Under the pieces are notes generated by a model, which did not search any database, was not told where the DNA came from, and saw nothing but the letters and a program-made list of their open reading frames with translations. This document shows, piece by piece, positions 1 through 64,000 of a stretch of DNA of 64,000 nt. Source of the stretch: a virus; IMG/VR virus record IMGVR_UViG_3300006028_000003, positions 1-64,000 of that record; one strand, written 5' to 3'. Each line of letters starts with the position of its first letter. Position 1 is the stretch's first letter. Position numbers and translations under genes: made by a program.

Positions 1-207
1 CTCTCGCGGGAATAAGCTCCATGAGGGAAAACTCCATCAGGTTGGTGGTGCCGCCGCCGGGGCCTCCGGCTTTGTAGCGGCGGGCGCATGCATCGCAAAC
101 GAGCCGGGTGGCGACGGCGCTCTTGTAGATCGACGAGGCGATGCCGCCGCAGGGCTTGCCGTCGACGGTCGACTCGCAGACGAACGGATTGTTCGTCACG
201 GAGCCCA

Positions 208-501
208 TTATTTTTCCGCGTCCGGCATATTGGCCCGCTTCTGCTCCTCGATGGTCTGAACTCCAAAAGCCCAGAGGACGCCTTGGATCCAGCCGAGCCA
301 CCGCATCTTCTTCTCGAGCTTCTCCGCCAGATCGATGCCGGCCAAAGCCAACGCGTGGCAGTGGCTCATCGCCTCGCGGCAAGGCCGAACGCCGAAGGGG
401 CCCTGCGGAAGGTCACCCTCCAACCTCTTCGGGGGATAGCCATCACGTTGGAGCTTATCGGCGATGCCGCGGAGCACTTCATTTACTTCGGTATTATCCA
501 T
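208..501 (-). CDS. Hypothetical phage protein
   Basis: 97 aa ORF with GGAGG RBS, overlapping the stop of the upstream ORF; motif KMRWLGWIQGVLW. Confidence 0.6.
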   Translation of the reverse strand: MDNTEVNEVLRGIADKLQRDGYPPKRLEGDLPQGPFGVRPCREAMSHCHALALAGIDLAEKLEKKMRWLGWIQGVLWAFGVQTIEEQKRANMPDAEK

Positions 502-775
502 AAACCCTCCTCACCGAGCGGTGTTGGCCCTCATGGCCCTTTAGACGAGACCAGTCTTGCGCAAGAGAGTCATGCGCAAGACATCCCCCGTGGCTCGTTT
601 GTATCGGCTCAACCTCGAACGGGGGACCGAAAAACTCCTTGGCGACCGTGTTCTCAGTGACCGCAGCAAGGTCTAGGTCGAATCTGGTGATCCCGAAGCG
701 CTTCTTGACCGCGGCGATGAACTCGGGAGGGGTTGCGTAGTCTTGCTTAGAGAGACCTGGCTTCTGCTTCGGCAT
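494..775 (-). pseudogene. Truncated phage DNA N6-adenine methyltransferase (Dam-like, N-terminal part only)
   Basis: SKQDYATPPEF...FDLDLAAV.EN...DSLAQDW matches the phage Dam N-terminus, but the ORF ends before any NPP[YF] catalytic motif. Confidence 0.6.
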
Positions 776-843
776 CTTCCGGACCCCTTTGACGAACTCC
801 GGGCCGGCACCGAAGTCGTGCGCCATCGTTTGAACAGGCTGCC

Positions 844-2160
844 TCATTGGATCACCGTCAATCTGGTCTCTGCGCGAGTTACGGCAGTGTAGGCGAGGCG
901 CCGCCATCCCTCATCCCAGGGCCTCACCGGATGGTCAACGTAGAAAATGCAGTGCGAAAACTGACTCCCTTGGCTTTTGTGGACCGTCATGGCAGCCCCA
1001 AAATCGAAGAGCATCCCCGCGCCCTTGAATGTTTCTGGCATCCCTCGCGCCTTCAGCTCCTCGATGCTTCCAAAGGTCTTCTCGCGACAGAACTGAGGGG
1101 CGCACATCGTCAACCGCTGCGGGGGCAACCCCTCGTCGGGAAATTCAACATTGGCATCGAGTAGCCAGCGTTGGGCCCCAACGGAGCCATCGCCCGTCAG
1201 GATCCCGCGCATCCCGTTGTAGATCGGCGGCTTGTTCCGGAGCGCGATGACGACCTCGCCGGCTTTGGGTGGGCCGGAGAAGCCTAAGGCTTTGCGGGCC
1301 ATCCCGTTGAGTTGAACCCGGCTTCGGTTGGTCCAGCAAAGGATGCCGACATCAAGAAGCGGTTCTCCCCCGGCGGTAGTTAGGCTTTCGGCGTAAACCC
1401 CCGCGATGACATCGGAGGCCTTGGCTTTCTTCGCCCATCTCACCGCCGTCAGCCCACAGAATGACCCAGGGACCTCGAGTTGACCTGTTTCCCGAATATG
1501 GTGAGCCATGCGGATGATCGGCGAGTCCTCCGCTTGACGATGGATCGTTTCCAAACGAAGATCCGGATTTTTCATCAACTCGCCGGAATCCATCACTGGC
1601 GGAAGCTGGCCATGGTCACCGACAGCCAGGATCGGAACCCCAAAAACCTTGAGGTCTTCCAACATGCTTGAGCCAACCATCGACGCTTCATCGATGACGA
1701 TCAAGTCGTATTGCCGATCCAATCTGTCGCGTTTGGCCCATCCGAGGAGCTCCTCGGTCTCGTTGTCGATGACCGGCTTGTAGATCAGCTTGTGGATGGT
1801 CCCTACGAACGACGGGCCTCCTTGCAACGTCAACTTAGGGTCATACAAGTTGAAGATGTCTTTCCGAAGGCCCCGCAACCGAAGACCATCCGGGGGCCTC
1901 ATCTTGTCGGTCATCGCGGCGCCCGCGGCTCGGAGCTTCCGGGCCAAGACAGATGAAGCCCGGCCGGTGAAGGTGACATACGCACAAAGCAGCGTAGTGT
2001 TGGCTGCAAAGACGCCGAGGAGGGTTGTCTTGCCCGTTCCGGCTAACCCGCCCGTCGTGAGGAGGCTTCCGGATCGATTTTCGACCCAACCCATCATCGA
2101 GTGGTAGACCTTGAGTTGGTCTGGGCTCAAATCTGAGACGATGAGGCGCTTGTCAACCAT
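844..2160 (-). CDS. SF1B helicase, Dda/RecD-like
   Basis: Walker A GLAGTGKTT, Walker B IVIDEASM, GDHGQLPPV, LETIHRQ, TVHKSQGSQF, YTAVTRA. Confidence 0.92.
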   Translation of the reverse strand: MVDKRLIVSDLSPDQLKVYHSMMGWVENRSGSLLTTGGLAGTGKTTLLGVFAANTTLLCAYVTFTGRASSVLARKLRAAGAAMTDKMRPPDGLRLRGLRKDIFNLYDPKLTLQGGPSFVGTIHKLIYKPVIDNETEELLGWAKRDRLDRQYDLIVIDEASMVGSSMLEDLKVFGVPILAVGDHGQLPPVMDSGELMKNPDLRLETIHRQAEDSPIIRMAHHIRETGQLEVPGSFCGLTAVRWAKKAKASDVIAGVYAESLTTAGGEPLLDVGILCWTNRSRVQLNGMARKALGFSGPPKAGEVVIALRNKPPIYNGMRGILTGDGSVGAQRWLLDANVEFPDEGLPPQRLTMCAPQFCREKTFGSIEELKARGMPETFKGAGMLFDFGAAMTVHKSQGSQFSHCIFYVDHPVRPWDEGWRRLAYTAVTRAETRLTVIQ

Positions 2161-2499
2161 CCTTATTGCCCCTCCTCACCTTGATCTCGTCGTAGATGAA
2201 CTCACTTGCCTTCGTGAAGAAAGCCGTCGCCGCCGCGATGATGATGGCTTCGACGACTCGCGCGCGACCGTCGGGGCAGTCGGGCGGATCTTCGGTGGTG
2301 CGCCAGAAGAGCGGCATCAAAAGATCTCCATCTCCACCGCGGCCTCATGGATCTTATCAAAGGTGTCGAGACCAACGGCCTTTAGACCTTCCTCAATCTC
2401 CTCATGAGCCCCTTCAGAGTAGAAGTAGGCCTCTAAGAGAGCCTTGAGCAGTCTCGGAGCCGCTTCCTTCAACTTTTCCGGATCGATGACTGCCATGAG

Positions 2500-2577
2500 T
2501 TAGCCTACTGAGGCATCGGTGAAACCGTGGCTGATTGCGATTGCTAGGGCTTGGTCACGTAGTTCATTGAGGGTCAT
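2500..2577 (-). pseudogene. Possible remnant of a MazG-like nucleotide pyrophosphohydrolase
   Basis: Manual translation MTLNELRDQALAIAISHGFTDASVG-stop resembles phage MazG-like N-termini; it has a GGAG RBS and lies directly after the polymerase. Confidence 0.35.
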
Positions 2578-2588
2578 TTCTACATCTC

Positions 2589-5219
2589 CTAACCGAAGTC
2601 GCTCCAACGGGAGCCCTCCTTCATATCGATCGGTTGCATGAAATTTCTCCCCGTTCTCGGTATCTCCACCGGCTCATCCCAAACGCTCTTGATGAGGCGC
2701 TTCATTCCCTCAACCAATCGCGTCGGGACCTCGTAGATCGCGCTGTCGTATTGATAGAGAACCTGCTTGACCCGACGGGGCATCCGGTCATCGATGATCC
2801 CGAGGCGCTCATTCATGACGTCGGCAACCCCCGCAGAGATCGGGAAGGCGCTTACCTCCGTCGGCTTCGGATGGAAACCTAGCCATCGCTTCCGGCCGAG
2901 GAACGCTGTTCTCAAAAATCCTTGGCGTTGGCAAAGAGCTACGTTTTCGTCGACGAATTGGAAGTAGCGCCAGTAAGCCGAATGGATGGCGTCGATAGCG
3001 TCTTGGCAGATATCGAGATCGATGTCAAAGCCGTTCTCGAAGAGGGTCTTGTAGAGCTTCTCTGCCTCCCCGAGGTATGAAATGCAGAAGCCACACTTCT
3101 TCGCGAGGTCGCGGAATCGGAAGCCCGCCCCCTTCGGGTCCTTGAGGTCTTCGAGGGCCCCCGGAACCGACCGAAAGAGGAGTCGAGCGTTACTCGCGTG
3201 GATGTCTGTTTCACAGGCCTTGACGAAGGCCTCATCCCCACTCAGGTTAGCGGCAAACCTCATCTCGCATTGACTAAGGTCGAAGTAGAGCCAGACGGTT
3301 CCGGGGGCCGCGATGTAAATGTCGCGGAGCTGGTCCTCCGGCTGGGGCTCTTGGCGCTTTCGGGGGTTGCATTCAACCCAAACCTCCTTCTTCCAGGCCC
3401 CATGCTTCATCCCGTCGAGAAGCATCGCCCCGCAGCCGGGGCAGCGGGCCATCGTTGGGATGTTCAATAAATTGGGATTTCTCGTTGCCGGCCTTCCAGT
3501 TTCGGTTCCGTAAGAACGCCAATGACAATGAACCCTCCCGTCGGGTCCGATCTTGACGTTGTCGAGGTACTCGCTCCGGGAATCGTTGGAGCGGCGCCAA
3601 CGGATGATGAGGTCTGCAAGCTTCGCGGCCCGGTTGTGGCCCCCTTTCAAGGCCTCCAGAACGACCGCGTTAGCGGCCGGAAGCCCCGTCGGGGTGAGGG
3701 GGGCCAAATAAGTGGGGGCCTTCAACTGCTGGAAGAGCGCCTTTCGGATGTCGTTCGGCTTCGACGGCGAAAAGTTGCGCCTCCCGAGGAGCCCCCTCAT
3801 CTCCCCCAACAAAGCAGCGGATCGGAATCGAAGCTTTTTCGACAAGGCCTTCTTTCGATCTTGATCCACCAAAATCCCGTTGACCTGGAGCTTTTGGCAA
3901 AGCAAGGCGTGGCGCTTGTCATGTTCGTAAACCTTTCGCTCTTGATTCAGATCCGATTGCATCCGGATCCAGGCTAGACTCCCTAGAACAACGTCGGCGC
4001 GGTTATATTTCGCCAGGTCTTCCTTCTTGACTCCGAAGCCAGCCACCCCCTTCTCTTCGGAGCCTTGCTTGAAGCGTGTCTTCCACGCCGAGGTGTCGGT
4101 GTAGATCGAAGCGACGTGGGCCAACGACTTGGGTTTGTCCGAAGCGAAGGCGTAGTGGGCCAACAGCGTATCTTCGTAATTGGGGTATCGAATCCCCAAG
4201 CGGCCAAGGGCGATGGAATCGAAAGCAGGGCCGTTGTGGGTCAACGCGATCCTTGATCGAAGGGCTTCCCGAAGGACCGGGATCAACCGCTTGTGCCAGG
4301 GGTCGAGGATCACCACCGCGCTCCGGGGTATCTTCTTGATCTTCCCTTTCTCCCATCGCTCGATGGCTCCGACGTCAGCGACCCCGATGCAGGTCATCCC
4401 AACACTCATCGGATCGTTGCCGTCGGTCTCGATGTCGACGTTGACGAGGGGGCCCATCTTGCCGAGGAGCTTCTTGGCTAGCTCCGGGTTGTCGGTCTGA
4501 ACGAAGGTCCCTTCATCTTCAAGCTGGAAGGGGGCCCGGCTCCAGCGAACCGCCCGGTCGATGTCGATCCGGAGAACCGGTAGCCACGAGTCGGCCCCGC
4601 GAAGGATGAAGGCACAATGGACCGTCGGAATAACAACCCTCCCGGAGTAAACTTGGCGGCTACTGATGATGGCCAAGGAATCTTCGGCGCTCTCTAGTTG
4701 CTTTTTGACTTTCTCGGTTGGCTCCTTCAACCGGAGCTTTTCCACCTTCCGGGTGGCGTTGGAAACCTGGCTAGGTTTGATCTCCGGGGCATGCCAAATA
4801 AACCCTCTGGATTTCATCACCCCGGCCTTACCCAACACCGATCGGGTGGCTTCGGCGCCGAGGGCCAAGATAGGGATGGTCTTGTCGATCGAGGCCAGCT
4901 CATTGGCCAACCGGGGGGCGCAGCAAGCAACGGCCCGCTTCATCTCCTGGTCGGAATCATTCCGGCACAATGCCGCGTTGGTCACCCAAGCGTCAGCGCG
5001 ATCGAAGTCGGCTTCCTCAAGGCAGCGATCTAGCATTTTTCCGCTGGGCCCATAAAATGGGATCCCGGATCGCTCTTCGAGTCGGCCGGGATTCATCCCA
5101 ACGATGATCAACTTAGTTGCTGTTGGGCCAAAGGTGGGAGGCTGCGGGGGAACCGGTGTCTTGCCTTGGAGCGGGCAAGACGAGCATCTAGCGCCGAGGG
5201 CTTCGGGATCGAAGGTCAT
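2589..5219 (-). CDS. Family A DNA polymerase with N-terminal uracil-DNA-glycosylase-like (family 4, Fe-S) domain and 3'-5' exonuclease
   Basis: UDG-like: CSSCPL, GMNPG..E, PFYGPSG, VTNAALC, PTVH. Exonuclease: VDIET, HNGPAFD, YNRAD. Polymerase: TGR, NLLNIP, motif A DLSQCEMR, motif B RDLAKKCGFCISY, motif C QYDS. Confidence 0.92.
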   Translation of the reverse strand: MTFDPEALGARCSSCPLQGKTPVPPQPPTFGPTATKLIIVGMNPGRLEERSGIPFYGPSGKMLDRCLEEADFDRADAWVTNAALCRNDSDQEMKRAVACCAPRLANELASIDKTIPILALGAEATRSVLGKAGVMKSRGFIWHAPEIKPSQVSNATRKVEKLRLKEPTEKVKKQLESAEDSLAIISSRQVYSGRVVIPTVHCAFILRGADSWLPVLRIDIDRAVRWSRAPFQLEDEGTFVQTDNPELAKKLLGKMGPLVNVDIETDGNDPMSVGMTCIGVADVGAIERWEKGKIKKIPRSAVVILDPWHKRLIPVLREALRSRIALTHNGPAFDSIALGRLGIRYPNYEDTLLAHYAFASDKPKSLAHVASIYTDTSAWKTRFKQGSEEKGVAGFGVKKEDLAKYNRADVVLGSLAWIRMQSDLNQERKVYEHDKRHALLCQKLQVNGILVDQDRKKALSKKLRFRSAALLGEMRGLLGRRNFSPSKPNDIRKALFQQLKAPTYLAPLTPTGLPAANAVVLEALKGGHNRAAKLADLIIRWRRSNDSRSEYLDNVKIGPDGRVHCHWRSYGTETGRPATRNPNLLNIPTMARCPGCGAMLLDGMKHGAWKKEVWVECNPRKRQEPQPEDQLRDIYIAAPGTVWLYFDLSQCEMRFAANLSGDEAFVKACETDIHASNARLLFRSVPGALEDLKDPKGAGFRFRDLAKKCGFCISYLGEAEKLYKTLFENGFDIDLDICQDAIDAIHSAYWRYFQFVDENVALCQRQGFLRTAFLGRKRWLGFHPKPTEVSAFPISAGVADVMNERLGIIDDRMPRRVKQVLYQYDSAIYEVPTRLVEGMKRLIKSVWDEPVEIPRTGRNFMQPIDMKEGSRWSDFG

Positions 5220-5572
5220 GGCTCAAACGGGGCGTCGATGGTATCAGGAGGCTCGGGCCGATGCGCATACAGAAGGGCACCGCAGCTACAGAAGCATGGC
5301 TCATTCACGCGCTCATGCCCTCCGTGCTCGCGCCGCCAATTGACTGACCATGAGCTGCAAATGAGGCAGTTATGGCAGTGGGCTCCCGGACCGGGGAGGC
5401 CATCGATAAGCGCTTGGCACCGCGCTATAGCTCCAGCTAACGACCTCGGATACGTCTTAGCTCCATCGAACCGATTTTGGGCCTTCAACAGCAACCGAAA
5501 CTTCACCTCGGCGGTCGCGGTGTCGAGGGGAGCCGCGGAAGCTAGACAGGGATAGTCACGGGATGACTTCAT
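5216..5572 (-). CDS. Hypothetical Cys-rich protein
   Basis: ORF abuts the polymerase start in the same operon; CHNC and CFCSC motifs. Confidence 0.45.
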   Translation of the reverse strand: MKSSRDYPCLASAAPLDTATAEVKFRLLLKAQNRFDGAKTYPRSLAGAIARCQALIDGLPGPGAHCHNCLICSSWSVNWRREHGGHERVNEPCFCSCGALLYAHRPEPPDTIDAPFEP

Positions 5573-5893
5573 CCCCGGAAGCCCTTGCTACAGCGCCGGC
5601 ACCAAGATCCCGGATACCCGGCCCAGCGCAACTCAGGGCCGACGTCGCCGTCCGGATGAGGGCATTCCGCCTGGCTCTTGTCAACCGCGGCGGCGGCTTC
5701 TTTGAAGGCCTCCGACGTTGGATCCTTCTTACGCTCGACTTCGCATGCTCGAATCAATGAGGCGTTGGCGTAGTCTATCATTTCTTCCTCAGGTAGATTA
5801 TCCGCATGATCCCCACTGACACGTTGTCGACGACGAGAAGGAGGAAACCGACGATGGCGAAGGTGAGATACGGATGTGCTAAGGCCCAAGCTG

Positions 5894-6496
5894 TCATCGG
5901 ATCCCCAACACCGACGCCATAGAGAGGAAGTTTTCCAGCGCCTCCGTCGGGCTCCACGGAACGATCCGAGCCATCCATGGGGTTGGCAGAGGAGCCCATG
6001 GGGCCGGTTCTGCAACGAGTAGATCTCGCTTCTCAGTCGCGAGCGCCTTGTTATCCTGGTGGTGAACTTCCGGATCGAGCGAGCAGAGCTCTACCCCGAA
6101 GCGGTCTCCGATCGTCGCCGCGAGCCGCGCTTCGATGACCTCGTAGTTGACGAGGTAGCGCTTCAGAGGCCTCGGGACGTCAACCAAAAACGCTTCGGTG
6201 GCATCGTGGAGGAGCGCTTGCTTCCGATGCTTGTGGGGGGAGTTCATCGCGACGAGGCAACAATGCTGCGCGACGCTGTAGAAGGATCCTATTTGGCCTC
6301 CGAAGCGACAGAGGTTGCTAAGCGCAACCGCGATGTCGAGGGGGTGGATCTCTTCGGGGCGGGGGTCGAGCGGGAAAAATTGGACCCCCGTGAAAGTTTG
6401 ACACCAGTCACCGCGGCGTGGCTCGTTGATGCGGGTGGAGCTGGTTTCCTCCATCGGGAAGGAAACCCTCTTGCGGTTGACGAGGGGGAAGGTCAT
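5894..6496 (-). CDS. HD-domain phosphohydrolase (YfdR/YfbR-like 5'-deoxynucleotidase)
   Basis: DIAVALSNLCRFGG, YSVAQH, ALLHDATEAFLVDVPRPLK, D..ALATEKRDL. Confidence 0.88.
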   Translation of the reverse strand: MTFPLVNRKRVSFPMEETSSTRINEPRRGDWCQTFTGVQFFPLDPRPEEIHPLDIAVALSNLCRFGGQIGSFYSVAQHCCLVAMNSPHKHRKQALLHDATEAFLVDVPRPLKRYLVNYEVIEARLAATIGDRFGVELCSLDPEVHHQDNKALATEKRDLLVAEPAPWAPLPTPWMARIVPWSPTEALENFLSMASVLGIR

Positions 6497-6653
6497 TTTT
6501 CTTCTTCCTCTTCCTCGGCCGCCGCCACCTCGTCGAGGACTTCCCAGGCGTCGCCCATGAAGAGGTAGACCTCCCCAGCGGAGTCCAACGCATAGACGCT
6601 ATCGCCGGTAGCGGGATCGTGGGTGACGGCAATCTGGGTAAATTTGGGATGGG

Positions 6654-6899
6654 TCATTCCCCATCCCCATCGAACAGATTTCCGGTCCGGGCCTCTGCCG
6701 ATCCCGCCTCCTTGAGAGCCTTCAACTTCGCGTGCGCCGCTTTGCCCCCCTTCCGGCCTGCCTCTCTCGCCTCCTCGGTCGTAAACTGGTGGGCCTTCCC
6801 CTGAGCATGGGCGGCCTTTCCGCCTCGGCTCGAGATCTCCCGCACCTTGGCCGGATCCATCGCCGCAAAACCTTTCCGCGACTTCCCATTATTTTCCAT
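6654..6899 (-). CDS. KGG-repeat stress-induced protein, copy 1
   Basis: GFAAMDP..VREISSRGGKAAH, HQFTTEEAREAGRKGG. Confidence 0.85.
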   Translation of the reverse strand: MENNGKSRKGFAAMDPAKVREISSRGGKAAHAQGKAHQFTTEEAREAGRKGGKAAHAKLKALKEAGSAEARTGNLFDGDGE

Positions 6900-7203
6900 G
6901 TGAAAACCTCCGTGGGCCGGGCCTGGAACGACCAGAACCTCTCAGCGCTCCGCGCGCCTACTTCCTACCGGTTGGTAGCTACCAATAACCCGGTCGGCCC
7001 ATAAGACCCGTTGGGATACGAGGAGGGTCAAGCCCCGGCCAAATTCGACCTTGCGTGTTGCTCCGGAACTACGAGCGCTTTTTCCGGCTCTCCGGCTACA
7101 ACCCGTCGAGAGGTCGAATCAAACAAGCTGCCACAGATATCCCGCTGCGGCGCCGGCATCGCTAGGGCCCTCGAAATGTCCCGCCAAGGCCCTTCGCGAA
7201 TCC

Positions 7204-7794
7204 CTATCGACGGGCCGACTTCTTGGTCTGCACCGGCTTGGCCTTGGTGGCCTTCGCCGGAGGCGCCGCCGGCTCCTCGTCGTCGTCCGTTCCGCCCATC
7301 GGGGAGAGAGTTCCCTCCTTCGGAGCCGAATAGCTCAACTGGGTATCCTCGCCCTCTTCACCTTCGGCCGCGGTGACCCAAACGTCGGTCTCCTGGTTCT
7401 TCAGGGCCGCGCAAAGGTCTCTCAAATCTCCAATCGAGCCGATGGCCGTCGGGATGACGTCGGGATCCAACCCCAACCCGTCGCGGAGTGCTCGGAGCTT
7501 CAGCTTGCCGAAGTTGCCACCGCGACCGCCGGTGAAGACGATCCAGTCTCGCTTCTCGGCGCCGATCGATTTCTGAGGGCCTTCATCTTCGCTCTCCGTA
7601 GACGTCATGGTCCAGGTGAGCTCAATCATCGGCTTGCCCTTTTTGCTCGCCTTGGCTTCGGCCTTGGTGCACTTCGCCCGGTAGGCGCCGGGGTAGACGT
7701 CGGGCTCCATCGTGTCGACGTCGTAGTTGATGGGTTCGAAGGACTGTCCGCCGTAGGAGCCCTTGCCAGCGTGGTTTTGCGTGTCGGTTGCCAT
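7204..7794 (-). CDS. Putative ssDNA-binding protein (DUF669-like OB fold)
   Basis: PGAYRAKC..AE.K.SKKGKPMIELTW with an acidic and low-complexity tail; downstream of a Sak4-like ATPase. Confidence 0.6.
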   Translation of the reverse strand: MATDTQNHAGKGSYGGQSFEPINYDVDTMEPDVYPGAYRAKCTKAEAKASKKGKPMIELTWTMTSTESEDEGPQKSIGAEKRDWIVFTGGRGGNFGKLKLRALRDGLGLDPDVIPTAIGSIGDLRDLCAALKNQETDVWVTAAEGEEGEDTQLSYSAPKEGTLSPMGGTDDDEEPAAPPAKATKAKPVQTKKSARR

Positions 7795-8083
7795 TGTTGG
7801 TACTTGCTTTCTTGGTGTTGTGTTGTCGTTGGTGTCTCGGAGATAGGGTTCTAATCCACCTCGGAGCTTTTTTGAGATTCAAGAGCCATGATTCTATTTG
7901 TGGCGGCCTCGATGATATCGAGCATAAAGACCTTCTCGAAGTCATCGTCGAGGCTCGGGTGGATCAAGTTGAGCAGAATGAGCCCTTCGCCCTCACTGGC
8001 GACCGCCAGAGAAACCCCGCTCGGGCTGTAGCCATCGTTGATGAGGGCCTGGAGGAAGTCCCGAAAGTGATCGGCGACGGGCC

Positions 8084-8881
8084 TCATCGCCTCACCATCG
8101 GTTGTTGGGCCTTCGCCGGGGCCCCGACCTTCCGAACCGAAGCCCCATTGACCTTCCCCTCGGACATCGCCTCGATGAATCGCCCAACGTGCGCCGGCAT
8201 CACCCCGGTCTTGGCGAGGCTGCGGCAACCTGGCCCCCAGACCCCATCCGAAGAGGTGAAGAAGACCCGGTTGTTGTGGCCTCCCCCGAAATCCTTGGGG
8301 GCTACGTCAAACCAAACGATGTCATGGAACATCGCCGCGACTGCACTCCGAGAGGCCATGTTGGGCATCAGCGGAACGATCCCAGGCCCACTCTTAGGTT
8401 TGTCGCCCGCTTCATCGCCGCCGACCTCCATGTAGTGGTTGACTACGATGAGATGCGCAGGGATGGTCTGGAGAAGGTTGACGATGTGTTTGATCCGGCG
8501 GGTGAACTCCGGGTGGGCCTTACGGCCATCTTCATTGCCCTTCTCGGATTTGCTTTGGTAAAGGCATTCCTCCATGAGGGAGTCGGCGAAGAAATTCAAC
8601 GGGTCAACAACCACCGTCTTGATCTTGCGCTCCTTCGCATCGCGTTTGGCCTCGATGATGTATTTGGTCATCGAGTCGAAGCCTCCGACGCGCTCGAAGT
8701 CGAACCCCTTTGTCTCTCGACGGGCGCCGTTTAGGGCGGAGTCGGTCTTCTCGCAGAGCAACACCCGAACCGGCGCCGGGGCTGTCGCGACCGCGTGGGT
8801 GGTGGAACCCTTCTTGGGCCATGCGAGCCAGAGCATCCGAAGGTGTTGCTCAGAGGCGAGTGAGGAAGCCGGGATCGGCAT
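8084..8881 (-). CDS. AAA_24/Sak4-like ATPase (recombination, ssDNA annealing)
   Basis: Likely start MPIPASS; degenerate P-loop AWPKKGST, Walker B KTVVVD, HLIVVNH; paired with an SSB-like gene. Confidence 0.7.
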   Translation of the reverse strand: MPIPASSLASEQHLRMLWLAWPKKGSTTHAVATAPAPVRVLLCEKTDSALNGARRETKGFDFERVGGFDSMTKYIIEAKRDAKERKIKTVVVDPLNFFADSLMEECLYQSKSEKGNEDGRKAHPEFTRRIKHIVNLLQTIPAHLIVVNHYMEVGGDEAGDKPKSGPGIVPLMPNMASRSAVAAMFHDIVWFDVAPKDFGGGHNNRVFFTSSDGVWGPGCRSLAKTGVMPAHVGRFIEAMSEGKVNGASVRKVGAPAKAQQPMVRR

Positions 8882-9128
8882 CAGGCGGATCCTTTCGTTG
8901 GTGAAGTCGTTGGTGTAGTGCGTCCCGAGAGCGGCATCAGGCGGCCTCGGAAGATTGAGAGCGTAAAGCTGGATCAACGCGACGGCAAGTCCCGAAAGCG
9001 TCTCAACTTGGCCGCTTCGACGTCGATGTACCAATGGGGGTTGAAGAGGGCAGCGATGGCGCGGAGGGGCCAGCCGCTCTCCCACCAGACCTGAAAGGCC
9101 ACCCACCGGTCCGATAGCGCTGCCGGCC

Positions 9129-9416
9129 TCATTTGGCCCTCTCCTCCGCTTCCTTCTTCCAAGCGGCCCGAGCCTGCACGACGCATTGGGGGCAGCATCG
9201 GAGCCCCCCGAGCGGAATCTTATTGGTTTCCGCGTCGTAGCCCATGACCGCATGTCCGGGATCGCTGAAGACCCACTCTTTTTCTTCCTTGGAGCGCCCG
9301 CAAAAGGTCCGGTCCCCGTAGTGACGGATGCAGGCGAACATCGGATCTCCTGGCTTCCGGATTTTCTCTGGGGCCGGGACCTCGGTCATCACCCCGTAGT
9401 CATGACCGAACATCAT
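9129..9416 (-). CDS. Hypothetical Zn-binding protein
   Basis: TFCGR and CCPQC motifs; lies in a tightly packed operon. Confidence 0.45.
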   Translation of the reverse strand: MMFGHDYGVMTEVPAPEKIRKPGDPMFACIRHYGDRTFCGRSKEEKEWVFSDPGHAVMGYDAETNKIPLGGLRCCPQCVVQARAAWKKEAEERAK

Positions 9417-10051
9417 AGCCGCTCCACGGTGAGCTCGTCAGGGTGGCATCCAAATTTCAAAGCCGCCTTACGGCACGCGTCGAACCAGAGCCGGGCCTTG
9501 ATGAGGCGAGTTTTGTCTTTGTAGACCGCCTTCCAGATGACGGGCTTGTCGGGGACGTTGGTGGTCATAGATCAACCGCCCTAACCCGAAGCTCCTCGGA
9601 GAAGTAGTCCTGCACCACCAAACGTCGAACGACGCTCCCGTCAGCTCTTTGGAAGACGGAGGCCCCGTCGTAGCGGCCGCAATCGGTAAAGCCTCCGGCG
9701 ATGCTCGAACCCCAGAGGGCTTGAGCCTCAATCGCGAAGGCCTTGTCGCCGAAGAGGCCTCGCTTCGGGAGGAAGTAGCCGTGCCTCATCATGAGGCTTG
9801 CTCTAGCATCCGCCCCAAGCAAGCGCAACGGGTCCCCGGCGGCGAGGCAGGAGACCCGTTGCTGAGCACGACTCCGGTTCCGGGGAAAGAAGACCGGGTG
9901 CGTTTCCAATGGAAGTGTCTCATCAGAGTCTCACCCCGTCAAGGGCCCCGCCAGATGCGTCGGATGACGCTCTTGGTGTCGCGCCCGAGGCAATGAAGAG
10001 CGTTGGTGGTGGCCTTCAAACGACGCCAGAAGTCATGCCAGAGGCCCATCA

Positions 10052-10543
10052 CTAGAGCCCCCTCGTCTTGATGGCGTCGAGGGCCTCTTTAGACTTCGCG
10101 AAGTCGTAACTCTTGAGGGCCTTCACCGCCGCCCGAAGGTCCGCTAGCACCTCCTCTGCTTTCGCTACCCGCTCGACGTACTCCCCGATTTCTTCGTTCT
10201 CCTTCACCGGGTATGCCGCCTTGACCCGATCGACTTCCTTTCGCCTCTCCGCCTCCGCGTTGACGATCGGCCACTCCGGTAGCTTTTGGATGGCCTCGAT
10301 GGCCTCACGGCGAGCTGTCTCGAAGCCAGCTGAGGAAGCAAGGCTAAGGGCCTCAGCATCGGCCTCGATGACGTCTAGGTATCTGTCGAGCTCCGTATGA
10401 TCGAGGGCCTCTCGGAGCCGCTTCGCGAGAGCGAGGAGGAGATTATGGGAGCGGGTAGCGAAGGCCTCTACGCTCTCTCCCCAATCTCTAATCCAGGGTC
10501 CTTTTTCTGCCTCTTCGATCATCTTCTTGTCTTCGTCGTTCAT
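10052..10543 (-). CDS. Hypothetical coiled-coil protein
   Basis: 163 aa, helical and charged, GAGG RBS. Confidence 0.55.
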   Translation of the reverse strand: MNDEDKKMIEEAEKGPWIRDWGESVEAFATRSHNLLLALAKRLREALDHTELDRYLDVIEADAEALSLASSAGFETARREAIEAIQKLPEWPIVNAEAERRKEVDRVKAAYPVKENEEIGEYVERVAKAEEVLADLRAAVKALKSYDFAKSKEALDAIKTRGL

Positions 10544-11051
10544 CGCCGCCTCTAGTTGTTGGTGGTTAGGTCGTAAGCCCAGAGAGCCTTGCGGCCCGCG
10601 GGTGTTGGATAGACGTCGGGGCTATCCGGCCCCCGCCGCCGGTTCGGTTCGTAGTAAGCGAGCCCACCGTCGACGAGGTCTCGGATGCCTTCGCGTTCCT
10701 CCTTCGACAGAGGGCCCCCGCCCGACTTGTCGTCGACCTCCCCTTTATCGCAGAGGACCATCCGCCGGAGGAGGTCGGCTTGAAGGGGTGTTAGCTTCAC
10801 AGCCAAGCCCTTTTTTGCCGAGGCCCCATAGGGCCGGTGGCCGAAAGGGCCGCCTTGAAGAAGGCCTTCTTGAAGACCTCCCGCCACCGTTCGGGGATAG
10901 CCTCCGCGCTTTGGCCCCGACCTTCTGAGGCGTCCAAGGCCGCAACTTTGATCTCTGCACGGCTCGCGTGGGGAAAAAGCCCCGGCGGACCACTTTCCTT
11001 GCTCGTTGCCTTCCTTCTCTGCCTGACGTCTACAGGTGATCATCGCCGCCC

Positions 11052-11993
11052 TCACATCAAGTTGTTGTTCGCCCCATGGGTGAAGCTCTCCGCCCCGGAA
11101 TTTCCGATCAGAGATCCGATCCGGCCCTGCGCGTAGGCTCCCCAGCTAGCCGCGATGCCGAAGGCCCCGTTAGCCGCGGTCGAAGTGTTGGGGGTGTCTT
11201 CCGTTTTGGTTCCGGTGGGGTTACCCAGATGAACGACGCTGTTCTCCGAGGCAAAAACCCCGTTCTTCAAGTTGGCCCCAATCTCATCGGAGGCCACCTC
11301 GGCGTAGGAATCACTTTCCACATGAACCCCGTCGTTGGTGTTGCCGTCGATCGTGGTGACGTAGATGCGGGCCGCGGAGTTGCGCTGAACACGGATGCCG
11401 TGACCCCCATTGGAGCTAACGACACAAGGGCCGGTGGCGCCCTCGGAAGCCCCTACCCCGTCGGTGAAGCCAACCCGCACGTAGGAGTTTTCGTTGATGA
11501 CCACCCCGTTGCCGGGGTTGTTCGTCACGACGGCGTTGACGACGAAGCCGGTGCTGGCTCGCTGGAAATGGATCCCATGCCTTCCGGCGTGGGAAACCGT
11601 GGCTCCGTCGATGGCGATCCGGGAGCCGCCGTTGATCGAGATCCCGTCGTTGCCCCCGCTGATGGTCAGATTTTTGATGACCATGGCGGCAACCCCGTCG
11701 AGTTCCAAAACATTCAAGGTTGCAACTGGCCCGGCGATGGTTCCACCCCCGGTTCCATCGAGGGTGACTCCATTTCCTTCCGGGGCCGTCAGCAAGAGGT
11801 TTTCGTTGCAGGTTCCCTTCACCAAGACGGTGTCGCCTCGCTTCGACTTGGCGAGGGCCTTCCCGACGGTTTCGCCTGCGGCGCAGTCGACGACGCGGGT
11901 CTTGGGGCCGTCGTCGTCGGCCTTTGCGAGGGGAAATTTGGGCGCCAAACACCCGAGGGCGAAGGCGAGGATGATGAGGATGATGCGGTTCAT
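11052..11993 (-). CDS. Secreted right-handed parallel beta-helix protein
   Basis: Signal peptide MNRIILIILAFALGC...AKA; repeated N..(D/H)G[IV].[IV] beta-helix rungs; AAGGAG RBS. Confidence 0.75.
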   Translation of the reverse strand: MNRIILIILAFALGCLAPKFPLAKADDDGPKTRVVDCAAGETVGKALAKSKRGDTVLVKGTCNENLLLTAPEGNGVTLDGTGGGTIAGPVATLNVLELDGVAAMVIKNLTISGGNDGISINGGSRIAIDGATVSHAGRHGIHFQRASTGFVVNAVVTNNPGNGVVINENSYVRVGFTDGVGASEGATGPCVVSSNGGHGIRVQRNSAARIYVTTIDGNTNDGVHVESDSYAEVASDEIGANLKNGVFASENSVVHLGNPTGTKTEDTPNTSTAANGAFGIAASWGAYAQGRIGSLIGNSGAESFTHGANNNLM

Positions 11994-12150
11994 GGCCGAG
12001 CTCCTTATGGTTGAGGTGTAGTACTTTCAATCACTTACGTGCACTGTTGATCCGCGTTTTCATGTGTATCGTCCAGGCTTTGTGATGGAATCATTGATCT
12101 TTTCAGCGCGTCTTTTTTGACACAGATGCCTAACGATACGAAATCATTGA

Positions 12151-12273
12151 GGTCCAACCGGCCCAACTCGAAAATCGATCTCAGAGGGTAATGAGCGCAA
12201 ACTTTACTCCTCCTCATCTGCGCCCTCCCCCCCTATAGCAGAACCCTCTTGGACCGGTTGGACCAGTTGGACC
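12151..12273. repeat. Inverted iteron-like GGTCCAAC repeats, candidate replication origin
   Basis: GGTCCAAC (12151) and GGCCCAAC (12160) on plus; three (G)TTGGACC at 12249, 12257 and 12266 with 9-bp period in the opposite orientation; AT-richer tract at 12020-12205. Confidence 0.5.
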
Positions 12274-13655
12274 TTACGTATATTTACCGAAGAAACGGGG
12301 GTCTCGTGGTCCGAGTGCGGTCCATTCGGGCCGACCGCTTTTAGGGTTCCACGTGTCGGTCGGTATACTCTTCGGCGCCCCTCGCCATCGCGCGGGCGGC
12401 CAGACAACCCCCACCCGCATGCGCGGAGAACTGCCGCAGCTCGCATTTCATCCCCTCTCGTGAGGTGGGCGGCCTCCTTCGTAAGCCCCATCGTTAGGAG
12501 CTCGTAGGTGGTCACCCCGTCATCTCGGCGCTTCTGGGGAAGGCGTAGGAGCCAACGGTGGGCCGGGTCCTCCCAGGGGTCTGCGTGCCGCCTCGATTCG
12601 GCTACCTTCGCGGCCGTCGCGCGAATGGTGGGATCAGAGATGAAGGGGAGCTCCCCCTTCTTGTACCGGTGGACCGCTTCGGCCCAGAGCTGATCGCGTT
12701 CCTCGATCAATGCCTCGACGTCGATGCTCTTAGTGACCTGCACTGGATAAAAACGAGTCGCCCCCGTGTCGTCCTTCAGGTAGGTCGAGTCGTTCGTGGA
12801 CCCCGCGAAGCCACACTGGCGAAAGAAGTCGATGCTCCGGCGGCCGTAGGAGGGCCGGTAGGTTGAAACCCTCTCACTCACATACTGCTTGACGCGGCTC
12901 GTCTCGCTTCGGCTAAGGGAATCGAGCTCCGCAAACTCGACGATCCACTTTCCCCGGAGCGTTTGGTATGAATCCTTCGAACCCATCTCGATCGTGGTCT
13001 CGAGGAACCATTCATCGTGGGTCGCCAAAACCCGGAGGGCCGTTGACTTGCGAATGTCTTGGGGCCCCTCAAGGATCAACATCATCCGGAACATGCACCC
13101 CGGCTCAAACGCCCGGCTCACCAACCCGATCATCCACTTCGCGGTCACGCTTCGGGTGTAGTGGTCATCTTTGGCCCCCGCGTGACGAATGAGCCAAGAG
13201 TTGACCCGCTCCTCTCCATCCCACTCGAGGCTCGACAACCAATCTCTGACCGGGTGGAACTTCTTTTGCTCCGCGAAGACTTGAAGAGCGCTCCCGACGA
13301 TCCAGTCAGGGCATATGACTCCGTGCTTCCGCGCGAGCCAAGCCCCACATCTCGTTGTGTCCTGATCGGTCCAATAGCGAGGGCCGGGCCGGCCGCTGGG
13401 ATCAGCCCCGGGGGCTAGGTCTCCGCGCCAAGGCGGGGGCTTGGTGGCCTCGATGTCGCCGATGAAGGTGTTGAACCCAAGGACGTCCTTCCACTCCGGG
13501 TCGTTGCTAAGGGCGAGGATGACGTTACCGGCGGTGGAAGCAATCTCCCCCTTCTTGGTGCGGACGAAGAGGTTGTACCAGTTAGGGATGCCTACGACCG
13601 GTTGGGGCTTGGCCTTCGGTTTGACCGCCGGCTTGCCGTTAGTTTTGGCCTTCAT
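12204..13655 (-). CDS. VapE/VirE-like helicase (replication P-loop NTPase)
   Basis: FHPVRDWL..L.WDG, LEGPQDIRKST, WIVEFAEL, YRPSYGR, GSTN...YLKDDTGATRFYPV, RDQLWAEA; no N-terminal primase domain. Confidence 0.88.
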   Translation of the reverse strand: MKAKTNGKPAVKPKAKPQPVVGIPNWYNLFVRTKKGEIASTAGNVILALSNDPEWKDVLGFNTFIGDIEATKPPPWRGDLAPGADPSGRPGPRYWTDQDTTRCGAWLARKHGVICPDWIVGSALQVFAEQKKFHPVRDWLSSLEWDGEERVNSWLIRHAGAKDDHYTRSVTAKWMIGLVSRAFEPGCMFRMMLILEGPQDIRKSTALRVLATHDEWFLETTIEMGSKDSYQTLRGKWIVEFAELDSLSRSETSRVKQYVSERVSTYRPSYGRRSIDFFRQCGFAGSTNDSTYLKDDTGATRFYPVQVTKSIDVEALIEERDQLWAEAVHRYKKGELPFISDPTIRATAAKVAESRRHADPWEDPAHRWLLRLPQKRRDDGVTTYELLTMGLTKEAAHLTRGDEMRAAAVLRACGWGLSGRPRDGEGRRRVYRPTRGTLKAVGPNGPHSDHETPVSSVNIRKVQLVQPVQEGSAIGGEGADEEE

Positions 13656-14092
13656 TCGGCCTTCGAGGGGGGCTTCAAAGGGAGCTTTGACCGATCGCGC
13701 ATCCAATCAGGGCGCTTGGCTTCTTTCTCATCGTAGAACTTCCTACGCCACTTTTGATCCGCCTCTGGGTCGACGACCCAGCGGGTTCCGCCAAACATCG
13801 AATGGCCCATTCTTTGGGAAGAGGCCCGCCAAATTTCTAGCTTTTTGATTACGCGAGCTTGAGAAGGTGCGATGAAGCCAAAGGGGAGAGTGAGCCAATA
13901 CTCTAAGATTTTGCGGGCCTCGGGGGTGATCCGCTTGTCTTCGATGAGCGCGGTGATGCGACTAATTAGCGCAGGGTCGTCCCCCTGTTGGGCAATTGAC
14001 TTCGTGACGCGACCTCGGTCGAACCGCTCCCCCATTAGGCCGGTATAAAAGGCTTTTCTTTCCGTATTCGCCTTGAATCGATCCTTGGCCAT
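13652..14092 (-). CDS. Hypothetical protein
   Basis: 146 aa ORF whose stop overlaps the VapE start. Confidence 0.5.
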   Translation of the reverse strand: MAKDRFKANTERKAFYTGLMGERFDRGRVTKSIAQQGDDPALISRITALIEDKRITPEARKILEYWLTLPFGFIAPSQARVIKKLEIWRASSQRMGHSMFGGTRWVVDPEADQKWRRKFYDEKEAKRPDWMRDRSKLPLKPPSKAE

Positions 14093-14268
14093 TTACTTGG
14101 CCCTCGGCTTGAGCCGAACGACGCGGGCCTGCGGATGGTAATCGGCGATAGCCTTCGCAAAGCCACGATCGTAGGAGCGCCACGCAAACTTCTGATGGAA
14201 TGTCCAAACATCCGGGCCGAGACCCCCGCGGAAGTAGCTATCTTCCCCGCGCTTGATGATCCAAGTTT

Positions 14269-14682
14269 TCATCCCGCCACCTTTCTCAATCTGACCTCGG
14301 TGACTTCCCGTCGAATAAACCGTCGAAGCAACTTCCCCCAACCTTTCCCGGATGTGTGAAGGATCCCGTCAAGGGCCACTATACAAACCGGGATGGTCAA
14401 TTGATTTGCCCAACGTTTCACCCCCGCGTGGCTGTTCCCGGTCGTTGTCGCGAGCAGGATCAAGTCAGGGTTGGCCTCTGGAATATGGTTTGCCATGCGG
14501 TCAGCTTGGAGGATTCGGTAAGGAATGTTATTGATGTCAACCCAACCGCTTGCTGCTAAGTCAACCCCGGATCTTCTTTGTGAGGCTCCATGGATCACCT
14601 CAGTGATGCCAAAAAGATCATGGAGCTTGGTTAGGGCTTGTGGGATTCGTTTGCCGGAGGCGCCACAAACGAAAACTCTCAT
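14269..14682 (-). CDS. SLOG-superfamily / DUF2493-like protein
   Basis: MRVFVCG...ITEVIHGA...GVDLAA..W pattern; locally lower GC. Confidence 0.55.
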   Translation of the reverse strand: MRVFVCGASGKRIPQALTKLHDLFGITEVIHGASQRRSGVDLAASGWVDINNIPYRILQADRMANHIPEANPDLILLATTTGNSHAGVKRWANQLTIPVCIVALDGILHTSGKGWGKLLRRFIRREVTEVRLRKVAG

Positions 14683-15869
14683 TTGCCTTGGTTCACTTTC
14701 ACTTCGACGATGCAGAGGGCCCCATTGACTTCCGCAAGGCACCGCCACGTACCATCGGGTTGCTTCTTGGCCTTCCCTATGAAGAAGACCTTTCTGTCCT
14801 TGTCGTAGATGCCGTCGAGGTTTATTTCCGTCAGCTCGACGGTGATCACGATCGCATCCTTATCGGAATCGCGTACGGGTTTCCCCCAACCCCCTCGACC
14901 ATGATGCGGCCCACAATCCGGACCAGATCTTTTTCATGCGGGGTCGAAGCGATTGACTTGAATAGCTCGATCCGGAGCCCGTCGGGCCCGGCGATGTAGA
15001 TCATCTCCCCGTCGAACTCAAGGCGGCGGCCTTTGGGGGTCATCAAGGATGCCTCGGGCAAAGGGGATCGGAGTCAATGTGGACCTCACTGCAGCCGCGA
15101 CATTTGAAGCGACGGCATGTGCAGGGGAGGGCCTTGCGAGCTTGGATGGCATCGAGCTCCTCAAGAATGTTCTTAGGAAGCCCCCCGACGCGCGCCCATC
15201 GCTCCAGCTTCCGTAAAGCCTCCAGCTCCTCTTTTTCAAGGTCGTCCATGTCGCCGCCTTTCTTCCGCTTCCCCCGGAAAGGATGACGCTACTCCCCCCG
15301 GGGCCTAACGCAAGGGCTGTAGGCTAACTGAGACGCGTTGGAGACTTTGCGGGCGGAAAACCGGATGCTAGGTGTAGGATTCAATGAACGACCGTCTCCC
15401 GATGGATCTCGTCAGCCGAGCGAAACGCGCCTACACTGACCACCGTACGTCTCGGCAAGAGCTCGAAGGTTACGTTTCGGACCTCTGCAACGCCTTGGAG
15501 GCGACCCAAAAGGCCCTCGCCAATTATCGGTGGATGCTAGGGGATGCTACCGACGAGATAATTCGGATGAAACAAGGAAGATAATGGGAAACCCGAAGCC
15601 TGATCATCCCTGGCGACAGAAGCGCTACCCCCAACCGAAGCCCTATCCAAAACCCTGCCCTGGCGCGGCCTATGTTAGAGTTGAGGTGCCCACGGTGATG
15701 GATCCCAGATTGATGCCGGCTCCCGAAGAGCCTCAGCCTCAATGAAACGCATCCTAGCGCGGCTCCACTACCTTCTCGTGGCCTACACGCCCTTTTGGCG
15801 CGTCTCACGCTGGTGGGTGCTTAGGCAGATTCGGTTGGGGCATCGCCCAAGACCGCCGTTGGTTTCTCG

Positions 15870-16124
15870 ATGAGGCCCCCCTTCGCCGGCCCCCCCATGA
15901 AGCTCCCCGAGTCCGTCGTCATCTCCGCCCACTTCAAGAACCCGCAAGAGGCGGAGTTGGTCAAGAAGGCAGCGAAGGCCATCGGGTTGACCCCTTCAGC
16001 TTTCATGCGGCAACTAGCCTTGGAAAAAGCAAGTGTGATTTCCGACGGGTGGGACATCCGACAGATGAAGAGGCGGGCCAAGGGCCAGTTGAAGTTGAGG
16101 GTGATTGAAGGAGGAAAGAAATGA
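15870..16124 (+). CDS. Ribbon-helix-helix-like DNA-binding protein
   Basis: ISAHF...EAELVKKAAKAIGLTPSAFMRQLALE. Confidence 0.55.
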   Translation: MRPPFAGPPMKLPESVVISAHFKNPQEAELVKKAAKAIGLTPSAFMRQLALEKASVISDGWDIRQMKRRAKGQLKLRVIEGGKK

Positions 16125-16657
16125 AATGGGCAATCTGGGTCACAGCGGGTACATACTCTGAATGGTATGGTGGTAACGACTACCCGTTGCTATTCGATGA
16201 GGAGTCCGCGAAAAAGTCGGCTGCGCGGTACACCGCGGCCTCAAAAATGAAAAACATCTATGAGGCGCGAGAGTATCCCGAGGCTCCTCTTTGGGAAGCG
16301 GCCTCTGCCTTAGAAATCACACAACTAGTGGGCCCTCAAGGCTCAGCCCCTGGTGACCTTGTCTTCACTACCGCTAGCGGCGAGGCCCTTCGCCTCAAGT
16401 CCAACGGCGACATCATCCGAAACAGAAAGGTCCTCGGAACCGATCCGGAAATAGTCGAGGGCCTCAAGTCGTTCGTAAGCTTTACCCTCCCTGAGGCGAT
16501 CATCGCTCGTCGGCTCCACGCGACTGACCCTAGGGTCATCGCCTTCGTTGCCGATCGAATCGTCGAGGGGGTGACCGTCGAAAAGGTTTGGGGTCGTGAT
16601 GAAGGCGGGTGGGCTACTGAGGCTCAGGCTCGGGCGGCGGAAATGGTAAAGCTATGA
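16121..16657 (+). CDS. Hypothetical protein
   Basis: 178 aa, AGGAGG RBS, ATGA overlap with the upstream gene. Confidence 0.55.
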   Translation: MKWAIWVTAGTYSEWYGGNDYPLLFDEESAKKSAARYTAASKMKNIYEAREYPEAPLWEAASALEITQLVGPQGSAPGDLVFTTASGEALRLKSNGDIIRNRKVLGTDPEIVEGLKSFVSFTLPEAIIARRLHATDPRVIAFVADRIVEGVTVEKVWGRDEGGWATEAQARAAEMVKL

Positions 16658-17517
16658 ATCCCGCAACCTGGCCTTGGTGGCTCCTCATTCTGATCGGGAT
16701 CATCATCGCTTTGATTGTCTTCTTCCTTCTCTACTGGATCTTGGAAAAACTATGACCGCAGTGGTTTCGAAGGAGCTATCGGAATATCAACTTGACATCC
16801 TCAAAGCGTTGGAAAGGGATGGCCCAACCCGAGCTTTTCTCTTCAACGACGAAGACCTTGATCCCCTTTTCAAGATGCGGCCCCGGCTAATCCAGCTCGT
16901 CAAAGGCCATGTTGAGGCAGTGGTCGACATTACGGGGGATGGGATCAAGAAGTTGAGGACCTATGGTCGTTGATGGTTGGAGGTTTCAGGTGCAACGAGC
17001 GTCAATAAGAGTGGGGCCCCTAGTCGTTGAGGCCTACCACTCCTCCGATGGGAAATGGCGATGGCACGTAGAGCCGTTCGAGGCTTCACCTGACGACACG
17101 TGGGAAGTTCTTGGGGTGAGCCCTACCCTCGAGAAGGCCCAGGAGGCCGCCAAGTCCATCGCCGAAAAGCTTCGATGATCGACCTTCACGATGGGGTAGC
17201 TTCCCTTTTCGCCGAAGCCAACGGGCCCCGCGACACACGCGATGAAGATGAAGTGAGGCATGACAACTGGGGGGCTCATTTCCTCTCCCTCCGCGGCGAG
17301 GATGACCTAAATCGCCGGTGGGAGAAGACCCTCCGAGTGAGCTACGAGATAACCCCCATCGCCCCGGTGAGGTTGATGCGATGCCCCCGGTGTAAGGGGC
17401 ACGCTGAAGTGAGGCCAGGCTCCCCCCTTGCGATTTGCTTCACTCGCGCTTGCGGAACGATCGGGCTATCGACTAACCCCGCATCGGTGAGGGTTCGAGA
17501 GTGGAGAGCTAAACGTC

Positions 17518-18831
17518 GTGAAAAAACCTAGGGGCTTCAAGCATCGGTCAGGCGGCAATTGTTGGGAGGGCATCGTCTCACCCCAAGATGAGGATGTTTG
17601 CCTTCACCATGACGAACCGCGAGGGGATTGCAGTGAGTGCCCCCGCTGCCCCGCTTGCGATAACTTGAACCTAGCAACGAGTCTTTCCGCGGAGATTGTT
17701 GAGGCCACCCCGGAAACATATGTTCTCAATCCGAGCGCCAGTAAAGTTGACCTCCTGTTTGCCTGCACCTATCCGTTTGGGAAGACCCTGAAGCGAGAGG
17801 TGGTCGGCGAGCGAACCCGCTTCGGAAGCGCCTTCCATGAGGTGATGGAAGGGATCAAACCTGGATGCCTCCCGTCTAAGTCGACCACCAAGCGAATCGC
17901 CGAGAAGTGGGCCGTCGATCGAGAAGAGCTCGAGAGTCGGATCTACGAGGCCTCCCCCGTCATCGCGAAGTGGCTCTCCGGCGGTAACATGTGGGGCCTC
18001 GACTTTGTCGCCGCTGGAATCGAAACCGAGATCTCCATCGCGGTTGACCCCAGAACCCATGAAGCCCGCTTCCTTCCGGATGGCCCGGGGGAGCACCACG
18101 ATTACCCGGGGAGGCAACCGGGAGAGGTCCCGGGCACCGCCGACGTGGTCTCGACCATGGTGCATCCGGAAAGCGCCGGCCTCAAGACCCTCTTGGTGCT
18201 TGACCATAAATCCGGCTGGAACGTCGCCCAAGGCTGGCAACCCCAGACCCCCGCCGAGTCCGGCCAGCTTCGGACCCTTGCATTGGCCCTCGCGGAGCTT
18301 TACCAGGTCGACCAGGTCATAGTGGCCTTCTTCCATGTCCCCCTCGAAGGTCAACCGACGGTCTACGCGGATCTCCTTACACGTGAGGATTTGGAATCCC
18401 ATCGGAAGGCCCTCAAGTCAGCGCTAGGCAACGTCGGTTCCGATTGGCTTCGCCCTGGGCCTTGGTGCCCCCTCTGCCCGGCCTTTACCATCTGCCCAAC
18501 CCAGACCACCGCCCTCGTTGAGTTGAAGCGGGGAAGCGGAAACTTGACTGCGGAGAGGGTCGGGGCGATCCACCAGGCGACGGCGCTTTATGACAACCTC
18601 CGGGAGAAGCTTCGGGAGGAAATGCGCGCCTGGGTAAGTAAAAATGGCCCCGGGGTCCGGCCCGACGGGCAACTAGTCGACTTGGTTCCTCGGCCCCGGA
18701 CCAACCTGAGCCAAGCCTCGGTAGTGAGGGCCTATGGCCCCCTAAAGGGCGCCAAGGTCCTTGCGAAATTGAAAGCCGATGGGGCCATCGAGGAAAAGGA
18801 AAACCTCGAGCTCCGAGCGGTCCGTCGCTAA
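17518..18831 (+). CDS. PD-(D/E)XK / Cas4-like phage exonuclease
   Basis: GSAFH, ETEI, PGTADVV, LDHKSG, QLRTLAL, PGPWCPLCPAFTICP. Confidence 0.8.
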   Translation: MKKPRGFKHRSGGNCWEGIVSPQDEDVCLHHDEPRGDCSECPRCPACDNLNLATSLSAEIVEATPETYVLNPSASKVDLLFACTYPFGKTLKREVVGERTRFGSAFHEVMEGIKPGCLPSKSTTKRIAEKWAVDREELESRIYEASPVIAKWLSGGNMWGLDFVAAGIETEISIAVDPRTHEARFLPDGPGEHHDYPGRQPGEVPGTADVVSTMVHPESAGLKTLLVLDHKSGWNVAQGWQPQTPAESGQLRTLALALAELYQVDQVIVAFFHVPLEGQPTVYADLLTREDLESHRKALKSALGNVGSDWLRPGPWCPLCPAFTICPTQTTALVELKRGSGNLTAERVGAIHQATALYDNLREKLREEMRAWVSKNGPGVRPDGQLVDLVPRPRTNLSQASVVRAYGPLKGAKVLAKLKADGAIEEKENLELRAVRR

Positions 18832-20342
18832 ACCCCTATGAGCGCTGCGTTGGTGGCCGGATTTATGGCCGCGAAGCCGAATCCCCCGGCCCCAATTGTC
18901 GCCGCGAAGTGGGCCCACGTCGTCGTTCTTGTGGCAGGCCCACCCGCTTCAGTGTAGGCCCCCGCCGCTTCGTTCCAGGCCCGCGCGACGGTTACTGCCG
19001 CCCCGCCGTTTTCGCCGATGAAGCCGAAGTCACCGAGGGTTCCCGTAACGCTAGGGACAAACCCCAGAGCGGCGGTGAGGCCGCCGGTGGCCCCTGGCCC
19101 TACCGCAACCCCCAACCCCGCGTTGCCGTTGCCCCAAATGAGCGATGGGGCTTCCTCTCCTAGGAGCCCTAGGTTGTTACCGAGATTGGCCGTCAACAAG
19201 AATGAGAGGGCCCCCTGAGGGCCTTCTGGTAGGAATGTATTGTCTTGGAGCTGCAATGTTCCGGCGCCGGTAATGGTAGCTAAACCAACTGAAACGTTGA
19301 CGAAGCCGGTCTGCTGATCGAGGGCTAGCCCTAGCCCAGTGAGGTAAACATCGTTGAATAGAACAAGATAACCGGCCCACCCATCGGCCCCTGTCGTTAC
19401 GAAAAGCCCTGCCTGAAGCACAATAATAGCTGCGGGAGTAAAAGTAAGCATGACCGCCCCAGAAGCGCAGTAGCAATCGAGGAATGCTCCCCCCATGACA
19501 AGGGGGGCCTCGAAGGAGCAACGCTGGTACAGCCCGCCGCACAACGTGTTGCCCCCCGAGCTAGCGGTAAAGGCAAAGTCATTGAATACCGCCTGGCCCC
19601 CAGCACCACTAGTGTTTGTATTCGTGTAGCCCGTCGATGTGGCTAGCGTGAGAAGGGACCCTCGAACAATTTGGTAGCTATCCCCTATTGTGAAAACCGC
19701 CGCTGGCCCGACGAAGCTCTCCTCTGAATAATTCGAGGGTGAGATAGGCCGCGTAGTGCTTGCCGTCGCGGTACCACTTACGATCCATGCGCCGGTACCG
19801 GCGTTTAGGCCCGATGTATCGACGATCTTGGTAGGGTGGGGGGCGGTGCCGCTTCCGAAGTTGAAGACGAACGGGGCGAACGTCGCGAGGTCGCTTACGT
19901 GGACCAGTTGCCGCTGGCCCCCGCCGGCCGCGAAGGGGTTGATTGCAACTGTTCCCGCGTTGAAGGCCCCTCCGGTATGTAGAACTTGGATGGTTCCCTG
20001 GAAGATCAAATTGAAGCCATTGAAGTCGATCGTTGAGAAGTCAAGCGATGCCCCAGCCGCATCGTCGGACATGTAGGTTATGATCCGATCCGCGGGGAGC
20101 CTCTTCATGAAGAGAAGGGAGTTCAGGTGAGCCGTAGTGAGGATGGGCCCCGATCCCGCTGGGATATTATTGTTGGTGGCCCCCGTATTGGAATCGGAGG
20201 CAACCCCACTGACGTTGGCTGGGTCGATGAAGGCAATAGGGCCTAGAGGTGTTCGCTGGAGGATAGATCCCCCGCTCTTGTTAGACTCTAGAAGCTCTAA
20301 GGCCTCTAGCCGTTTGACCCTTCCTCTGTCTGTTGGTTTCAA
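18828..20342 (-). CDS. Putative virion fibre/spike protein, paralogue A
   Basis: Gly/Ala/Thr/Asn-rich and beta-type; shares leader MKP.DRGRVKRLEAL.LL and FIDP.N...ASDSN.GAT with 21590-22975. Confidence 0.6.
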   Translation of the reverse strand: MKPTDRGRVKRLEALELLESNKSGGSILQRTPLGPIAFIDPANVSGVASDSNTGATNNNIPAGSGPILTTAHLNSLLFMKRLPADRIITYMSDDAAGASLDFSTIDFNGFNLIFQGTIQVLHTGGAFNAGTVAINPFAAGGGQRQLVHVSDLATFAPFVFNFGSGTAPHPTKIVDTSGLNAGTGAWIVSGTATASTTRPISPSNYSEESFVGPAAVFTIGDSYQIVRGSLLTLATSTGYTNTNTSGAGGQAVFNDFAFTASSGGNTLCGGLYQRCSFEAPLVMGGAFLDCYCASGAVMLTFTPAAIIVLQAGLFVTTGADGWAGYLVLFNDVYLTGLGLALDQQTGFVNVSVGLATITGAGTLQLQDNTFLPEGPQGALSFLLTANLGNNLGLLGEEAPSLIWGNGNAGLGVAVGPGATGGLTAALGFVPSVTGTLGDFGFIGENGGAAVTVARAWNEAAGAYTEAGGPATRTTTWAHFAATIGAGGFGFAAINPATNAALIGV

Positions 20343-21593
20343 TTAGGCCCCTAGAATGTTACTGATGGCCCCGTGGCCCGGTAGGAATAGACCATACCCC
20401 ACCGGGTCGTCGTTGGCGTCAATGTTCGTGGGGGTAATCGGAATATTCGTCGTCAAACCCCCGGTCGTTTGGTTGACGCTACAAGCCGTCGATCGCGAAG
20501 AGATAGTGGTCCCCCCGGTTTGGAGTAGAACATCGACGGCTTTCTCACCGCCGGGGAGGAACACCCTCCCTTCACTTATTTCGAACCGCCCTGGGCCCCA
20601 CAAGCGAGCCTCCCCATACGCGAAGGGGGTGATGGCGGTCAGATCCCCCACGAGCATCGGCCTAGATAAAAATACGGTTCCGAAAACACATCCGTTGCCT
20701 ACCGGCGATGAGCCATTGAAGGCAGCTACGATGAAGTTCCCATCGAAGACAGCTCCGGCGACACTAAATCCACCAAACCCTCCGTAGACCTTCGGCCCCG
20801 GCACCCCAACGATCATGGTGCCGATCCCGGTAGTGCATGGGGAGCCCCCCTGAAGGCCGAGGGAGTCGGTGAAGATGCAGTTGAGGAAAACCGTCGAATG
20901 AGCCGAAGCTGGTTTTGATAAGACCACCCGACGATCGCATCGGCAGTCGAGCAAAGCAACGGAATCCCCCAGGTAACATACCCCTCCGCCTAAGAGGCCT
21001 AGGTTTTGGATGATTGCCCGGTTATTCCCCTCGGCCATCAACGGCTCGAATAGAGCTAAATCAATCTCTACCAACGATTGAATCTCAAAGGCATCGCCGT
21101 TAGCCCAGGTATCAACCATATTTGGTGCCGACAGGGAAATTGTTGAGGCCTCCATCGGCTGGCTTAGACTAAAGGATGTCCCGGCCGTGGCGGTGAAGGC
21201 CCACGCTTTACTCGGCTTGGTGATGTTGACGACCAGGGCGTTGGGGAAACCTAGGCCCCCTAGATCTGTCGTCGGAAGGTTACCGGCGATGTAATCCTTC
21301 GGGGTGAACCCAGCCAGGTTACCGGAGGCGACTATTTCCGGGGCCCCCACAAAGGTGACCCGGGCCCCCCGGGCCATCGTCGGCCGGAAAACGATTGGGT
21401 CGCTTCCGTCGGTCGGGGATCCGTTGAGGAATGTAAAGGTGGTGTCTTGGGGCAACGTCGGGGCTTGGGTTTGGTATCGCCTCTCGATCTCGGCCCAGGT
21501 TTTTACTGGTGTCGAGGAGAAGGCCCCATCGTTACCATCGCTCCCGTTGATCGGATCGATGACCCAATTCGGCTGTAGCCAGAAGCTGTTCAT
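20343..21593 (-). CDS. Putative virion fibre/spike protein, paralogue B
   Basis: Collinear with 21590-22975 (FWL...W.IDP, DPI.F.PT, VDTWANGD.F, NIPITP..IDA..DP.G). Confidence 0.6.
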   Translation of the reverse strand: MNSFWLQPNWVIDPINGSDGNDGAFSSTPVKTWAEIERRYQTQAPTLPQDTTFTFLNGSPTDGSDPIVFRPTMARGARVTFVGAPEIVASGNLAGFTPKDYIAGNLPTTDLGGLGFPNALVVNITKPSKAWAFTATAGTSFSLSQPMEASTISLSAPNMVDTWANGDAFEIQSLVEIDLALFEPLMAEGNNRAIIQNLGLLGGGVCYLGDSVALLDCRCDRRVVLSKPASAHSTVFLNCIFTDSLGLQGGSPCTTGIGTMIVGVPGPKVYGGFGGFSVAGAVFDGNFIVAAFNGSSPVGNGCVFGTVFLSRPMLVGDLTAITPFAYGEARLWGPGRFEISEGRVFLPGGEKAVDVLLQTGGTTISSRSTACSVNQTTGGLTTNIPITPTNIDANDDPVGYGLFLPGHGAISNILGA

Positions 21594-22975
21594 GCGGTGT
21601 TACTTATTCCCCCGACACCCGGAACATACATCCCCACCCCCGCCGGATCGGCTTGGGCGTCAATGGTGGCCGGAGTGATAGGAACGTTGCCGTTGATGAC
21701 GCTAGGATTGGCTCTTGTTGCGGTGAAAGCGAAGCCTCCGCTACCCCCAATAATAATCTTGGGTGACATAGTATTGAGAAAAATGGAGACGGCCGAAGCG
21801 GTCAAGAAGGTGTGGCCCTCTTCGATCTGGTACTGGGTAGGGCCCCAGAAGCGGGGGCCATCGAAGAGGAATGCCCCAAAAGTGTTCGACCCTTGGGCGA
21901 TGAGCCCCATTTGAGCATAGACCGTCGCCAGGAGGCAGCCGTTGATGGAGCTCCCTCCACCCCCCGCTGGCGTAAGGATGACATTGCCGTCGAGGATGGC
22001 GCCGTTGATAGTGGTTGCCGCAAACCCGCCTAGAACGCGTGTCGTCGGAACCGAATCGACCAGGAGGGCCACCGCGTTTTGGCTTGTTCCCCCGTTGATG
22101 CCGAAGATGTCGGTGAAGGCGCAGTTGATGCAGTAGGTGCTCCTTACCGGGGCCCCCTGGTACATTGCCGCACGTCGATCGATGCGGCACTCTTGGAGCG
22201 CCACCCCGTTACCCCAATAGAAGGGGCTACCAGCGGTGCTCGCCTCGAACCCCAACTGCTGGATGTAGGCCCTCGCGACGCTGTCGGCGAACGTCGGGGT
22301 AAACTGAGCCATCTCGATGGAATCCAACAGATAGACATCAAAGGTATCACCGTTGGCCCAGGTATCCACGAAGGTGGGGATGCTAAGGGGGAGAGTTGTT
22401 CGAGTGAGGGCCTGGCTCAAGTTGAAGGTAGTCCCGGCGACGTTGGCGAAGGTAAAGGCGGCGCTTTCTTTACCCCCGGTCGTGTTGACCACCAATTGAT
22501 TGGTTGTGACCGCTCCTGCGCTTCCGAGGTCAGCGGTGAGGAGCTGGCCCGTCGCGTAATTCTTCGCGATGACCCCGGCTAGGACCCCAGATCCAATTTT
22601 GTTGGCGGTAACGAGGGTTCCTTGGAAGACCAGTTGAGAGCCGTTAGTGGCGGTCGGGCTAAAGATGATGGGGTCGGTTTCAGCTAGTGCGGTGCCGCTC
22701 AGGAAGGCCCAAGTGGTGTTCTGGGCTAGGATTGGTGAGTTGGTCCCGTACCTTTGGATGACCCCTTTATTCCAGGTCAAGACCGGGGTTGTTGATGTAG
22801 CCCCGTCGTTGCTATCAGAGGCTAGGCCGGTTCGGTTCTGCGGATCGATAAACCAAGCCGCGCGCAGCCAAAACGGATTGGGGGTCACCCCTCCACCGCC
22901 GCCGCCGCCGCCGGATGGAGTCAGGAGTTGAAGGGCCTCGAGTCGCTTTACCCTTCCTCGATCTTTCGGCTTCAT
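21590..22975 (-). CDS. Putative virion fibre/spike protein, paralogue C
   Basis: Same leader as paralogue A, a poly-Gly linker, then a body homologous to paralogue B. Confidence 0.6.
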   Translation of the reverse strand: MKPKDRGRVKRLEALQLLTPSGGGGGGGGVTPNPFWLRAAWFIDPQNRTGLASDSNDGATSTTPVLTWNKGVIQRYGTNSPILAQNTTWAFLSGTALAETDPIIFSPTATNGSQLVFQGTLVTANKIGSGVLAGVIAKNYATGQLLTADLGSAGAVTTNQLVVNTTGGKESAAFTFANVAGTTFNLSQALTRTTLPLSIPTFVDTWANGDTFDVYLLDSIEMAQFTPTFADSVARAYIQQLGFEASTAGSPFYWGNGVALQECRIDRRAAMYQGAPVRSTYCINCAFTDIFGINGGTSQNAVALLVDSVPTTRVLGGFAATTINGAILDGNVILTPAGGGGSSINGCLLATVYAQMGLIAQGSNTFGAFLFDGPRFWGPTQYQIEEGHTFLTASAVSIFLNTMSPKIIIGGSGGFAFTATRANPSVINGNVPITPATIDAQADPAGVGMYVPGVGGISNTA

Positions 22976-24459
22976 AGCCCCGCCGCGAGCATCTGTTGCA
23001 TCAAGATCCCTGCAAAGCGGTACTGCCCGCTCTTCGCGGGGTGGAGCCCATCGCTCTCGAAGAAGTTGGTGTTCGTCGGGATGTTGCCGGCAGCGCTTCC
23101 AAGCATCGCATCGGCCCCCGCATCGACGAGGTTGACCCTCACGTTAGCGGTTCCCATCCCCGGCAAGGCTGCGCGGATCCCAGCGTTGATCGTCTGGCGG
23201 TCGGTCTCGTTCGCGGGGCTGAACCCGTGAGCGAAGGTGATGGTAGCGCAGTTGACTTGGTGGGGGTGGCTTCCAACCGGCACCGAATTTAGCGCGCTTA
23301 CTCTCGCTGAGACAATGGCCAGATACTGAGAAAGGATATTGGCTGCGGTGTCGGTCCCGAGGCTGTTGATGCCCCCCTCGATGTTGACGATGTTGACAAC
23401 CCCCGCAAGATAATAGGGGTCAATCATCGTTCCTTGGGTCGTGATGTCGGGGAGATTTCCCCCACCTACTAGGCGGCTTCCAGAGACTGAGATGTTGAAG
23501 GGGAGCCCAAACCGGCCCCCGAGCGCGATCCCAGCCGCCCCCGCGTAAGCCCAAGGGGTGTTGAGGTGGAACGCGACGTTCCCCTGAAGATTGGCGCCGC
23601 CCGCGATGCTGTCGCCAATCTGGAAGACCTGATACTTTACCGTTTCATTTAGATTGGTCAGATTCCAATTCAAACGGAGGTAGGCATCGAGCTGGCCCCT
23701 TTGGGTTAGACTCAATGAATCCCAGATGCCGAAGAAGCCGATGCTTCCGGTGAGGGGGTTTGAGGCCGTATGGCCTACCCCCAGAGTTCCGCTAGTGGTG
23801 ATCGCGCCAGCCCCCGGAGCAGTTCCGGAATTGCTTACTGATTGAAGAACCCCGTTGACGGTAATCTTCGTCACCAACCCATCGTTTTCGACGATGACAT
23901 ACTGAGTCTGGTTATTGCCGGCCCAGAACGAGGGAGAGGCGGTATCGGCGTTTTCGGTATTGCCGGCCCTTCTAGTTCGGGCCCCCCAGCCGTTAGAGCT
24001 AGTCAATATAACCCCATCGGCCGCAGTGATGTTTGTGCTGACTTCCGCGATGGTCATGCTCTGACTATTCGAGGCCCCCCGCTGATTGGAGTCGGCTCTG
24101 AATAGGCAAACCATCACATAGGGAACCTGGAAAACCAACGCGGTAAAATTCAACCAAGTGGGGGTGCTGAAAAGGGGGATGCCTGGGCCTCCGGTTACAA
24201 TCGCCGGCTTCCCCCCCAACCCGATGGTGTCGTAGAACGGTCGGTTGATCGCTGCCGCCTGAGTCGCATCGGCCCCGTTCCCGCTCTGATCTTGCCAGGC
24301 GTCAACTGCCGTCCCGTCGGCCGCGGGGCTTCCACCAAACCGGATGGAGCTTGCAACGGAGGCATCCAAAACAACGCGGCCCCCTGCAGGTCGAATCGGG
24401 CTAAAGACCGGGGGAGCCACCGGCGGCGGCACGAAGAAGTTGGTGTTGACGGCAGGCAT
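22972..24459 (-). CDS. LamG/ConA-like domain fused to an SGNH/GDSL esterase
   Basis: W.DQSGNG.DATQ....RP at the N-terminus; IGDSI, EGGINS and DGLHP SGNH blocks. Confidence 0.78.
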   Translation of the reverse strand: MPAVNTNFFVPPPVAPPVFSPIRPAGGRVVLDASVASSIRFGGSPAADGTAVDAWQDQSGNGADATQAAAINRPFYDTIGLGGKPAIVTGGPGIPLFSTPTWLNFTALVFQVPYVMVCLFRADSNQRGASNSQSMTIAEVSTNITAADGVILTSSNGWGARTRRAGNTENADTASPSFWAGNNQTQYVIVENDGLVTKITVNGVLQSVSNSGTAPGAGAITTSGTLGVGHTASNPLTGSIGFFGIWDSLSLTQRGQLDAYLRLNWNLTNLNETVKYQVFQIGDSIAGGANLQGNVAFHLNTPWAYAGAAGIALGGRFGLPFNISVSGSRLVGGGNLPDITTQGTMIDPYYLAGVVNIVNIEGGINSLGTDTAANILSQYLAIVSARVSALNSVPVGSHPHQVNCATITFAHGFSPANETDRQTINAGIRAALPGMGTANVRVNLVDAGADAMLGSAAGNIPTNTNFFESDGLHPAKSGQYRFAGILMQQMLAAGL

Positions 24460-24665
24460 CAGGGGGATTCCTTAGGAGGCTCCGGGGGATCCGGCTTGAT
24501 GAAGGAACCTGAGGTGGGATCAAACCTCCAATCTCCTGGCTCAAGCCCCAGCGCTGCGGCGGTGGCCCCCAAGAAGTCGTTGAGCCGGGCCTGCGCGACG
24601 GCGAGGGTTTCCTGATGCCCCTTCATGAGGATGAGGCTTTGATCGGAGAGCTTTACGACCGTCAT
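24459..24665 (-). CDS. Small hypothetical protein, possible fibre assembly factor
   Basis: 68 aa ORF between fibre genes, translationally coupled. Confidence 0.4.
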   Translation of the reverse strand: MTVVKLSDQSLILMKGHQETLAVAQARLNDFLGATAAALGLEPGDWRFDPTSGSFIKPDPPEPPKESP

Positions 24666-24854
24666 TTGGTGATGACCCCTACGGAGACCAACCGGAGGTA
24701 GATCCGATGGGTGAGGCTTTGGCCATGCCGATCGGATAGCTTTGTTTCCTCGGCGATGATGGGCTCCGATTTCACCGGGTCGGCCTTGGCGATGGCGGCC
24801 TTGAAATATTCGACTGCTTCCGGATGTTCCATGGTCTTCTTCCTTGAGGGGAAT

Positions 24855-26120
24855 TTAGGCTAGTGCGACGAGGCGAGCAATCCCGCTCGTACCCCAAAAC
24901 ATGAGGTTGCCGGTGGTAGGGTCAACATAGAGCCCCCCGTACCCCGCTGGCATCGCAACGGTCGGGATCGCGTTTGCTTGACGGAACGAAAGGACCCCGT
25001 TGCCGCTTCCGAATTGCGCGGTGATAGAGAAGAGCTGGGTTCCGGCGGGCATCACTGCGACAGGGCAATGGGCGTCAGAGATGTCGTCGTTGTTGCCGAT
25101 CCACACCCCCGAGTTTTGGGCGCAGTTGACAAATAGTTGACCCCCCGGATTGATCTCGAGGGTGAAGTTGCCGGCGCTTTCGGTGAAGCCGAAGCCGCTC
25201 TGGAAGAGCCAAAGCGCTCCGAAAGAAGCCGACGATGCCGGGGCCCCGAAAGAAGCCACTGCATCCCCCGCCATCAAGAAACGATAGAAGCGGGTGGGCC
25301 CCCCTGCTGGTGGAGCTGGGAGGTTGAAGTTGATGTTTCCGTTAGTGCCCGCGGCTGCGGTAGTGGCCTGCGCGGTGATGTTGAGGTTCTCCGCGGTTGG
25401 GTTAGCGGTGGTCGCCTGGGAAATAGTCGGCGCCGCTTGCGTCGCCCCAAATTGGAGGTTGTTGTAAAGAATCGGAAGGGTGCCGCCGGCCCCGCCGACG
25501 CCAAGCGATTGCACCGTCGCGGTGACCTGGTAGCCGCTCGTGACGGTGAAGGCCAAATCTAATCCAGACAACAGTTGGGTAGCCGGCCCGTCGTAGGTAA
25601 CCCCGGACCCAGAGGGGATAACCGTCGTCGGAGCTGCGTTAGTGACCCCTCCACTTGAGCCAAGGTTGGTCAAAGTGATGGTTCCGACGCCGACCGCGAA
25701 GAGCGAATAGGCCCCACCGCCACCAGCGACTAGCACCGCGGCCCCCACTACCGCCCCGACGGTGTTACTCACCGAGACGACGACGTTGGAGCCGACGGCC
25801 GGTTGAGTGAAGTTGGCCGTCGTCGTTGCATTGAAGGCCGGTCCCGTAGGCCCGGTTACCCCCGCAGCGCCAGTGGCTCCGGTCGCGCCCGCTCCTGTTG
25901 CGCCCGTCGGCCCCAGGGGGCCGGTTGCGCCAGTCGCACCGTTCGGCCCGGTCGGCCCGGTCGGGCCTAGTGGACCAGTCGCCCCCGTGACACCTGCCCC
26001 AGTGGGCCCCGTCGGCCCGACTGGGCCTGTCGGGCCGGTAGCGCCTCCACCCCCACCACCTCCGGTGAGCGAGTCGATAGCGACTCTAGAAAACGTCGAA
26101 ATGGTTACGGGCTTGGTCAT
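24855..26120 (-). CDS. Collagen-like fibre protein
   Basis: About 20 Gly-Pro/Ala-Thr triplets after a poly-Gly run, then a beta-rich body. Confidence 0.8.
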
Positions 26121-26818
26121 GATCTTTTCCGTCTGTTGCGTTTCGGCGGTTGGTCGATAGTGAGGCCGTAGGCGACGGCGGCACTGGAGAGGAAGATGGC
26201 CCCAGCGATGAACCAGGGGCGGTGCTTGTCGTAGAATCCGTAGTCTAGACCGTAAACAGGATCGGTTTCAGGTCCGTACGGATTCGTTGAGCCGGTATCT
26301 ACTGAGGCATACGCTTGCGCGATTGCATCCTTCGCCGTTTGAGTGGCCGCGGCCCGCGCTACGAAGTTCGCTAGATCTTGGAGGCTTATGTAGCCTTTAC
26401 CTTTTGCATCGAGCCCTTTATTCGCGTTGTAGTAGGCGCTCGGTGCAGCGGTGACCGTATCGGTAAGATGCTTTACAGCCGGTAGAGTCGCCGGAAGGAA
26501 ATTCGCGAGGTAGACTCTGACCCCGCTCCGCAGCGGCCCGTACGACGCGACTAGGCCCTTCATAAAACCTAGAACGACTGTTTGAAGTTGCCGCGAGGCC
26601 GGCCAAGTCAGGTAGGTTTGGGGATCGGTTCCAGCGAATTGCTGAATCAAGCTAGCGCTAGCCTGATTGATTCCGTAGAACGGCTGCCCTGCTTGATTTG
26701 GGATTGCTGGGTTGAGCCCGCTCTCGGCGTATAGGACAGGGATAAGCCATTCCGGACGGATTCCAGTCTCGTTGTAGATCTGCCAAAAAATCGGAAATGA
26801 GGCGCTATCGAGACTCAC
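26117..26818 (-). CDS. Lytic transglycosylase (SLT-like) with C-terminal membrane anchor
   Basis: LYAESGLNP (catalytic Glu), [19 protein letters not shown]; [20 protein letters not shown] followed by KRNRRKRS. Confidence 0.78.
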
Positions 26819-26850
26819 GCGACGGCCTCGTGTGGGTTACGGGAAGTAGT

Positions 26851-27339
26851 ATGGCCCTTCCCTTGAAGCACGGCTTTCACGGCACCCCGACGTACCGCTC
26901 TTGGTGCGCGATGAAAAGCCGCTGTTTGAATCCGAACGCCCACAAATACGAGTGTTATGGTGGGGCTGGGGTCAAGATCCACCCACCGTGGTTGAAGTTC
27001 GAGAACTTCCTTCGCGACATGGGGGTTAGGCCCTCCCTCCACCACTCGCTTGATCGCTTCCCTAATCCGCGTGGGAGCTATGTTCCTGGGAACGTTCGGT
27101 GGGCGACGCGGGAGCAGCAAAACTCCAATCGGATTACGACTAAATGGATCACGGCGAACGGCGAGAGACTTCACGTATCGGACTGGGCTAGGCGTTTGAA
27201 TTGCCCCGAGGCTACGATTGTCCGTCGAATAAAACTCGGCGGCATGACTCCGGAAGAGGCAGTCACGAAACCGATCCGCCCATGCAAGCGCGGTGCTGAT
27301 CGAGCCCCTTACCCTCATCGAGGCTCTTCTAAGGGCTGA
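26851..27339 (+). CDS. HNH-type homing endonuclease 1
   Basis: TYRSWCAMKSRC.NP, YGGAGV, FENFLRDMG.RPS..HSLDR, Y.PGNVRWAT..QQ.SN. Confidence 0.8.
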   Translation: MALPLKHGFHGTPTYRSWCAMKSRCLNPNAHKYECYGGAGVKIHPPWLKFENFLRDMGVRPSLHHSLDRFPNPRGSYVPGNVRWATREQQNSNRITTKWITANGERLHVSDWARRLNCPEATIVRRIKLGGMTPEEAVTKPIRPCKRGADRAPYPHRGSSKG

Positions 27340-27408
27340 GCTAGTCATCCGGGCCGGGACCTTGACAAGATGCTAGCTCGGCGTCTCAACTACGTCTAGA
27401 CTCAGATC

Positions 27409-27918
27409 GTGCCCCTCATTCGCGGGACAACCGATGCAACCCGAAGTGAGAACATCCGCCGCCTCCGTCGCGAGGGCTACGACTTCCATCAAGCCGCTGC
27501 AATTGCATACCGGATCCAACGAGAAGAGCTGAAAAAGCGCCACCATAAGGCTGGAGAACCCATGAGCCGATCCCTCGTCCGTAGACGTCGTTCCCGCCGC
27601 GGTATCGCCCGGCTCAACCCCATCGGCAAAGGGCCGGTTACAACCGCACTGAAATGGCTCGGCGCTGGAGTTCTCGTCGGCGGAGTCGCCGGGGGCGTTG
27701 GCTCAGCGAGCGGGATGACATCGGCTAATTTGCCGACGGGCATCATCGGGGGAGCCTCAGCCGTTGTCGGATTGGAGGTCCTCGGTGGGTTGGTGGTGGG
27801 TCTGGCTAGCCCCACTTACCGGAACCCGGCGTTGGCTACGGCTGGGATCGGTCTCGCGGCTCTGCTCATCACTCAGCTCGTGACGACGACGGCGTTTGCG
27901 GCTCCGAAGACGGCTTAG
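27409..27918 (+). CDS. Basic membrane protein with about three TM helices
   Basis: N-terminal SENIRRL.REGY...QA.AIAY motif, Arg tract ending RLNP, then three hydrophobic Gly-rich helices. Confidence 0.6.
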   Translation: MPLIRGTTDATRSENIRRLRREGYDFHQAAAIAYRIQREELKKRHHKAGEPMSRSLVRRRRSRRGIARLNPIGKGPVTTALKWLGAGVLVGGVAGGVGSASGMTSANLPTGIIGGASAVVGLEVLGGLVVGLASPTYRNPALATAGIGLAALLITQLVTTTAFAAPKTA

Positions 27919-28345
27919 AGACTTGCCGCCGTGGGGGCCGAGCGGGAAGATCTGGGGATGACCTACCCCGCCTCGGCTGACACCTTCCCGGACCTCGTCA
28001 AAGTCGCCCGCCGCGTCATCGATCGCCAAAGCGGAAGCATGGCCGAAGACGCGATCGTGCTAGCGCGCTGGATCTTGGCGGCCGACGAGGCTCGCGAAGA
28101 CCCGCGGTTGGCCTGGGTAAAGAAATGACCTCCCGAGATGACCTCTCCGCCAACGAGCGGGATCTGCGGGCCTTCATCAATGAGCTCCCACTCGGCCCTC
28201 ATCTCAAGACGGTGCTCATCGCGAAGCTTGAGGTGACCCTCAACGAGGTCGGGTATGATTTCGGCAACTTCCTCAAGGAAATCTGTTGCGATGAATGCCT
28301 CGAGAGGGTCAAGGCTTGCCTCGAAGCCCCGGTGGAGGAGCCATC

Positions 28346-28891
28346 ATGAAAACCTCACCTGAGGGATTGAAATTCATCGCAGGCCAAGAGGGATTCGTTC
28401 CGCGGGTCTACCATGACATCGCGGGGGTGCCGACGATCGGGTTTGGGCATGTGCTGAAGATGGGCGACCCCATTACGGTCACCGAAGATCAAGCGATGGA
28501 TCTTCTTCGCCATGACATCGCGACGGCGGAGTCGGCCATCAATTCGATGGTCAAGGTGGAGCTGAACCAAAATCAAGTCGATGCATTGACTTCGTTTGTT
28601 TTCAACCTCGGCTCCGGCGCGTTGGCTACCTCGGCGTTGCTCCACTTCATCAACCTAGGCTGCTTCGCGACGGCCGCCGACGAGTTCCCCAAGTGGTGCC
28701 ACGCGCGGGTCAACGGAGAGATGGTAGTAGTGGCGGGTCTCCTCAAGCGACGTCAGCTGGAGAGGGCTCTGTTTTTGTCGACGGCGGTCGAAATCCCTCC
28801 GCCCGGCCCCCTGCCAATCACCATCAACGACGCCCCGCCGGTGTTGCCCGACGAAGGCCAGCCGACGCCTCCCGAGGATCTCGATACCTGA
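28346..28891 (+). CDS. Endolysin, GH24 lysozyme
   Basis: EG (catalytic Glu), YHDIAGVPTIGFGH, LNQNQVDALTSFVFNLG, GLLKRRQLERALF; GGAGG RBS. Confidence 0.92.
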   Translation: MKTSPEGLKFIAGQEGFVPRVYHDIAGVPTIGFGHVLKMGDPITVTEDQAMDLLRHDIATAESAINSMVKVELNQNQVDALTSFVFNLGSGALATSALLHFINLGCFATAADEFPKWCHARVNGEMVVVAGLLKRRQLERALFLSTAVEIPPPGPLPITINDAPPVLPDEGQPTPPEDLDT

Positions 28892-28940
28892 GACGGGGTT
28901 GAGACGAGAGGTTGGCTTCGATTGGAGCTAGCCTCGCGGG

Positions 28941-29531
28941 ATGAATCATGCCGATCATTCCGACGACTTTGAGATGAGCTTCTGGGCCGATTGTACCCGG
29001 AGCTTCGGGGAGGAATCAAAACAGATCCTCTACATGGAGTTGATGGAGATCCCGCGGGTCGAGACTTGGCGGAGCCCCCTAAACTATGACTTCGGCGGCC
29101 GAAGCGTGATCGACATCGGCGGAGGCCCCTGTAGTGTCTTGTTGAAAGGTGAAAACCTGAAGCCCCGAAGCGTCGTCGTCGACCCCGGGAATTATCCCGA
29201 TTGGGTTTTGATGCGGTATGGCCTATCTGGGATAATTTGGCATAAGGCCCGCGGTGAAGACATCGACACAAACGGCGGGGGCGGCCGATTCGATTTGGCT
29301 TTGATTTACAACTGCCTCCAGCACTGCTCGGATCCTGAGAAGATCATTGCCAACGCCCGAGCCGTTTCGGGGCATCTCAAGATCTTCGAGTGGATCGACA
29401 TCCCGCCTCATGAAGGGCACCCACATGAGTTGAAGGCCTCGGATCTCGAGAGATGGACCAGGCAGAAGGGGGAGGTTATTGAGCTCCATGGGGAATACGG
29501 ATGCTCTGGCCGCGCATGGGTATTGCGATGA
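28941..29531 (+). CDS. Class I SAM-dependent methyltransferase
   Basis: VIDIGGGP, VVVDP, FDLALIYNCLQHCSDP. Confidence 0.8.
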   Translation: MNHADHSDDFEMSFWADCTRSFGEESKQILYMELMEIPRVETWRSPLNYDFGGRSVIDIGGGPCSVLLKGENLKPRSVVVDPGNYPDWVLMRYGLSGIIWHKARGEDIDTNGGGGRFDLALIYNCLQHCSDPEKIIANARAVSGHLKIFEWIDIPPHEGHPHELKASDLERWTRQKGEVIELHGEYGCSGRAWVLR

Positions 29532-31276
29532 ACCGCAAGTTCCGCTTCCACATGGTGACGATGCCCCACGTACAAGTCAACAAACATTGGAACGCCTGCG
29601 CCTATACTCAGAAGGATGTCAAGTACGTGGCCGCCATGGCCCCGCGAGGCCACGAGATCATTCTCTATGGCAACGAAGGCTCGAACGTCGGCCATGGCGT
29701 CGAGATTGTCCAGCTCCTAACCGAAGAGGAAAGGTCTTCATGGTTCGGAGGCCACAACAAGCAAAAGCTATACGATCTTCGTTGGGACAGTAACGAACCC
29801 TATTGGCGCCTGCAAGCGGAACGCGCGATCCCGGCTCTGAAAGCCCGGGTTAGAAAGGGTGACTTTATCCTTTCTCTTTCGGGGTGCTGCCATCAACCGA
29901 TCGCGGATCACTTCCCCGGAAGCTACTCAGGTAATCCAACCGGCCCTATGTGGGTCGAGTATGGGTGTGGGTACTATGGAATTTTCTCGAAGCGAGTCGT
30001 TTACGAGAGCGAGACTCATCGGTCTTGGCTCCATGGTCGACGCGACAGTCGCGTAGGCGATTTCCACGATGCGGTGGTGCCGAACTATTGGGACCTTTCC
30101 GAGTTTGCCCTCGCGCGAGAAGAGGTTGAGCCTTACTTTTTGTTTGTAGGGAGGATCATTGAAGACAAGGGCTGGCGCGTCGCCGTTGAGGTGACGAAAG
30201 CGATCGGAGCCAAGTTGGTTCTCGCCGGTCAAGGCGATCCCGGAGCTTTGCCGGATCACGTTACCTTTATTGGCCATGTCGACATCCCGACGCGAAACCT
30301 ACTGATGACCAACGCCATCGCAACCTTCTGCCCTACAACGTTCAGGGAGCCATTTGGGGGCACCGCCGCTGAAACGCAGCTTTGCGGGACTCCCGCGATC
30401 ACCACCGACTATGGAGCGTTTGTAGAGACGACCCTCCCTGAATGGAGGTGCGCGACTCATCGTGAGTTCGTCGAGGCGGCTATGAGAGCCCAGACGTTGA
30501 CCGTAGGGGATAGGGCCGCGATCAAGGCTAGGGCGTCGTCGCTCTACTCTCTCGAGGCCGCGGCGGTTCTGTACGAGCGTTACTTCTCCCGGATCCTTTC
30601 AGTTTGGTGGGGAGGCTACTACGAGATGAGAGACCTCGACACCTTGGGGCTCCCTTCCTCAGAGTCGGTCGAATTGCCGCCTCTGGTGGATCAACCCCTA
30701 CCTCCCCCGAGCGCGGTTTGCGACTTCACGAAGATCACCGACGAAGAAACCCCCCAAGCGATTCGGCTAGCTTCTTGGTTCCGCCAGAAGCATCCGGATA
30801 AGCGAATCCTCGATGTGGGGTGCGGGCCTGGGATCTACGTCGAAGAGATGCGGAAGGTTGGGATCGAGGCCTATGGGGTGGATAACGATGAGCGGTTAGT
30901 GGAAGGCCCATACCTTACTCGGTTCGACATCACTGAGCTGTGGGAAGAGTTTATCGATGGCGTGGGAGCTTACCCCGATGTCATCTTGAGCCTTGAGGTT
31001 GGCGAGCACATTCCCGAAGAGAAGGCCGATGCCTATATCGAGTTTCTTATGATGTGCGAGCCGGATCTAATCTACTTCAGCGCGGCTCGACCCGGCCAAG
31101 GCGGCAACGGCCACATCAACCTCCAACCTAAATCTTACTGGATCAAGAAATTTTACGCTGCCGGATTCTGGCTCGATGTCGATGCGGCCGAGGAGGCCCT
31201 AGCCTTCATCCGGTCTGGGTACCACCTTGGGTGGCTTACCCAAAACCTTTGCGTCTTTCGCCGAGCCAGCGACTAG
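29528..31276 (+). CDS. GT4 (GT-B) glycosyltransferase fused to a C-terminal SAM methyltransferase
   Basis: FLFVGRIIEDKG and EPFGGTAAE..LCGTP; C-terminal ILDVGCGPG, SLEVGEHI, FSAARPGQGGNGHIN. Confidence 0.88.
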   Translation: MNRKFRFHMVTMPHVQVNKHWNACAYTQKDVKYVAAMAPRGHEIILYGNEGSNVGHGVEIVQLLTEEERSSWFGGHNKQKLYDLRWDSNEPYWRLQAERAIPALKARVRKGDFILSLSGCCHQPIADHFPGSYSGNPTGPMWVEYGCGYYGIFSKRVVYESETHRSWLHGRRDSRVGDFHDAVVPNYWDLSEFALAREEVEPYFLFVGRIIEDKGWRVAVEVTKAIGAKLVLAGQGDPGALPDHVTFIGHVDIPTRNLLMTNAIATFCPTTFREPFGGTAAETQLCGTPAITTDYGAFVETTLPEWRCATHREFVEAAMRAQTLTVGDRAAIKARASSLYSLEAAAVLYERYFSRILSVWWGGYYEMRDLDTLGLPSSESVELPPLVDQPLPPPSAVCDFTKITDEETPQAIRLASWFRQKHPDKRILDVGCGPGIYVEEMRKVGIEAYGVDNDERLVEGPYLTRFDITELWEEFIDGVGAYPDVILSLEVGEHIPEEKADAYIEFLMMCEPDLIYFSAARPGQGGNGHINLQPKSYWIKKFYAAGFWLDVDAAEEALAFIRSGYHLGWLTQNLCVFRRASD

Positions 31277-31533
31277 CGTTGTCTCTCCATCCACTTCGAC
31301 AGCGCGGCCCGATCCACAAAGCGCTTGCCCCAACAAATCTCGCAGGTCTGTCGGCTCGCCTTGTGGAGGTGGCCCTCGAACCATGTCTCGGTGACGATTT
31401 CCCCAGTCGGCTCTCCGTTAGGCCCTGGGCAGGCCGGGCACTTGGCGACGAAGCGATCGGGTTTGGTGTCCTCCTCGTCTGAGAAAGAGATCGGCCGGTT
31501 GGCCTTCGGGAACTTCGAGGGGTCGCGGGGCAT
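31273..31533 (-). CDS. Small Zn-finger protein
   Basis: CPAC...CEIC.G motifs. Confidence 0.45.
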   Translation of the reverse strand: MPRDPSKFPKANRPISFSDEEDTKPDRFVAKCPACPGPNGEPTGEIVTETWFEGHLHKASRQTCEICWGKRFVDRAALSKWMERQR

Positions 31534-31593
31534 CTGAGCCAAGACTAACATAGACCTAGCGCTCGAACAAGTTTATAGCTATCATCTGCGTCA

Positions 31594-32397
31594 ATGAGGG
31601 CCATCGATCTGTCCGGACGCGTTTTTGGAAGACTCACGGTAGAGGAACGCGCTGAGAACACACCGTTAGGGCAGGCGAAATGGCGTTGCCGATGCTCGTG
31701 CGGCGGAACGGCGAATTCGACCAGCTACAACCTAAGGAATGGCAAGTCGACCTCGTGTGGATGTAGAAGGTCAGAGGCTGCGCCGGATGTCACTATCGAC
31801 CTAACTGGAAAGACGTTCGGTAATCTAAAGGTCATACGGCGCGTTGGCACTAAACGCCAGCAGGCGTTGTGGCGCTGCCGGTGCTCATGTGGACGTACGG
31901 CAGATGTTGTTGGGTACAACCTTCGTAGCGGAACTACGCGAACGTGCGGATGCGGTAAGGCGCAAAACGGACGAAAGCATGGGGGGTATAAGACATCAGA
32001 ATACAGTGTTTGGCGTAGCATGCTCAACCGCTGCTATAACACTAAGGCCGACTGTTACTCCTATTATGGAGGCCGCGGCATAACGGTATGCGATCGGTGG
32101 CGGAAGTCGTTCATATTATTTCGAGAGGACATGGGCCGGCGCCCATCGCTGCGGCACTCAATCGAGCGTCGAAAAAACGATCGCGGCTACAGCCCCGATA
32201 ACTGTTATTGGGCAACCACTATTCAGCAGAACAGGAATAAAAGAACGGTAAAGCGCTACGCTTACGCCGGTAGAGAGATGACATTACCCGAATGGCTCCA
32301 AGAGCTTCGCCCTACTTGGGCATACTCGAAAGCATGGCAGCGATTACGACGGGGTCTTTCATTTACCCAAGCACTGGAGCTCGACGTCAATGGCTGA
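31594..32397 (+). CDS. HNH-type homing endonuclease 2 with two N-terminal Cys repeats
   Basis: Two DL.G..FG.L.V...W.CRCSCG...L..G...SCGC repeats followed by EYSVW..M..RC, YGGRGI, NC.WAT. Confidence 0.85.
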   Translation: MRAIDLSGRVFGRLTVEERAENTPLGQAKWRCRCSCGGTANSTSYNLRNGKSTSCGCRRSEAAPDVTIDLTGKTFGNLKVIRRVGTKRQQALWRCRCSCGRTADVVGYNLRSGTTRTCGCGKAQNGRKHGGYKTSEYSVWRSMLNRCYNTKADCYSYYGGRGITVCDRWRKSFILFREDMGRRPSLRHSIERRKNDRGYSPDNCYWATTIQQNRNKRTVKRYAYAGREMTLPEWLQELRPTWAYSKAWQRLRRGLSFTQALELDVNG

Positions 32398-32806
32398 ACG
32401 CGTTTCATCGAACGATTTACTATTCGAGCTTTTACAAGAAATAGTCAGGGAGCGTCAGCGCGACATGGGCGAGGGCATCACCCTCCGAGCCCTCAACAAG
32501 CGCTTCGACGAACACCTCGCCGAGGATGAGCGCCGCCACGAGAAGAGTGATGACCGGATCCGGAAGCTCGAAGAGCATATGGCCCGCTCCGAGGCCCACG
32601 TCGAGACGACGGCTCGCTTCATCATCCCCCCGACCCCCCCGGTGGCCCAGGTCACCATCAACGGAAACCACTCGAAGCGACCGACGATCACCAAGGGGCT
32701 AAAGGAAGCGATGAGCAACCCCATCATCAAGTGGGTCGGAATTGCTCTCGCTTTAGCGGCTTCCCACCTAGCGGCCCGTTGCGGGATCCCCCCGCTCCCC
32801 CACTAG
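32390..32806 (+). CDS. Coiled-coil protein with C-terminal TM (holin or spanin candidate)
   Basis: Charged coiled coil followed by [13 protein letters not shown]. Confidence 0.45.
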
Positions 32807-33654
32807 GGGCCGAAGCGCCGGATCATCAACCGGCCTTCGCTCGCCGGCACCTGGCAGTTCCCGGAGCCCCCCGTTGCAGTGCAAACTAGCGTGCACGTGT
32901 GGGCGCCGACGGAGAACCCTTGGTCACCGATGAACGTAGAGCATTCGCAGAAGGTCTGGCCGGAGAGGAGCTCGTCTTGCTGAGCGGTCCCGATGACGGT
33001 CCCCCCATCGACGAAAATGTCAACGGTGACTTGGCTCCCGGTAGCGAGGCCCTCGCTTATGTTTTGGAAGGTGACCGCGGCGTGAAGGTCAACGGTTTGG
33101 CCGGGGGCGGTGATGGTGAAGCCTCCGATCAGCGTCGCGACCGTCGTGTTCGTCGCCCCCACCGGGACAGCGGATACGTTTCGGATGACGTTGGCGGCAG
33201 AGGCCGCGCCGGCTAGGCCGGTTGGCCCCGTAGCTCCGGAGGCCCCCGCGGGTCCCGTCGCGCCGGTTGGCCCTGTCGCCCCTACGCCGGTCGGTCCGGT
33301 CGGTCCGGAAGGCCCCGTTGGTCCGAGAGCGCCGGTTGCTCCGGTGACTCCTGCGCCGGTTGCGCCGGCTGGCCCCGTCGCCCCTGTCGGCCCGCTCGGT
33401 CCGGTAGCGCCAGCACCTGGTCCGGTAGCGCCCTGAGCGCCTGTCGCGCCTGTTGCGCCTGCTCCAGTGGGTCCCGTCGGTCCGCTGGGTCCGGTCGAGC
33501 CGGAAGGCCCCGTCGCTCCGGTTACTCCAGCGCCGGTTGCTCCCGTGGGGCCTAGGGGTCCAGTGGGGCCGGAAGGGCCAGTGGCGCCCCCCGGAGCATC
33601 GGATCCGTAGACCCCACCGTGACGAATCCGACCGCCGCGCTCGAGTCTGCTCAT
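32803..33654 (-). CDS. Collagen-like fibre protein with C-terminal beta-sandwich head
   Basis: About 40 G-[PA]-[TS] triplets. Confidence 0.82.
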
Positions 33655-33657
33655 GGC

Positions 33658-34461
33658 TCAACCGTCCACGATGGCTACAACGGTTCTCGCTACGTTGACC
33701 GTGACAACCCCTGGCGCTACCTCGCCGGCCGCTATCCCGAAGGTTCGCGCGAGACCGTTGCCGGGCGCCTCGAGGGTCCAACTGACGGTCGAAAGCCCAG
33801 GGAGGTCATCGACCGCAGAGTTACCGACGGTCTGAGAGAACCCATCGATCTGCGTCGTCGCAACCCCGTCGAAGATTTGCATCGCGACGTTGTCTTGGGT
33901 CCCAGCAGCCGCACTCATCGTGAGGCTACAGCTGATGATTGCCTTCTGGAGCGCAGTGAAGGGGGCCGTCGTGACGCTTGCTCCGGCGATAGCAACGAAG
34001 CTTCCGGTGAGCGCCTGCGGAGTGGTTCCCTTCGCAGTGTAGGTCGGGGGTGGGGTGAAGATGCCCCCCGCGGTCGGCGCCGTGATGGCGAACCAGGCCC
34101 CTACGGAGACGTCGTAGAAGCAAATCGCGAAGGCCCCTGCGGAGGCCGGAAGCACCAGCGACGATGCCCCGTTGATGAGCTTCCCGTCCGGAGCGGTGAT
34201 GGTGATCACCTGAGCCCCATCTACGTCCAAAATTCCGACACTATGTGCCTCTTTCAAACCAGCCCCCGGCGGGATTGCGGCGGTGGTTGCGTTTGGAAGA
34301 AGGATCGAGACGGGTGCGGATGCCCCCTGAATTGCCGTCAGGGCGCCGTATGGTATTGAGCCGACAGAGCTACCTGCGATAACACGTACTCTCTCGAAAA
34401 AAGAAGTGTACGCAAGTCGTGCCCATAGGGCTAACGCCGATTGAGTTCTTCCCTTGGCCAT
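33658..34461 (-). CDS. Putative virion structural protein, partner of the collagen fibre
   Basis: Ala/Thr/Gly-rich beta protein; N-terminal ALALWARLAYTS resembles 56838-57305. Confidence 0.55.
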   Translation of the reverse strand: MAKGRTQSALALWARLAYTSFFERVRVIAGSSVGSIPYGALTAIQGASAPVSILLPNATTAAIPPGAGLKEAHSVGILDVDGAQVITITAPDGKLINGASSLVLPASAGAFAICFYDVSVGAWFAITAPTAGGIFTPPPTYTAKGTTPQALTGSFVAIAGASVTTAPFTALQKAIISCSLTMSAAAGTQDNVAMQIFDGVATTQIDGFSQTVGNSAVDDLPGLSTVSWTLEAPGNGLARTFGIAAGEVAPGVVTVNVARTVVAIVDG

Positions 34462-34468
34462 AACGCCC

Positions 34469-35320
34469 TCAGTAGTGAATAGCTCGCGCTAGATCATCGG
34501 AAGTACCGGTGTGGTTAGCGCTACGGTGTTTTGGGGTGGTCAACGCTTTCTCGGCGGACCATCCAAGGCTAGTTATTCTCGTCCACACTAAGTAAAGGTC
34601 TGCGCCATAATTATCGCAGGCTTCTTTGAGGCTCATGCGCTCGCCGTAGACTACGATCCAGCGTGTAGATCGGCGGTTACGCGTTTGCTCGACCCGCGTC
34701 GCCCAACGGCAATTAGCAGGCGCGTATGGCCCGTCGCCATCAATGCGATCCACCGAATGGCTCTTGGATGGCCTAGGGCCCATATCGGCTAGAAACCGCA
34801 TGAAGCCTCCCGGCCCTAGCCAAATGGGATCAACAGTGATCCCACGTCCGCCGTATCGGATATACGACTTAGTTTTGGTGTTTTGGCATCTGCGAATAAT
34901 GCCGCACCAGATACTGTACTCGTTTGTCTTCGATCTCCCGTGGGGCCTATTTATGCATCCGCAAGATTTTGTCTTGCCGGACTTGAGTCGCGTGACAAAG
35001 GAGTGCATCTCGCGCCCGCAATCGCAGCGGCACACCCAACCCCATTTACCATCACGGTCTCTACGCTCAGGTCGTAGGGCAACTAGCCGCCCAAATCGTT
35101 CACCGGTGATGTCGATCCAGGGCGCAGCCGATGCTTTACGTCCAACCGACTCACACCCACACGATCGCACACCGCCGTTGCGTAGGTGCCCGCTGCGGAC
35201 GAGCTTATCATTACCGCAGTCGCACCGGCAGAGCCAGACGGCTCCATTGTGACGTTCGGCTACAGCAACAGCGACCAGTCGTCCGAACTTCTGGCCTCTG
35301 AGATCGATCGACGTGGTCAT
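34469..35320 (-). CDS. HNH-type homing endonuclease 3
   Basis: Same architecture as 31594-32397; likely start MTTSIDLRG. Confidence 0.85.
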   Translation of the reverse strand: MTTSIDLRGQKFGRLVAVAVAERHNGAVWLCRCDCGNDKLVRSGHLRNGGVRSCGCESVGRKASAAPWIDITGERFGRLVALRPERRDRDGKWGWVCRCDCGREMHSFVTRLKSGKTKSCGCINRPHGRSKTNEYSIWCGIIRRCQNTKTKSYIRYGGRGITVDPIWLGPGGFMRFLADMGPRPSKSHSVDRIDGDGPYAPANCRWATRVEQTRNRRSTRWIVVYGERMSLKEACDNYGADLYLVWTRITSLGWSAEKALTTPKHRSANHTGTSDDLARAIHY

Positions 35321-35342
35321 CCCGAGGAGGATAATACCAGCT

Positions 35343-35627
35343 CTAGTGAGCCATCGCAACGCCACCGAGGAGGCCCAAAATGCCGAGCGCCACCGCGGCC
35401 CCCGCGACCGCCCCCGCAATAGCCCCAGGGAGCCAGCTAGTGAGCACCTTGGCCGCCGCAAGCTTCAACGCGGTGTTGGCGAGGCTCTTCGTCATCACCT
35501 CGCATCGGGTCACTCGATCGTCGAGGCCGTCGACCATCGGGATCCGCGTCTCGATGCGATGGATGAGGGTGTCGACCTTCGAGGTGAGGATTTCCAGTTG
35601 GCCCCGGATTCCGTCGAGGTCGTTCAT
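35343..35627 (-). CDS. Coiled-coil plus C-terminal TM protein
   Basis: Heptad pattern then WLPGAIAGAVAGAAVALGILGLLGG. Confidence 0.5.
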   Translation of the reverse strand: MNDLDGIRGQLEILTSKVDTLIHRIETRIPMVDGLDDRVTRCEVMTKSLANTALKLAAAKVLTSWLPGAIAGAVAGAAVALGILGLLGGVAMAH

Positions 35628-36290
35628 CCCTAAAGTCTTCGCGCAAGTGGCCGTAGACGTCAAGGCAGGGTTTTGCCGGACCCCTTGCAGTCGGAGCATT
35701 GCTGGTAGAGCATGTGGGGGCTATCGGAGGGAATGTAACCGTAGCCATCACAACGTTTGCAGAACTCCCGCCTCGCCTTGCGGAAGAGGAAGAGGAGCCA
35801 CGGGATCAATCGGTCATCCTCTCCTTGAGGATCTTCTGCAGCTGAGCAAAGAGGCCATCAGCTACGGTGAGGCCGTAGAAGACCCTCGCGATTATTTCCT
35901 CGGGGAGGGGCTTCAAGAGTGCGAGGGTGAAGGTCCGGCCTCGGGTGTTGACGAGCTCTTGGATGGTGAAGCGCTCTTGGGTACCGCGGGTTTCCATCAG
36001 AGATCCTTTTCATGGAAGGCTCGACAAGCCATCCAGCCGGAGGCAATCCAAAAGGCGATGAGAAGAAGCATCTGGGGGCCGCTAATATCGATCATTAGCC
36101 ACTAGGCTCGATAGGGTAATCATTGAACATTGCTGATCGCAGCCGTGAACGTTCCCTTTGCAGGTACAGTGCCAGGCGGGCCCGAATATACCGTCATGCC
36201 ATTTGGGGGTGCAGCCGGCCATGATAGCGTTGGTTTGTATCTCAGCGCCGCACATGCATAGAGGGCCCCCCTCACACCACCATTGATGAG

Positions 36291-36863
36291 TCATTGGCAA
36301 ACCACCACACTCCCCGGCTTCATTCCCGGGGCCCCATTATCGATGCATCTCGCTACCGTCTGGCCGTAGACCGCGCAAGGGTTGGGGTCAGCGGCGAGGA
36401 TACATCGGCAATTGTAGTCACATCGACAGGGGTTTGGGGTAGGGATTGAATGCCCCGGCGCAGTTGTAGCGGCGGCTTCGTCGACGCAAAAGTCGCCCGG
36501 AGCCAAAACCGCGATTCGATCGGTGCCGCAAGTGAAGGCGCTTGGCGGAATAGGAGTGCAGGCGTCAGAGGCATCAGCATCGGGGGAAGCTTCAATGGAA
36601 GCCTCGGTGGCTTCGGCTTCATGGGAAGCGTCAGGGGCCCCGGCGTCGGGCTTGGGAGCTTTGAAGGCATCCGGAAGCCTCGCATCTGGGGGTGTCTCCT
36701 CAGGGGGGCTCGCTTCAGAGGGGCTTGCTTCGGGGGGGCCCGCTTCGCCGGTTGGATCCGGTCCAAGCAAAGTGAAGGCGGCGCCGCCGCATCCGAAAGC
36801 CCCAAAAATGAGGGCTAGCTCGAGAAGAGCGATGATAGCGATGAAGAGGTAGGCTATTTTCAT
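36291..36863 (-). CDS. Putative lipoprotein with Pro/Asp/Ala linker and Cys-rich C-terminus
   Basis: Hydrophobic leader ending AFGC, EAS/DAG/DAS repeats, multiple Cys. Confidence 0.6.
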   Translation of the reverse strand: MKIAYLFIAIIALLELALIFGAFGCGGAAFTLLGPDPTGEAGPPEASPSEASPPEETPPDARLPDAFKAPKPDAGAPDASHEAEATEASIEASPDADASDACTPIPPSAFTCGTDRIAVLAPGDFCVDEAAATTAPGHSIPTPNPCRCDYNCRCILAADPNPCAVYGQTVARCIDNGAPGMKPGSVVVCQ

Positions 36864-37386
36864 GTGTCAGCTGTTTTGGCTAGGAATTTGTTGTCATCTT
36901 GAAGATCTTGAATTTGTTCTTCTAGGGCCTCCTCTCCGCCCGCTTCCGTTTACACGGCAAGCTCAAAAGAACGACGATGGTCGTGATCGTCGCCAGGATT
37001 GCCAACATCTCCATCACTCCCTCTCCGCCCGCGTCCCGTGTAGCGGGCAATCGCTTAGTATCCGTTGCACGCGGACCGTCGTTGGGCACGTGCACTTCGC
37101 CTCCGCCTGCTTCGCCCGCGCGCGGATGGCGTCGAGGCGACGGACTACGGCAGCCGCGTCTTTCTTTGTCTGCACCACGAGCGCTTCATCCTCTGGGTTG
37201 GAGATCGCAACGCGAACAACACGCAGCAACTCCCTCAGCGCCTCGAGCTCCTCCGCGTCGATGGGGGCGGTGGTCATTTTTGCGACCTAAGCGCTGACTC
37301 GAGTTCGGCGATGCGTGCGGTGGACATCTCAAGCAGCCGATCACGCGCAGCGGACAGCTTTCCTCCGAGTTCGCAGCTAGTGCCTG

Positions 37387-38553
37387 TCATGGGTGCGCCG
37401 AAATGATAGGCGAGATCTCCATCGCCGTTGTCACGTCGCCGCTCCCAGTCAAGATCGTAGTCGTATCCGACGGAGATGCCGTCGCGATTGCGCCCCCGAA
37501 GCGCATTTGTTTGTTGCTAAAGTAACATCCTTGGAAAACCCCGGTGGAATTGGACCCAAACGGGAATGAGAAGAACCATTTCTGCCCGCCCAGTGGGGTA
37601 AATTGGCTAGGTCCACAAGCGTTACACTGCGTCCCGTACTGCCAGGTGAGTAGACCGCTCATAGATGCCGGCTCGCTCAGGAACACGCCGGCACTTGCGG
37701 CAAAAGTGCTCGTGTATCGGCTGGCGTACGCGATCCCATCGGAATCGCCTACGGGCCCCTTGTAGTAATAGGAGACAAACTCCTGATCCTGCCCTGGCCG
37801 CTGCACCGCCGGCCACCAATCGGCATAGGCCCCGTTCTCGCTGCCGTACGAGAGCGTGCCGCCCAAGGCCCCGTGGCTCGTATCCGTGAGGTAACCAGTA
37901 CCGATGAAGTAGGACCAGGTATCGGTGGCGATCGTGTCGAAAGCGCTCCAGAATCCGAACCCAATCCACCGCTGAGATAGTGCTTGAGACCAGGCTTCCA
38001 GCGTTACGTTTTGACCGGCCGACGACGCCGTGATCGAATGGTCGTACACCCAGTTATAGAGCGTCGCATTCGGGGCCAGGATGAAGTCCTGACTGATCCA
38101 AGACCCCCGCGCCGGCTCCATTTGGCAGGCGGTAACGAAAGTGTTGTAACCATCCGTGTCGAGGCACCATCCGGGAGCCTGCCGTAGCGTGATCCCGTAG
38201 TGAGAGCAGTAGCTAACGGTCGGATCGCAGCCTGAATAAATCGAGGTCAGCGTCCAGTCTTGCTGACGACCGCCGCTTACGGGATTGGCCCTAACAGCCA
38301 TATGGTCGGCCGGGGGCCAGCCGGAGAGCTCGAGAGCCAACCCGGCTCCCCCGCCCGCCCCTAGGCCACCATTAGTGATCCCGCCGTACGCGGCAAAGCC
38401 TGATGTAGGCTGGCTGATCGATGCGCTAACGACGTTATTCGTCATCCCATCGAAGATGATATCGCCGAGCTCGGGGGGTCTCGGGGATTCGCTGCTGCAC
38501 GCGCAGCAAATAGGTACGGCCAGAATCGCTAATTTTTTCATGGTCAATTCCAT
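37387..38553 (-). CDS. Putative lipoprotein with ricin-B-like lectin region
   Basis: MKKLAILAVPICCAC leader; QQDW, WCLDTDG, SQDF, SQRW, GQKW (QxW-type repeats). Confidence 0.55.
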   Translation of the reverse strand: MELTMKKLAILAVPICCACSSESPRPPELGDIIFDGMTNNVVSASISQPTSGFAAYGGITNGGLGAGGGAGLALELSGWPPADHMAVRANPVSGGRQQDWTLTSIYSGCDPTVSYCSHYGITLRQAPGWCLDTDGYNTFVTACQMEPARGSWISQDFILAPNATLYNWVYDHSITASSAGQNVTLEAWSQALSQRWIGFGFWSAFDTIATDTWSYFIGTGYLTDTSHGALGGTLSYGSENGAYADWWPAVQRPGQDQEFVSYYYKGPVGDSDGIAYASRYTSTFAASAGVFLSEPASMSGLLTWQYGTQCNACGPSQFTPLGGQKWFFSFPFGSNSTGVFQGCYFSNKQMRFGGAIATASPSDTTTILTGSGDVTTAMEISPIISAHP

Positions 38554-38713
38554 TTCTCATTGGGGCTGGGCTGCTTCCAGCGGCCGGTTTTCTCTTCCGG
38601 ATCGACGAGTGTATTTTTTGAGGTCTCCCAGACGTCGCCGAAGGCGAGGAGTTTGGCGGAGAGGTTGAAGAGGAGGCCCCCGAGACGGAGGGCTAGATAT
38701 TTGAGGGTGTTTC

Positions 38714-40339
38714 TCATTTGTCTTGTTCCTTCAATCGCTGGTAGAGCTTCTGCATCCGTTCCGCCGCCGATGACCCCTCGAGCCCTCGAAAGTCCTCCTG
38801 CAATCTATCATCAGTCCTCCCTACAGCCGAGGTGAACGCATCGAGCTTTTGGATGAGGGCGCGCTTTATGAGCGACTCGATTGAGTTTTTGGCGATGCAG
38901 TACTGGATCAGAACATTTCTTCCGGGCTCCCGCCCGAATCTGCCCTCCCATTGGGTAAGGACCGACGGCACCCAGACGAGTTCCGCCACAACCCCGACGC
39001 TAGCGAACGAAAGGTTGATAGCCCCCGCCGTAGAGTCGAGCGTCGCACAAAGGAGGTCAGGTTGGCTTTTTAGAATTTCTTCCCGCTTCTTCATTGGGGT
39101 CTCGCCGGTGAGCGTTTCAATCCGCCAAGGGCCTTTCTGCGCTACCCCCTCTGCGATCGTCGCTACGATAGCCCGACGGTGGGCCCCGACGACAACCTTT
39201 AGACCCGCTTCAAGGTGACCGACGACAAGATCGATCACCTGAGGGAACTTACCGTCAGCCGCGGAGTTCAACGCTTGCCGAAGGAGCTTATCGGATTTGA
39301 CCGCGCTGCCGATCGGGGTAACAAAATTCCGAGCTACGTCGAGGGTTACAATTTGTCTGGTTCTCGCGGGGAGCTCCAAGGCAACCTCGCTCTTCAACCG
39401 ACGGAGCATGAATCCCCACGGAGTCGCGGGAGAATAATTCATCCGAGCATTGAGCTCATCAAGTTTGCTTGAGCCATCGAACTTCCAGATGTTGCGGGTT
39501 GTCTTTACTCCTTCAACTCGGATCTCAATCTGCTCTTGTTTCCCAGCGCAGTAGCAGAGCCCGTAGGCGAAGAACTTCCCGAAGCGACCTTTGCTAATAG
39601 CTTCGACTGGCGCGTGAAGGTCACGGGGCCGGCTCGTCATGGGGGTCCCGGTGAGTCCCATACGGAACCTGCAGGCCTCGGCCAGTTTCGCTACCGCGTT
39701 AGTCCTTCGGCTACTCCCCCCCATGCAGTAGTGTAGCTCATCGACGATGAGTGTTTCAGCCCCCCAGGCGATGAGGATGTCAACCCAGGCGTAGAGGATG
39801 TCGAAGTGGATGACGACAATATCGAGGTCGACGACGGCTAGGTTATGCTCCGGTTTGACGCCCTTCAACCCGATGGCCTTCGCATCCTTCCACCACTTGC
39901 GGAGCTCTCCATCCTTCGGGTCGAGCCATACGGACCGCCCGAAGGACGGGCACACGATGACAGTCTTGCGTTTCAATGCGCGGGCTGCGGTTGCCGCCTG
40001 AGCGCTCTTCCCCATTGCAACCTCGTCGGCAAGGATGCAGCCCTCTTCAGCCTTCGCGATGAGGAACTCGACACCTTTGATCTGGTAGCCTCGTAGGCCC
40101 TTCTCGGCCACTGGCATCGTCGGAATCCCTACGGCGCCGTCGACTCCCCCAATTATTTGAAGGCCCCTTTTTCGGAGCCGGGCCGCGGTTACCGCGACTG
40201 CATCGGCGTAGCCTACCCAAGCTTTGTTGGGGTCATCCCAGCGCATCCCGGGGGTCGCCTTGCACTCGAACCTGACGACATTGCTGAAGCCGCTTTTGAT
40301 GCCCCAGGTCTGGCGGTCGATGCGGATAACTTGGATCAT
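38714..40339 (-). CDS. SNF2-family helicase
   Basis: LRGYQ, ILADEVAMGKS, IVCP, IVDELH, LTGTP, MLRRLKSEV..ELP, AINLSFA, QWEGRFGR. Confidence 0.88.
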   Translation of the reverse strand: MIQVIRIDRQTWGIKSGFSNVVRFECKATPGMRWDDPNKAWVGYADAVAVTAARLRKRGLQIIGGVDGAVGIPTMPVAEKGLRGYQIKGVEFLIAKAEEGCILADEVAMGKSAQAATAARALKRKTVIVCPSFGRSVWLDPKDGELRKWWKDAKAIGLKGVKPEHNLAVVDLDIVVIHFDILYAWVDILIAWGAETLIVDELHYCMGGSSRRTNAVAKLAEACRFRMGLTGTPMTSRPRDLHAPVEAISKGRFGKFFAYGLCYCAGKQEQIEIRVEGVKTTRNIWKFDGSSKLDELNARMNYSPATPWGFMLRRLKSEVALELPARTRQIVTLDVARNFVTPIGSAVKSDKLLRQALNSAADGKFPQVIDLVVGHLEAGLKVVVGAHRRAIVATIAEGVAQKGPWRIETLTGETPMKKREEILKSQPDLLCATLDSTAGAINLSFASVGVVAELVWVPSVLTQWEGRFGREPGRNVLIQYCIAKNSIESLIKRALIQKLDAFTSAVGRTDDRLQEDFRGLEGSSAAERMQKLYQRLKEQDK

Positions 40340-43300
40340 TGACTGTCCAACGCCGCTTTGATCTCTGCGCGTACGGCTGCCCACCGCCTTACGTTATCGG
40401 CCTCGCTCCGTTCCGCTTCGCCCGCCTGCTCTTCAAGGCGCTCCGCGGTCCAGGAAAGGATGCGAACGCACTCGTAGAGAGCCTCTTCGAGCGTACGCCC
40501 GACTCCGGTTTCAACGCTTTGCGATGTGGCCGGTCGAAACTCTACCGAGATGAGGCGCTCGCCCGCCTTGAATCGTTCCGGCAAGCCCTCGCCGGAGTAG
40601 GTGAAGCGCTCGACGATGAAACGAGGCTGGCGGTTCATGTCGACGTACGCCAGGTCAAGAACCAAGTTTATCAATTTGTCGGTTTTGGTCATGCCCTTAT
40701 GCCCTCACCTTGATCGCCTCGAAGATCCGTTTCGCTTCCAACCCAAGAGAAGTAATTCTCGCATGGCAAACGTTTTCCGGATCACACGCGCAGTCGTAGA
40801 TCTCGACGAGGCCTCGCTCTTGAAGCCCGGTCAGGATCTGGGTCACCGCGAAGGGAAAATGGAAAGCCGCCTCACAAGCGGAGGAGCAAACGTCACCGAC
40901 GGCGGTCGAGAGGGCCCAGTATTCGGAGGAGGTGAGGCCTTTCATTCTTCCTCTTTGAGCTCGGCGGCTAATTGGAGTAGCTCTTGATCAAGTCGATGCC
41001 GCTCCTTGAGCCAACTTTGGGCCGACTCCTTGCTTGTAGCCCTACCGATCCTTCGGTCTGCATCCTCCCGAGCGCGCTCAAGTAAAGCCTTCTGCTCCTC
41101 GTAGCTGCTAGGCCCTGGCTTCATCAACCGATCCGCAAACCAGAGGCCCCCGAGTGTTACCGCGGTGACGCTCGCGAAGAGCCCAATGATGATGGTCTCG
41201 AAGATCATGGCCTCAGGCCTTCCATCATCTTGTAGATCGCCATCGCCGCGATGACGACGAGGGCAAACGTAGCGACGACGGCGAAGATGGGATCTTCCTT
41301 CATTTGGTCTCGGCTGGGAGCTCAGGTAGCCCCTTTGCTCGGCGTAGTAAGTTCAATTGGTTATTGTCCAGGGAGATCACCGGCCAACCATCGCCTTCGC
41401 CGTAGTACTCCTGCCCGCAGCCTGGGCAGGTCTCAGTGTTGCCGTACCCAGGCTCTCCGATCGGTGCCCTACATAAATCGCAGGTGCTCATTCGGGTTCG
41501 ATCTCTTCGAGCCACCAAGACACCCGTTGCCAGATGCGGCGAAGGGCTCGGCGCAAAAGGTTCGGCTTCTTGTAGACGTGCGGGGGCGCCAGTACGGTCA
41601 TGCAACCGGTCTCGGGATTGTACCACTTGAGCGATCCATCTTCGGCGACGTAAAGACTTCCGCGTTTTTCAACGTGAGGGTTCATAGCTCTTCCCAGTCT
41701 GCGATCGTGTAACTTGGCTTGTAGTCGGTCAAGTCTCTCTCGCGTCTCGGTTGTTTCTTGCGGCCTCGGCGGCACCATTCGCCATCGCAGTTGCCGCACC
41801 TTTCCACGAGCGGCCCTAGGACCACGATGGCCCCCGCGTGATCCTTTAGCGATATGCCGCAGAGCGTCGTCGGCGAGCGGTGAGGAACCGCGTGGGCCTT
41901 GTCGCCTTGATGGGTGCGGATCCATCTCATGGCTTCTCGCTTGGTAATTCCCATCTCTGATCCGCAATCTTGATGGCCCCGCAACACGCGCACCACACAA
42001 TCCTCCGGGTCGCGGAAACCAAGACCGGTGAGTGTTGATGCTGCGCCGCATCGTTGGCGGCCTTCAGCTTTTGGGTTGACTCCCAGGGGGTCATCGTTGT
42101 TTCTCGCTGACGTAAAAGAGCTTCTCGGCCGTGATCGGCGGAACGTGCTCGCCTTCGTAGGCCAGGAACGTTCCTGCCTTCCCAGCCCACCCGGTATCCC
42201 GGGCTGCGAACGGCAAATTGAAGAACCTCCGTGCGGCTAGGTAAGCGGCCCCGACGAAGGAAGTTGATTCAACGGTCCCCAGCAACCGGCCGATCGAGGT
42301 CTTCTTGCGGATCTCGTAGATCACCTGGGCTCCTTTAGCATCCGCTCTGCTTCAGCGGCAGCTTTGAAGTACGTCTCATCGGAGACGAAGCTGAGGTCGG
42401 CGTAGGCACTAACGGAATAGCCTAGGAGCTGCCAAAACTGTTCTAGGTCATCGACGTCGAATTGGTAGACCATAATATCGTTGAGGTTGATTCGCTTCGT
42501 CTCGAAGAGCCATTCTACAACGGCGTTGGCCTGAAACCTTACGACTCCCTCGGCGTCGAACACAAGCGGCTGCATCGGTTGCTTTACCGCGGGTTTGAGG
42601 GGTTTCATTCCGTCGCCCCCTTGACCGACCGAAGCCTCCGCTCTGCCTGCACCCGCGCTTCAGCGAGCGCCGCGTTGAGCTCGAAGGCCGCGAGATGGTA
42701 GGGCCTCGGATCCTTCCCTTCGGAGCGAGCGAACTTGACGGCTTCAATTACAAGCCGCTCCTTAGCTTTTTCGATTCGTTTGGTCACGGCGATACCTCCT
42801 CGACGGTTCCCCCGACAAGTTTTGCAAGAAGCTCGAACCGGGGCCGATCGTTGGGTTGGCACACCAAGCAAACATGCTCGTCACTTCCCCAGTCAGCCCT
42901 TTGCCCGAGGAGGCGATCCCACCAAAAGCCTTTGAGAAAAAGGCCGACGTTGTTTTTGATCACAATCATGACGGTAAAACTCCTCCTCGTAGCCAGGCGA
43001 CGACAATCGCGCCCCTCAACATTTCGACGTGGCCCCCGCCGCGGCATTCAAAGAGAAAGCTCTTCCAAGCCTCTTCCTCGGTGAGGCCGGAGCCAACGAA
43101 GCTCCCTCGGCGTCGGATTGAGAAGTCGCCGGAGGAGAGGGGCTTGGGGGCTTTGATGGGGTTGGGGTTCATAGGTACGGGCCTTGGAGGGGATCATTTA
43201 GGGCGGCAAGGGCTGATTCGCATTCGTCTTGTTGTAAGGCCTCGCCGAGGGCCCCGACGATCTCTTTGCGCGGGTGCTTCCAAGGCCACCGCGGCTCTCG

Positions 43301-44147
43301 GACCTTTGCGACGGCCGGCGCCCTGAAGGTCTTCCACGTCGCCTCGCGGGCCTTCTTACGAGCCCGCTGAAACCTTCTCCGTCTCCACTTCATTGCTTCT
43401 TCTCCTTCTTGTCGAGCGCCTCATTGTAGAGGCCGATAATCTGGGCCCAGACCAGCGCGTCAACGGCTAGGCCCATTTCTACGTATTTGGTGATTACTCT
43501 CTGGGCCCATTCGCGAAAGTTTGTTTCGTTGAGATCCGCCATCATTTTCTCCTCGGTTTGACCGTCTCAGTATCGCTAGCTCTTCGTTCCGCCGGAGGCG
43601 CTTCCCAACTTTTCCCGGTGGAACAACTTTCATCGGCGGCGATAATGAGGGCGCTCGGCTCAGGGGTTGGCAAAAACCGGCGCCGTCGGAGCTTGGGGCC
43701 GTCGGGGGCCGGCGGTAGGATGGTGGCCCGACGTTTCATAGCTTGAGCCTCTTCGCCCTGATGACCTCGCCCAACGTCGCGAGGGTCTTCTGGTCAACCT
43801 TTCGACGTCGGGCTGACAGCTTCGCGGCTTGTTCGCGTCGACACACGCCGCAGACGAGGAAACCCTCGAACGTTGAGAAGCCGCCGATGGGATCGTCAGC
43901 GTCGCAGCATTCGCAGGTCGCGGGGCCGGCGGGGGAGGGCTTGCGCTTCATCGAGGCCCCGTACGCCCAACAGTGCCGTATTTGCTTGCCTCTAGTGCCG
44001 GCCTGTCAAGATGCTCCTCGATAATCTTAGCGAGCTCCTCAAGAGCATCGGCGAGGAGCCCGATTGTATGGTCAAACCGAAGGATTCGAGGCTCCGGGTC
44101 GAGCTGCTTCTTGACTTCGGCAATCTTCACCCTGACTTCCGCGAGGC

Positions 44148-44513
44148 TCATCGCTTCCCCCTAAGCTTCCGGGGCGAACACCCCTTGCACTTTGCCATCG
44201 CTCGTTTCACTTGTCGGATCTCCTTATCGAGTTGCTTGATGATCTCTCGAGGGTCGCGCCAGTCGTTGATCCATTCTTCGTCGGCTTTGATTCGTTCGAG
44301 TGCGTCGAGCGCCGGGTGAAGCGGCGGCCCCCCGAGGATATCGGTCCCATGCGAGAGCAGCAAAACTTGAATCGCTGCCCTCGCGTTAGCGTAATGGTAG
44401 CTTGCGGCTCGGTTTGCCTTGCGTTTGATGGCCGTCTCGATATGGCGGCTCAACACCGCGACCATATCGCTCGCCGAGTCGTTGGAGAATGGCCCCACAC
44501 CCCAGGCGCCCAT
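44148..44513 (-). CDS. DUF4259-like protein
   Basis: Characteristic N-terminus MGAWGVGPFSNDSASD. Confidence 0.65.
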   Translation of the reverse strand: MGAWGVGPFSNDSASDMVAVLSRHIETAIKRKANRAASYHYANARAAIQVLLLSHGTDILGGPPLHPALDALERIKADEEWINDWRDPREIIKQLDKEIRQVKRAMAKCKGCSPRKLRGKR

Positions 44514-44838
44514 CAGAGTCCAATCCCCCTAAGCGTATCCCTCCGCGGCATCTCTTCCTCTTCCTCTTCCCGATCCGAAGCCGCCAAGAACTTCTGGTCC
44601 CCGAGCAATGCCGCTAGGGCCTTCTCCGCACGGGCGGCCAATTCCGGCCCGCCTCGTTGGACCAATCGGCCGAGGGCCCCAACGGCGACGCTCCAATCGT
44701 TGGGAGGGCATTCCTCCACCTGTTTGAGATCTAGGATCTCATACTTCGTTCGGAGGTCGGAAACTTGGGCCTCGGTCCGAGGGAGCTGTAGATTGACCAG
44801 GCCGATGCCGGGGGCGTTGATGGTAACGTGGAACTTTT

Positions 44839-45174
44839 TCATAGAGAAACCTTGGGGCGTTGGATGTTCTGGGCCTGCCAATAGGACTTTGGGAAGACGA
44901 CGGGGGCCCCCAGCACGACACTGGTGACGATCCAGTCATGATCGTTTTCTTGGATGAGATTAGCGACGTGAACCGGCCAATCTTGGCCCTTCGGTGTGAG
45001 CGCAATCGTCGCCGGGCCTTGCTTAGGCTCTCGCCCCACCCGCGCAACCCATGCCTTGATCGTTGAGGCGGTAACCCCAAACCGTTGCGCAATGTCGGAA
45101 AGCTCCTTCTTCTGATCGACTCGAAGCGAGTAGGCCTCGCGCATACGGTGGGTGGCCTTGCCGATGGGTTTCAT
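44839..45174 (-). CDS. Helix-turn-helix protein
   Basis: LSDIAQRFGVTASTIKAWV. Confidence 0.55.
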   Translation of the reverse strand: MKPIGKATHRMREAYSLRVDQKKELSDIAQRFGVTASTIKAWVARVGREPKQGPATIALTPKGQDWPVHVANLIQENDHDWIVTSVVLGAPVVFPKSYWQAQNIQRPKVSL

Positions 45175-45641
45175 GGCCCCTCGCTTGTGCTTTGCGGCAA
45201 CAATCGGTTGCCGGGTGTAGCCATCATCTCCGAGACAGTCTGGCCATTAGATAGCACCAGATCGGCCATAAACTCCCGTTGAGCGCTACTCAACCCAAGC
45301 CGGACAATCTCGAGCTTGCTCTTGACGACGAGGATCAAGGCCCGCCAGCGTTGGCGAGAGGCCTGCTCCCATTGCCTGTAGCGCCATTGGGCTCGTTTCG
45401 TTTCGGCCCAGCCGTGCCAGCCCCGGGGGGCATCTCCGCTCTTGGGAAAGTCACTCGGCTTCGGCAAAGGCACACTCAACCGATACTTGCCACCCCCAAG
45501 CGCGAAGGCGACGATGGCCTGCCCTTGCTGATCATCCGAGACGATGCCCCGGCTATTGGCCCCCGCCTTCCCGAGCAGGGTGTCGAGCTCGGCTTTGCTC
45601 CGCTCGACGGAGACGGAAGTGTTTTCGGCGAAGGCTTTCAT
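45171..45641 (-). CDS. Conserved phage hypothetical protein
   Basis: A.NTSVSVERSKAE...RQRWRAL.LVVKSKLE...EFMADLVL.NGQTV pattern. Confidence 0.6.
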   Translation of the reverse strand: MKAFAENTSVSVERSKAELDTLLGKAGANSRGIVSDDQQGQAIVAFALGGGKYRLSVPLPKPSDFPKSGDAPRGWHGWAETKRAQWRYRQWEQASRQRWRALILVVKSKLEIVRLGLSSAQREFMADLVLSNGQTVSEMMATPGNRLLPQSTSEGP

Positions 45642-46732
45642 GGGGTCTCGTTGACTTTGGCAAAGAAGGCGATGCAATCAAACTCAATCGTCGGCCGCTC
45701 ATCTTCCGGGGCAAAATAGGCCTCGATATCAGCTTCGGTGAGCTCGACAGGTTGGGTGTCGCGGGGACGGGGCGGAGCCTTGGGGAAGTTCATGATCGCA
45801 CCTTGGCCCCGGCGTGGAGCGTTTCGCCCGTCGTTACCCATTCTTGACCGGTCCACCGTTCGATCGGCGCCATCGGTCGGTTCAAGCGGGCCAATTCGGC
45901 CGCCGCTTGTTTGGTCTGACGCGGACTATTGACGCGAAACAGGCGCCCTGCGATGAGAACGTATAGGCCCCGCACTTTAGGTTGGAAGATCATGATCGTT
46001 TCTCCGCGCGCCAGCTCAGGATCACCCGTTCGCACTGCTCCCACGCGTCGACGTCTCGCCCGACAAGGCGCAACGCCCGATCGCAGATCTCGACCTGCGC
46101 TAAGTCGCCAGCCTGACCGGCGGCCGTGCGGAGCGACTCCACATCAGCGTCGGTCACAGCGATCGGATCGTCGCTATCCGGGTAGCTACGCCCAGCCGGT
46201 AGCGCCGTTCCGTAGGCTGCGCGCAGGGGGTGAGCGTAACCGCGCTCTCCGTTGCGCGTGCTGTCCAGATTGGCGGGCGTCGTATCCCAATCGACCTCCC
46301 AGCCGTCAGGGCACGCCGCGTCGACTTCGCCCGCGTCGACGTCGCCCCACACCTTGACGCGCGGTCCGACAGCGCCGTCGATCTCAAATTCGATGGACAT
46401 CGTCTCATCCTCCTTCGTGCCCATATCCAAGAGTACGTCACTTCCGCGCGAAGCTTTAGTCGCGAAGATTCTTTTTTAGTCTGTAGAGTACTGCTCCGAC
46501 ACCATAGCAATCTGCCGCCTGCCAGCCGACGTAAGACCGATTCTCACCCAGCCGTTGCCGATCGGCGTCCGATAGAGCCAGCCAGCGGTAAGGCAAGACT
46601 CGATGTCGTCGTCCAAGCGCTGCCCCTCAAGCCGCTCGATCGGCCATTCATACGAGAGCGTGAGCGTATCCCAGCGCGGATCGAATTCTGCCATCGTCGT
46701 CTCCCTTGTTTGGCTTCCGCCTTCGATGCCTC

Positions 46733-46763
46733 GTTTGACGGAGGCATCGACGGCGATATTCAA
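46733..46763 (-). promoter_or_regulatory. Repeated promoter motif copy 1, TTGAAT-N17-CGTCAAAC
   Basis: Exact boxes; upstream of the ATG at 46694. Confidence 0.7.
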
Positions 46764-47359
46764 ACAACGGGGGGCATACCCGAAAGTTTTCGCATGAGGT
46801 TTTTCGCCGTATCGAAGGGACCACTGTTCAGGGCCGCGTCGAGGTCCCCTCGTCCGTACTCGGCAGCCGTCGAGCCAAGCCTATTGACTGGTCGGGCGAG
46901 ACGTTCCGCGAGTAGGGCCGCGTCCTTCATGCAGGTTTCGGCGTAGCGCCGCGCATCGGCTCGAACGCGTGAGGGGTAGTTATCGCCGCCGAACGAATTG
47001 AGCGGCTCGACGGCTCCGTAAGAGACGCAAGCCTCGACGATGGCGAGCATGTGGCCCTCGGAGTCTTTCGCGGCAATGAGGTCGCCCGAGTCACTCACGA
47101 TGCCTTCAACCGTCATCCGCGACCCGACGCACGCGAGGGCTGACTTGATCCGATCGATCGGCAAGGTCGAGAGATTGACCCGCTTGACCTCACACACATA
47201 TTGGGCTTGCCTGTCCGCCTTGCAGTCCTCTTCGCCGCAAGCATCCCACATGTTCGTGAAGTCAAGCACGTACCAAGAGCCGTCCTTGGCGCGCCGTGCC
47301 CACTTGCCCCCGTAGTCGCCCCAATTGACGTCTGAGCCGATGTCCGTCCAACCGCGCAT
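46760..47359 (-). CDS. Hypothetical early protein
   Basis: 199 aa ORF directly downstream of a promoter motif and RBS. Confidence 0.6.
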   Translation of the reverse strand: MRGWTDIGSDVNWGDYGGKWARRAKDGSWYVLDFTNMWDACGEEDCKADRQAQYVCEVKRVNLSTLPIDRIKSALACVGSRMTVEGIVSDSGDLIAAKDSEGHMLAIVEACVSYGAVEPLNSFGGDNYPSRVRADARRYAETCMKDAALLAERLARPVNRLGSTAAEYGRGDLDAALNSGPFDTAKNLMRKLSGMPPVV

Positions 47360-47389
47360 GATGATCCGCCTTTCTTGCTTGAAGTCTCT

Positions 47390-47420
47390 GTTTGACGAGC
47401 CGCCTCGCCCGATTATTCAA
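47390..47420 (-). promoter_or_regulatory. Repeated promoter motif copy 2, TTGAAT-N17-CGTCAAAC
   Basis: Exact boxes; upstream of the ORF starting at 47359. Confidence 0.72.
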
Positions 47421-47980
47421 CGTCGCCCGATCGCCAGCGTCGCCGGAACGATGGCAAGCGCGAAGGCGAGGAGCGGGACCCACATGAGAATCATGCGTCT
47501 ACCGCTTGCGCTACTAGCGCCCGAGCCGCGTCATGGTCGAAGCCGAAGGCACGTGCCTCGCGTTCCGCGACGTTCACCCACCCACTCATCGCCTCGACGG
47601 CCGCGTACATGCCGCGCCCGTAGGCGCTAGCGTCGTAGTGTTCGTGGTGGGAGATTGCCTCCCAGGTCATGCCGAACCGCCAAAGTTGAATGGCGAAGGC
47701 GAATCCCGCCTCAAAGTTGTCGGGGGTCATGCGCCCCCCGCGGCAAGAAACGCGGCAACGGCCGCTGAGGCCTGCGCCAACGTCGCGTAACTGCCGTTGG
47801 CCGTCGGGTGCTCGATGCGGCTCGTGGCGCCCCCCGCGACAAGAGGGCGCCCGATTGAGAGGCCTCCCCCACGAACCCACATGATGTTGAGGCTAGTTCC
47901 AGGGACCGCGAAAACGACCGCGGCAGGGTTTCGGTAGACTATCTTGGGCTTGGCCATCGTCCGCCTCTCTTTCTTGCCCT

Positions 47981-48011
47981 GTTTGACGCCTCCCCCACCC
48001 GATTCATTCAA
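47981..48011 (-). promoter_or_regulatory. Repeated promoter motif copy 3, TTGAAT-N17-CGTCAAAC
   Basis: Exact boxes; upstream of the ATG at 47957; divergent from copy 4. Confidence 0.72.
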
Positions 48012-48063
48012 CCCCCCCGATTCTTTTTTCTGGCCCCTACATGGGGGCCGGGAGAAAAAAGTG

Positions 48064-48093
48064 TTGAATGAATCGACGGCCCCCACGTCAAAC
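48064..48093 (+). promoter_or_regulatory. Repeated promoter motif copy 4, TTGAAT-N16-CGTCAAAC
   Basis: Exact boxes; upstream of the ATG at 48113. Confidence 0.72.
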
Positions 48094-48112
48094 AGGCACA
48101 AGGGAGACGATC

Positions 48113-48457
48113 ATGACGACTTTTTCGAGCTCGACTCAAGTTCAGGCCGATGGCGCGCGCGTCGAAACGGGCGTTGTCCACCATGAAGGGAAGGCCTTCG
48201 CCGCCCTCGGTTCCGTCGTCGACGTCGCGTCGGGCCTCGTCAACGCCTACGTCTCTGAGAATGGGGGCGTCTACACCCTGACGACGTGGGAGGGTACCCC
48301 GATCGCCCCTCTCATCTTGACGGGCAAGTGGCAACAGTGGGGTCTCGGAGGCGTCCGAAACACGATCTGGGCTTGGCGCGCGACCGTCGACGGGGTCAGG
48401 TTCAGCGGTCGGAACTCCGGCCCGGGCATGTTCATCCGGATGCGCGCCAAGGTTTGA
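48113..48457 (+). CDS. Hypothetical early protein
   Basis: GGGAGA RBS, start MTTFSS, downstream of the promoter motif. Confidence 0.6.
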   Translation: MTTFSSSTQVQADGARVETGVVHHEGKAFAALGSVVDVASGLVNAYVSENGGVYTLTTWEGTPIAPLILTGKWQQWGLGGVRNTIWAWRATVDGVRFSGRNSGPGMFIRMRAKV

Positions 48458-48483
48458 ATGAATCGCGCCCCCGCGCGTCAAAC
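48454..48483 (+). promoter_or_regulatory. Repeated promoter motif copy 5, TTGAAT-N16-CGTCAAAC
   Basis: Exact boxes; upstream of the ATG at 48506. Confidence 0.72.
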
Positions 48484-48505
48484 AGAGGGAAGGGAGAGAA
48501 CGACG

Positions 48506-48874
48506 ATGGCATCGAAACGAGGCTTGCAGGTGCGGCCCCCCGTGGGGTCGAAGGTGCGACTGACCGGCTACTTTCTCAAGTCGACGGGTCAGATCAAAGG
48601 GGAGGAAGGGGCCAAGCGCTGGACTGTCGTTGACTGCGGATACGACTGCCTTTGCGGTCTCGGAGGCCACGTCGGAGTGAACGAGCCGACCGACACGTCA
48701 ACGGGGTACGATGACATCGCCCCCGAAGTGCGCGCGAAGATGGTGCGCCACATCGCGCTCGGTAACTTGGAACTCGTCGGTGCGCCGCCTAAGGCAGCCG
48801 ATCAGGGTGACGCCATGGGCCCAATCAAGTTGCCGCTCGGACATCCGGACGATCCGCCGAGGGCCCGTCGATGA
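48506..48874 (+). CDS. Hypothetical early protein
   Basis: GGGAGA RBS, start MASKRG. Confidence 0.55.
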   Translation: MASKRGLQVRPPVGSKVRLTGYFLKSTGQIKGEEGAKRWTVVDCGYDCLCGLGGHVGVNEPTDTSTGYDDIAPEVRAKMVRHIALGNLELVGAPPKAADQGDAMGPIKLPLGHPDDPPRARR

Positions 48875-49428
48875 TCCTCGATGAGCTCTGTCCCGAATGT
48901 CACGGCCGTCCGTCACTCGCTCTAGTGCGACGGACCCACAACACCCGCAAGTGACTCGAATGCGGCCACTGTTGGAACGAAGAGAGGCAAGAGCCGATGT
49001 TGGATCGAAAAGGATGGGTGAGACGATGAGCCAAGACGACGTCACGGAAGCCCTCCGAGATTGGGATGCCCGTTTCTGGGAAGCGACCGAGACGCGTTGC
49101 TATGACCGCATGTCGCCTTTGCAGGCGCGGGAGCTACGAGAACAGCGAATCACCTACGGCACTGGCCCCACTGGGCTAACCGGCGCGACCTGTAGCACCT
49201 GCGGAGCTTTGCTAGGGCCGACCCCCAAGAGCCCTCCAAAACCGCCCCGCTAACCCCCCTTCTCCCCACCGCGCAACGCCGCAAAGCCCTTGCAATGAGC
49301 TAAGGCCTCCCGAGGGGCCTACCCCTTCTAAAGCGAGGCCTGGCCTGAGGGCCTAGACCCCAGACCCGAGGCCTTTGACGGCCCCCGACCGAGGCCTTAG
49401 GTTTCGGGCCTAGGCCGAACTATGGGCG

Positions 49429-50652
49429 GTGCACATGGTTGATAGCAACGAAAAACCCAATGATATCAAAGACTTAGCCTATGATCCGCCCGCTGCTGCG
49501 GTAGAGTCCGCCTCTGAGCTAGCCAAGGTACGAGCGCTGATGCGGATAGCGTCACCTAAGCTAGGCGAGAGCTTCGCGGCCTGGCGTGGGGCGAAGGCCG
49601 ATGGCCTTGCGACGGTCGATAAGTCGTCTCCCGCGGCCCTTGGCGGAGCGCTCTCGTTACCGCGCGCTGCACTAGTAGACGCTTTGGCCCCGGAGCTAGA
49701 CCCCGTACGCAAGTTCCTTGCTCTCAGCGAGAGCCCGCGGACCGCGCAGACCATGGCTGAGGGGCTCGCGCGCATCGGCGCCCTCTACGGCATCGCGCCG
49801 CAAGACGTCGCTTGGCACCAGCTTCGGCGCCTGCACACGACGGACATGCGACTTCGATTGCAGCGCGCCTATAGCCCCCGGACGGTCAACGTAACCCTTT
49901 GCGCGCTTCGGGGGGTGCTCCGGTGCGCCTGGGAGGACGAGCTCATGACCGGGGAGGAGTACACGCGCGCCATCGGGGTCAAGAACATGAAGGTGCGCCG
50001 GCTACCGAAGGGGCGATGGCTCGGGGAGGACACCAAGCGTGTGCTCAACCACTGCCGGGCCCTAGGGCCAACCGCGAAGGATTGGCCGGGGAGCGCCTTC
50101 GGTTCGTTCTTGCTCGTCTCGTGCGCGCTCATGTTCGCAGCCGGGCTCAGGGCCTCCGAGGTCGCGTGCTTGACGGTCAACTCGTACGATCGCCGTACGA
50201 AGGAGCTTCGTTTTATCGGCAAGGGCGGTGACGAAGCAATCGTACCCCTCGGCGACGAGGTGATCGGCGCGTTGGAGGAATGGCTTAGTGTCCGCGCGGA
50301 GCTCGACCTAGGGGAGGGCATGCCCCTCATCGTTCGCGTCCGCAAAGACGGGAGCGTCAACCCCCGGACGGCGCTCTTGAACCGGCGGAAGCTAGAGCAC
50401 CTCTGTAAGCAGATAGCACGCAAGGCCCTCGGCGAGAAATTCTCCCCCCACGATCTACGCCGGACCTTTTGCACTGACATCCTCGATCGCGGAACGGATC
50501 TCGCGACAGCGCAGCGGCTTATGCGGCACAAGAGCCCGGCGACAACCGCGCTCTATGATCGGAGACCAATCGAAGCCGATGCGGCGGTCCGGCGCAAGAT
50601 GAATCTTTTCGAGCGCAAGCCGTCTGATGGAGAGGAGAAGGATAAAGCATGA
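49429..50652 (+). CDS. Tyrosine recombinase/integrase
   Basis: Catalytic set R (GLRASE), K (GKGG), HxxR (PHDLRRTF), H (MRHKS) and Y (TALYD); true start may be further downstream. Confidence 0.92.
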   Translation: MHMVDSNEKPNDIKDLAYDPPAAAVESASELAKVRALMRIASPKLGESFAAWRGAKADGLATVDKSSPAALGGALSLPRAALVDALAPELDPVRKFLALSESPRTAQTMAEGLARIGALYGIAPQDVAWHQLRRLHTTDMRLRLQRAYSPRTVNVTLCALRGVLRCAWEDELMTGEEYTRAIGVKNMKVRRLPKGRWLGEDTKRVLNHCRALGPTAKDWPGSAFGSFLLVSCALMFAAGLRASEVACLTVNSYDRRTKELRFIGKGGDEAIVPLGDEVIGALEEWLSVRAELDLGEGMPLIVRVRKDGSVNPRTALLNRRKLEHLCKQIARKALGEKFSPHDLRRTFCTDILDRGTDLATAQRLMRHKSPATTALYDRRPIEADAAVRRKMNLFERKPSDGEEKDKA

Positions 50653-52928
50653 AGCCGTTCGACCCCGAACATACTTTTCATCTCAATACGATGGCGGCCT
50701 TCGAACAGTACAAGGTCAACAGCAAGGACGCCCCTGAACCCGCTTTCGCGCATCGAGAGCGGATGCTTGTAGCGGCGCTCACTCGAATCGCTGATGAGCG
50801 CCTATCAGCTACTGAGATGCGGCGTACCGCCGTCGAGGGCTTAGCGCTCTGGGTACACCGCATGTCGCCGGAGATGCGAGAGCGCCTCGGGTTCCCGCGC
50901 GCCGATGATTCGGACGGAACATGAAGCCCATCGTCCAAGACGCCACCATGGCATTCAACGGCAGCAAAAAGACCGGCGCTATAGTGACCTGGATCCTTGA
51001 CCGGCAACTCTGCTACCGGTGGTTCGACACCCGCGCCGAAGCCGAGGCCTTCGCTGCTCTCAAAGCAGATGAAGCCAAGAAATCTGAAGGGTAATCCCGC
51101 TCGCCACTTCGTATGGGCTAAGGTAGATGCTCTCGCGAACGCCCACGTGGAGCTCCGCCGAGGTGTAGAGCCTTCCCGCCGGAGTCGGGGGCGGAAGCAA
51201 AGGCGGAGGTGCCCCCTGTAAAGCGAGGGCGAGGAGCGCGATCACGACGCTCTAGCGGCTTCGTCGAGCTCCAACGCGCGCCGCCCCGCAGCCGTGACGT
51301 GCCAGTAGCCATCATCGCCCCAGTAGCCCCAGCCCTCGGCGATGCAGCCCTCGAACGTAGCTTCTGAGACCGGGCCCTCACCAGGAAGCCCTATCTCTCG
51401 CAACGCCATTCGCTCTTGATCAGTTAGCTTCGCCATCCCTTGCGTCACGAACATCGCCGGCCGTTTCCCGCACCGCTTGCATTGCGTCGGGCCTCGGTAG
51501 ACGCCAAGTCGGATCTCATCGAGGGCAACGCAGCCCCCACAAGTGAGGCTCCGAGGCGCGGGCCCGATCGCAGATGCGTAAAACTTGCTCATGCTTCCTC
51601 ATCGTTTGCCGCGGCTAGCTCTCGCCAGCGCACCCAAGTTCCAACGGAGATCGAGACGACGAAGATTACCGAGAGCGCGGGATGCAATCTCCAGAGATCG
51701 ACCGAGACTGCCATCGCAGCGAGAAACATGGCGCAAAGCCAGGGGGTCATCGCCTCGCCTGGCAATTGGGCATCCGCTCGCCGCAGATCCAGCAGCGCCT
51801 ATGTTGTTGGATGATTCCTCGGGCCCACGCGGAGAAGCGGGCAACCCAAGGCGCAGGTGGGGCCTTCCGCCGAGGCGGCAAGGGCATCCGATAAACCGTC
51901 ACCGCATCGCCTTTGCGCGTTGCTCCGCCTCACCACGAAGGCCACGGACGTCATTGTCGAATAGCCGCTGGAGCAATTCTTCGGAAGGCTCTCGGCCCTC
52001 GGATGCTTCGACGGTCAACGCCGCAACGCGATCGTCGGTATCCCAAAGCTTCCGGGTCAGCTCCGCGTCTTGAAGCTCAGAGGGCGGGTTGGAGTGAATA
52101 CACCATCGGCCGTTCGCCTTCGGCGGGGAGATGCGACAGGCGCAGCACCGCTCAAACATCCGGTGGAAGTAGTGCCCTTGGCTGTAGTAGACCGCGATTG
52201 CGGAATGATGACTGCTACGAGCTTCCTCCTGAGCATGATCAGCGTCGGGGGTCACGAGATCAAACCCGGCAACATCCTGAAGCCAACGGCCGCCGTCGCC
52301 TTGGAAGGGCAGCCAGACTCCATAAAGCGCCGGCTTCATCGGCTCTGCTCCCGCTTCCATTTGGCGGCCTTCTGTACCGCCTGGTCTTTGACGCGCGCGC
52401 AGCTTTCCCCAAGGCCATCGGCGCGGTCGACCTTCGCTTTTTCGACGCCGCACTGTTTGCACTTGGTGGCGGGGGGCCGGGGGGAGAGGCGTCGCTTGAA
52501 GGAATCGCTACCCATTGTCGTTCTCCTGGTCTGGCTCTTCTTCGAAGGGGCTTTGGTAAGGCTCCCCCTTGCTCATCTTCTCGGCTGCATCGGCGGATTT
52601 GGTGAGAGCATCGGTGAGGTGATGCCCAAGCTCTGCGCCGCTCTTCAACACCGTCGAGATGGCGGCGGAGGCGGCCCGGCGGCCAATGCGGCCAAGCGCT
52701 GCCAAAAACTCTTGCGCGGGATCAGTCATGATGGGGCCTCAGGGCTTTTCGCATTCGGCTATAGGCTTCGGTCGCAGCACCACAAATCGCCATCGCCAAG
52801 GCGACCGCAAAGACGAAGGGCCAAAACCAAGGCCAATGCCGCGTCAGCCACCCAATCGTCGGGATCGAATTGCATCGCGAAGGTAACGATCGCGACGAGA
52901 AGCCAGACCCCGAAGAGGATGCTGAGGA

Positions 52929-53297
52929 TCATGGGGGAGAGAGCTTACAATCGGCCCCGCAAGCCGCAACGTCAGCCGGCACCAACACTTTGACCAAACA
53001 AGCTAGGTCATAGTGGTGGAAGCGAGGATCCGCGTTGACCTTGCAAATCGTCGCCGCACAATCGGAGAGCACAATGCAGCCAACGCGGTTCATCGCATCG
53101 CAGGCGCTTTGGCAATCGGCTACCGAAGCATCGGGGGGAACTGGTTTCGGCGCGGAGTCCTTTACCGCAGGTGGGGCCCCGACGTCGGCGGCATCAGAGC
53201 TTGGCGAGACCGGGCCGGGGTTCGGAGGGCAAGCGCTAATGAAAACCCCGATGGCCGCGAAAGCAACGAGGGGAATGGCTATCTCTCGGAGGATCAT
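52929..53297 (-). CDS. Cys-rich lipoprotein
   Basis: Leader MILREIAIPLVAFAAIGVFISAC, Pro-rich linker, C..AC motif. Confidence 0.6.
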   Translation of the reverse strand: MILREIAIPLVAFAAIGVFISACPPNPGPVSPSSDAADVGAPPAVKDSAPKPVPPDASVADCQSACDAMNRVGCIVLSDCAATICKVNADPRFHHYDLACLVKVLVPADVAACGADCKLSPP

Positions 53298-54223
53298 AGT
53301 TGCCTCACTGGGAAGAGGAGACAATCGCTCATCACCTTCGCCAAACAAGCGGCGGTGAGCTCGTAGCAACCCGGGGTCCAGAAGGGCGACGAGGGAGGCG
53401 GGTCTCCACTTGGCCAATCAGCTCCCCAAGAGTTAGGCCCCCCGAAAACGACCCCGCTCGGAGTGGTGTAGTAGTAGTCCAACGCAAGCCAATGGCCCCC
53501 GCCTTGCGGATCGTTGAGGTCGATGCTGTTGATCGGGCCTTGGGCCGGGGCCCAATTCATGAAGCCGCTATCGACGAAGATGCCGATCCCAGCCGTCGCC
53601 TTCGATGCGATAGAAGCTTGGATCTGCGCTGCAAAGTTGGGGTTCCTCTCGTCGATGCGATACTCCCCGGTGAGGAGCTTCAACCCGGAGGTTTCCAGAT
53701 CCAACAACGAGGGCTCATTGTTGACGTTGGGAACGATGGTAACTGGCGGGTAGAGGTTGAGGGCCGCAACGTCGTCGGGGCCCATGATGTCGGAGTAGCG
53801 GCCGTCGGGGGCCGGGGCCTGGATCGGGCTCACTCCGAATTGCCGGAGCACCGTCAAAAGGTCGGAAGGCATGGCCCCCGAGTCGGTAAGCGGCTGCGAC
53901 GCATCTTGCCGCTCGAGGATTCTAACGAGCGCGTAGCCGACACGTGGTGAGGGGACAAACGGGAGTGGGTTACCAGAAGCCGCCGCGGAGGTATAAACGG
54001 CTTGGGGGGTCCCGTGAAAAGTGCAGCTTCCGGTCGCGCCTTGGTTGAATAGCGGGGCCCGGAATGAAGCGAGGCTATCTTGCTGCGGGACCGTCGGAGA
54101 GGCCCCAAACCTCAGCGTCGAATCCTTCTGGCGCCTCTTGTGGTCCGCGTCGGGGATGTAGCCGAAGAACTTCCCGTTGAAGGCCTTCGCGATAGCTTCG
54201 TGCGCTGCGGTTCGGAAGGTCAT
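53294..54223 (-). CDS. Papain-like cysteine peptidase (C1A-like)
   Basis: NQGATGSCT (oxyanion Gln, catalytic Cys), GGHWL (His), PNSWG (Asn). Confidence 0.88.
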   Translation of the reverse strand: MTFRTAAHEAIAKAFNGKFFGYIPDADHKRRQKDSTLRFGASPTVPQQDSLASFRAPLFNQGATGSCTFHGTPQAVYTSAAASGNPLPFVPSPRVGYALVRILERQDASQPLTDSGAMPSDLLTVLRQFGVSPIQAPAPDGRYSDIMGPDDVAALNLYPPVTIVPNVNNEPSLLDLETSGLKLLTGEYRIDERNPNFAAQIQASIASKATAGIGIFVDSGFMNWAPAQGPINSIDLNDPQGGGHWLALDYYYTTPSGVVFGGPNSWGADWPSGDPPPSSPFWTPGCYELTAACLAKVMSDCLLFPVRQL

Positions 54224-54550
54224 CGCTTAGCCTTGGCCTTTCGCTTTGTCTTTGGCTTCAGCTTCTTCGGTGGCGCATAGGCCTCAACGGCCTTTACCAT
54301 CTCACGAAGGCGGCGAAGGGCCTCTTGCTTCGAGGTTGAGGACCACGTAACCTCCGCGATGGTTTCCCCCATAGCGGTCCGCACGGTGATCGTGACGCAA
54401 TCCTTTTTCATCGCTTAGGGGCCTTCTTCGGGGTTACGGGGGCTAAGGCGTCGATCGCCATCTTCGCGGCGAACGTCATCAAGGCGACGTCTTCCTTCGC
54501 GTGCTCAACGCAACGGACGGCGACGGCTTGAAGGTTTTGCGCGATCCGTT

Positions 54551-55162
54551 TCATTTTCGATGCGCTTCCGCCAACGGCCTCTCCTCCGCGAGCATCATCC
54601 GAGCCTGCGGAAGCACGTTCGCCGGAACATACCCCGCGTCGATGAGGAAGGTCAGAACGTCTTCCAACACGATCGCCACATCGGCCCCAGGCTGACCCGC
54701 GAGAGCGTTGCCGACGTCAACCTCGATCTGAGCGCGCGTCTTACCGGCGGCGAGGTCATCGAGCACCACCTGCTCGACCTTGGAAAACATCGCTTGTTGA
54801 GCGGGGGTACATCCGACGTCGCCGGCTATAGCGGCTCCGCCGAAGACCAAACCGAAGGCGATGACCAAACCCCCGAGGCCAAAACCAACGTTCCGCATCG
54901 CAGCGGGGGGCGGAGGCTTCGGAGTCGAGGTTCCTCCAGAAGCATTGGGTCCAACTGGGGGCGGCGGCGGGGTGATGTCCCCCCAGAGCTGCACCAAGTC
55001 CTCGATGGCGTTCGCGATGTGGCCCGACGGGATCGAGATGATCGCCGAGATGAACCGCGCCACGTTGGGGGCGAAGGGGCCGAGGAGGAATTTGTTGACG
55101 ATGGAGACCACCGCAATGAGGGCGGTCCAACCGGTGATGATTTGCGTCGGATCGAGCTTCAT
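54551..55162 (-). CDS. Membrane protein, holin-like candidate
   Basis: Two N-terminal hydrophobic segments, a Pro-rich linker and a third TM followed by VGC. Confidence 0.5.
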   Translation of the reverse strand: MKLDPTQIITGWTALIAVVSIVNKFLLGPFAPNVARFISAIISIPSGHIANAIEDLVQLWGDITPPPPPVGPNASGGTSTPKPPPPAAMRNVGFGLGGLVIAFGLVFGGAAIAGDVGCTPAQQAMFSKVEQVVLDDLAAGKTRAQIEVDVGNALAGQPGADVAIVLEDVLTFLIDAGYVPANVLPQARMMLAEERPLAEAHRK

Positions 55163-55472
55163 TGTTCGTCTCCTAGAAAAAGGCTCATGGCCCTTCGCTT
55201 GTTTTACTTCCCACTCCGCGCCGCGCCGCGCGGTTCTTCCCATCCGAAAGCTTCGGCCCACGTTTCAATCGCCCACGGAAGACTCCAGGGGGCGGCATTC
55301 AAAACCCGTCGCTCGTTACCGTGAAGGAACTCGGCAGCAGCCTTCACTAGATCGCGGGTCGCCTCATCAATGCCCGAGTTGATCAAAACGCTGAGGCGTC
55401 GGAATTGCTCCGCGCGGATGGCTTCGATTCCGCGAAGGCCTCCGTAGCGTCGCAGCCGCCGGCTCGAGAGGT

Positions 55473-55763
55473 TCATTCCTCGACCACCCCTAGAATGCTA
55501 TCGTCGTGCATCGACAAGAGCTCAACCCCGTCGATCTTCACCTTCGGGAAAGGATCCTGCGCGCTGAAGACCACCCGATCTCCAGGTTGCACGGCCGGCA
55601 TCGGGTAGCGGGTTCCATCTTTCAAGAGCAACCCAGGCCCCATGAAAACGACCACCCCGGTTCCGGCCGGCTTCTTTGCGCGCTCGGGGATGATAAGGCC
55701 TCCTTTGGTCACTCCTTCAGGCTCATCGGGGCGGATGAAGATGCGATCACCGAGCGGCTTCAT
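55473..55763 (-). CDS. groES: Co-chaperonin GroES (Cpn10)
   Basis: MKPLGDRIFI, TKGGLIIP..AK, G.VV..GPG, V.PGDRV, ILGVVE. Confidence 0.92.
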   Translation of the reverse strand: MKPLGDRIFIRPDEPEGVTKGGLIIPERAKKPAGTGVVVFMGPGLLLKDGTRYPMPAVQPGDRVVFSAQDPFPKVKIDGVELLSMHDDSILGVVEE

Positions 55764-55945
55764 TGGGCCTCCCTTCAAGGTAAATATCGATCACCGGATC
55801 GCCCGGAACCTCCGTAGCGCTCCCATAAAGGCCGGGGGGCCTCATGGCCTTGAGCGTTGCTTCGAGGGCCCCCACCCGTCGCGCGAGAGCGTTGGAATAC
55901 TTCATCTCGAGCTCGAGGCATTTCGCCATCGTGTCGAGGCGTTCT

Positions 55946-56164
55946 TCAACCGTTGCCATTTTTCCCCTTTCGTAGGCCGCCGCGACGGCCGATTTCGACC
56001 ATGTGCTCTCGCGAGTGTGTCTTGCCGCCCTTCTTGCCGGCGACCTTGGCCTCTTCGCTCGTGAAGCGTCGGCCCCGACCGCTCGCCTGGGCCGCTTTAC
56101 CGCCCTGACTCGCGATTTCCCGTTGGCGCTCGGGATCCATGCCCGCAAAGCCTCGCTTGCTCAT
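55946..56164 (-). CDS. KGG-repeat stress-induced protein, copy 2
   Basis: RGFAGMDPERQREIASQGG, FTSEEAKVAGKKGG, REHMVEIGRRGG. Confidence 0.85.
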   Translation of the reverse strand: MSKRGFAGMDPERQREIASQGGKAAQASGRGRRFTSEEAKVAGKKGGKTHSREHMVEIGRRGGLRKGKNGNG

Positions 56165-56172
56165 TGGAGAGC

Positions 56173-56200
56173 AAGCTAACGCATCAGGGAGCGAAGTCAA
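56173..56200 (-). promoter_or_regulatory. Possible sigma70-type promoter TTGACT-N16-TAGCTT
   Basis: Intergenic, just upstream of the KGG/GroES operon; single instance. Confidence 0.35.
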
Positions 56201-56221
56201 TAGCCGTAATCAGCCCCGGCC

Positions 56222-56815
56222 TTAGACAACGACGACTTGGCGCATGAGCTTACCGCCCCCGGCCCCGACCGTCAGAGTCCCGTCGCCCGTAGCGGCTGCT
56301 TTGACCGTCAGTACGCGAGATCCGGCTGCGGGCCCCACTTCAACAGCCCATGCAGCTGAGACTGCGGTAGCGCCGCCTGCATAACCCTGCTCTATCGGGC
56401 CGCCGATCACCGAAACACCATCGATCTGAATGTCGAGCTCCAACGCACCACCGGCTGAGCTTCCGGCGACGCCAGCAGCGACGTAGCCGGTGATGATGAT
56501 GCTCTGCCCGGCCACGATCGTTACCGTCGCGGTGGCAACAGTTGCAAGCGATCCCGTCAGAACAACGGGGGCGCCGTTACTGGACGATCCAGTCGAGACC
56601 AGGTTTGCGGGGCCGGTGGGACCAGTAGCGCCGGTTCCCCCAGGGCCAGTCGCTCCCGTTGCTCCGGTAGGCCCCGTCGCGCCGGAACCAGCGGGGCCCG
56701 TTGGACCAGTCGCACCAGAAGGACCCCCTGGCCCAGTCGCTCCGGCGCCACCCGGAGGGGTTCCGACGGATGTTGCGATTGTGCCGACGTAGGTGCTGTA
56801 GGGGATAGGGGGCAT
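56222..56815 (-). CDS. Short collagen-like fibre with beta-sandwich head
   Basis: About 14 G-[PA]-[TS] triplets; head similar to that of 32803-33654. Confidence 0.75.
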   Translation of the reverse strand: MPPIPYSTYVGTIATSVGTPPGGAGATGPGGPSGATGPTGPAGSGATGPTGATGATGPGGTGATGPTGPANLVSTGSSSNGAPVVLTGSLATVATATVTIVAGQSIIITGYVAAGVAGSSAGGALELDIQIDGVSVIGGPIEQGYAGGATAVSAAWAVEVGPAAGSRVLTVKAAATGDGTLTVGAGGGKLMRQVVVV

Positions 56816-56837
56816 GGTTTTTCCGTCGGTCCGGGTT

Positions 56838-57305
56838 TTACAGATCCGCGACTACAATCGTCGCGTCGCCGGTGAGAATTTGCGCGGTGTGACCACCGCC
56901 AATTGACGCCCTGACCCCGTAGGTATGGGAGGCGCCGGGGGCCGGAGTGTCGATGAAGGTGGCGGCCCCGAATGCTTTGACGCTCCCGGTTGCGGTTCCT
57001 GCGCTCACCTCGGAGGTGCCGCCGACTGGGGTGGTTCCATCGCGGAAGATCTGAACGGTTACCGCGTCACCGTCGGCTAGGGTTCCGGGGGCGACGCTGA
57101 TCGTTCCAACGACCAACACCTTGCCGGTTCCGGAAATAAACGCACTCGAGTCCCACTCCACCGTTGCGCCGGGCCCGATGGGAGCGGCGTTGGTCTGGCT
57201 CAGGTTGTTACCGGAGGGGCTTCCCGACGCGCCGCGCCCGAGGGCACCGAGGATCGAGGTGTAGGCCTTGTTAGCCAGAGCGGTAACGGATTTCATGGGG
57301 ATCAT
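56838..57305 (-). CDS. Putative virion structural beta-sandwich protein
   Basis: VQIFRDG and FIDTP.PG.SHTYGV; located in the virion-type operon. Confidence 0.55.
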   Translation of the reverse strand: MIPMKSVTALANKAYTSILGALGRGASGSPSGNNLSQTNAAPIGPGATVEWDSSAFISGTGKVLVVGTISVAPGTLADGDAVTVQIFRDGTTPVGGTSEVSAGTATGSVKAFGAATFIDTPAPGASHTYGVRASIGGGHTAQILTGDATIVVADL

Positions 57306-57799
57306 CCTCGGCGGCGGTTTTTCTTCCAGTAAAGGTAGCCGAAAACACCGGCGGTCGCGACTCCAGCTCCGATGAGAGCAAACGGAATCATGTTCGACGG
57401 TGGGGGGTTCGTAGGAACAGTCGGAGTTGGGGTCGGCGGTGTCGGGGTTGGTGCCGGAGGCACAACGGGGGGGACAACGGGGGGAGCCGGGGGAATGACC
57501 GGAACAACTGGCGGAGCGACACTAGGGGTGAAGCAATCCGGGGGCGCGGTCCCCTGCCCGAGGGTGCTCATCACGAATTGCAGCGCCCCGCGGGTTAGCG
57601 GCCCATACTTCCCGTCTTCAACGAGCGGGTTGTTTGGGTTAGCCAGGTTCCATTGCACCTGGAAGTCATGGCATTCCGGAAAGGGTTGCTGGGTGCAAGG
57701 ATTGCCCGAAAGCCAGCCGATCAGATCAGCGGCGGTCTGCGCGAGGGGCGTTGGCGGAAGATCCGGTTGCCCAAAAGCCAGTCGAGGCATCCAACTCAT
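57302..57799 (-). CDS. Peptidoglycan-binding-like membrane protein 1
   Basis: FQ..WN...LVEDGKYGPLTRGAL (PG_binding_1-like), Pro-rich stalk, TM, KKNRRRG tail. Confidence 0.7.
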   Translation of the reverse strand: MSWMPRLAFGQPDLPPTPLAQTAADLIGWLSGNPCTQQPFPECHDFQVQWNLANPNNPLVEDGKYGPLTRGALQFVMSTLGQGTAPPDCFTPSVAPPVVPVIPPAPPVVPPVVPPAPTPTPPTPTPTVPTNPPPSNMIPFALIGAGVATAGVFGYLYWKKNRRRG

Positions 57800-58341
57800 C
57801 GATGATGCTTCTTCCGCTTCCAGGCCCAGTAAATCAAGCCGGCTCCGAGAACCGCGGCACCGCCGATGATGACGGGGGTTGGAATCCCAGTGGCTCCGGC
57901 GGGGGTAATGGCCGTCGGAGTCGTTGGAGCCGGCGCGGGGGGCTCGTCAGGTTGCGGCGTCGTAGGCACCACGTCGCTGAAAACATTCTGGGGCGCCAAC
58001 TGCGAAGGCCCGATGACGTTGTTCAACGCAACCTGAGTGTTGGGCCCATATTGGCCGTCAACAGTAAGGCTCCCAGGCAACCCGGAGCTATTGTAGGCGC
58101 TCTGGAAAGCAGAGACTTGCGGAACCGAATCTCGCGAAGGGGCATTGGTGGCAAAGAAGGCCATCAGATCCGCCGCCGCCGATTGCGCCGCGGGGAGGTC
58201 ACCAAAGCCGGATCCACCCGCAAGGCCTTGGCTATAGGTGATCCCGTTAGCAGCAACCCACCAAGTTTTTTCGACTAGCATCGGAGTTGCTCCGAGGCCG
58301 AAGGGGCCACTTCCGAGGGGAGCTTTGATCCAAGTTTTCAT
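57796..58341 (-). CDS. Peptidoglycan-binding-like membrane protein 2
   Basis: FQSAYN...LTVDGQYGPNTQVAL, Pro/Thr stalk, TM, KRKKHHR tail. Confidence 0.7.
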   Translation of the reverse strand: MKTWIKAPLGSGPFGLGATPMLVEKTWWVAANGITYSQGLAGGSGFGDLPAAQSAAADLMAFFATNAPSRDSVPQVSAFQSAYNSSGLPGSLTVDGQYGPNTQVALNNVIGPSQLAPQNVFSDVVPTTPQPDEPPAPAPTTPTAITPAGATGIPTPVIIGGAAVLGAGLIYWAWKRKKHHR

Positions 58342-59148
58342 TTACATCTCCACCACGAGGGAAACACCGACCCGCCAATATCGAGGGCGCCCGCCTTCGT
58401 CGCTGCCGAAGTTGCCGATGAAGTTCTCCTCGAGAGGAAGGCCAAGCGCTGGAGTCAACGCGGGGTAGGCTCCGGAGCTTTGCTTCACGCTGATGAAGAA
58501 CGCGATGGTGTCGGGGCCTTCAACGGTGATGTCGAGGCTACGCCAGGCGCCGTGCGTTCGCTGTTGGGTCCGGAGGTCGAAGAAGGTGGAGTGGTTCCCT
58601 TGGCTAAGGGGGGTTCCCCAGGGGCGGCCCAACATCGGCGGTTGGTAGGAAGTGAGCTGGGTGTAGATCCGGTTCCCTGCGGCGATAGTGTATTTGTTGT
58701 AGAGGAGGCAAGGGCCATCAGCCCAAAGCCGCTTGAAGCTATTCAAGTCAAGCGGGGTCGGATCGGTCAGGGGATACCCGGAGTTATTCGGGGGCCCGAG
58801 TCGATGCATGTGCCAAGAAATGTTGCCGTCGGGCAACCGGAAGTTGGGGGAGATGATCTCCTGCTCGACGAATCGAGTCGGAGAAGTTGCAACCCCAAGG
58901 GAGGCAAATTGCCGGTAGCCAACGATGCGAGCAACCCCGCCTTCGCCAAGGCTGAAGGAGGCCCCCAAGAAAAGATACCGGGAGGCCTTATCCGAGGTCG
59001 CAAGGGTTGGGACCCTCAAGCCGAAGGAGGAGGCCCCGCCGAAGGGGTCTCCGCCTTGAGCTTGCAAGAACTCATCGAGGCCGGTGGTCTCAAACTCCGA
59101 GACGCGCCGGCTCCCTCTGAGTAGTTCGGGGTTGAGGGGCTGCACCAT
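58342..59148 (-). CDS. Hypothetical protein, candidate capsid or penton component
   Basis: 268 aa, soluble, alternating hydrophobic beta-strand patterns; function inferred from position only. Confidence 0.45.
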   Translation of the reverse strand: MVQPLNPELLRGSRRVSEFETTGLDEFLQAQGGDPFGGASSFGLRVPTLATSDKASRYLFLGASFSLGEGGVARIVGYRQFASLGVATSPTRFVEQEIISPNFRLPDGNISWHMHRLGPPNNSGYPLTDPTPLDLNSFKRLWADGPCLLYNKYTIAAGNRIYTQLTSYQPPMLGRPWGTPLSQGNHSTFFDLRTQQRTHGAWRSLDITVEGPDTIAFFISVKQSSGAYPALTPALGLPLEENFIGNFGSDEGGRPRYWRVGVSLVVEM

Positions 59149-59155
59149 CGCGGTC

Positions 59156-59908
59156 CTACAATGAGAGGACCATCTTGATGTAGGAGTCGCTCATCTCGAT
59201 CCCGAAGTCATTCTGCAACGAGTCGATGGCCTCGCGGGTCGTCATTGTAACAAAAGATTGGGTTACTGGCACCCAGCCGCGGTAGGTGCAGACGACTTCG
59301 ATCGGCGCGTAGGGGAGAAGGATCTTCGCGTTGAAGTCCATCCACAACTGCTGCTGATAGGTGAGCACCCAACCGCCAGGCCAATGGGAGCTCCCGGTGA
59401 CCATATCGGCCAACGTACTCAACGGGGTGTATTTGTTGGCGACGTCGTAGCGAGGCGCGCCTTGGATGCTCAGCTTTGCTTCGATCCCCGACTGGAAGCC
59501 GAAGAAGAAGTCGCTGAACGCTTGGAATTGGTTTTGGTTCGCGGTCGAAGATTCGTTCTGAACCCTCACCACCAACGCATCGATGAGGGTGTCCTGAACG
59601 ATCTTGACGTCGGAGCCGACCCCGGTAATGACCGAAGTTGCGGTATCGGGGAAGATTGCCCGGACGTTGATGATGTAAGGCGCGAGGGGAACTCCCTTCG
59701 CCTTGGCGAGAGCGAGCCTCGGAGAACCCGCCGCCAGCATCGCGTAGACGCCGGCAGCGAGGGGTCCGAGGACATTGTCGGTGCAGTCGCAGCTCCCCAT
59801 ACCGAAGGCTTTCACCTTCGGCTTTGGGGGGGCTCCGAGACCCGCTGTTTTCGAGAGCAGCTTTTCGAGTTGCTCGTTGGAGATCCAGGCTCCTGCTTGC
59901 TGAGTCAT
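59156..59908 (-). CDS. Hypothetical protein, candidate capsid component
   Basis: 250 aa, AAGGAGGT RBS, beta-strand patterns; function inferred from position. Confidence 0.45.
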   Translation of the reverse strand: MTQQAGAWISNEQLEKLLSKTAGLGAPPKPKVKAFGMGSCDCTDNVLGPLAAGVYAMLAAGSPRLALAKAKGVPLAPYIINVRAIFPDTATSVITGVGSDVKIVQDTLIDALVVRVQNESSTANQNQFQAFSDFFFGFQSGIEAKLSIQGAPRYDVANKYTPLSTLADMVTGSSHWPGGWVLTYQQQLWMDFNAKILLPYAPIEVVCTYRGWVPVTQSFVTMTTREAIDSLQNDFGIEMSDSYIKMVLSL

Positions 59909-59941
59909 CGAGGGTTACCTCCTTTCAGGGGGTAGCCCCGA

Positions 59942-61297
59942 TCACTGCGCTGCGAACCGCATCCCGACGCACTCGAACACGGCCGCGCGGATGTCGGCGC
60001 TCGCACTGAGCTGGTTGTACCAATCCTGGGAGACTTCGAAGCCGCGGATCGGGAGGGTCAACTTGAGGTCGCCAGACTGGTAGACAACGCGCTCGGCGTC
60101 GACTTGCTGCGCGACGTCGGTTCCGTCGAGGGTGCGCTCCAACATGACGGGAGAAGCGCCGCCTGCGGTCGGCTCCGCGATCCAGTTGCTGTCCGACGTG
60201 AAGATCGGGGGGATGCTCCCGCCGAAGCCCTGCGTGATGCTGAGGAACTGGCGCATCTGGTCGCCTTCCACGGAGTCACACTCCTGAAGGAAGATCCCGA
60301 TCGGAACGCCGCGGGGGATCACGTAGGGGACGCAGAGCTTGCGCATCTCCTTGTTGCCGTTGAGCATCGACCGGAGATCCATGCCGCCGTAGGTGGCGCC
60401 GACGATCTCGAAGTCACGCGTCGGGGTGAACCGCCCGACGTTGACACCGCCGGTGGCCGCAGAGCCGAGCCGAAGGAAGTCGACGCGGCTGAAGTTGAGG
60501 GCCGTGCCGAGCTCATCGTAGCGCTGGTTCAGGTTGCGCTCGAAGGTGACGGTATCGACCTCAGAGCTGGAAGCAGAGCCTTCCTGCGCCGACGGAGGCA
60601 TGTACGCCGTGTGACGGAGCTGATCGTCGCAGATGTTGGTGTGCTGACCGATCTTCCACCGGTAGTTATAGGCGCGGCTCATGTGCCAGCAGACGTAGTT
60701 CGCCCACCACCCGTGACGCCACACCGCGGGGAGAGCGACGCCCGTGGGGCTTGCGCCTGCGAAAGCGGCGCCGAGAGCTCCGTTGAAGCGGTCGTTCTGG
60801 GTGAAGACGTCAGGAGAAGGCGGCTTCGCAACAGCGGCCGTCGGATGCGTAAACGCATTGCCCCGGGCGGTGAAGCAGAGGGGTTCCGGCTCCATGATGA
60901 AGCCGACATAGCAGGCGACGAAGTTCGTCTGGGTCTGCCCGGTCTGCGCCATCGTGGTTTCCACGAAGTCGATTCCGAAGGGCGACTTGCCGGCGCCGAA
61001 GAGGTCGATCTCCGCGCCGAAGTTACTCCGGACGCTTTCGTCGACCTGAGGGCCGGTCATCGTCCATCGGACTTCCTCGATCACGTCCATGTTCCAGTAG
61101 GGGGTGTTGCTTGACTCCTGCATCAGGTCGATGATGCTTCCGAACCCAGACTTGAGGGTCGCGGCGTCCTTGACCTTACTGAGGTCGAGCGCTCGGCCCT
61201 GACCAACCTGGTATCGATCGCTGGGCCGCTCCCTCTTGCGGATTTCCGCCGCCCGAGGGGCGACATTGCGAGACTGAACGAGACCTCTGTAATCCAT
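59942..61297 (-). CDS. Candidate major capsid protein (non-HK97)
   Basis: 451 aa, GGAGA RBS, visibly strong C/G-ending codon bias, directly downstream of the basic core-like gene; no family recognised. Confidence 0.45.
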   Translation of the reverse strand: MDYRGLVQSRNVAPRAAEIRKRERPSDRYQVGQGRALDLSKVKDAATLKSGFGSIIDLMQESSNTPYWNMDVIEEVRWTMTGPQVDESVRSNFGAEIDLFGAGKSPFGIDFVETTMAQTGQTQTNFVACYVGFIMEPEPLCFTARGNAFTHPTAAVAKPPSPDVFTQNDRFNGALGAAFAGASPTGVALPAVWRHGWWANYVCWHMSRAYNYRWKIGQHTNICDDQLRHTAYMPPSAQEGSASSSEVDTVTFERNLNQRYDELGTALNFSRVDFLRLGSAATGGVNVGRFTPTRDFEIVGATYGGMDLRSMLNGNKEMRKLCVPYVIPRGVPIGIFLQECDSVEGDQMRQFLSITQGFGGSIPPIFTSDSNWIAEPTAGGASPVMLERTLDGTDVAQQVDAERVVYQSGDLKLTLPIRGFEVSQDWYNQLSASADIRAAVFECVGMRFAAQ

Positions 61298-61396
61298 GAT
61301 GCGATTCTCCGTGGTTAGGTGGCCCTCTTAGGCGCCCACCAGTTTTGAACCGCACTCAGCTTTCGTTTCCCCGGAAGCTGGAATCTTGCTCAAGAT

Positions 61397-62959
61397 CTAT
61401 TCGTCGTTGAAGCCCCAGTTGAAGCGGTTTCGGCCGCCATTCTTGGGGACTCCGGTAAGGTTCTGCATGTTGAGGCTCGGCGGAGGAGCCGCGGGGGGTG
61501 GCGGGGGAGGAGGCGGCGGGGCCGTCATCTGGGGGGTCGGCGCCTGGGTTTGGGCGTTTTGGGAGGTTTCCCGGGGCATGCTCGGGTAACCCAGGTTTTT
61601 TTGCTCGCAGGGAGCGCAATCACCAAGGGGTTTCCCAAGCTGGGGCCTTCCGAGGCCTGCTGAGGGGAGGGAAGCCAAATCGGCGGCTTGCTGGTTTCCG
61701 TTGTTCGCCTTGAGAACCGCGGCCCTCATCTCACCGTCGTAGAGGCGCTGGCCGGTTCCCATGCCCTTGGTGAGCGTCGCGATTGCGTCGATGGCGCCCT
61801 TACCAACGACTCGAACTCCCCAGCCGAACGCTGCGAATTGCATCGAAGCGCGGACCATCGGGGCCTTGACGAAACTCGCGGTGACGAACATCACCGCGGG
61901 AACGCCGATGCCGGCGGCCCATCGGCCAAGATCCATCGGAGCGCAAATCGCGGTCGGATTGAAGAGCCCGGAATAACTCCCGGAAGTCGGAGGGTTGTCG
62001 GCGTAGAGCTCGTTTCCGTTCGCATCCTTGGTGCCCTTATCGGTCAGGGCGTGGGTCGCGATGAAGCGGTCGAGAGCATCGCCGCCGAGGAAGCCGAGGG
62101 TGCCGAAGATCGAGGCGACGAAGAGCTCACCGCCAGTCAAGCCGTATTGGCTTGGGTTGCGCCTCGATCGGCCACGGCGTCGACCACGGCGGCGCTCGGC
62201 CGCGTAGTCTTCACGTCGACTCGACCGGCTTCGGAAGCCCTGCGAAGCCATACGGCCTCGACGGGCCGCGTGGGCCTTTTTGATGTTGCGGCGGGCGGCG
62301 GCGATTTGCTTTCGGCTCGCCTTGCGCTTTCCACCACCGCTCTTGCGGCGACCGCGCGACTTCCGCTTCGGGGCTTTGCCCGCCCGGCGTCGACGTGCCC
62401 AACCCTTTTTGGCTGCCTTCGCGTGCCGACGAGGGGCTCCACGCCATTCGCTTGCGGAGCTCTTTCGGCTCTTCCGACGCCGTTTCGCGGCCTTGCGCTT
62501 CGCCTTGCTGCGCTTGCGCTTCGGGGTCGGGTTGTGCTTTGCGCGCCGCTTACCCTTCGACCGGCGCTTTTTGCGCGGGGTCTCGGAGGCCCGATGTTTC
62601 GATCGACGCGCGGCCTTTGCGGCGCGGATCATCTTCCGCGTAGCGCGCTGTTGCGCAGCGGTGCGAGCCTTCTTGCGACCCTTTTTCTTGGCCATCGGTG
62701 CTTTCCTCGAAGATTTTGCGCCTGACCTGCCTTTCCCCGTTGAAGTTGTGCTCTCTCGAAGTGAAGCGCGGCGGCGATGGTATGTCAAGCCCCTCCCCTT
62801 CTTGTGCGCCTTCTTCTTAGTCTTACGGCGGTAGCCAAAATCTAGCCGCCGGCCTTTTTTGCTCTCCTTGCTACCGGTGATCCGGCCCTTGGCTGTCGCG
62901 GCAAATTCGGGCCCGGATTCACGGTTGGAGTCCAGGCGAGCGAGGTAATCTATCGGCAT
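61397..62959 (-). CDS. Extremely Arg/Lys-rich protein with membrane segments, putative DNA-condensing core protein
   Basis: About 230 aa protamine/histone H1-like tract ending RRNP, hydrophobic helices, poly-Pro C-terminus; alternative start at 62695 (MAKKKG). Confidence 0.7.
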   Translation of the reverse strand: MPIDYLARLDSNRESGPEFAATAKGRITGSKESKKGRRLDFGYRRKTKKKAHKKGRGLTYHRRRASLRESTTSTGKGRSGAKSSRKAPMAKKKGRKKARTAAQQRATRKMIRAAKAARRSKHRASETPRKKRRSKGKRRAKHNPTPKRKRSKAKRKAAKRRRKSRKSSASEWRGAPRRHAKAAKKGWARRRRAGKAPKRKSRGRRKSGGGKRKASRKQIAAARRNIKKAHAARRGRMASQGFRSRSSRREDYAAERRRGRRRGRSRRNPSQYGLTGGELFVASIFGTLGFLGGDALDRFIATHALTDKGTKDANGNELYADNPPTSGSYSGLFNPTAICAPMDLGRWAAGIGVPAVMFVTASFVKAPMVRASMQFAAFGWGVRVVGKGAIDAIATLTKGMGTGQRLYDGEMRAAVLKANNGNQQAADLASLPSAGLGRPQLGKPLGDCAPCEQKNLGYPSMPRETSQNAQTQAPTPQMTAPPPPPPPPPAAPPPSLNMQNLTGVPKNGGRNRFNWGFNDE

Positions 62960-62968
62960 CGAAGCCTC

Positions 62969-63922
62969 CTAGGGGCGCACAAAACCACGGTCGTCCAGTT
63001 GAGCACCGCGGGGGAGCTCCAACCGACAAAACTTTCCGCGTTTGTAGAGGCGGACCTTCTTGTGGCCCCCCAAGAGTGACATCAAGCCCTTGTTGAATTC
63101 ATGGCGAAAATAGCCCGCGCGTCGGCCACTTCGGGTGTAGAAGATGTCCGCCACCTCCCCCAAGTAAGACCAATCCCTCAACGCCTTCGGCGGGGTGTTG
63201 ACCCTTCCGAGGTGACCGTCGCTCCGACCAAAGTAAGCCTTCGCATCGCCTTCGATATCAACCCGGCTTTCTCGAAGCTTAGCCGGCCCAATCAAAACAC
63301 TCTTTGAAGGCCACCATCGGCCGCTCGGGTCATGCATCATCGCTCCGGAGCAATGAATCTCGCGGCCGTCGGCAAGTTCGAAGGTGACCCCGCGCCCCTT
63401 GGCGATAAGGGCCTTGCTTCCTAGTTTTCTTCCGCCGCCGCCGGTGGGATTTTCCTTGGGCCCCTTGAAGATCATCCAACCCATCACCCCGAGGCCCACC
63501 GCGACGAGGCCCCACAAAGCGGCCGCCGCAACGCTAGTCGGTGTCGACGTAGAAGTAGCTTTGACGGGGGTAGCGGGGGTGATCTGCGGCGCTGACGCAA
63601 CCGGGCCTCTTAGATCTGCTTGAATGAGCTTCGCGAGGTCTTGGGCGGTATGAGCGGTCTGGGGTGAAGCGAGGTGCCAGTCGAGCGCTTGCAGTTGGGT
63701 GAGGACCCCATCGATTTCGGGGGGCCAAGAAGTGACCTGCGCCTTGATCGTCGCAACTTGCGGGATGATGGCTTGGTAGGCCTGGACCGCATTTTCCCAC
63801 TTCTTGGCGACCATGAAGGCGTCGCCGGAGTCGATCGTGACCCCGAGGTTCTGCAAGTCGACCGCGGCGGAGCCGAAGCCTTGCGGTATTCCCCCTAGAG
63901 TCGGACACGCTCGTATGTGCAT
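62969..63922 (-). CDS. Single-pass membrane protein, putative virion protein
   Basis: Helical N-terminal domain, Thr/Pro linker, TM AAALWGLVAVGLGVMGWMIF, KENP, basic C-terminal domain. Confidence 0.6.
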   Translation of the reverse strand: MHIRACPTLGGIPQGFGSAAVDLQNLGVTIDSGDAFMVAKKWENAVQAYQAIIPQVATIKAQVTSWPPEIDGVLTQLQALDWHLASPQTAHTAQDLAKLIQADLRGPVASAPQITPATPVKATSTSTPTSVAAAALWGLVAVGLGVMGWMIFKGPKENPTGGGGRKLGSKALIAKGRGVTFELADGREIHCSGAMMHDPSGRWWPSKSVLIGPAKLRESRVDIEGDAKAYFGRSDGHLGRVNTPPKALRDWSYLGEVADIFYTRSGRRAGYFRHEFNKGLMSLLGGHKKVRLYKRGKFCRLELPRGAQLDDRGFVRP

Positions 63923-64000
63923 GAGGCCGTCCGACCCGAGAACGTCATGTCCTACGCCACGTGCACAACGGCCGCAGTATCGAGAGCCATCCTGCCGAAG

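What the first reader, a model, noticed from the sequence alone, without database searches (positions are those of the whole stretch)
56222..63922. Virion operon with no tailed-phage hallmarks: candidate new large, temperate, internal-membrane virus
Seen: a co-oriented operon encoding a membrane protein, a huge Arg/Lys-rich membrane-anchored protein, three orphan soluble proteins (451, 250 and 268 aa), two peptidoglycan-binding proteins with a TM and basic tail, and fibre proteins. In 64 kb that contain replication, lysis, integration and many fibre genes I recognise no terminase, portal, HK97 capsid, tail tube, sheath or tape measure. Known: many small TM proteins, a TM-anchored transglycosylase (PRD1 P7), a collagen-containing spike (PRD1 P5) and GroE dependence characterise jelly-roll-capsid viruses with an internal membrane (Tectiviridae, with related architecture in Sphaerolipoviridae), whose genomes are much smaller. 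Inference: a Varidnaviria-like morphogenetic module joined to a tailed-phage-like replication module (PolA, Dda, Sak4, SNF2) in a genome over 64 kb.
Basis: partly seen in the sequence, partly recalled or inferred. Interest (0 to 1): 0.9.

Follow-up and report, generated by a model that had tools for sequence, protein, structure and literature searches.

The report
Large tailless jelly-roll soil virus
This operon is most likely the particle-building module of an uncultured 76-kb virus of a soil bacterium that has none of the head, portal or DNA-packaging genes of ordinary tailed phages. It seems instead to build a jelly-roll protein shell around a membrane and protamine-condensed DNA, a design so far described only in much smaller viruses.

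Summary
Nine co-oriented minus-strand genes lie at the stated coordinates, and the operon continues beyond the window to about 71.9 kb of a complete 76,031-bp genome with a 110-bp terminal repeat.

Pfam and PHROGs scans of every ORF of 300 aa or more found no terminase, portal or HK97 capsid protein. Six-frame searches of four near-complete related genomes also found none, and found no FtsK/HerA/A32 packaging ATPase.

A six-gene core is syntenic in all relatives: a transglutaminase-like Cys-His-Asp enzyme, a small conserved domain, a protein with a 230-280-aa Lys/Arg-rich N-terminal domain and a hydrophobic C-terminal half, then proteins of 451, 250 and 268 aa.

The virus looks tailless with jelly-roll proteins, but it is not a canonical PRD1-type module: no packaging ATPase was found and a double jelly roll is unproven. 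The nearest working analogue is the archaeal virus SPV1.

Earlier follow-ups in this scan reported similar viruses on other DNA. No publication describing them was found.

The parts
59942..61297 (-). 451-aa candidate major capsid protein (mostly beta, jelly-roll-like)
   Evidence: It has the highest GC3 in the genome, 0.84, and the highest in each relative's neighbourhood, 0.85-0.90. It is the most conserved protein across four genomes, at 74/62/59% identity. The family has 232+ homologues on contigs of 60-82 kb and 184 clusters at 50% identity. The AF2 model has pLDDT 77.8 and about 19 strands. Its only fold matches are weak and mostly to jelly-roll proteins, many of them viral capsid proteins. 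No HK97 match was listed.
59156..59908 (-). 250-aa single jelly-roll virion protein (second capsid or penton candidate)
58342..59148 (-). 268-aa conserved core virion protein, fold unresolved
   Evidence: It has 96 homologues and always lies directly after the 250-aa gene. It matches nothing in Pfam, PHROGs, NCBIfam or PDB sequences. It has no Pro/Gly-free run longer than about 16 aa across 47 homologues.
61397..62959 (-). 520-aa protein: N-terminal ~280-aa Lys/Arg-rich (protamine-like) domain plus a conserved hydrophobic C-terminal half and a Pro-rich tail
   Evidence: Composition is. Positional equivalents in L004-L007 and L013 keep 17-27 K+R per 50 aa over 200-280 aa, although that domain's sequence is not conserved, and they share a conserved C-terminal half with hydropathy peaks.
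62969..63922 (-). 317-aa protein with a central TM segment and a conserved ~150-aa C-terminal domain
   Evidence: The C-terminal domain is conserved in all relatives, often as a separate 154-217-aa ORF.
57796..58341 (-). 181-aa tail-anchored protein: soluble domain, Pro-rich linker, TM segment, basic tail
   Evidence: It is a paralogue of the next gene (E 2e-8). It carries only a PG_binding_1-like motif and gives no Pfam hit.
57302..57799 (-). 165-aa paralogue with the same architecture
56838..57305 (-). 155-aa Gly/Thr/Ala-rich orphan
   Evidence: It is weakly conserved in relatives.
56222..56815 (-). 197-aa collagen-like (Gly-X-Y) fibre protein
   Evidence: PHROG tail-fibre repeat families, E 3e-5. 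Sequence.
26117..26818 (-). 233-aa lytic-transglycosylase-like protein with a C-terminal TM segment and basic tail
   Evidence: PHROG 196, 4928 and 3874 (transglycosylase domain), E 3e-8 to 9e-6. TM segment at 203-221 and tail KRNRRKRS.
18828..26120 (-). Adsorption block: three paralogous beta-helix-like spike proteins (504, 416, 461 aa), a 495-aa virion protein and a 421-aa collagen fibre
   Evidence: Shared N-termini and repeats are visible in the sequences. PHROG hits: virion structural protein and tail fibre.
49429..50652 (+). Tyrosine integrase (temperate lifestyle)
   Evidence: PHROG 1 integrase, E 4e-31. Conserved in all four genomes.

Best explanation
The operon is the core of the virion module of an undescribed lineage of temperate bacterial viruses from soil, with genomes of about 70-80 kb. 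These viruses are not tailed phages.

Proposed working:
1. The late operon makes a shell from the 451-aa beta-rich protein, the 250-aa single jelly-roll protein and probably the 268-aa protein.
2. The shell forms over a lipid vesicle studded with virus-encoded membrane proteins.
3. The 520-aa protein neutralises and condenses the DNA through its Lys/Arg-rich N-terminal domain. Its hydrophobic C-terminal half ties the DNA to that membrane. The genome would then be enclosed by co-assembly rather than pumped in by a terminase or an FtsK/HerA-type motor.
4. A membrane-anchored transglutaminase-like Cys-His-Asp enzyme, encoded just upstream at 64404-65702 of the contig, probably processes virion proteins.
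5. Tail-anchored proteins carry wall-binding or wall-cutting ectodomains and basic tails. They probably help breach the peptidoglycan at entry.
6. Collagen-like fibres and beta-helix spikes bind the host.

Shown here: gene content, conservation and synteny, composition, the jelly-roll fold of the 250-aa protein, and no detected hallmark gene or packaging ATPase. Inferred: the capsid role of the 451-, 250- and 268-aa proteins, the membrane, motor-less encapsidation, proteolytic maturation and the entry role.
For: - The genome is complete: 110-bp DTR, CheckV 100%.
- Pfam and/or PHROGs scans of every ORF of 300 aa or more, and of many smaller ones, found no TerL, portal, HK97 capsid, tail tube, sheath or tape measure. 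The largest non-replication ORFs are under 600 aa.
- Six-frame searches of four genomes at least 92% complete found no Terminase_6N, TerL_ATPase, Terminase_6C, Phage_portal, Phage_capsid, Pox_A32, FtsK_SpoIIIE or DUF87 at E up to 1.
- The only canonical Walker A motif in six frames belongs to Dda.
- The core common to four genomes holds no conserved orphan that could be a motor or portal. The 451-aa protein is the most conserved of all and has the top GC3.
- The six-gene core is syntenic even in a relative at about 50% identity on a 68%-GC contig.
- The 250-aa model is an eight-stranded jelly roll with viral capsid proteins at the top of two independent searches.
- The 451-aa model's weak matches are dominated by jelly-roll capsid proteins: HCIV-1, SPV1, HHIV-2, PRD1 P3, P23-77, HPV L1, STIV.
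- The Lys/Arg-rich domain is kept as a compositional feature in all relatives.
- TM proteins are enriched in the module, 11/17 against 13/81.
- The Cys, His and Asp of the transglutaminase-like core are invariant in five relatives, and one relative carries an intein exactly at that Cys.
- SPV1 shows that a jelly-roll shell over a membrane and a nucleoprotein core exists in nature (PMC8459092).
Against: - The 268-aa protein and the other conserved orphans (200, 299, 488, 425 aa and the 317-aa C-terminal domain) were not folded. A very divergent portal, motor or HK97 protein is therefore not excluded, because a missing HMM hit is not absence.
- The Sak4-like ATPase has a deviant P-loop, which shows that the Walker-A regex can miss ATPases.
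- The membrane is inferred from crude hydropathy only.
- PHROGs labels such as 'tail fibre', 'baseplate hub' and 'head closure' appear, though only on generic repeat or enzyme domains.
- There is no virion, proteome or lipid data.
Confidence: 0.6

Rival explanations
1. It is a tailed phage (Caudoviricetes) whose terminase, portal and HK97 capsid protein have diverged beyond profile-HMM detection. The jelly-roll proteins would then be decoration or cement proteins, or receptor-binding proteins.
For: The replication module is of tailed-phage type: PolA, Dda, Sak4-like, SNF2, primase-helicase. PHROGs hits carry labels such as tail fibre, baseplate hub and head closure. Jelly-roll cement proteins of phages Pam1 and KHP40 are among the matches of the 250-aa model. 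Several conserved orphans were not folded.
Against: TerL is normally the easiest hallmark to detect. It is missing in Pfam, PHROGs and NCBIfam scans and in six-frame searches of four near-complete genomes. No conserved orphan has a P-loop. No ORF of tape-measure size exists. The most conserved and most codon-biased virion gene models as mostly beta and gave no HK97 match among the listed Foldseek or VIA rows. The PHROGs hits fall on collagen repeats, Ig-like repeats and a transglycosylase domain, not on tail-specific folds.
Confidence: 0.15
2. It is a virus with a different, non-icosahedral virion, for example an enveloped or pleomorphic particle around a protamine-DNA core. The jelly-roll proteins would be matrix, spike or fusion components rather than a closed shell.
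For: The module holds many membrane proteins. No packaging motor was found. A DNA-condensing protein with a hydrophobic half is present. The 451-aa model fits no known capsid protein well.
Against: The 451- and 250-aa proteins are extremely and uniformly conserved and keep fixed adjacency, which is typical of lattice-forming shell proteins. The best fold matches of the 250-aa protein are shell-forming jelly rolls.
Confidence: 0.15
3. It is a canonical Varidnaviria (PRD1/Tectiviridae-like) morphogenetic module: a double jelly-roll capsid protein, a penton and an A32-type packaging ATPase, joined to a large replication module.
For: A jelly-roll protein lies next to the capsid candidate. PRD1 P3, STIV, PBCV-1 and Sputnik capsid proteins appear among the weak matches of the 451-aa model. 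The genome also encodes a TM-anchored transglycosylase and collagen-like fibres.
Confidence: 0.07
4. It is not a virus but a plasmid or integrative element, and the operon encodes cell-envelope proteins.
For: The operon has many TM and wall-associated proteins and an integrase. No virion hallmark was recognised by sequence.
Against: The record has terminal repeats, and relatives have a narrow size range. It encodes a phage lysozyme (E 5e-37), collagen fibres and spikes with phage-family hits, a capsid-like jelly roll and a Lys/Arg-rich DNA-condensing domain. No conjugation or partition genes turned up in the scans.
Confidence: 0.03

Closest known systems
Portogloboviridae (Sulfolobus polyhedral virus 1, SPV1; capsid in PDB 6OJ0)
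   Different: SPV1 infects an archaeon and has a 20-kb genome with no replication genes. This virus is bacterial (lysozyme, transglycosylase, integrase) and has 76 kb with its own PolA-based replication module. No sequence similarity was detected. The condensing protein here is fused to a hydrophobic domain. The 451-aa protein is far larger than VP4 or VP10.
Tectiviridae / PRD1 and other prokaryotic double jelly-roll viruses (Bamfordvirae, Preplasmiviricota)
   Same: Both are tailless with an internal membrane carrying many small virus-encoded TM proteins. Both have a membrane-associated transglycosylase, vertex spikes and a jelly-roll protein next to the capsid gene.
   Different: No FtsK/HerA-type packaging ATPase was found. 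The capsid candidate is not shown to be a double jelly roll. The polymerase is PolA rather than protein-primed PolB. The genome is 76 kb, whereas Preplasmiviricota genomes are under 50 kbp (abstract of PMC11071308).
Sphaerolipoviridae-type viruses (HCIV-1, HHIV-2, SH1, P23-77; two single jelly-roll capsid proteins)
   Different: Those viruses encode a packaging ATPase and have genomes of 16-31 kb (my knowledge). Here no ATPase was found, and the larger protein has about 19 strands rather than one compact barrel.
Adenovirus core and maturation system (protein VII/mu plus the adenain cysteine protease)
   Same: Arg-rich proteins condense the genome inside a jelly-roll shell, and a virion cysteine protease of papain-like fold matures structural proteins. 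This is an analogy from textbook knowledge.
   Different: Adenovirus is eukaryotic, has no internal membrane, and uses the IVa2 packaging ATPase and a clear double jelly-roll hexon. No homology was tested or implied.

Membership tests
Caudoviricetes / Duplodnaviria | Large terminase subunit (TerL ATPase-nuclease) | tested here: not met
   There was no hit in Pfam and/or PHROGs scans of all ORFs of 300 aa or more. Six-frame searches with Terminase_6N, TerL_ATPase and Terminase_6C hit 0 of 4 near-complete genomes at E up to 1. No spare canonical Walker A exists. Caveat: this is profile-level absence only.
Caudoviricetes / Duplodnaviria | Portal protein | tested here: not met
   No portal family appeared in any Pfam or PHROGs scan. 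The Phage_portal six-frame search hit 0 of 4 genomes. No conserved alpha-rich orphan of portal size lies in the four-genome core. Caveat: the remaining orphans were not folded.
Caudoviricetes / Duplodnaviria | HK97-fold major capsid protein | tested here: inconclusive
   The Phage_capsid six-frame search hit 0 of 4 genomes, and no capsid family was found in PHROGs or Pfam. The models of the 451- and 250-aa proteins listed no HK97 match. The 268-aa protein and other orphans were not folded.
Varidnaviria, Bamfordvirae (PRD1-adenovirus lineage) | [quoted passage not shown] | tested here: inconclusive
Varidnaviria, Bamfordvirae (PRD1-adenovirus lineage) | FtsK/HerA-superfamily (A32-like) genome-packaging ATPase | tested here: not met
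   Six-frame searches with Pox_A32, FtsK_SpoIIIE and DUF87 hit 0 of 4 near-complete genomes at E up to 1. The only canonical P-loop is in Dda. The small ATPase present is Sak4/AAA_24-like and lies in the replication module.
Varidnaviria, Bamfordvirae (PRD1-adenovirus lineage) | Single jelly-roll minor capsid (penton) protein next to the capsid gene | tested here: met
Portogloboviridae (SPV1) | Single jelly-roll shell proteins | tested here: met
Portogloboviridae (SPV1) | Sequence homology to SPV1 virion proteins; archaeal host; ~20-kb genome | tested here: not met
   Profile searches of A1-A4 against all PDB sequences, which include 6OJ0, found nothing. The genome is 76 kb with bacterial-type lysozyme, transglycosylase and integrase.
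Portogloboviridae (SPV1) | Nucleoprotein core inside an internal lipid membrane | not testable with these tools
   Only indirect signs are available: a conserved Lys/Arg-rich domain fused to a hydrophobic half and enrichment of TM proteins.
Tectiviridae | Protein-primed family-B DNA polymerase and a linear genome with inverted terminal repeats | tested here: not met
   The polymerase is family A (PHROG 17, E 4.5e-71). The contig ends are a 110-bp direct repeat, not an inverted one.

The most novel reading that the evidence does not exclude
These 70-80-kb soil viruses, and the larger look-alikes that earlier follow-ups of this scan reported, may form a lineage of bacterial viruses outside both Duplodnaviria and canonical Varidnaviria. 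They would enclose a large dsDNA genome without any packaging motor. A membrane-tethered protamine-like protein would condense the DNA, and a novel jelly-roll-derived shell would assemble over the membrane. This would be the bacterial counterpart of archaeal SPV1, at four times its genome size and with a complete tailed-phage-type replication module.
Probability: 0.35. Interest if true: 0.9.

Novelty: new variant of a known kind. Interest (0 to 1): 0.78.

Why it matters
Known tailless, membrane-containing bacteriophages are small; known Preplasmiviricota genomes are under 50 kbp (PMC11071308). As far as I know, those studied in detail pump DNA in with an FtsK/HerA-type ATPase.

A widespread soil lineage with 70-80-kb genomes, jelly-roll shell proteins, no recognisable motor and a membrane-tethered DNA-condensing protein would have three consequences:
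- It would extend the size range of non-tailed phages.
- It would give a bacterial example of motor-less encapsidation of a large dsDNA genome.
- It would show that tailed-phage-type replication modules can be combined with a completely different virion module.

It also exposes a blind spot in virus-discovery pipelines, which rely on terminase, portal and HK97 markers. The capsid family has 184 clusters at 50% identity and carries no annotation anywhere.

Tried and rejected
- **Phage database:** blastn of the operon and tblastn of the 451-aa protein against 50,697 phage records found no match.
- **Sequence relationships:** hhalign among the 451-, 250- and 268-aa families showed no relationship. 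Profile searches of A1-A4 against PDB sequences gave only noise.
- **Family scans:** PHROGs on 51 diverse members of the capsid family gave 0 hits. NCBIfam on ten core proteins gave 0 hits.
- **ESM Atlas:** no usable hit for the 451-aa protein. For the 268-aa protein only sub-threshold rows appeared, and the Atlas model has pLDDT 0.34.
- **Complex prediction:** the 451-aa protein with the 250-aa protein gave 'no answer', score 0.00. This is not evidence either way.
- **HK97 in fold searches:** none was listed for either model. This is an absence only.
- **Host search:** the genome-contig scan found only two short MAG contigs, one Polyangiaceae and one Chloroflexota. Among 401 Myxococcota genomes only that same MAG matched. 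The host stays unknown.
- **Sequencing runs:** the source is a rhizosphere metagenome. No RNA holder was listed.
- **tRNAs:** none in the window.
- **Pfam PG_binding_1:** it did not score the 165- and 181-aa proteins even at E up to 5.
- **Literature:** six searches found no description of such viruses.

Full report
**Observation.**
- The 317-aa protein has a central hydrophobic segment.
- The 520-aa protein has Lys and Arg making up nearly half of its first ~280 residues. A hydrophobic half and a Pro-rich tail follow.
- The 451-, 250- and 268-aa proteins are soluble orphans.
- The 181- and 165-aa proteins are paralogues (E 2e-8). Each has a Pro-rich linker, a C-terminal TM segment and a basic tail.
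- A 155-aa orphan and a 197-aa collagen-repeat protein complete the set.

Two details are weaker than stated. The Lys/Arg-rich protein is not 'huge'. The peptidoglycan-binding label rests on a short motif that Pfam does not score. A neighbouring 126-aa TM protein at 68258-68638 of the contig does reach PG_binding_1, at E 3.8e-5.

**The genome is complete.** The window is bases 1-64000 of a single 76,031-bp contig whose ends repeat exactly over 110 bp. IMG/VR classes it as DTR and CheckV as 100% complete.

The remaining 12 kb continues the same minus-strand block:
- a 432-aa transglutaminase-like protein with a C-terminal TM segment
- four small TM proteins
- a 425-aa multi-TM protein
- a Pro-rich 488-aa protein
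- a 299-aa protein with Ig-like repeats
- an acidic 200-aa protein

RadC-GNAT, ThyX and a DUF3310 protein follow. None of these is a terminase, portal or capsid family.

**Hallmark genes are missing genome-wide.** Every ORF of 300 aa or more, and most of those of 120-300 aa, was scanned against Pfam and/or PHROGs. The recognised genes were:
- Replication and recombination: PolA, Dda, a Sak4/AAA_24-like ATPase, a primase-helicase, a PD-(D/E)XK nuclease, SNF2 and HNH.
- Modification: a glycosyltransferase-methyltransferase fusion.
- Lysis and integration: a phage lysozyme, a transglycosylase and an integrase.
- Adsorption: collagen-like fibres and beta-helix proteins.

No TerL, portal, HK97 capsid, tube, sheath or tape measure was found. 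No structural ORF exceeds 600 aa.

Six-frame searches covered this genome and three relatives at least 92% complete (73, 78 and 69 kb). They found nothing at E up to 1 for Terminase_6N, TerL_ATPase, Terminase_6C, Phage_portal or Phage_capsid. They also found nothing for Pox_A32, FtsK_SpoIIIE or DUF87. All of these searches did find hits in control genomes.

The only canonical Walker A in six frames is Dda's. The Sak4-like protein has a deviant P-loop, so that regex is not exhaustive.

**A conserved six-gene core.** Five IMG/VR relatives and a distant contig from a Polyangiaceae MAG with 68% GC keep the same gene order:
1. a transglutaminase-like enzyme
2. a ~150-aa conserved domain, which is the C-terminus of the 317-aa protein here
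3. a 500-586-aa protein with a Lys/Arg-rich N-terminal domain and a conserved hydrophobic C-terminal half
4. a 434-465-aa homologue of the 451-aa protein
5. a 197-251-aa homologue of the 250-aa protein
6. a 266-297-aa homologue of the 268-aa protein

The Lys/Arg-rich domain is not conserved in sequence but always in composition, at 17-27 K+R per 50 residues. In the distant relative it is built of PRRRRRR repeats.

A whole-genome comparison of four genomes shows what the shared core contains:
- the replication genes, the glycosyltransferase-methyltransferase pair and the integrase
- this virion module plus the 488-, 299- and 200-aa proteins

No further conserved orphan could hide a motor or a portal. 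The 451-aa protein is the most conserved protein of all, at 74/62/59% identity against 54/51/38% for PolA. It also has the highest GC3 in every genome. That is the expected profile of a major capsid protein.

Its family has over 232 members at 90% clustering, on contigs that cluster at 60-82 kb. It forms 184 clusters at 50% identity among 1.84 billion representatives. None carries a name or matches any PHROG. No deposited phage matches it.

**Folds.**
It has no Pro/Gly-free stretch longer than about 16 residues across 47 homologues, which weakly argues against an HK97 spine helix.

**Membrane and maturation.** By a simple hydropathy rule, 11 of 17 products in the block 56222-71100 carry a TM-like segment, against 13 of 81 elsewhere (p = 1e-4).

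Three proteins share one architecture: ectodomain, Pro-rich linker, TM segment, basic tail. They are the 181- and 165-aa proteins and the 233-aa transglycosylase at 26117-26818. This architecture fits tail-anchoring in a virion membrane, with the basic tail facing the DNA. That is an inference.

The transglutaminase-like protein reaches Pfam Transglut_core only at E 4.7e-4, just under the cut-off. Its Cys, His and Asp are invariant in five relatives. In one relative (L006) a ~335-aa intein interrupts the gene exactly at that Cys. Inteins typically sit at catalytic sites of essential proteins.

**Most likely working.** The virion appears to be tailless. A shell of the 451-, 250- and probably 268-aa proteins would form over a protein-studded membrane. 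The DNA would be condensed and tethered by the Lys/Arg-rich protein and enclosed by co-assembly rather than by a motor. A cysteine protease would mature the particle. Wall-active anchored proteins would serve entry, and collagen fibres and beta-helix spikes would serve adsorption.

The integrase is conserved in all four genomes, so a temperate lifestyle is likely.

**Comparison with known viruses.**
- The nearest documented design is archaeal SPV1: single jelly-roll VP4 and VP10 over a membrane and a nucleoprotein core (PMC8459092). This virus is not a member of that family. No sequence homology was found, the host is bacterial and the genome is four times larger.
- It fails the ATPase criterion of Bamfordvirae and Sphaerolipoviridae-type viruses.
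- It fails the PolB and inverted-repeat criteria of Tectiviridae.
- Known Preplasmiviricota have genomes under 50 kbp (PMC11071308 abstract).

**Prior notes and literature.** Six literature searches found no description of such viruses. Earlier follow-ups in this scan reported the same kind of virus on other DNA, with genomes of 37-182 kb. Those are unchecked AI notes, and only one shares any sequence words with this capsid gene. They show recurrence within the scan, not independent proof.

**Limits.**
- Fold scores are middling.
- Several conserved orphans are unfolded.
- The membrane, capsid roles and motor-less packaging are inferred.
- The host is unknown. The sample is a rhizosphere metagenome, and the MAG links to Polyangiaceae and Chloroflexota are weak.
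- The complex prediction gave no verdict.

Noticed in passing
L006:4984-7287 (IMG/VR relative, 78-kb DTR genome): The transglutaminase-like virion enzyme is 767 aa here, against 404-602 aa elsewhere. A ~335-aa insertion starts with Cys and ends with Asn followed by Cys, exactly at the conserved catalytic Cys of the GDCDD motif. It looks like an intein with a homing-endonuclease-sized body.
   Followed up: partly
window 18828-22975: Three adjacent paralogous proteins of 504, 416 and 461 aa look like beta-helix spikes. Two share an N-terminal MKP.DRGRVKRLEAL motif, which may be a common virion-attachment module with swapped receptor-binding bodies.
   Followed up: no
window 28941-31276, between collagen fibre genes at 24855-26120 and 32803-33654: A methyltransferase and a glycosyltransferase-methyltransferase fusion (PHROG 3408, E 1e-64) are conserved in all four genomes. 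They lie between Gly-X-Thr collagen fibre genes, so the fibres may be glycosylated.
   Followed up: no
window 8084-9253: The Sak4/AAA_24-like ATPase has a deviant P-loop (WPKKGST) instead of GxxxxGK[ST]. Its listed ORF probably starts too far upstream, because the N-terminal 120 aa are Arg/Pro-rich and not conserved.
   Followed up: no
window 53294-54223: A 309-aa orphan carries papain-like motifs (GSCTFHG ... GGHW). Pfam and PHROGs give no hit. It is conserved in two of three relatives and may be a second cysteine peptidase or an endolysin.
   Followed up: no
L001:10079-11647 (contig 72078-73646): A 522-aa fusion of a GNAT acetyltransferase-like region with a C-terminal RadC/JAB domain (Pfam RadC, E 4e-21). 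The RadC part is conserved in all four genomes.
   Followed up: no
L011 and L013 (two contigs of one Polyangiaceae MAG): The same MAG bin holds two different copies of the capsid gene on separate contigs, one at 68% GC with the full six-gene core. No other of 400 Myxococcota genomes searched has it. This is a weak host lead or a binning artefact.
   Followed up: partly
window 59942-61297, residues 99-105 of the product: The capsid candidate carries a nearly invariant G-x-G-K-S motif that resembles a P-loop. In the model it lies in a loop of a beta-rich protein, so it is probably not a nucleotide-binding site.
   Followed up: no
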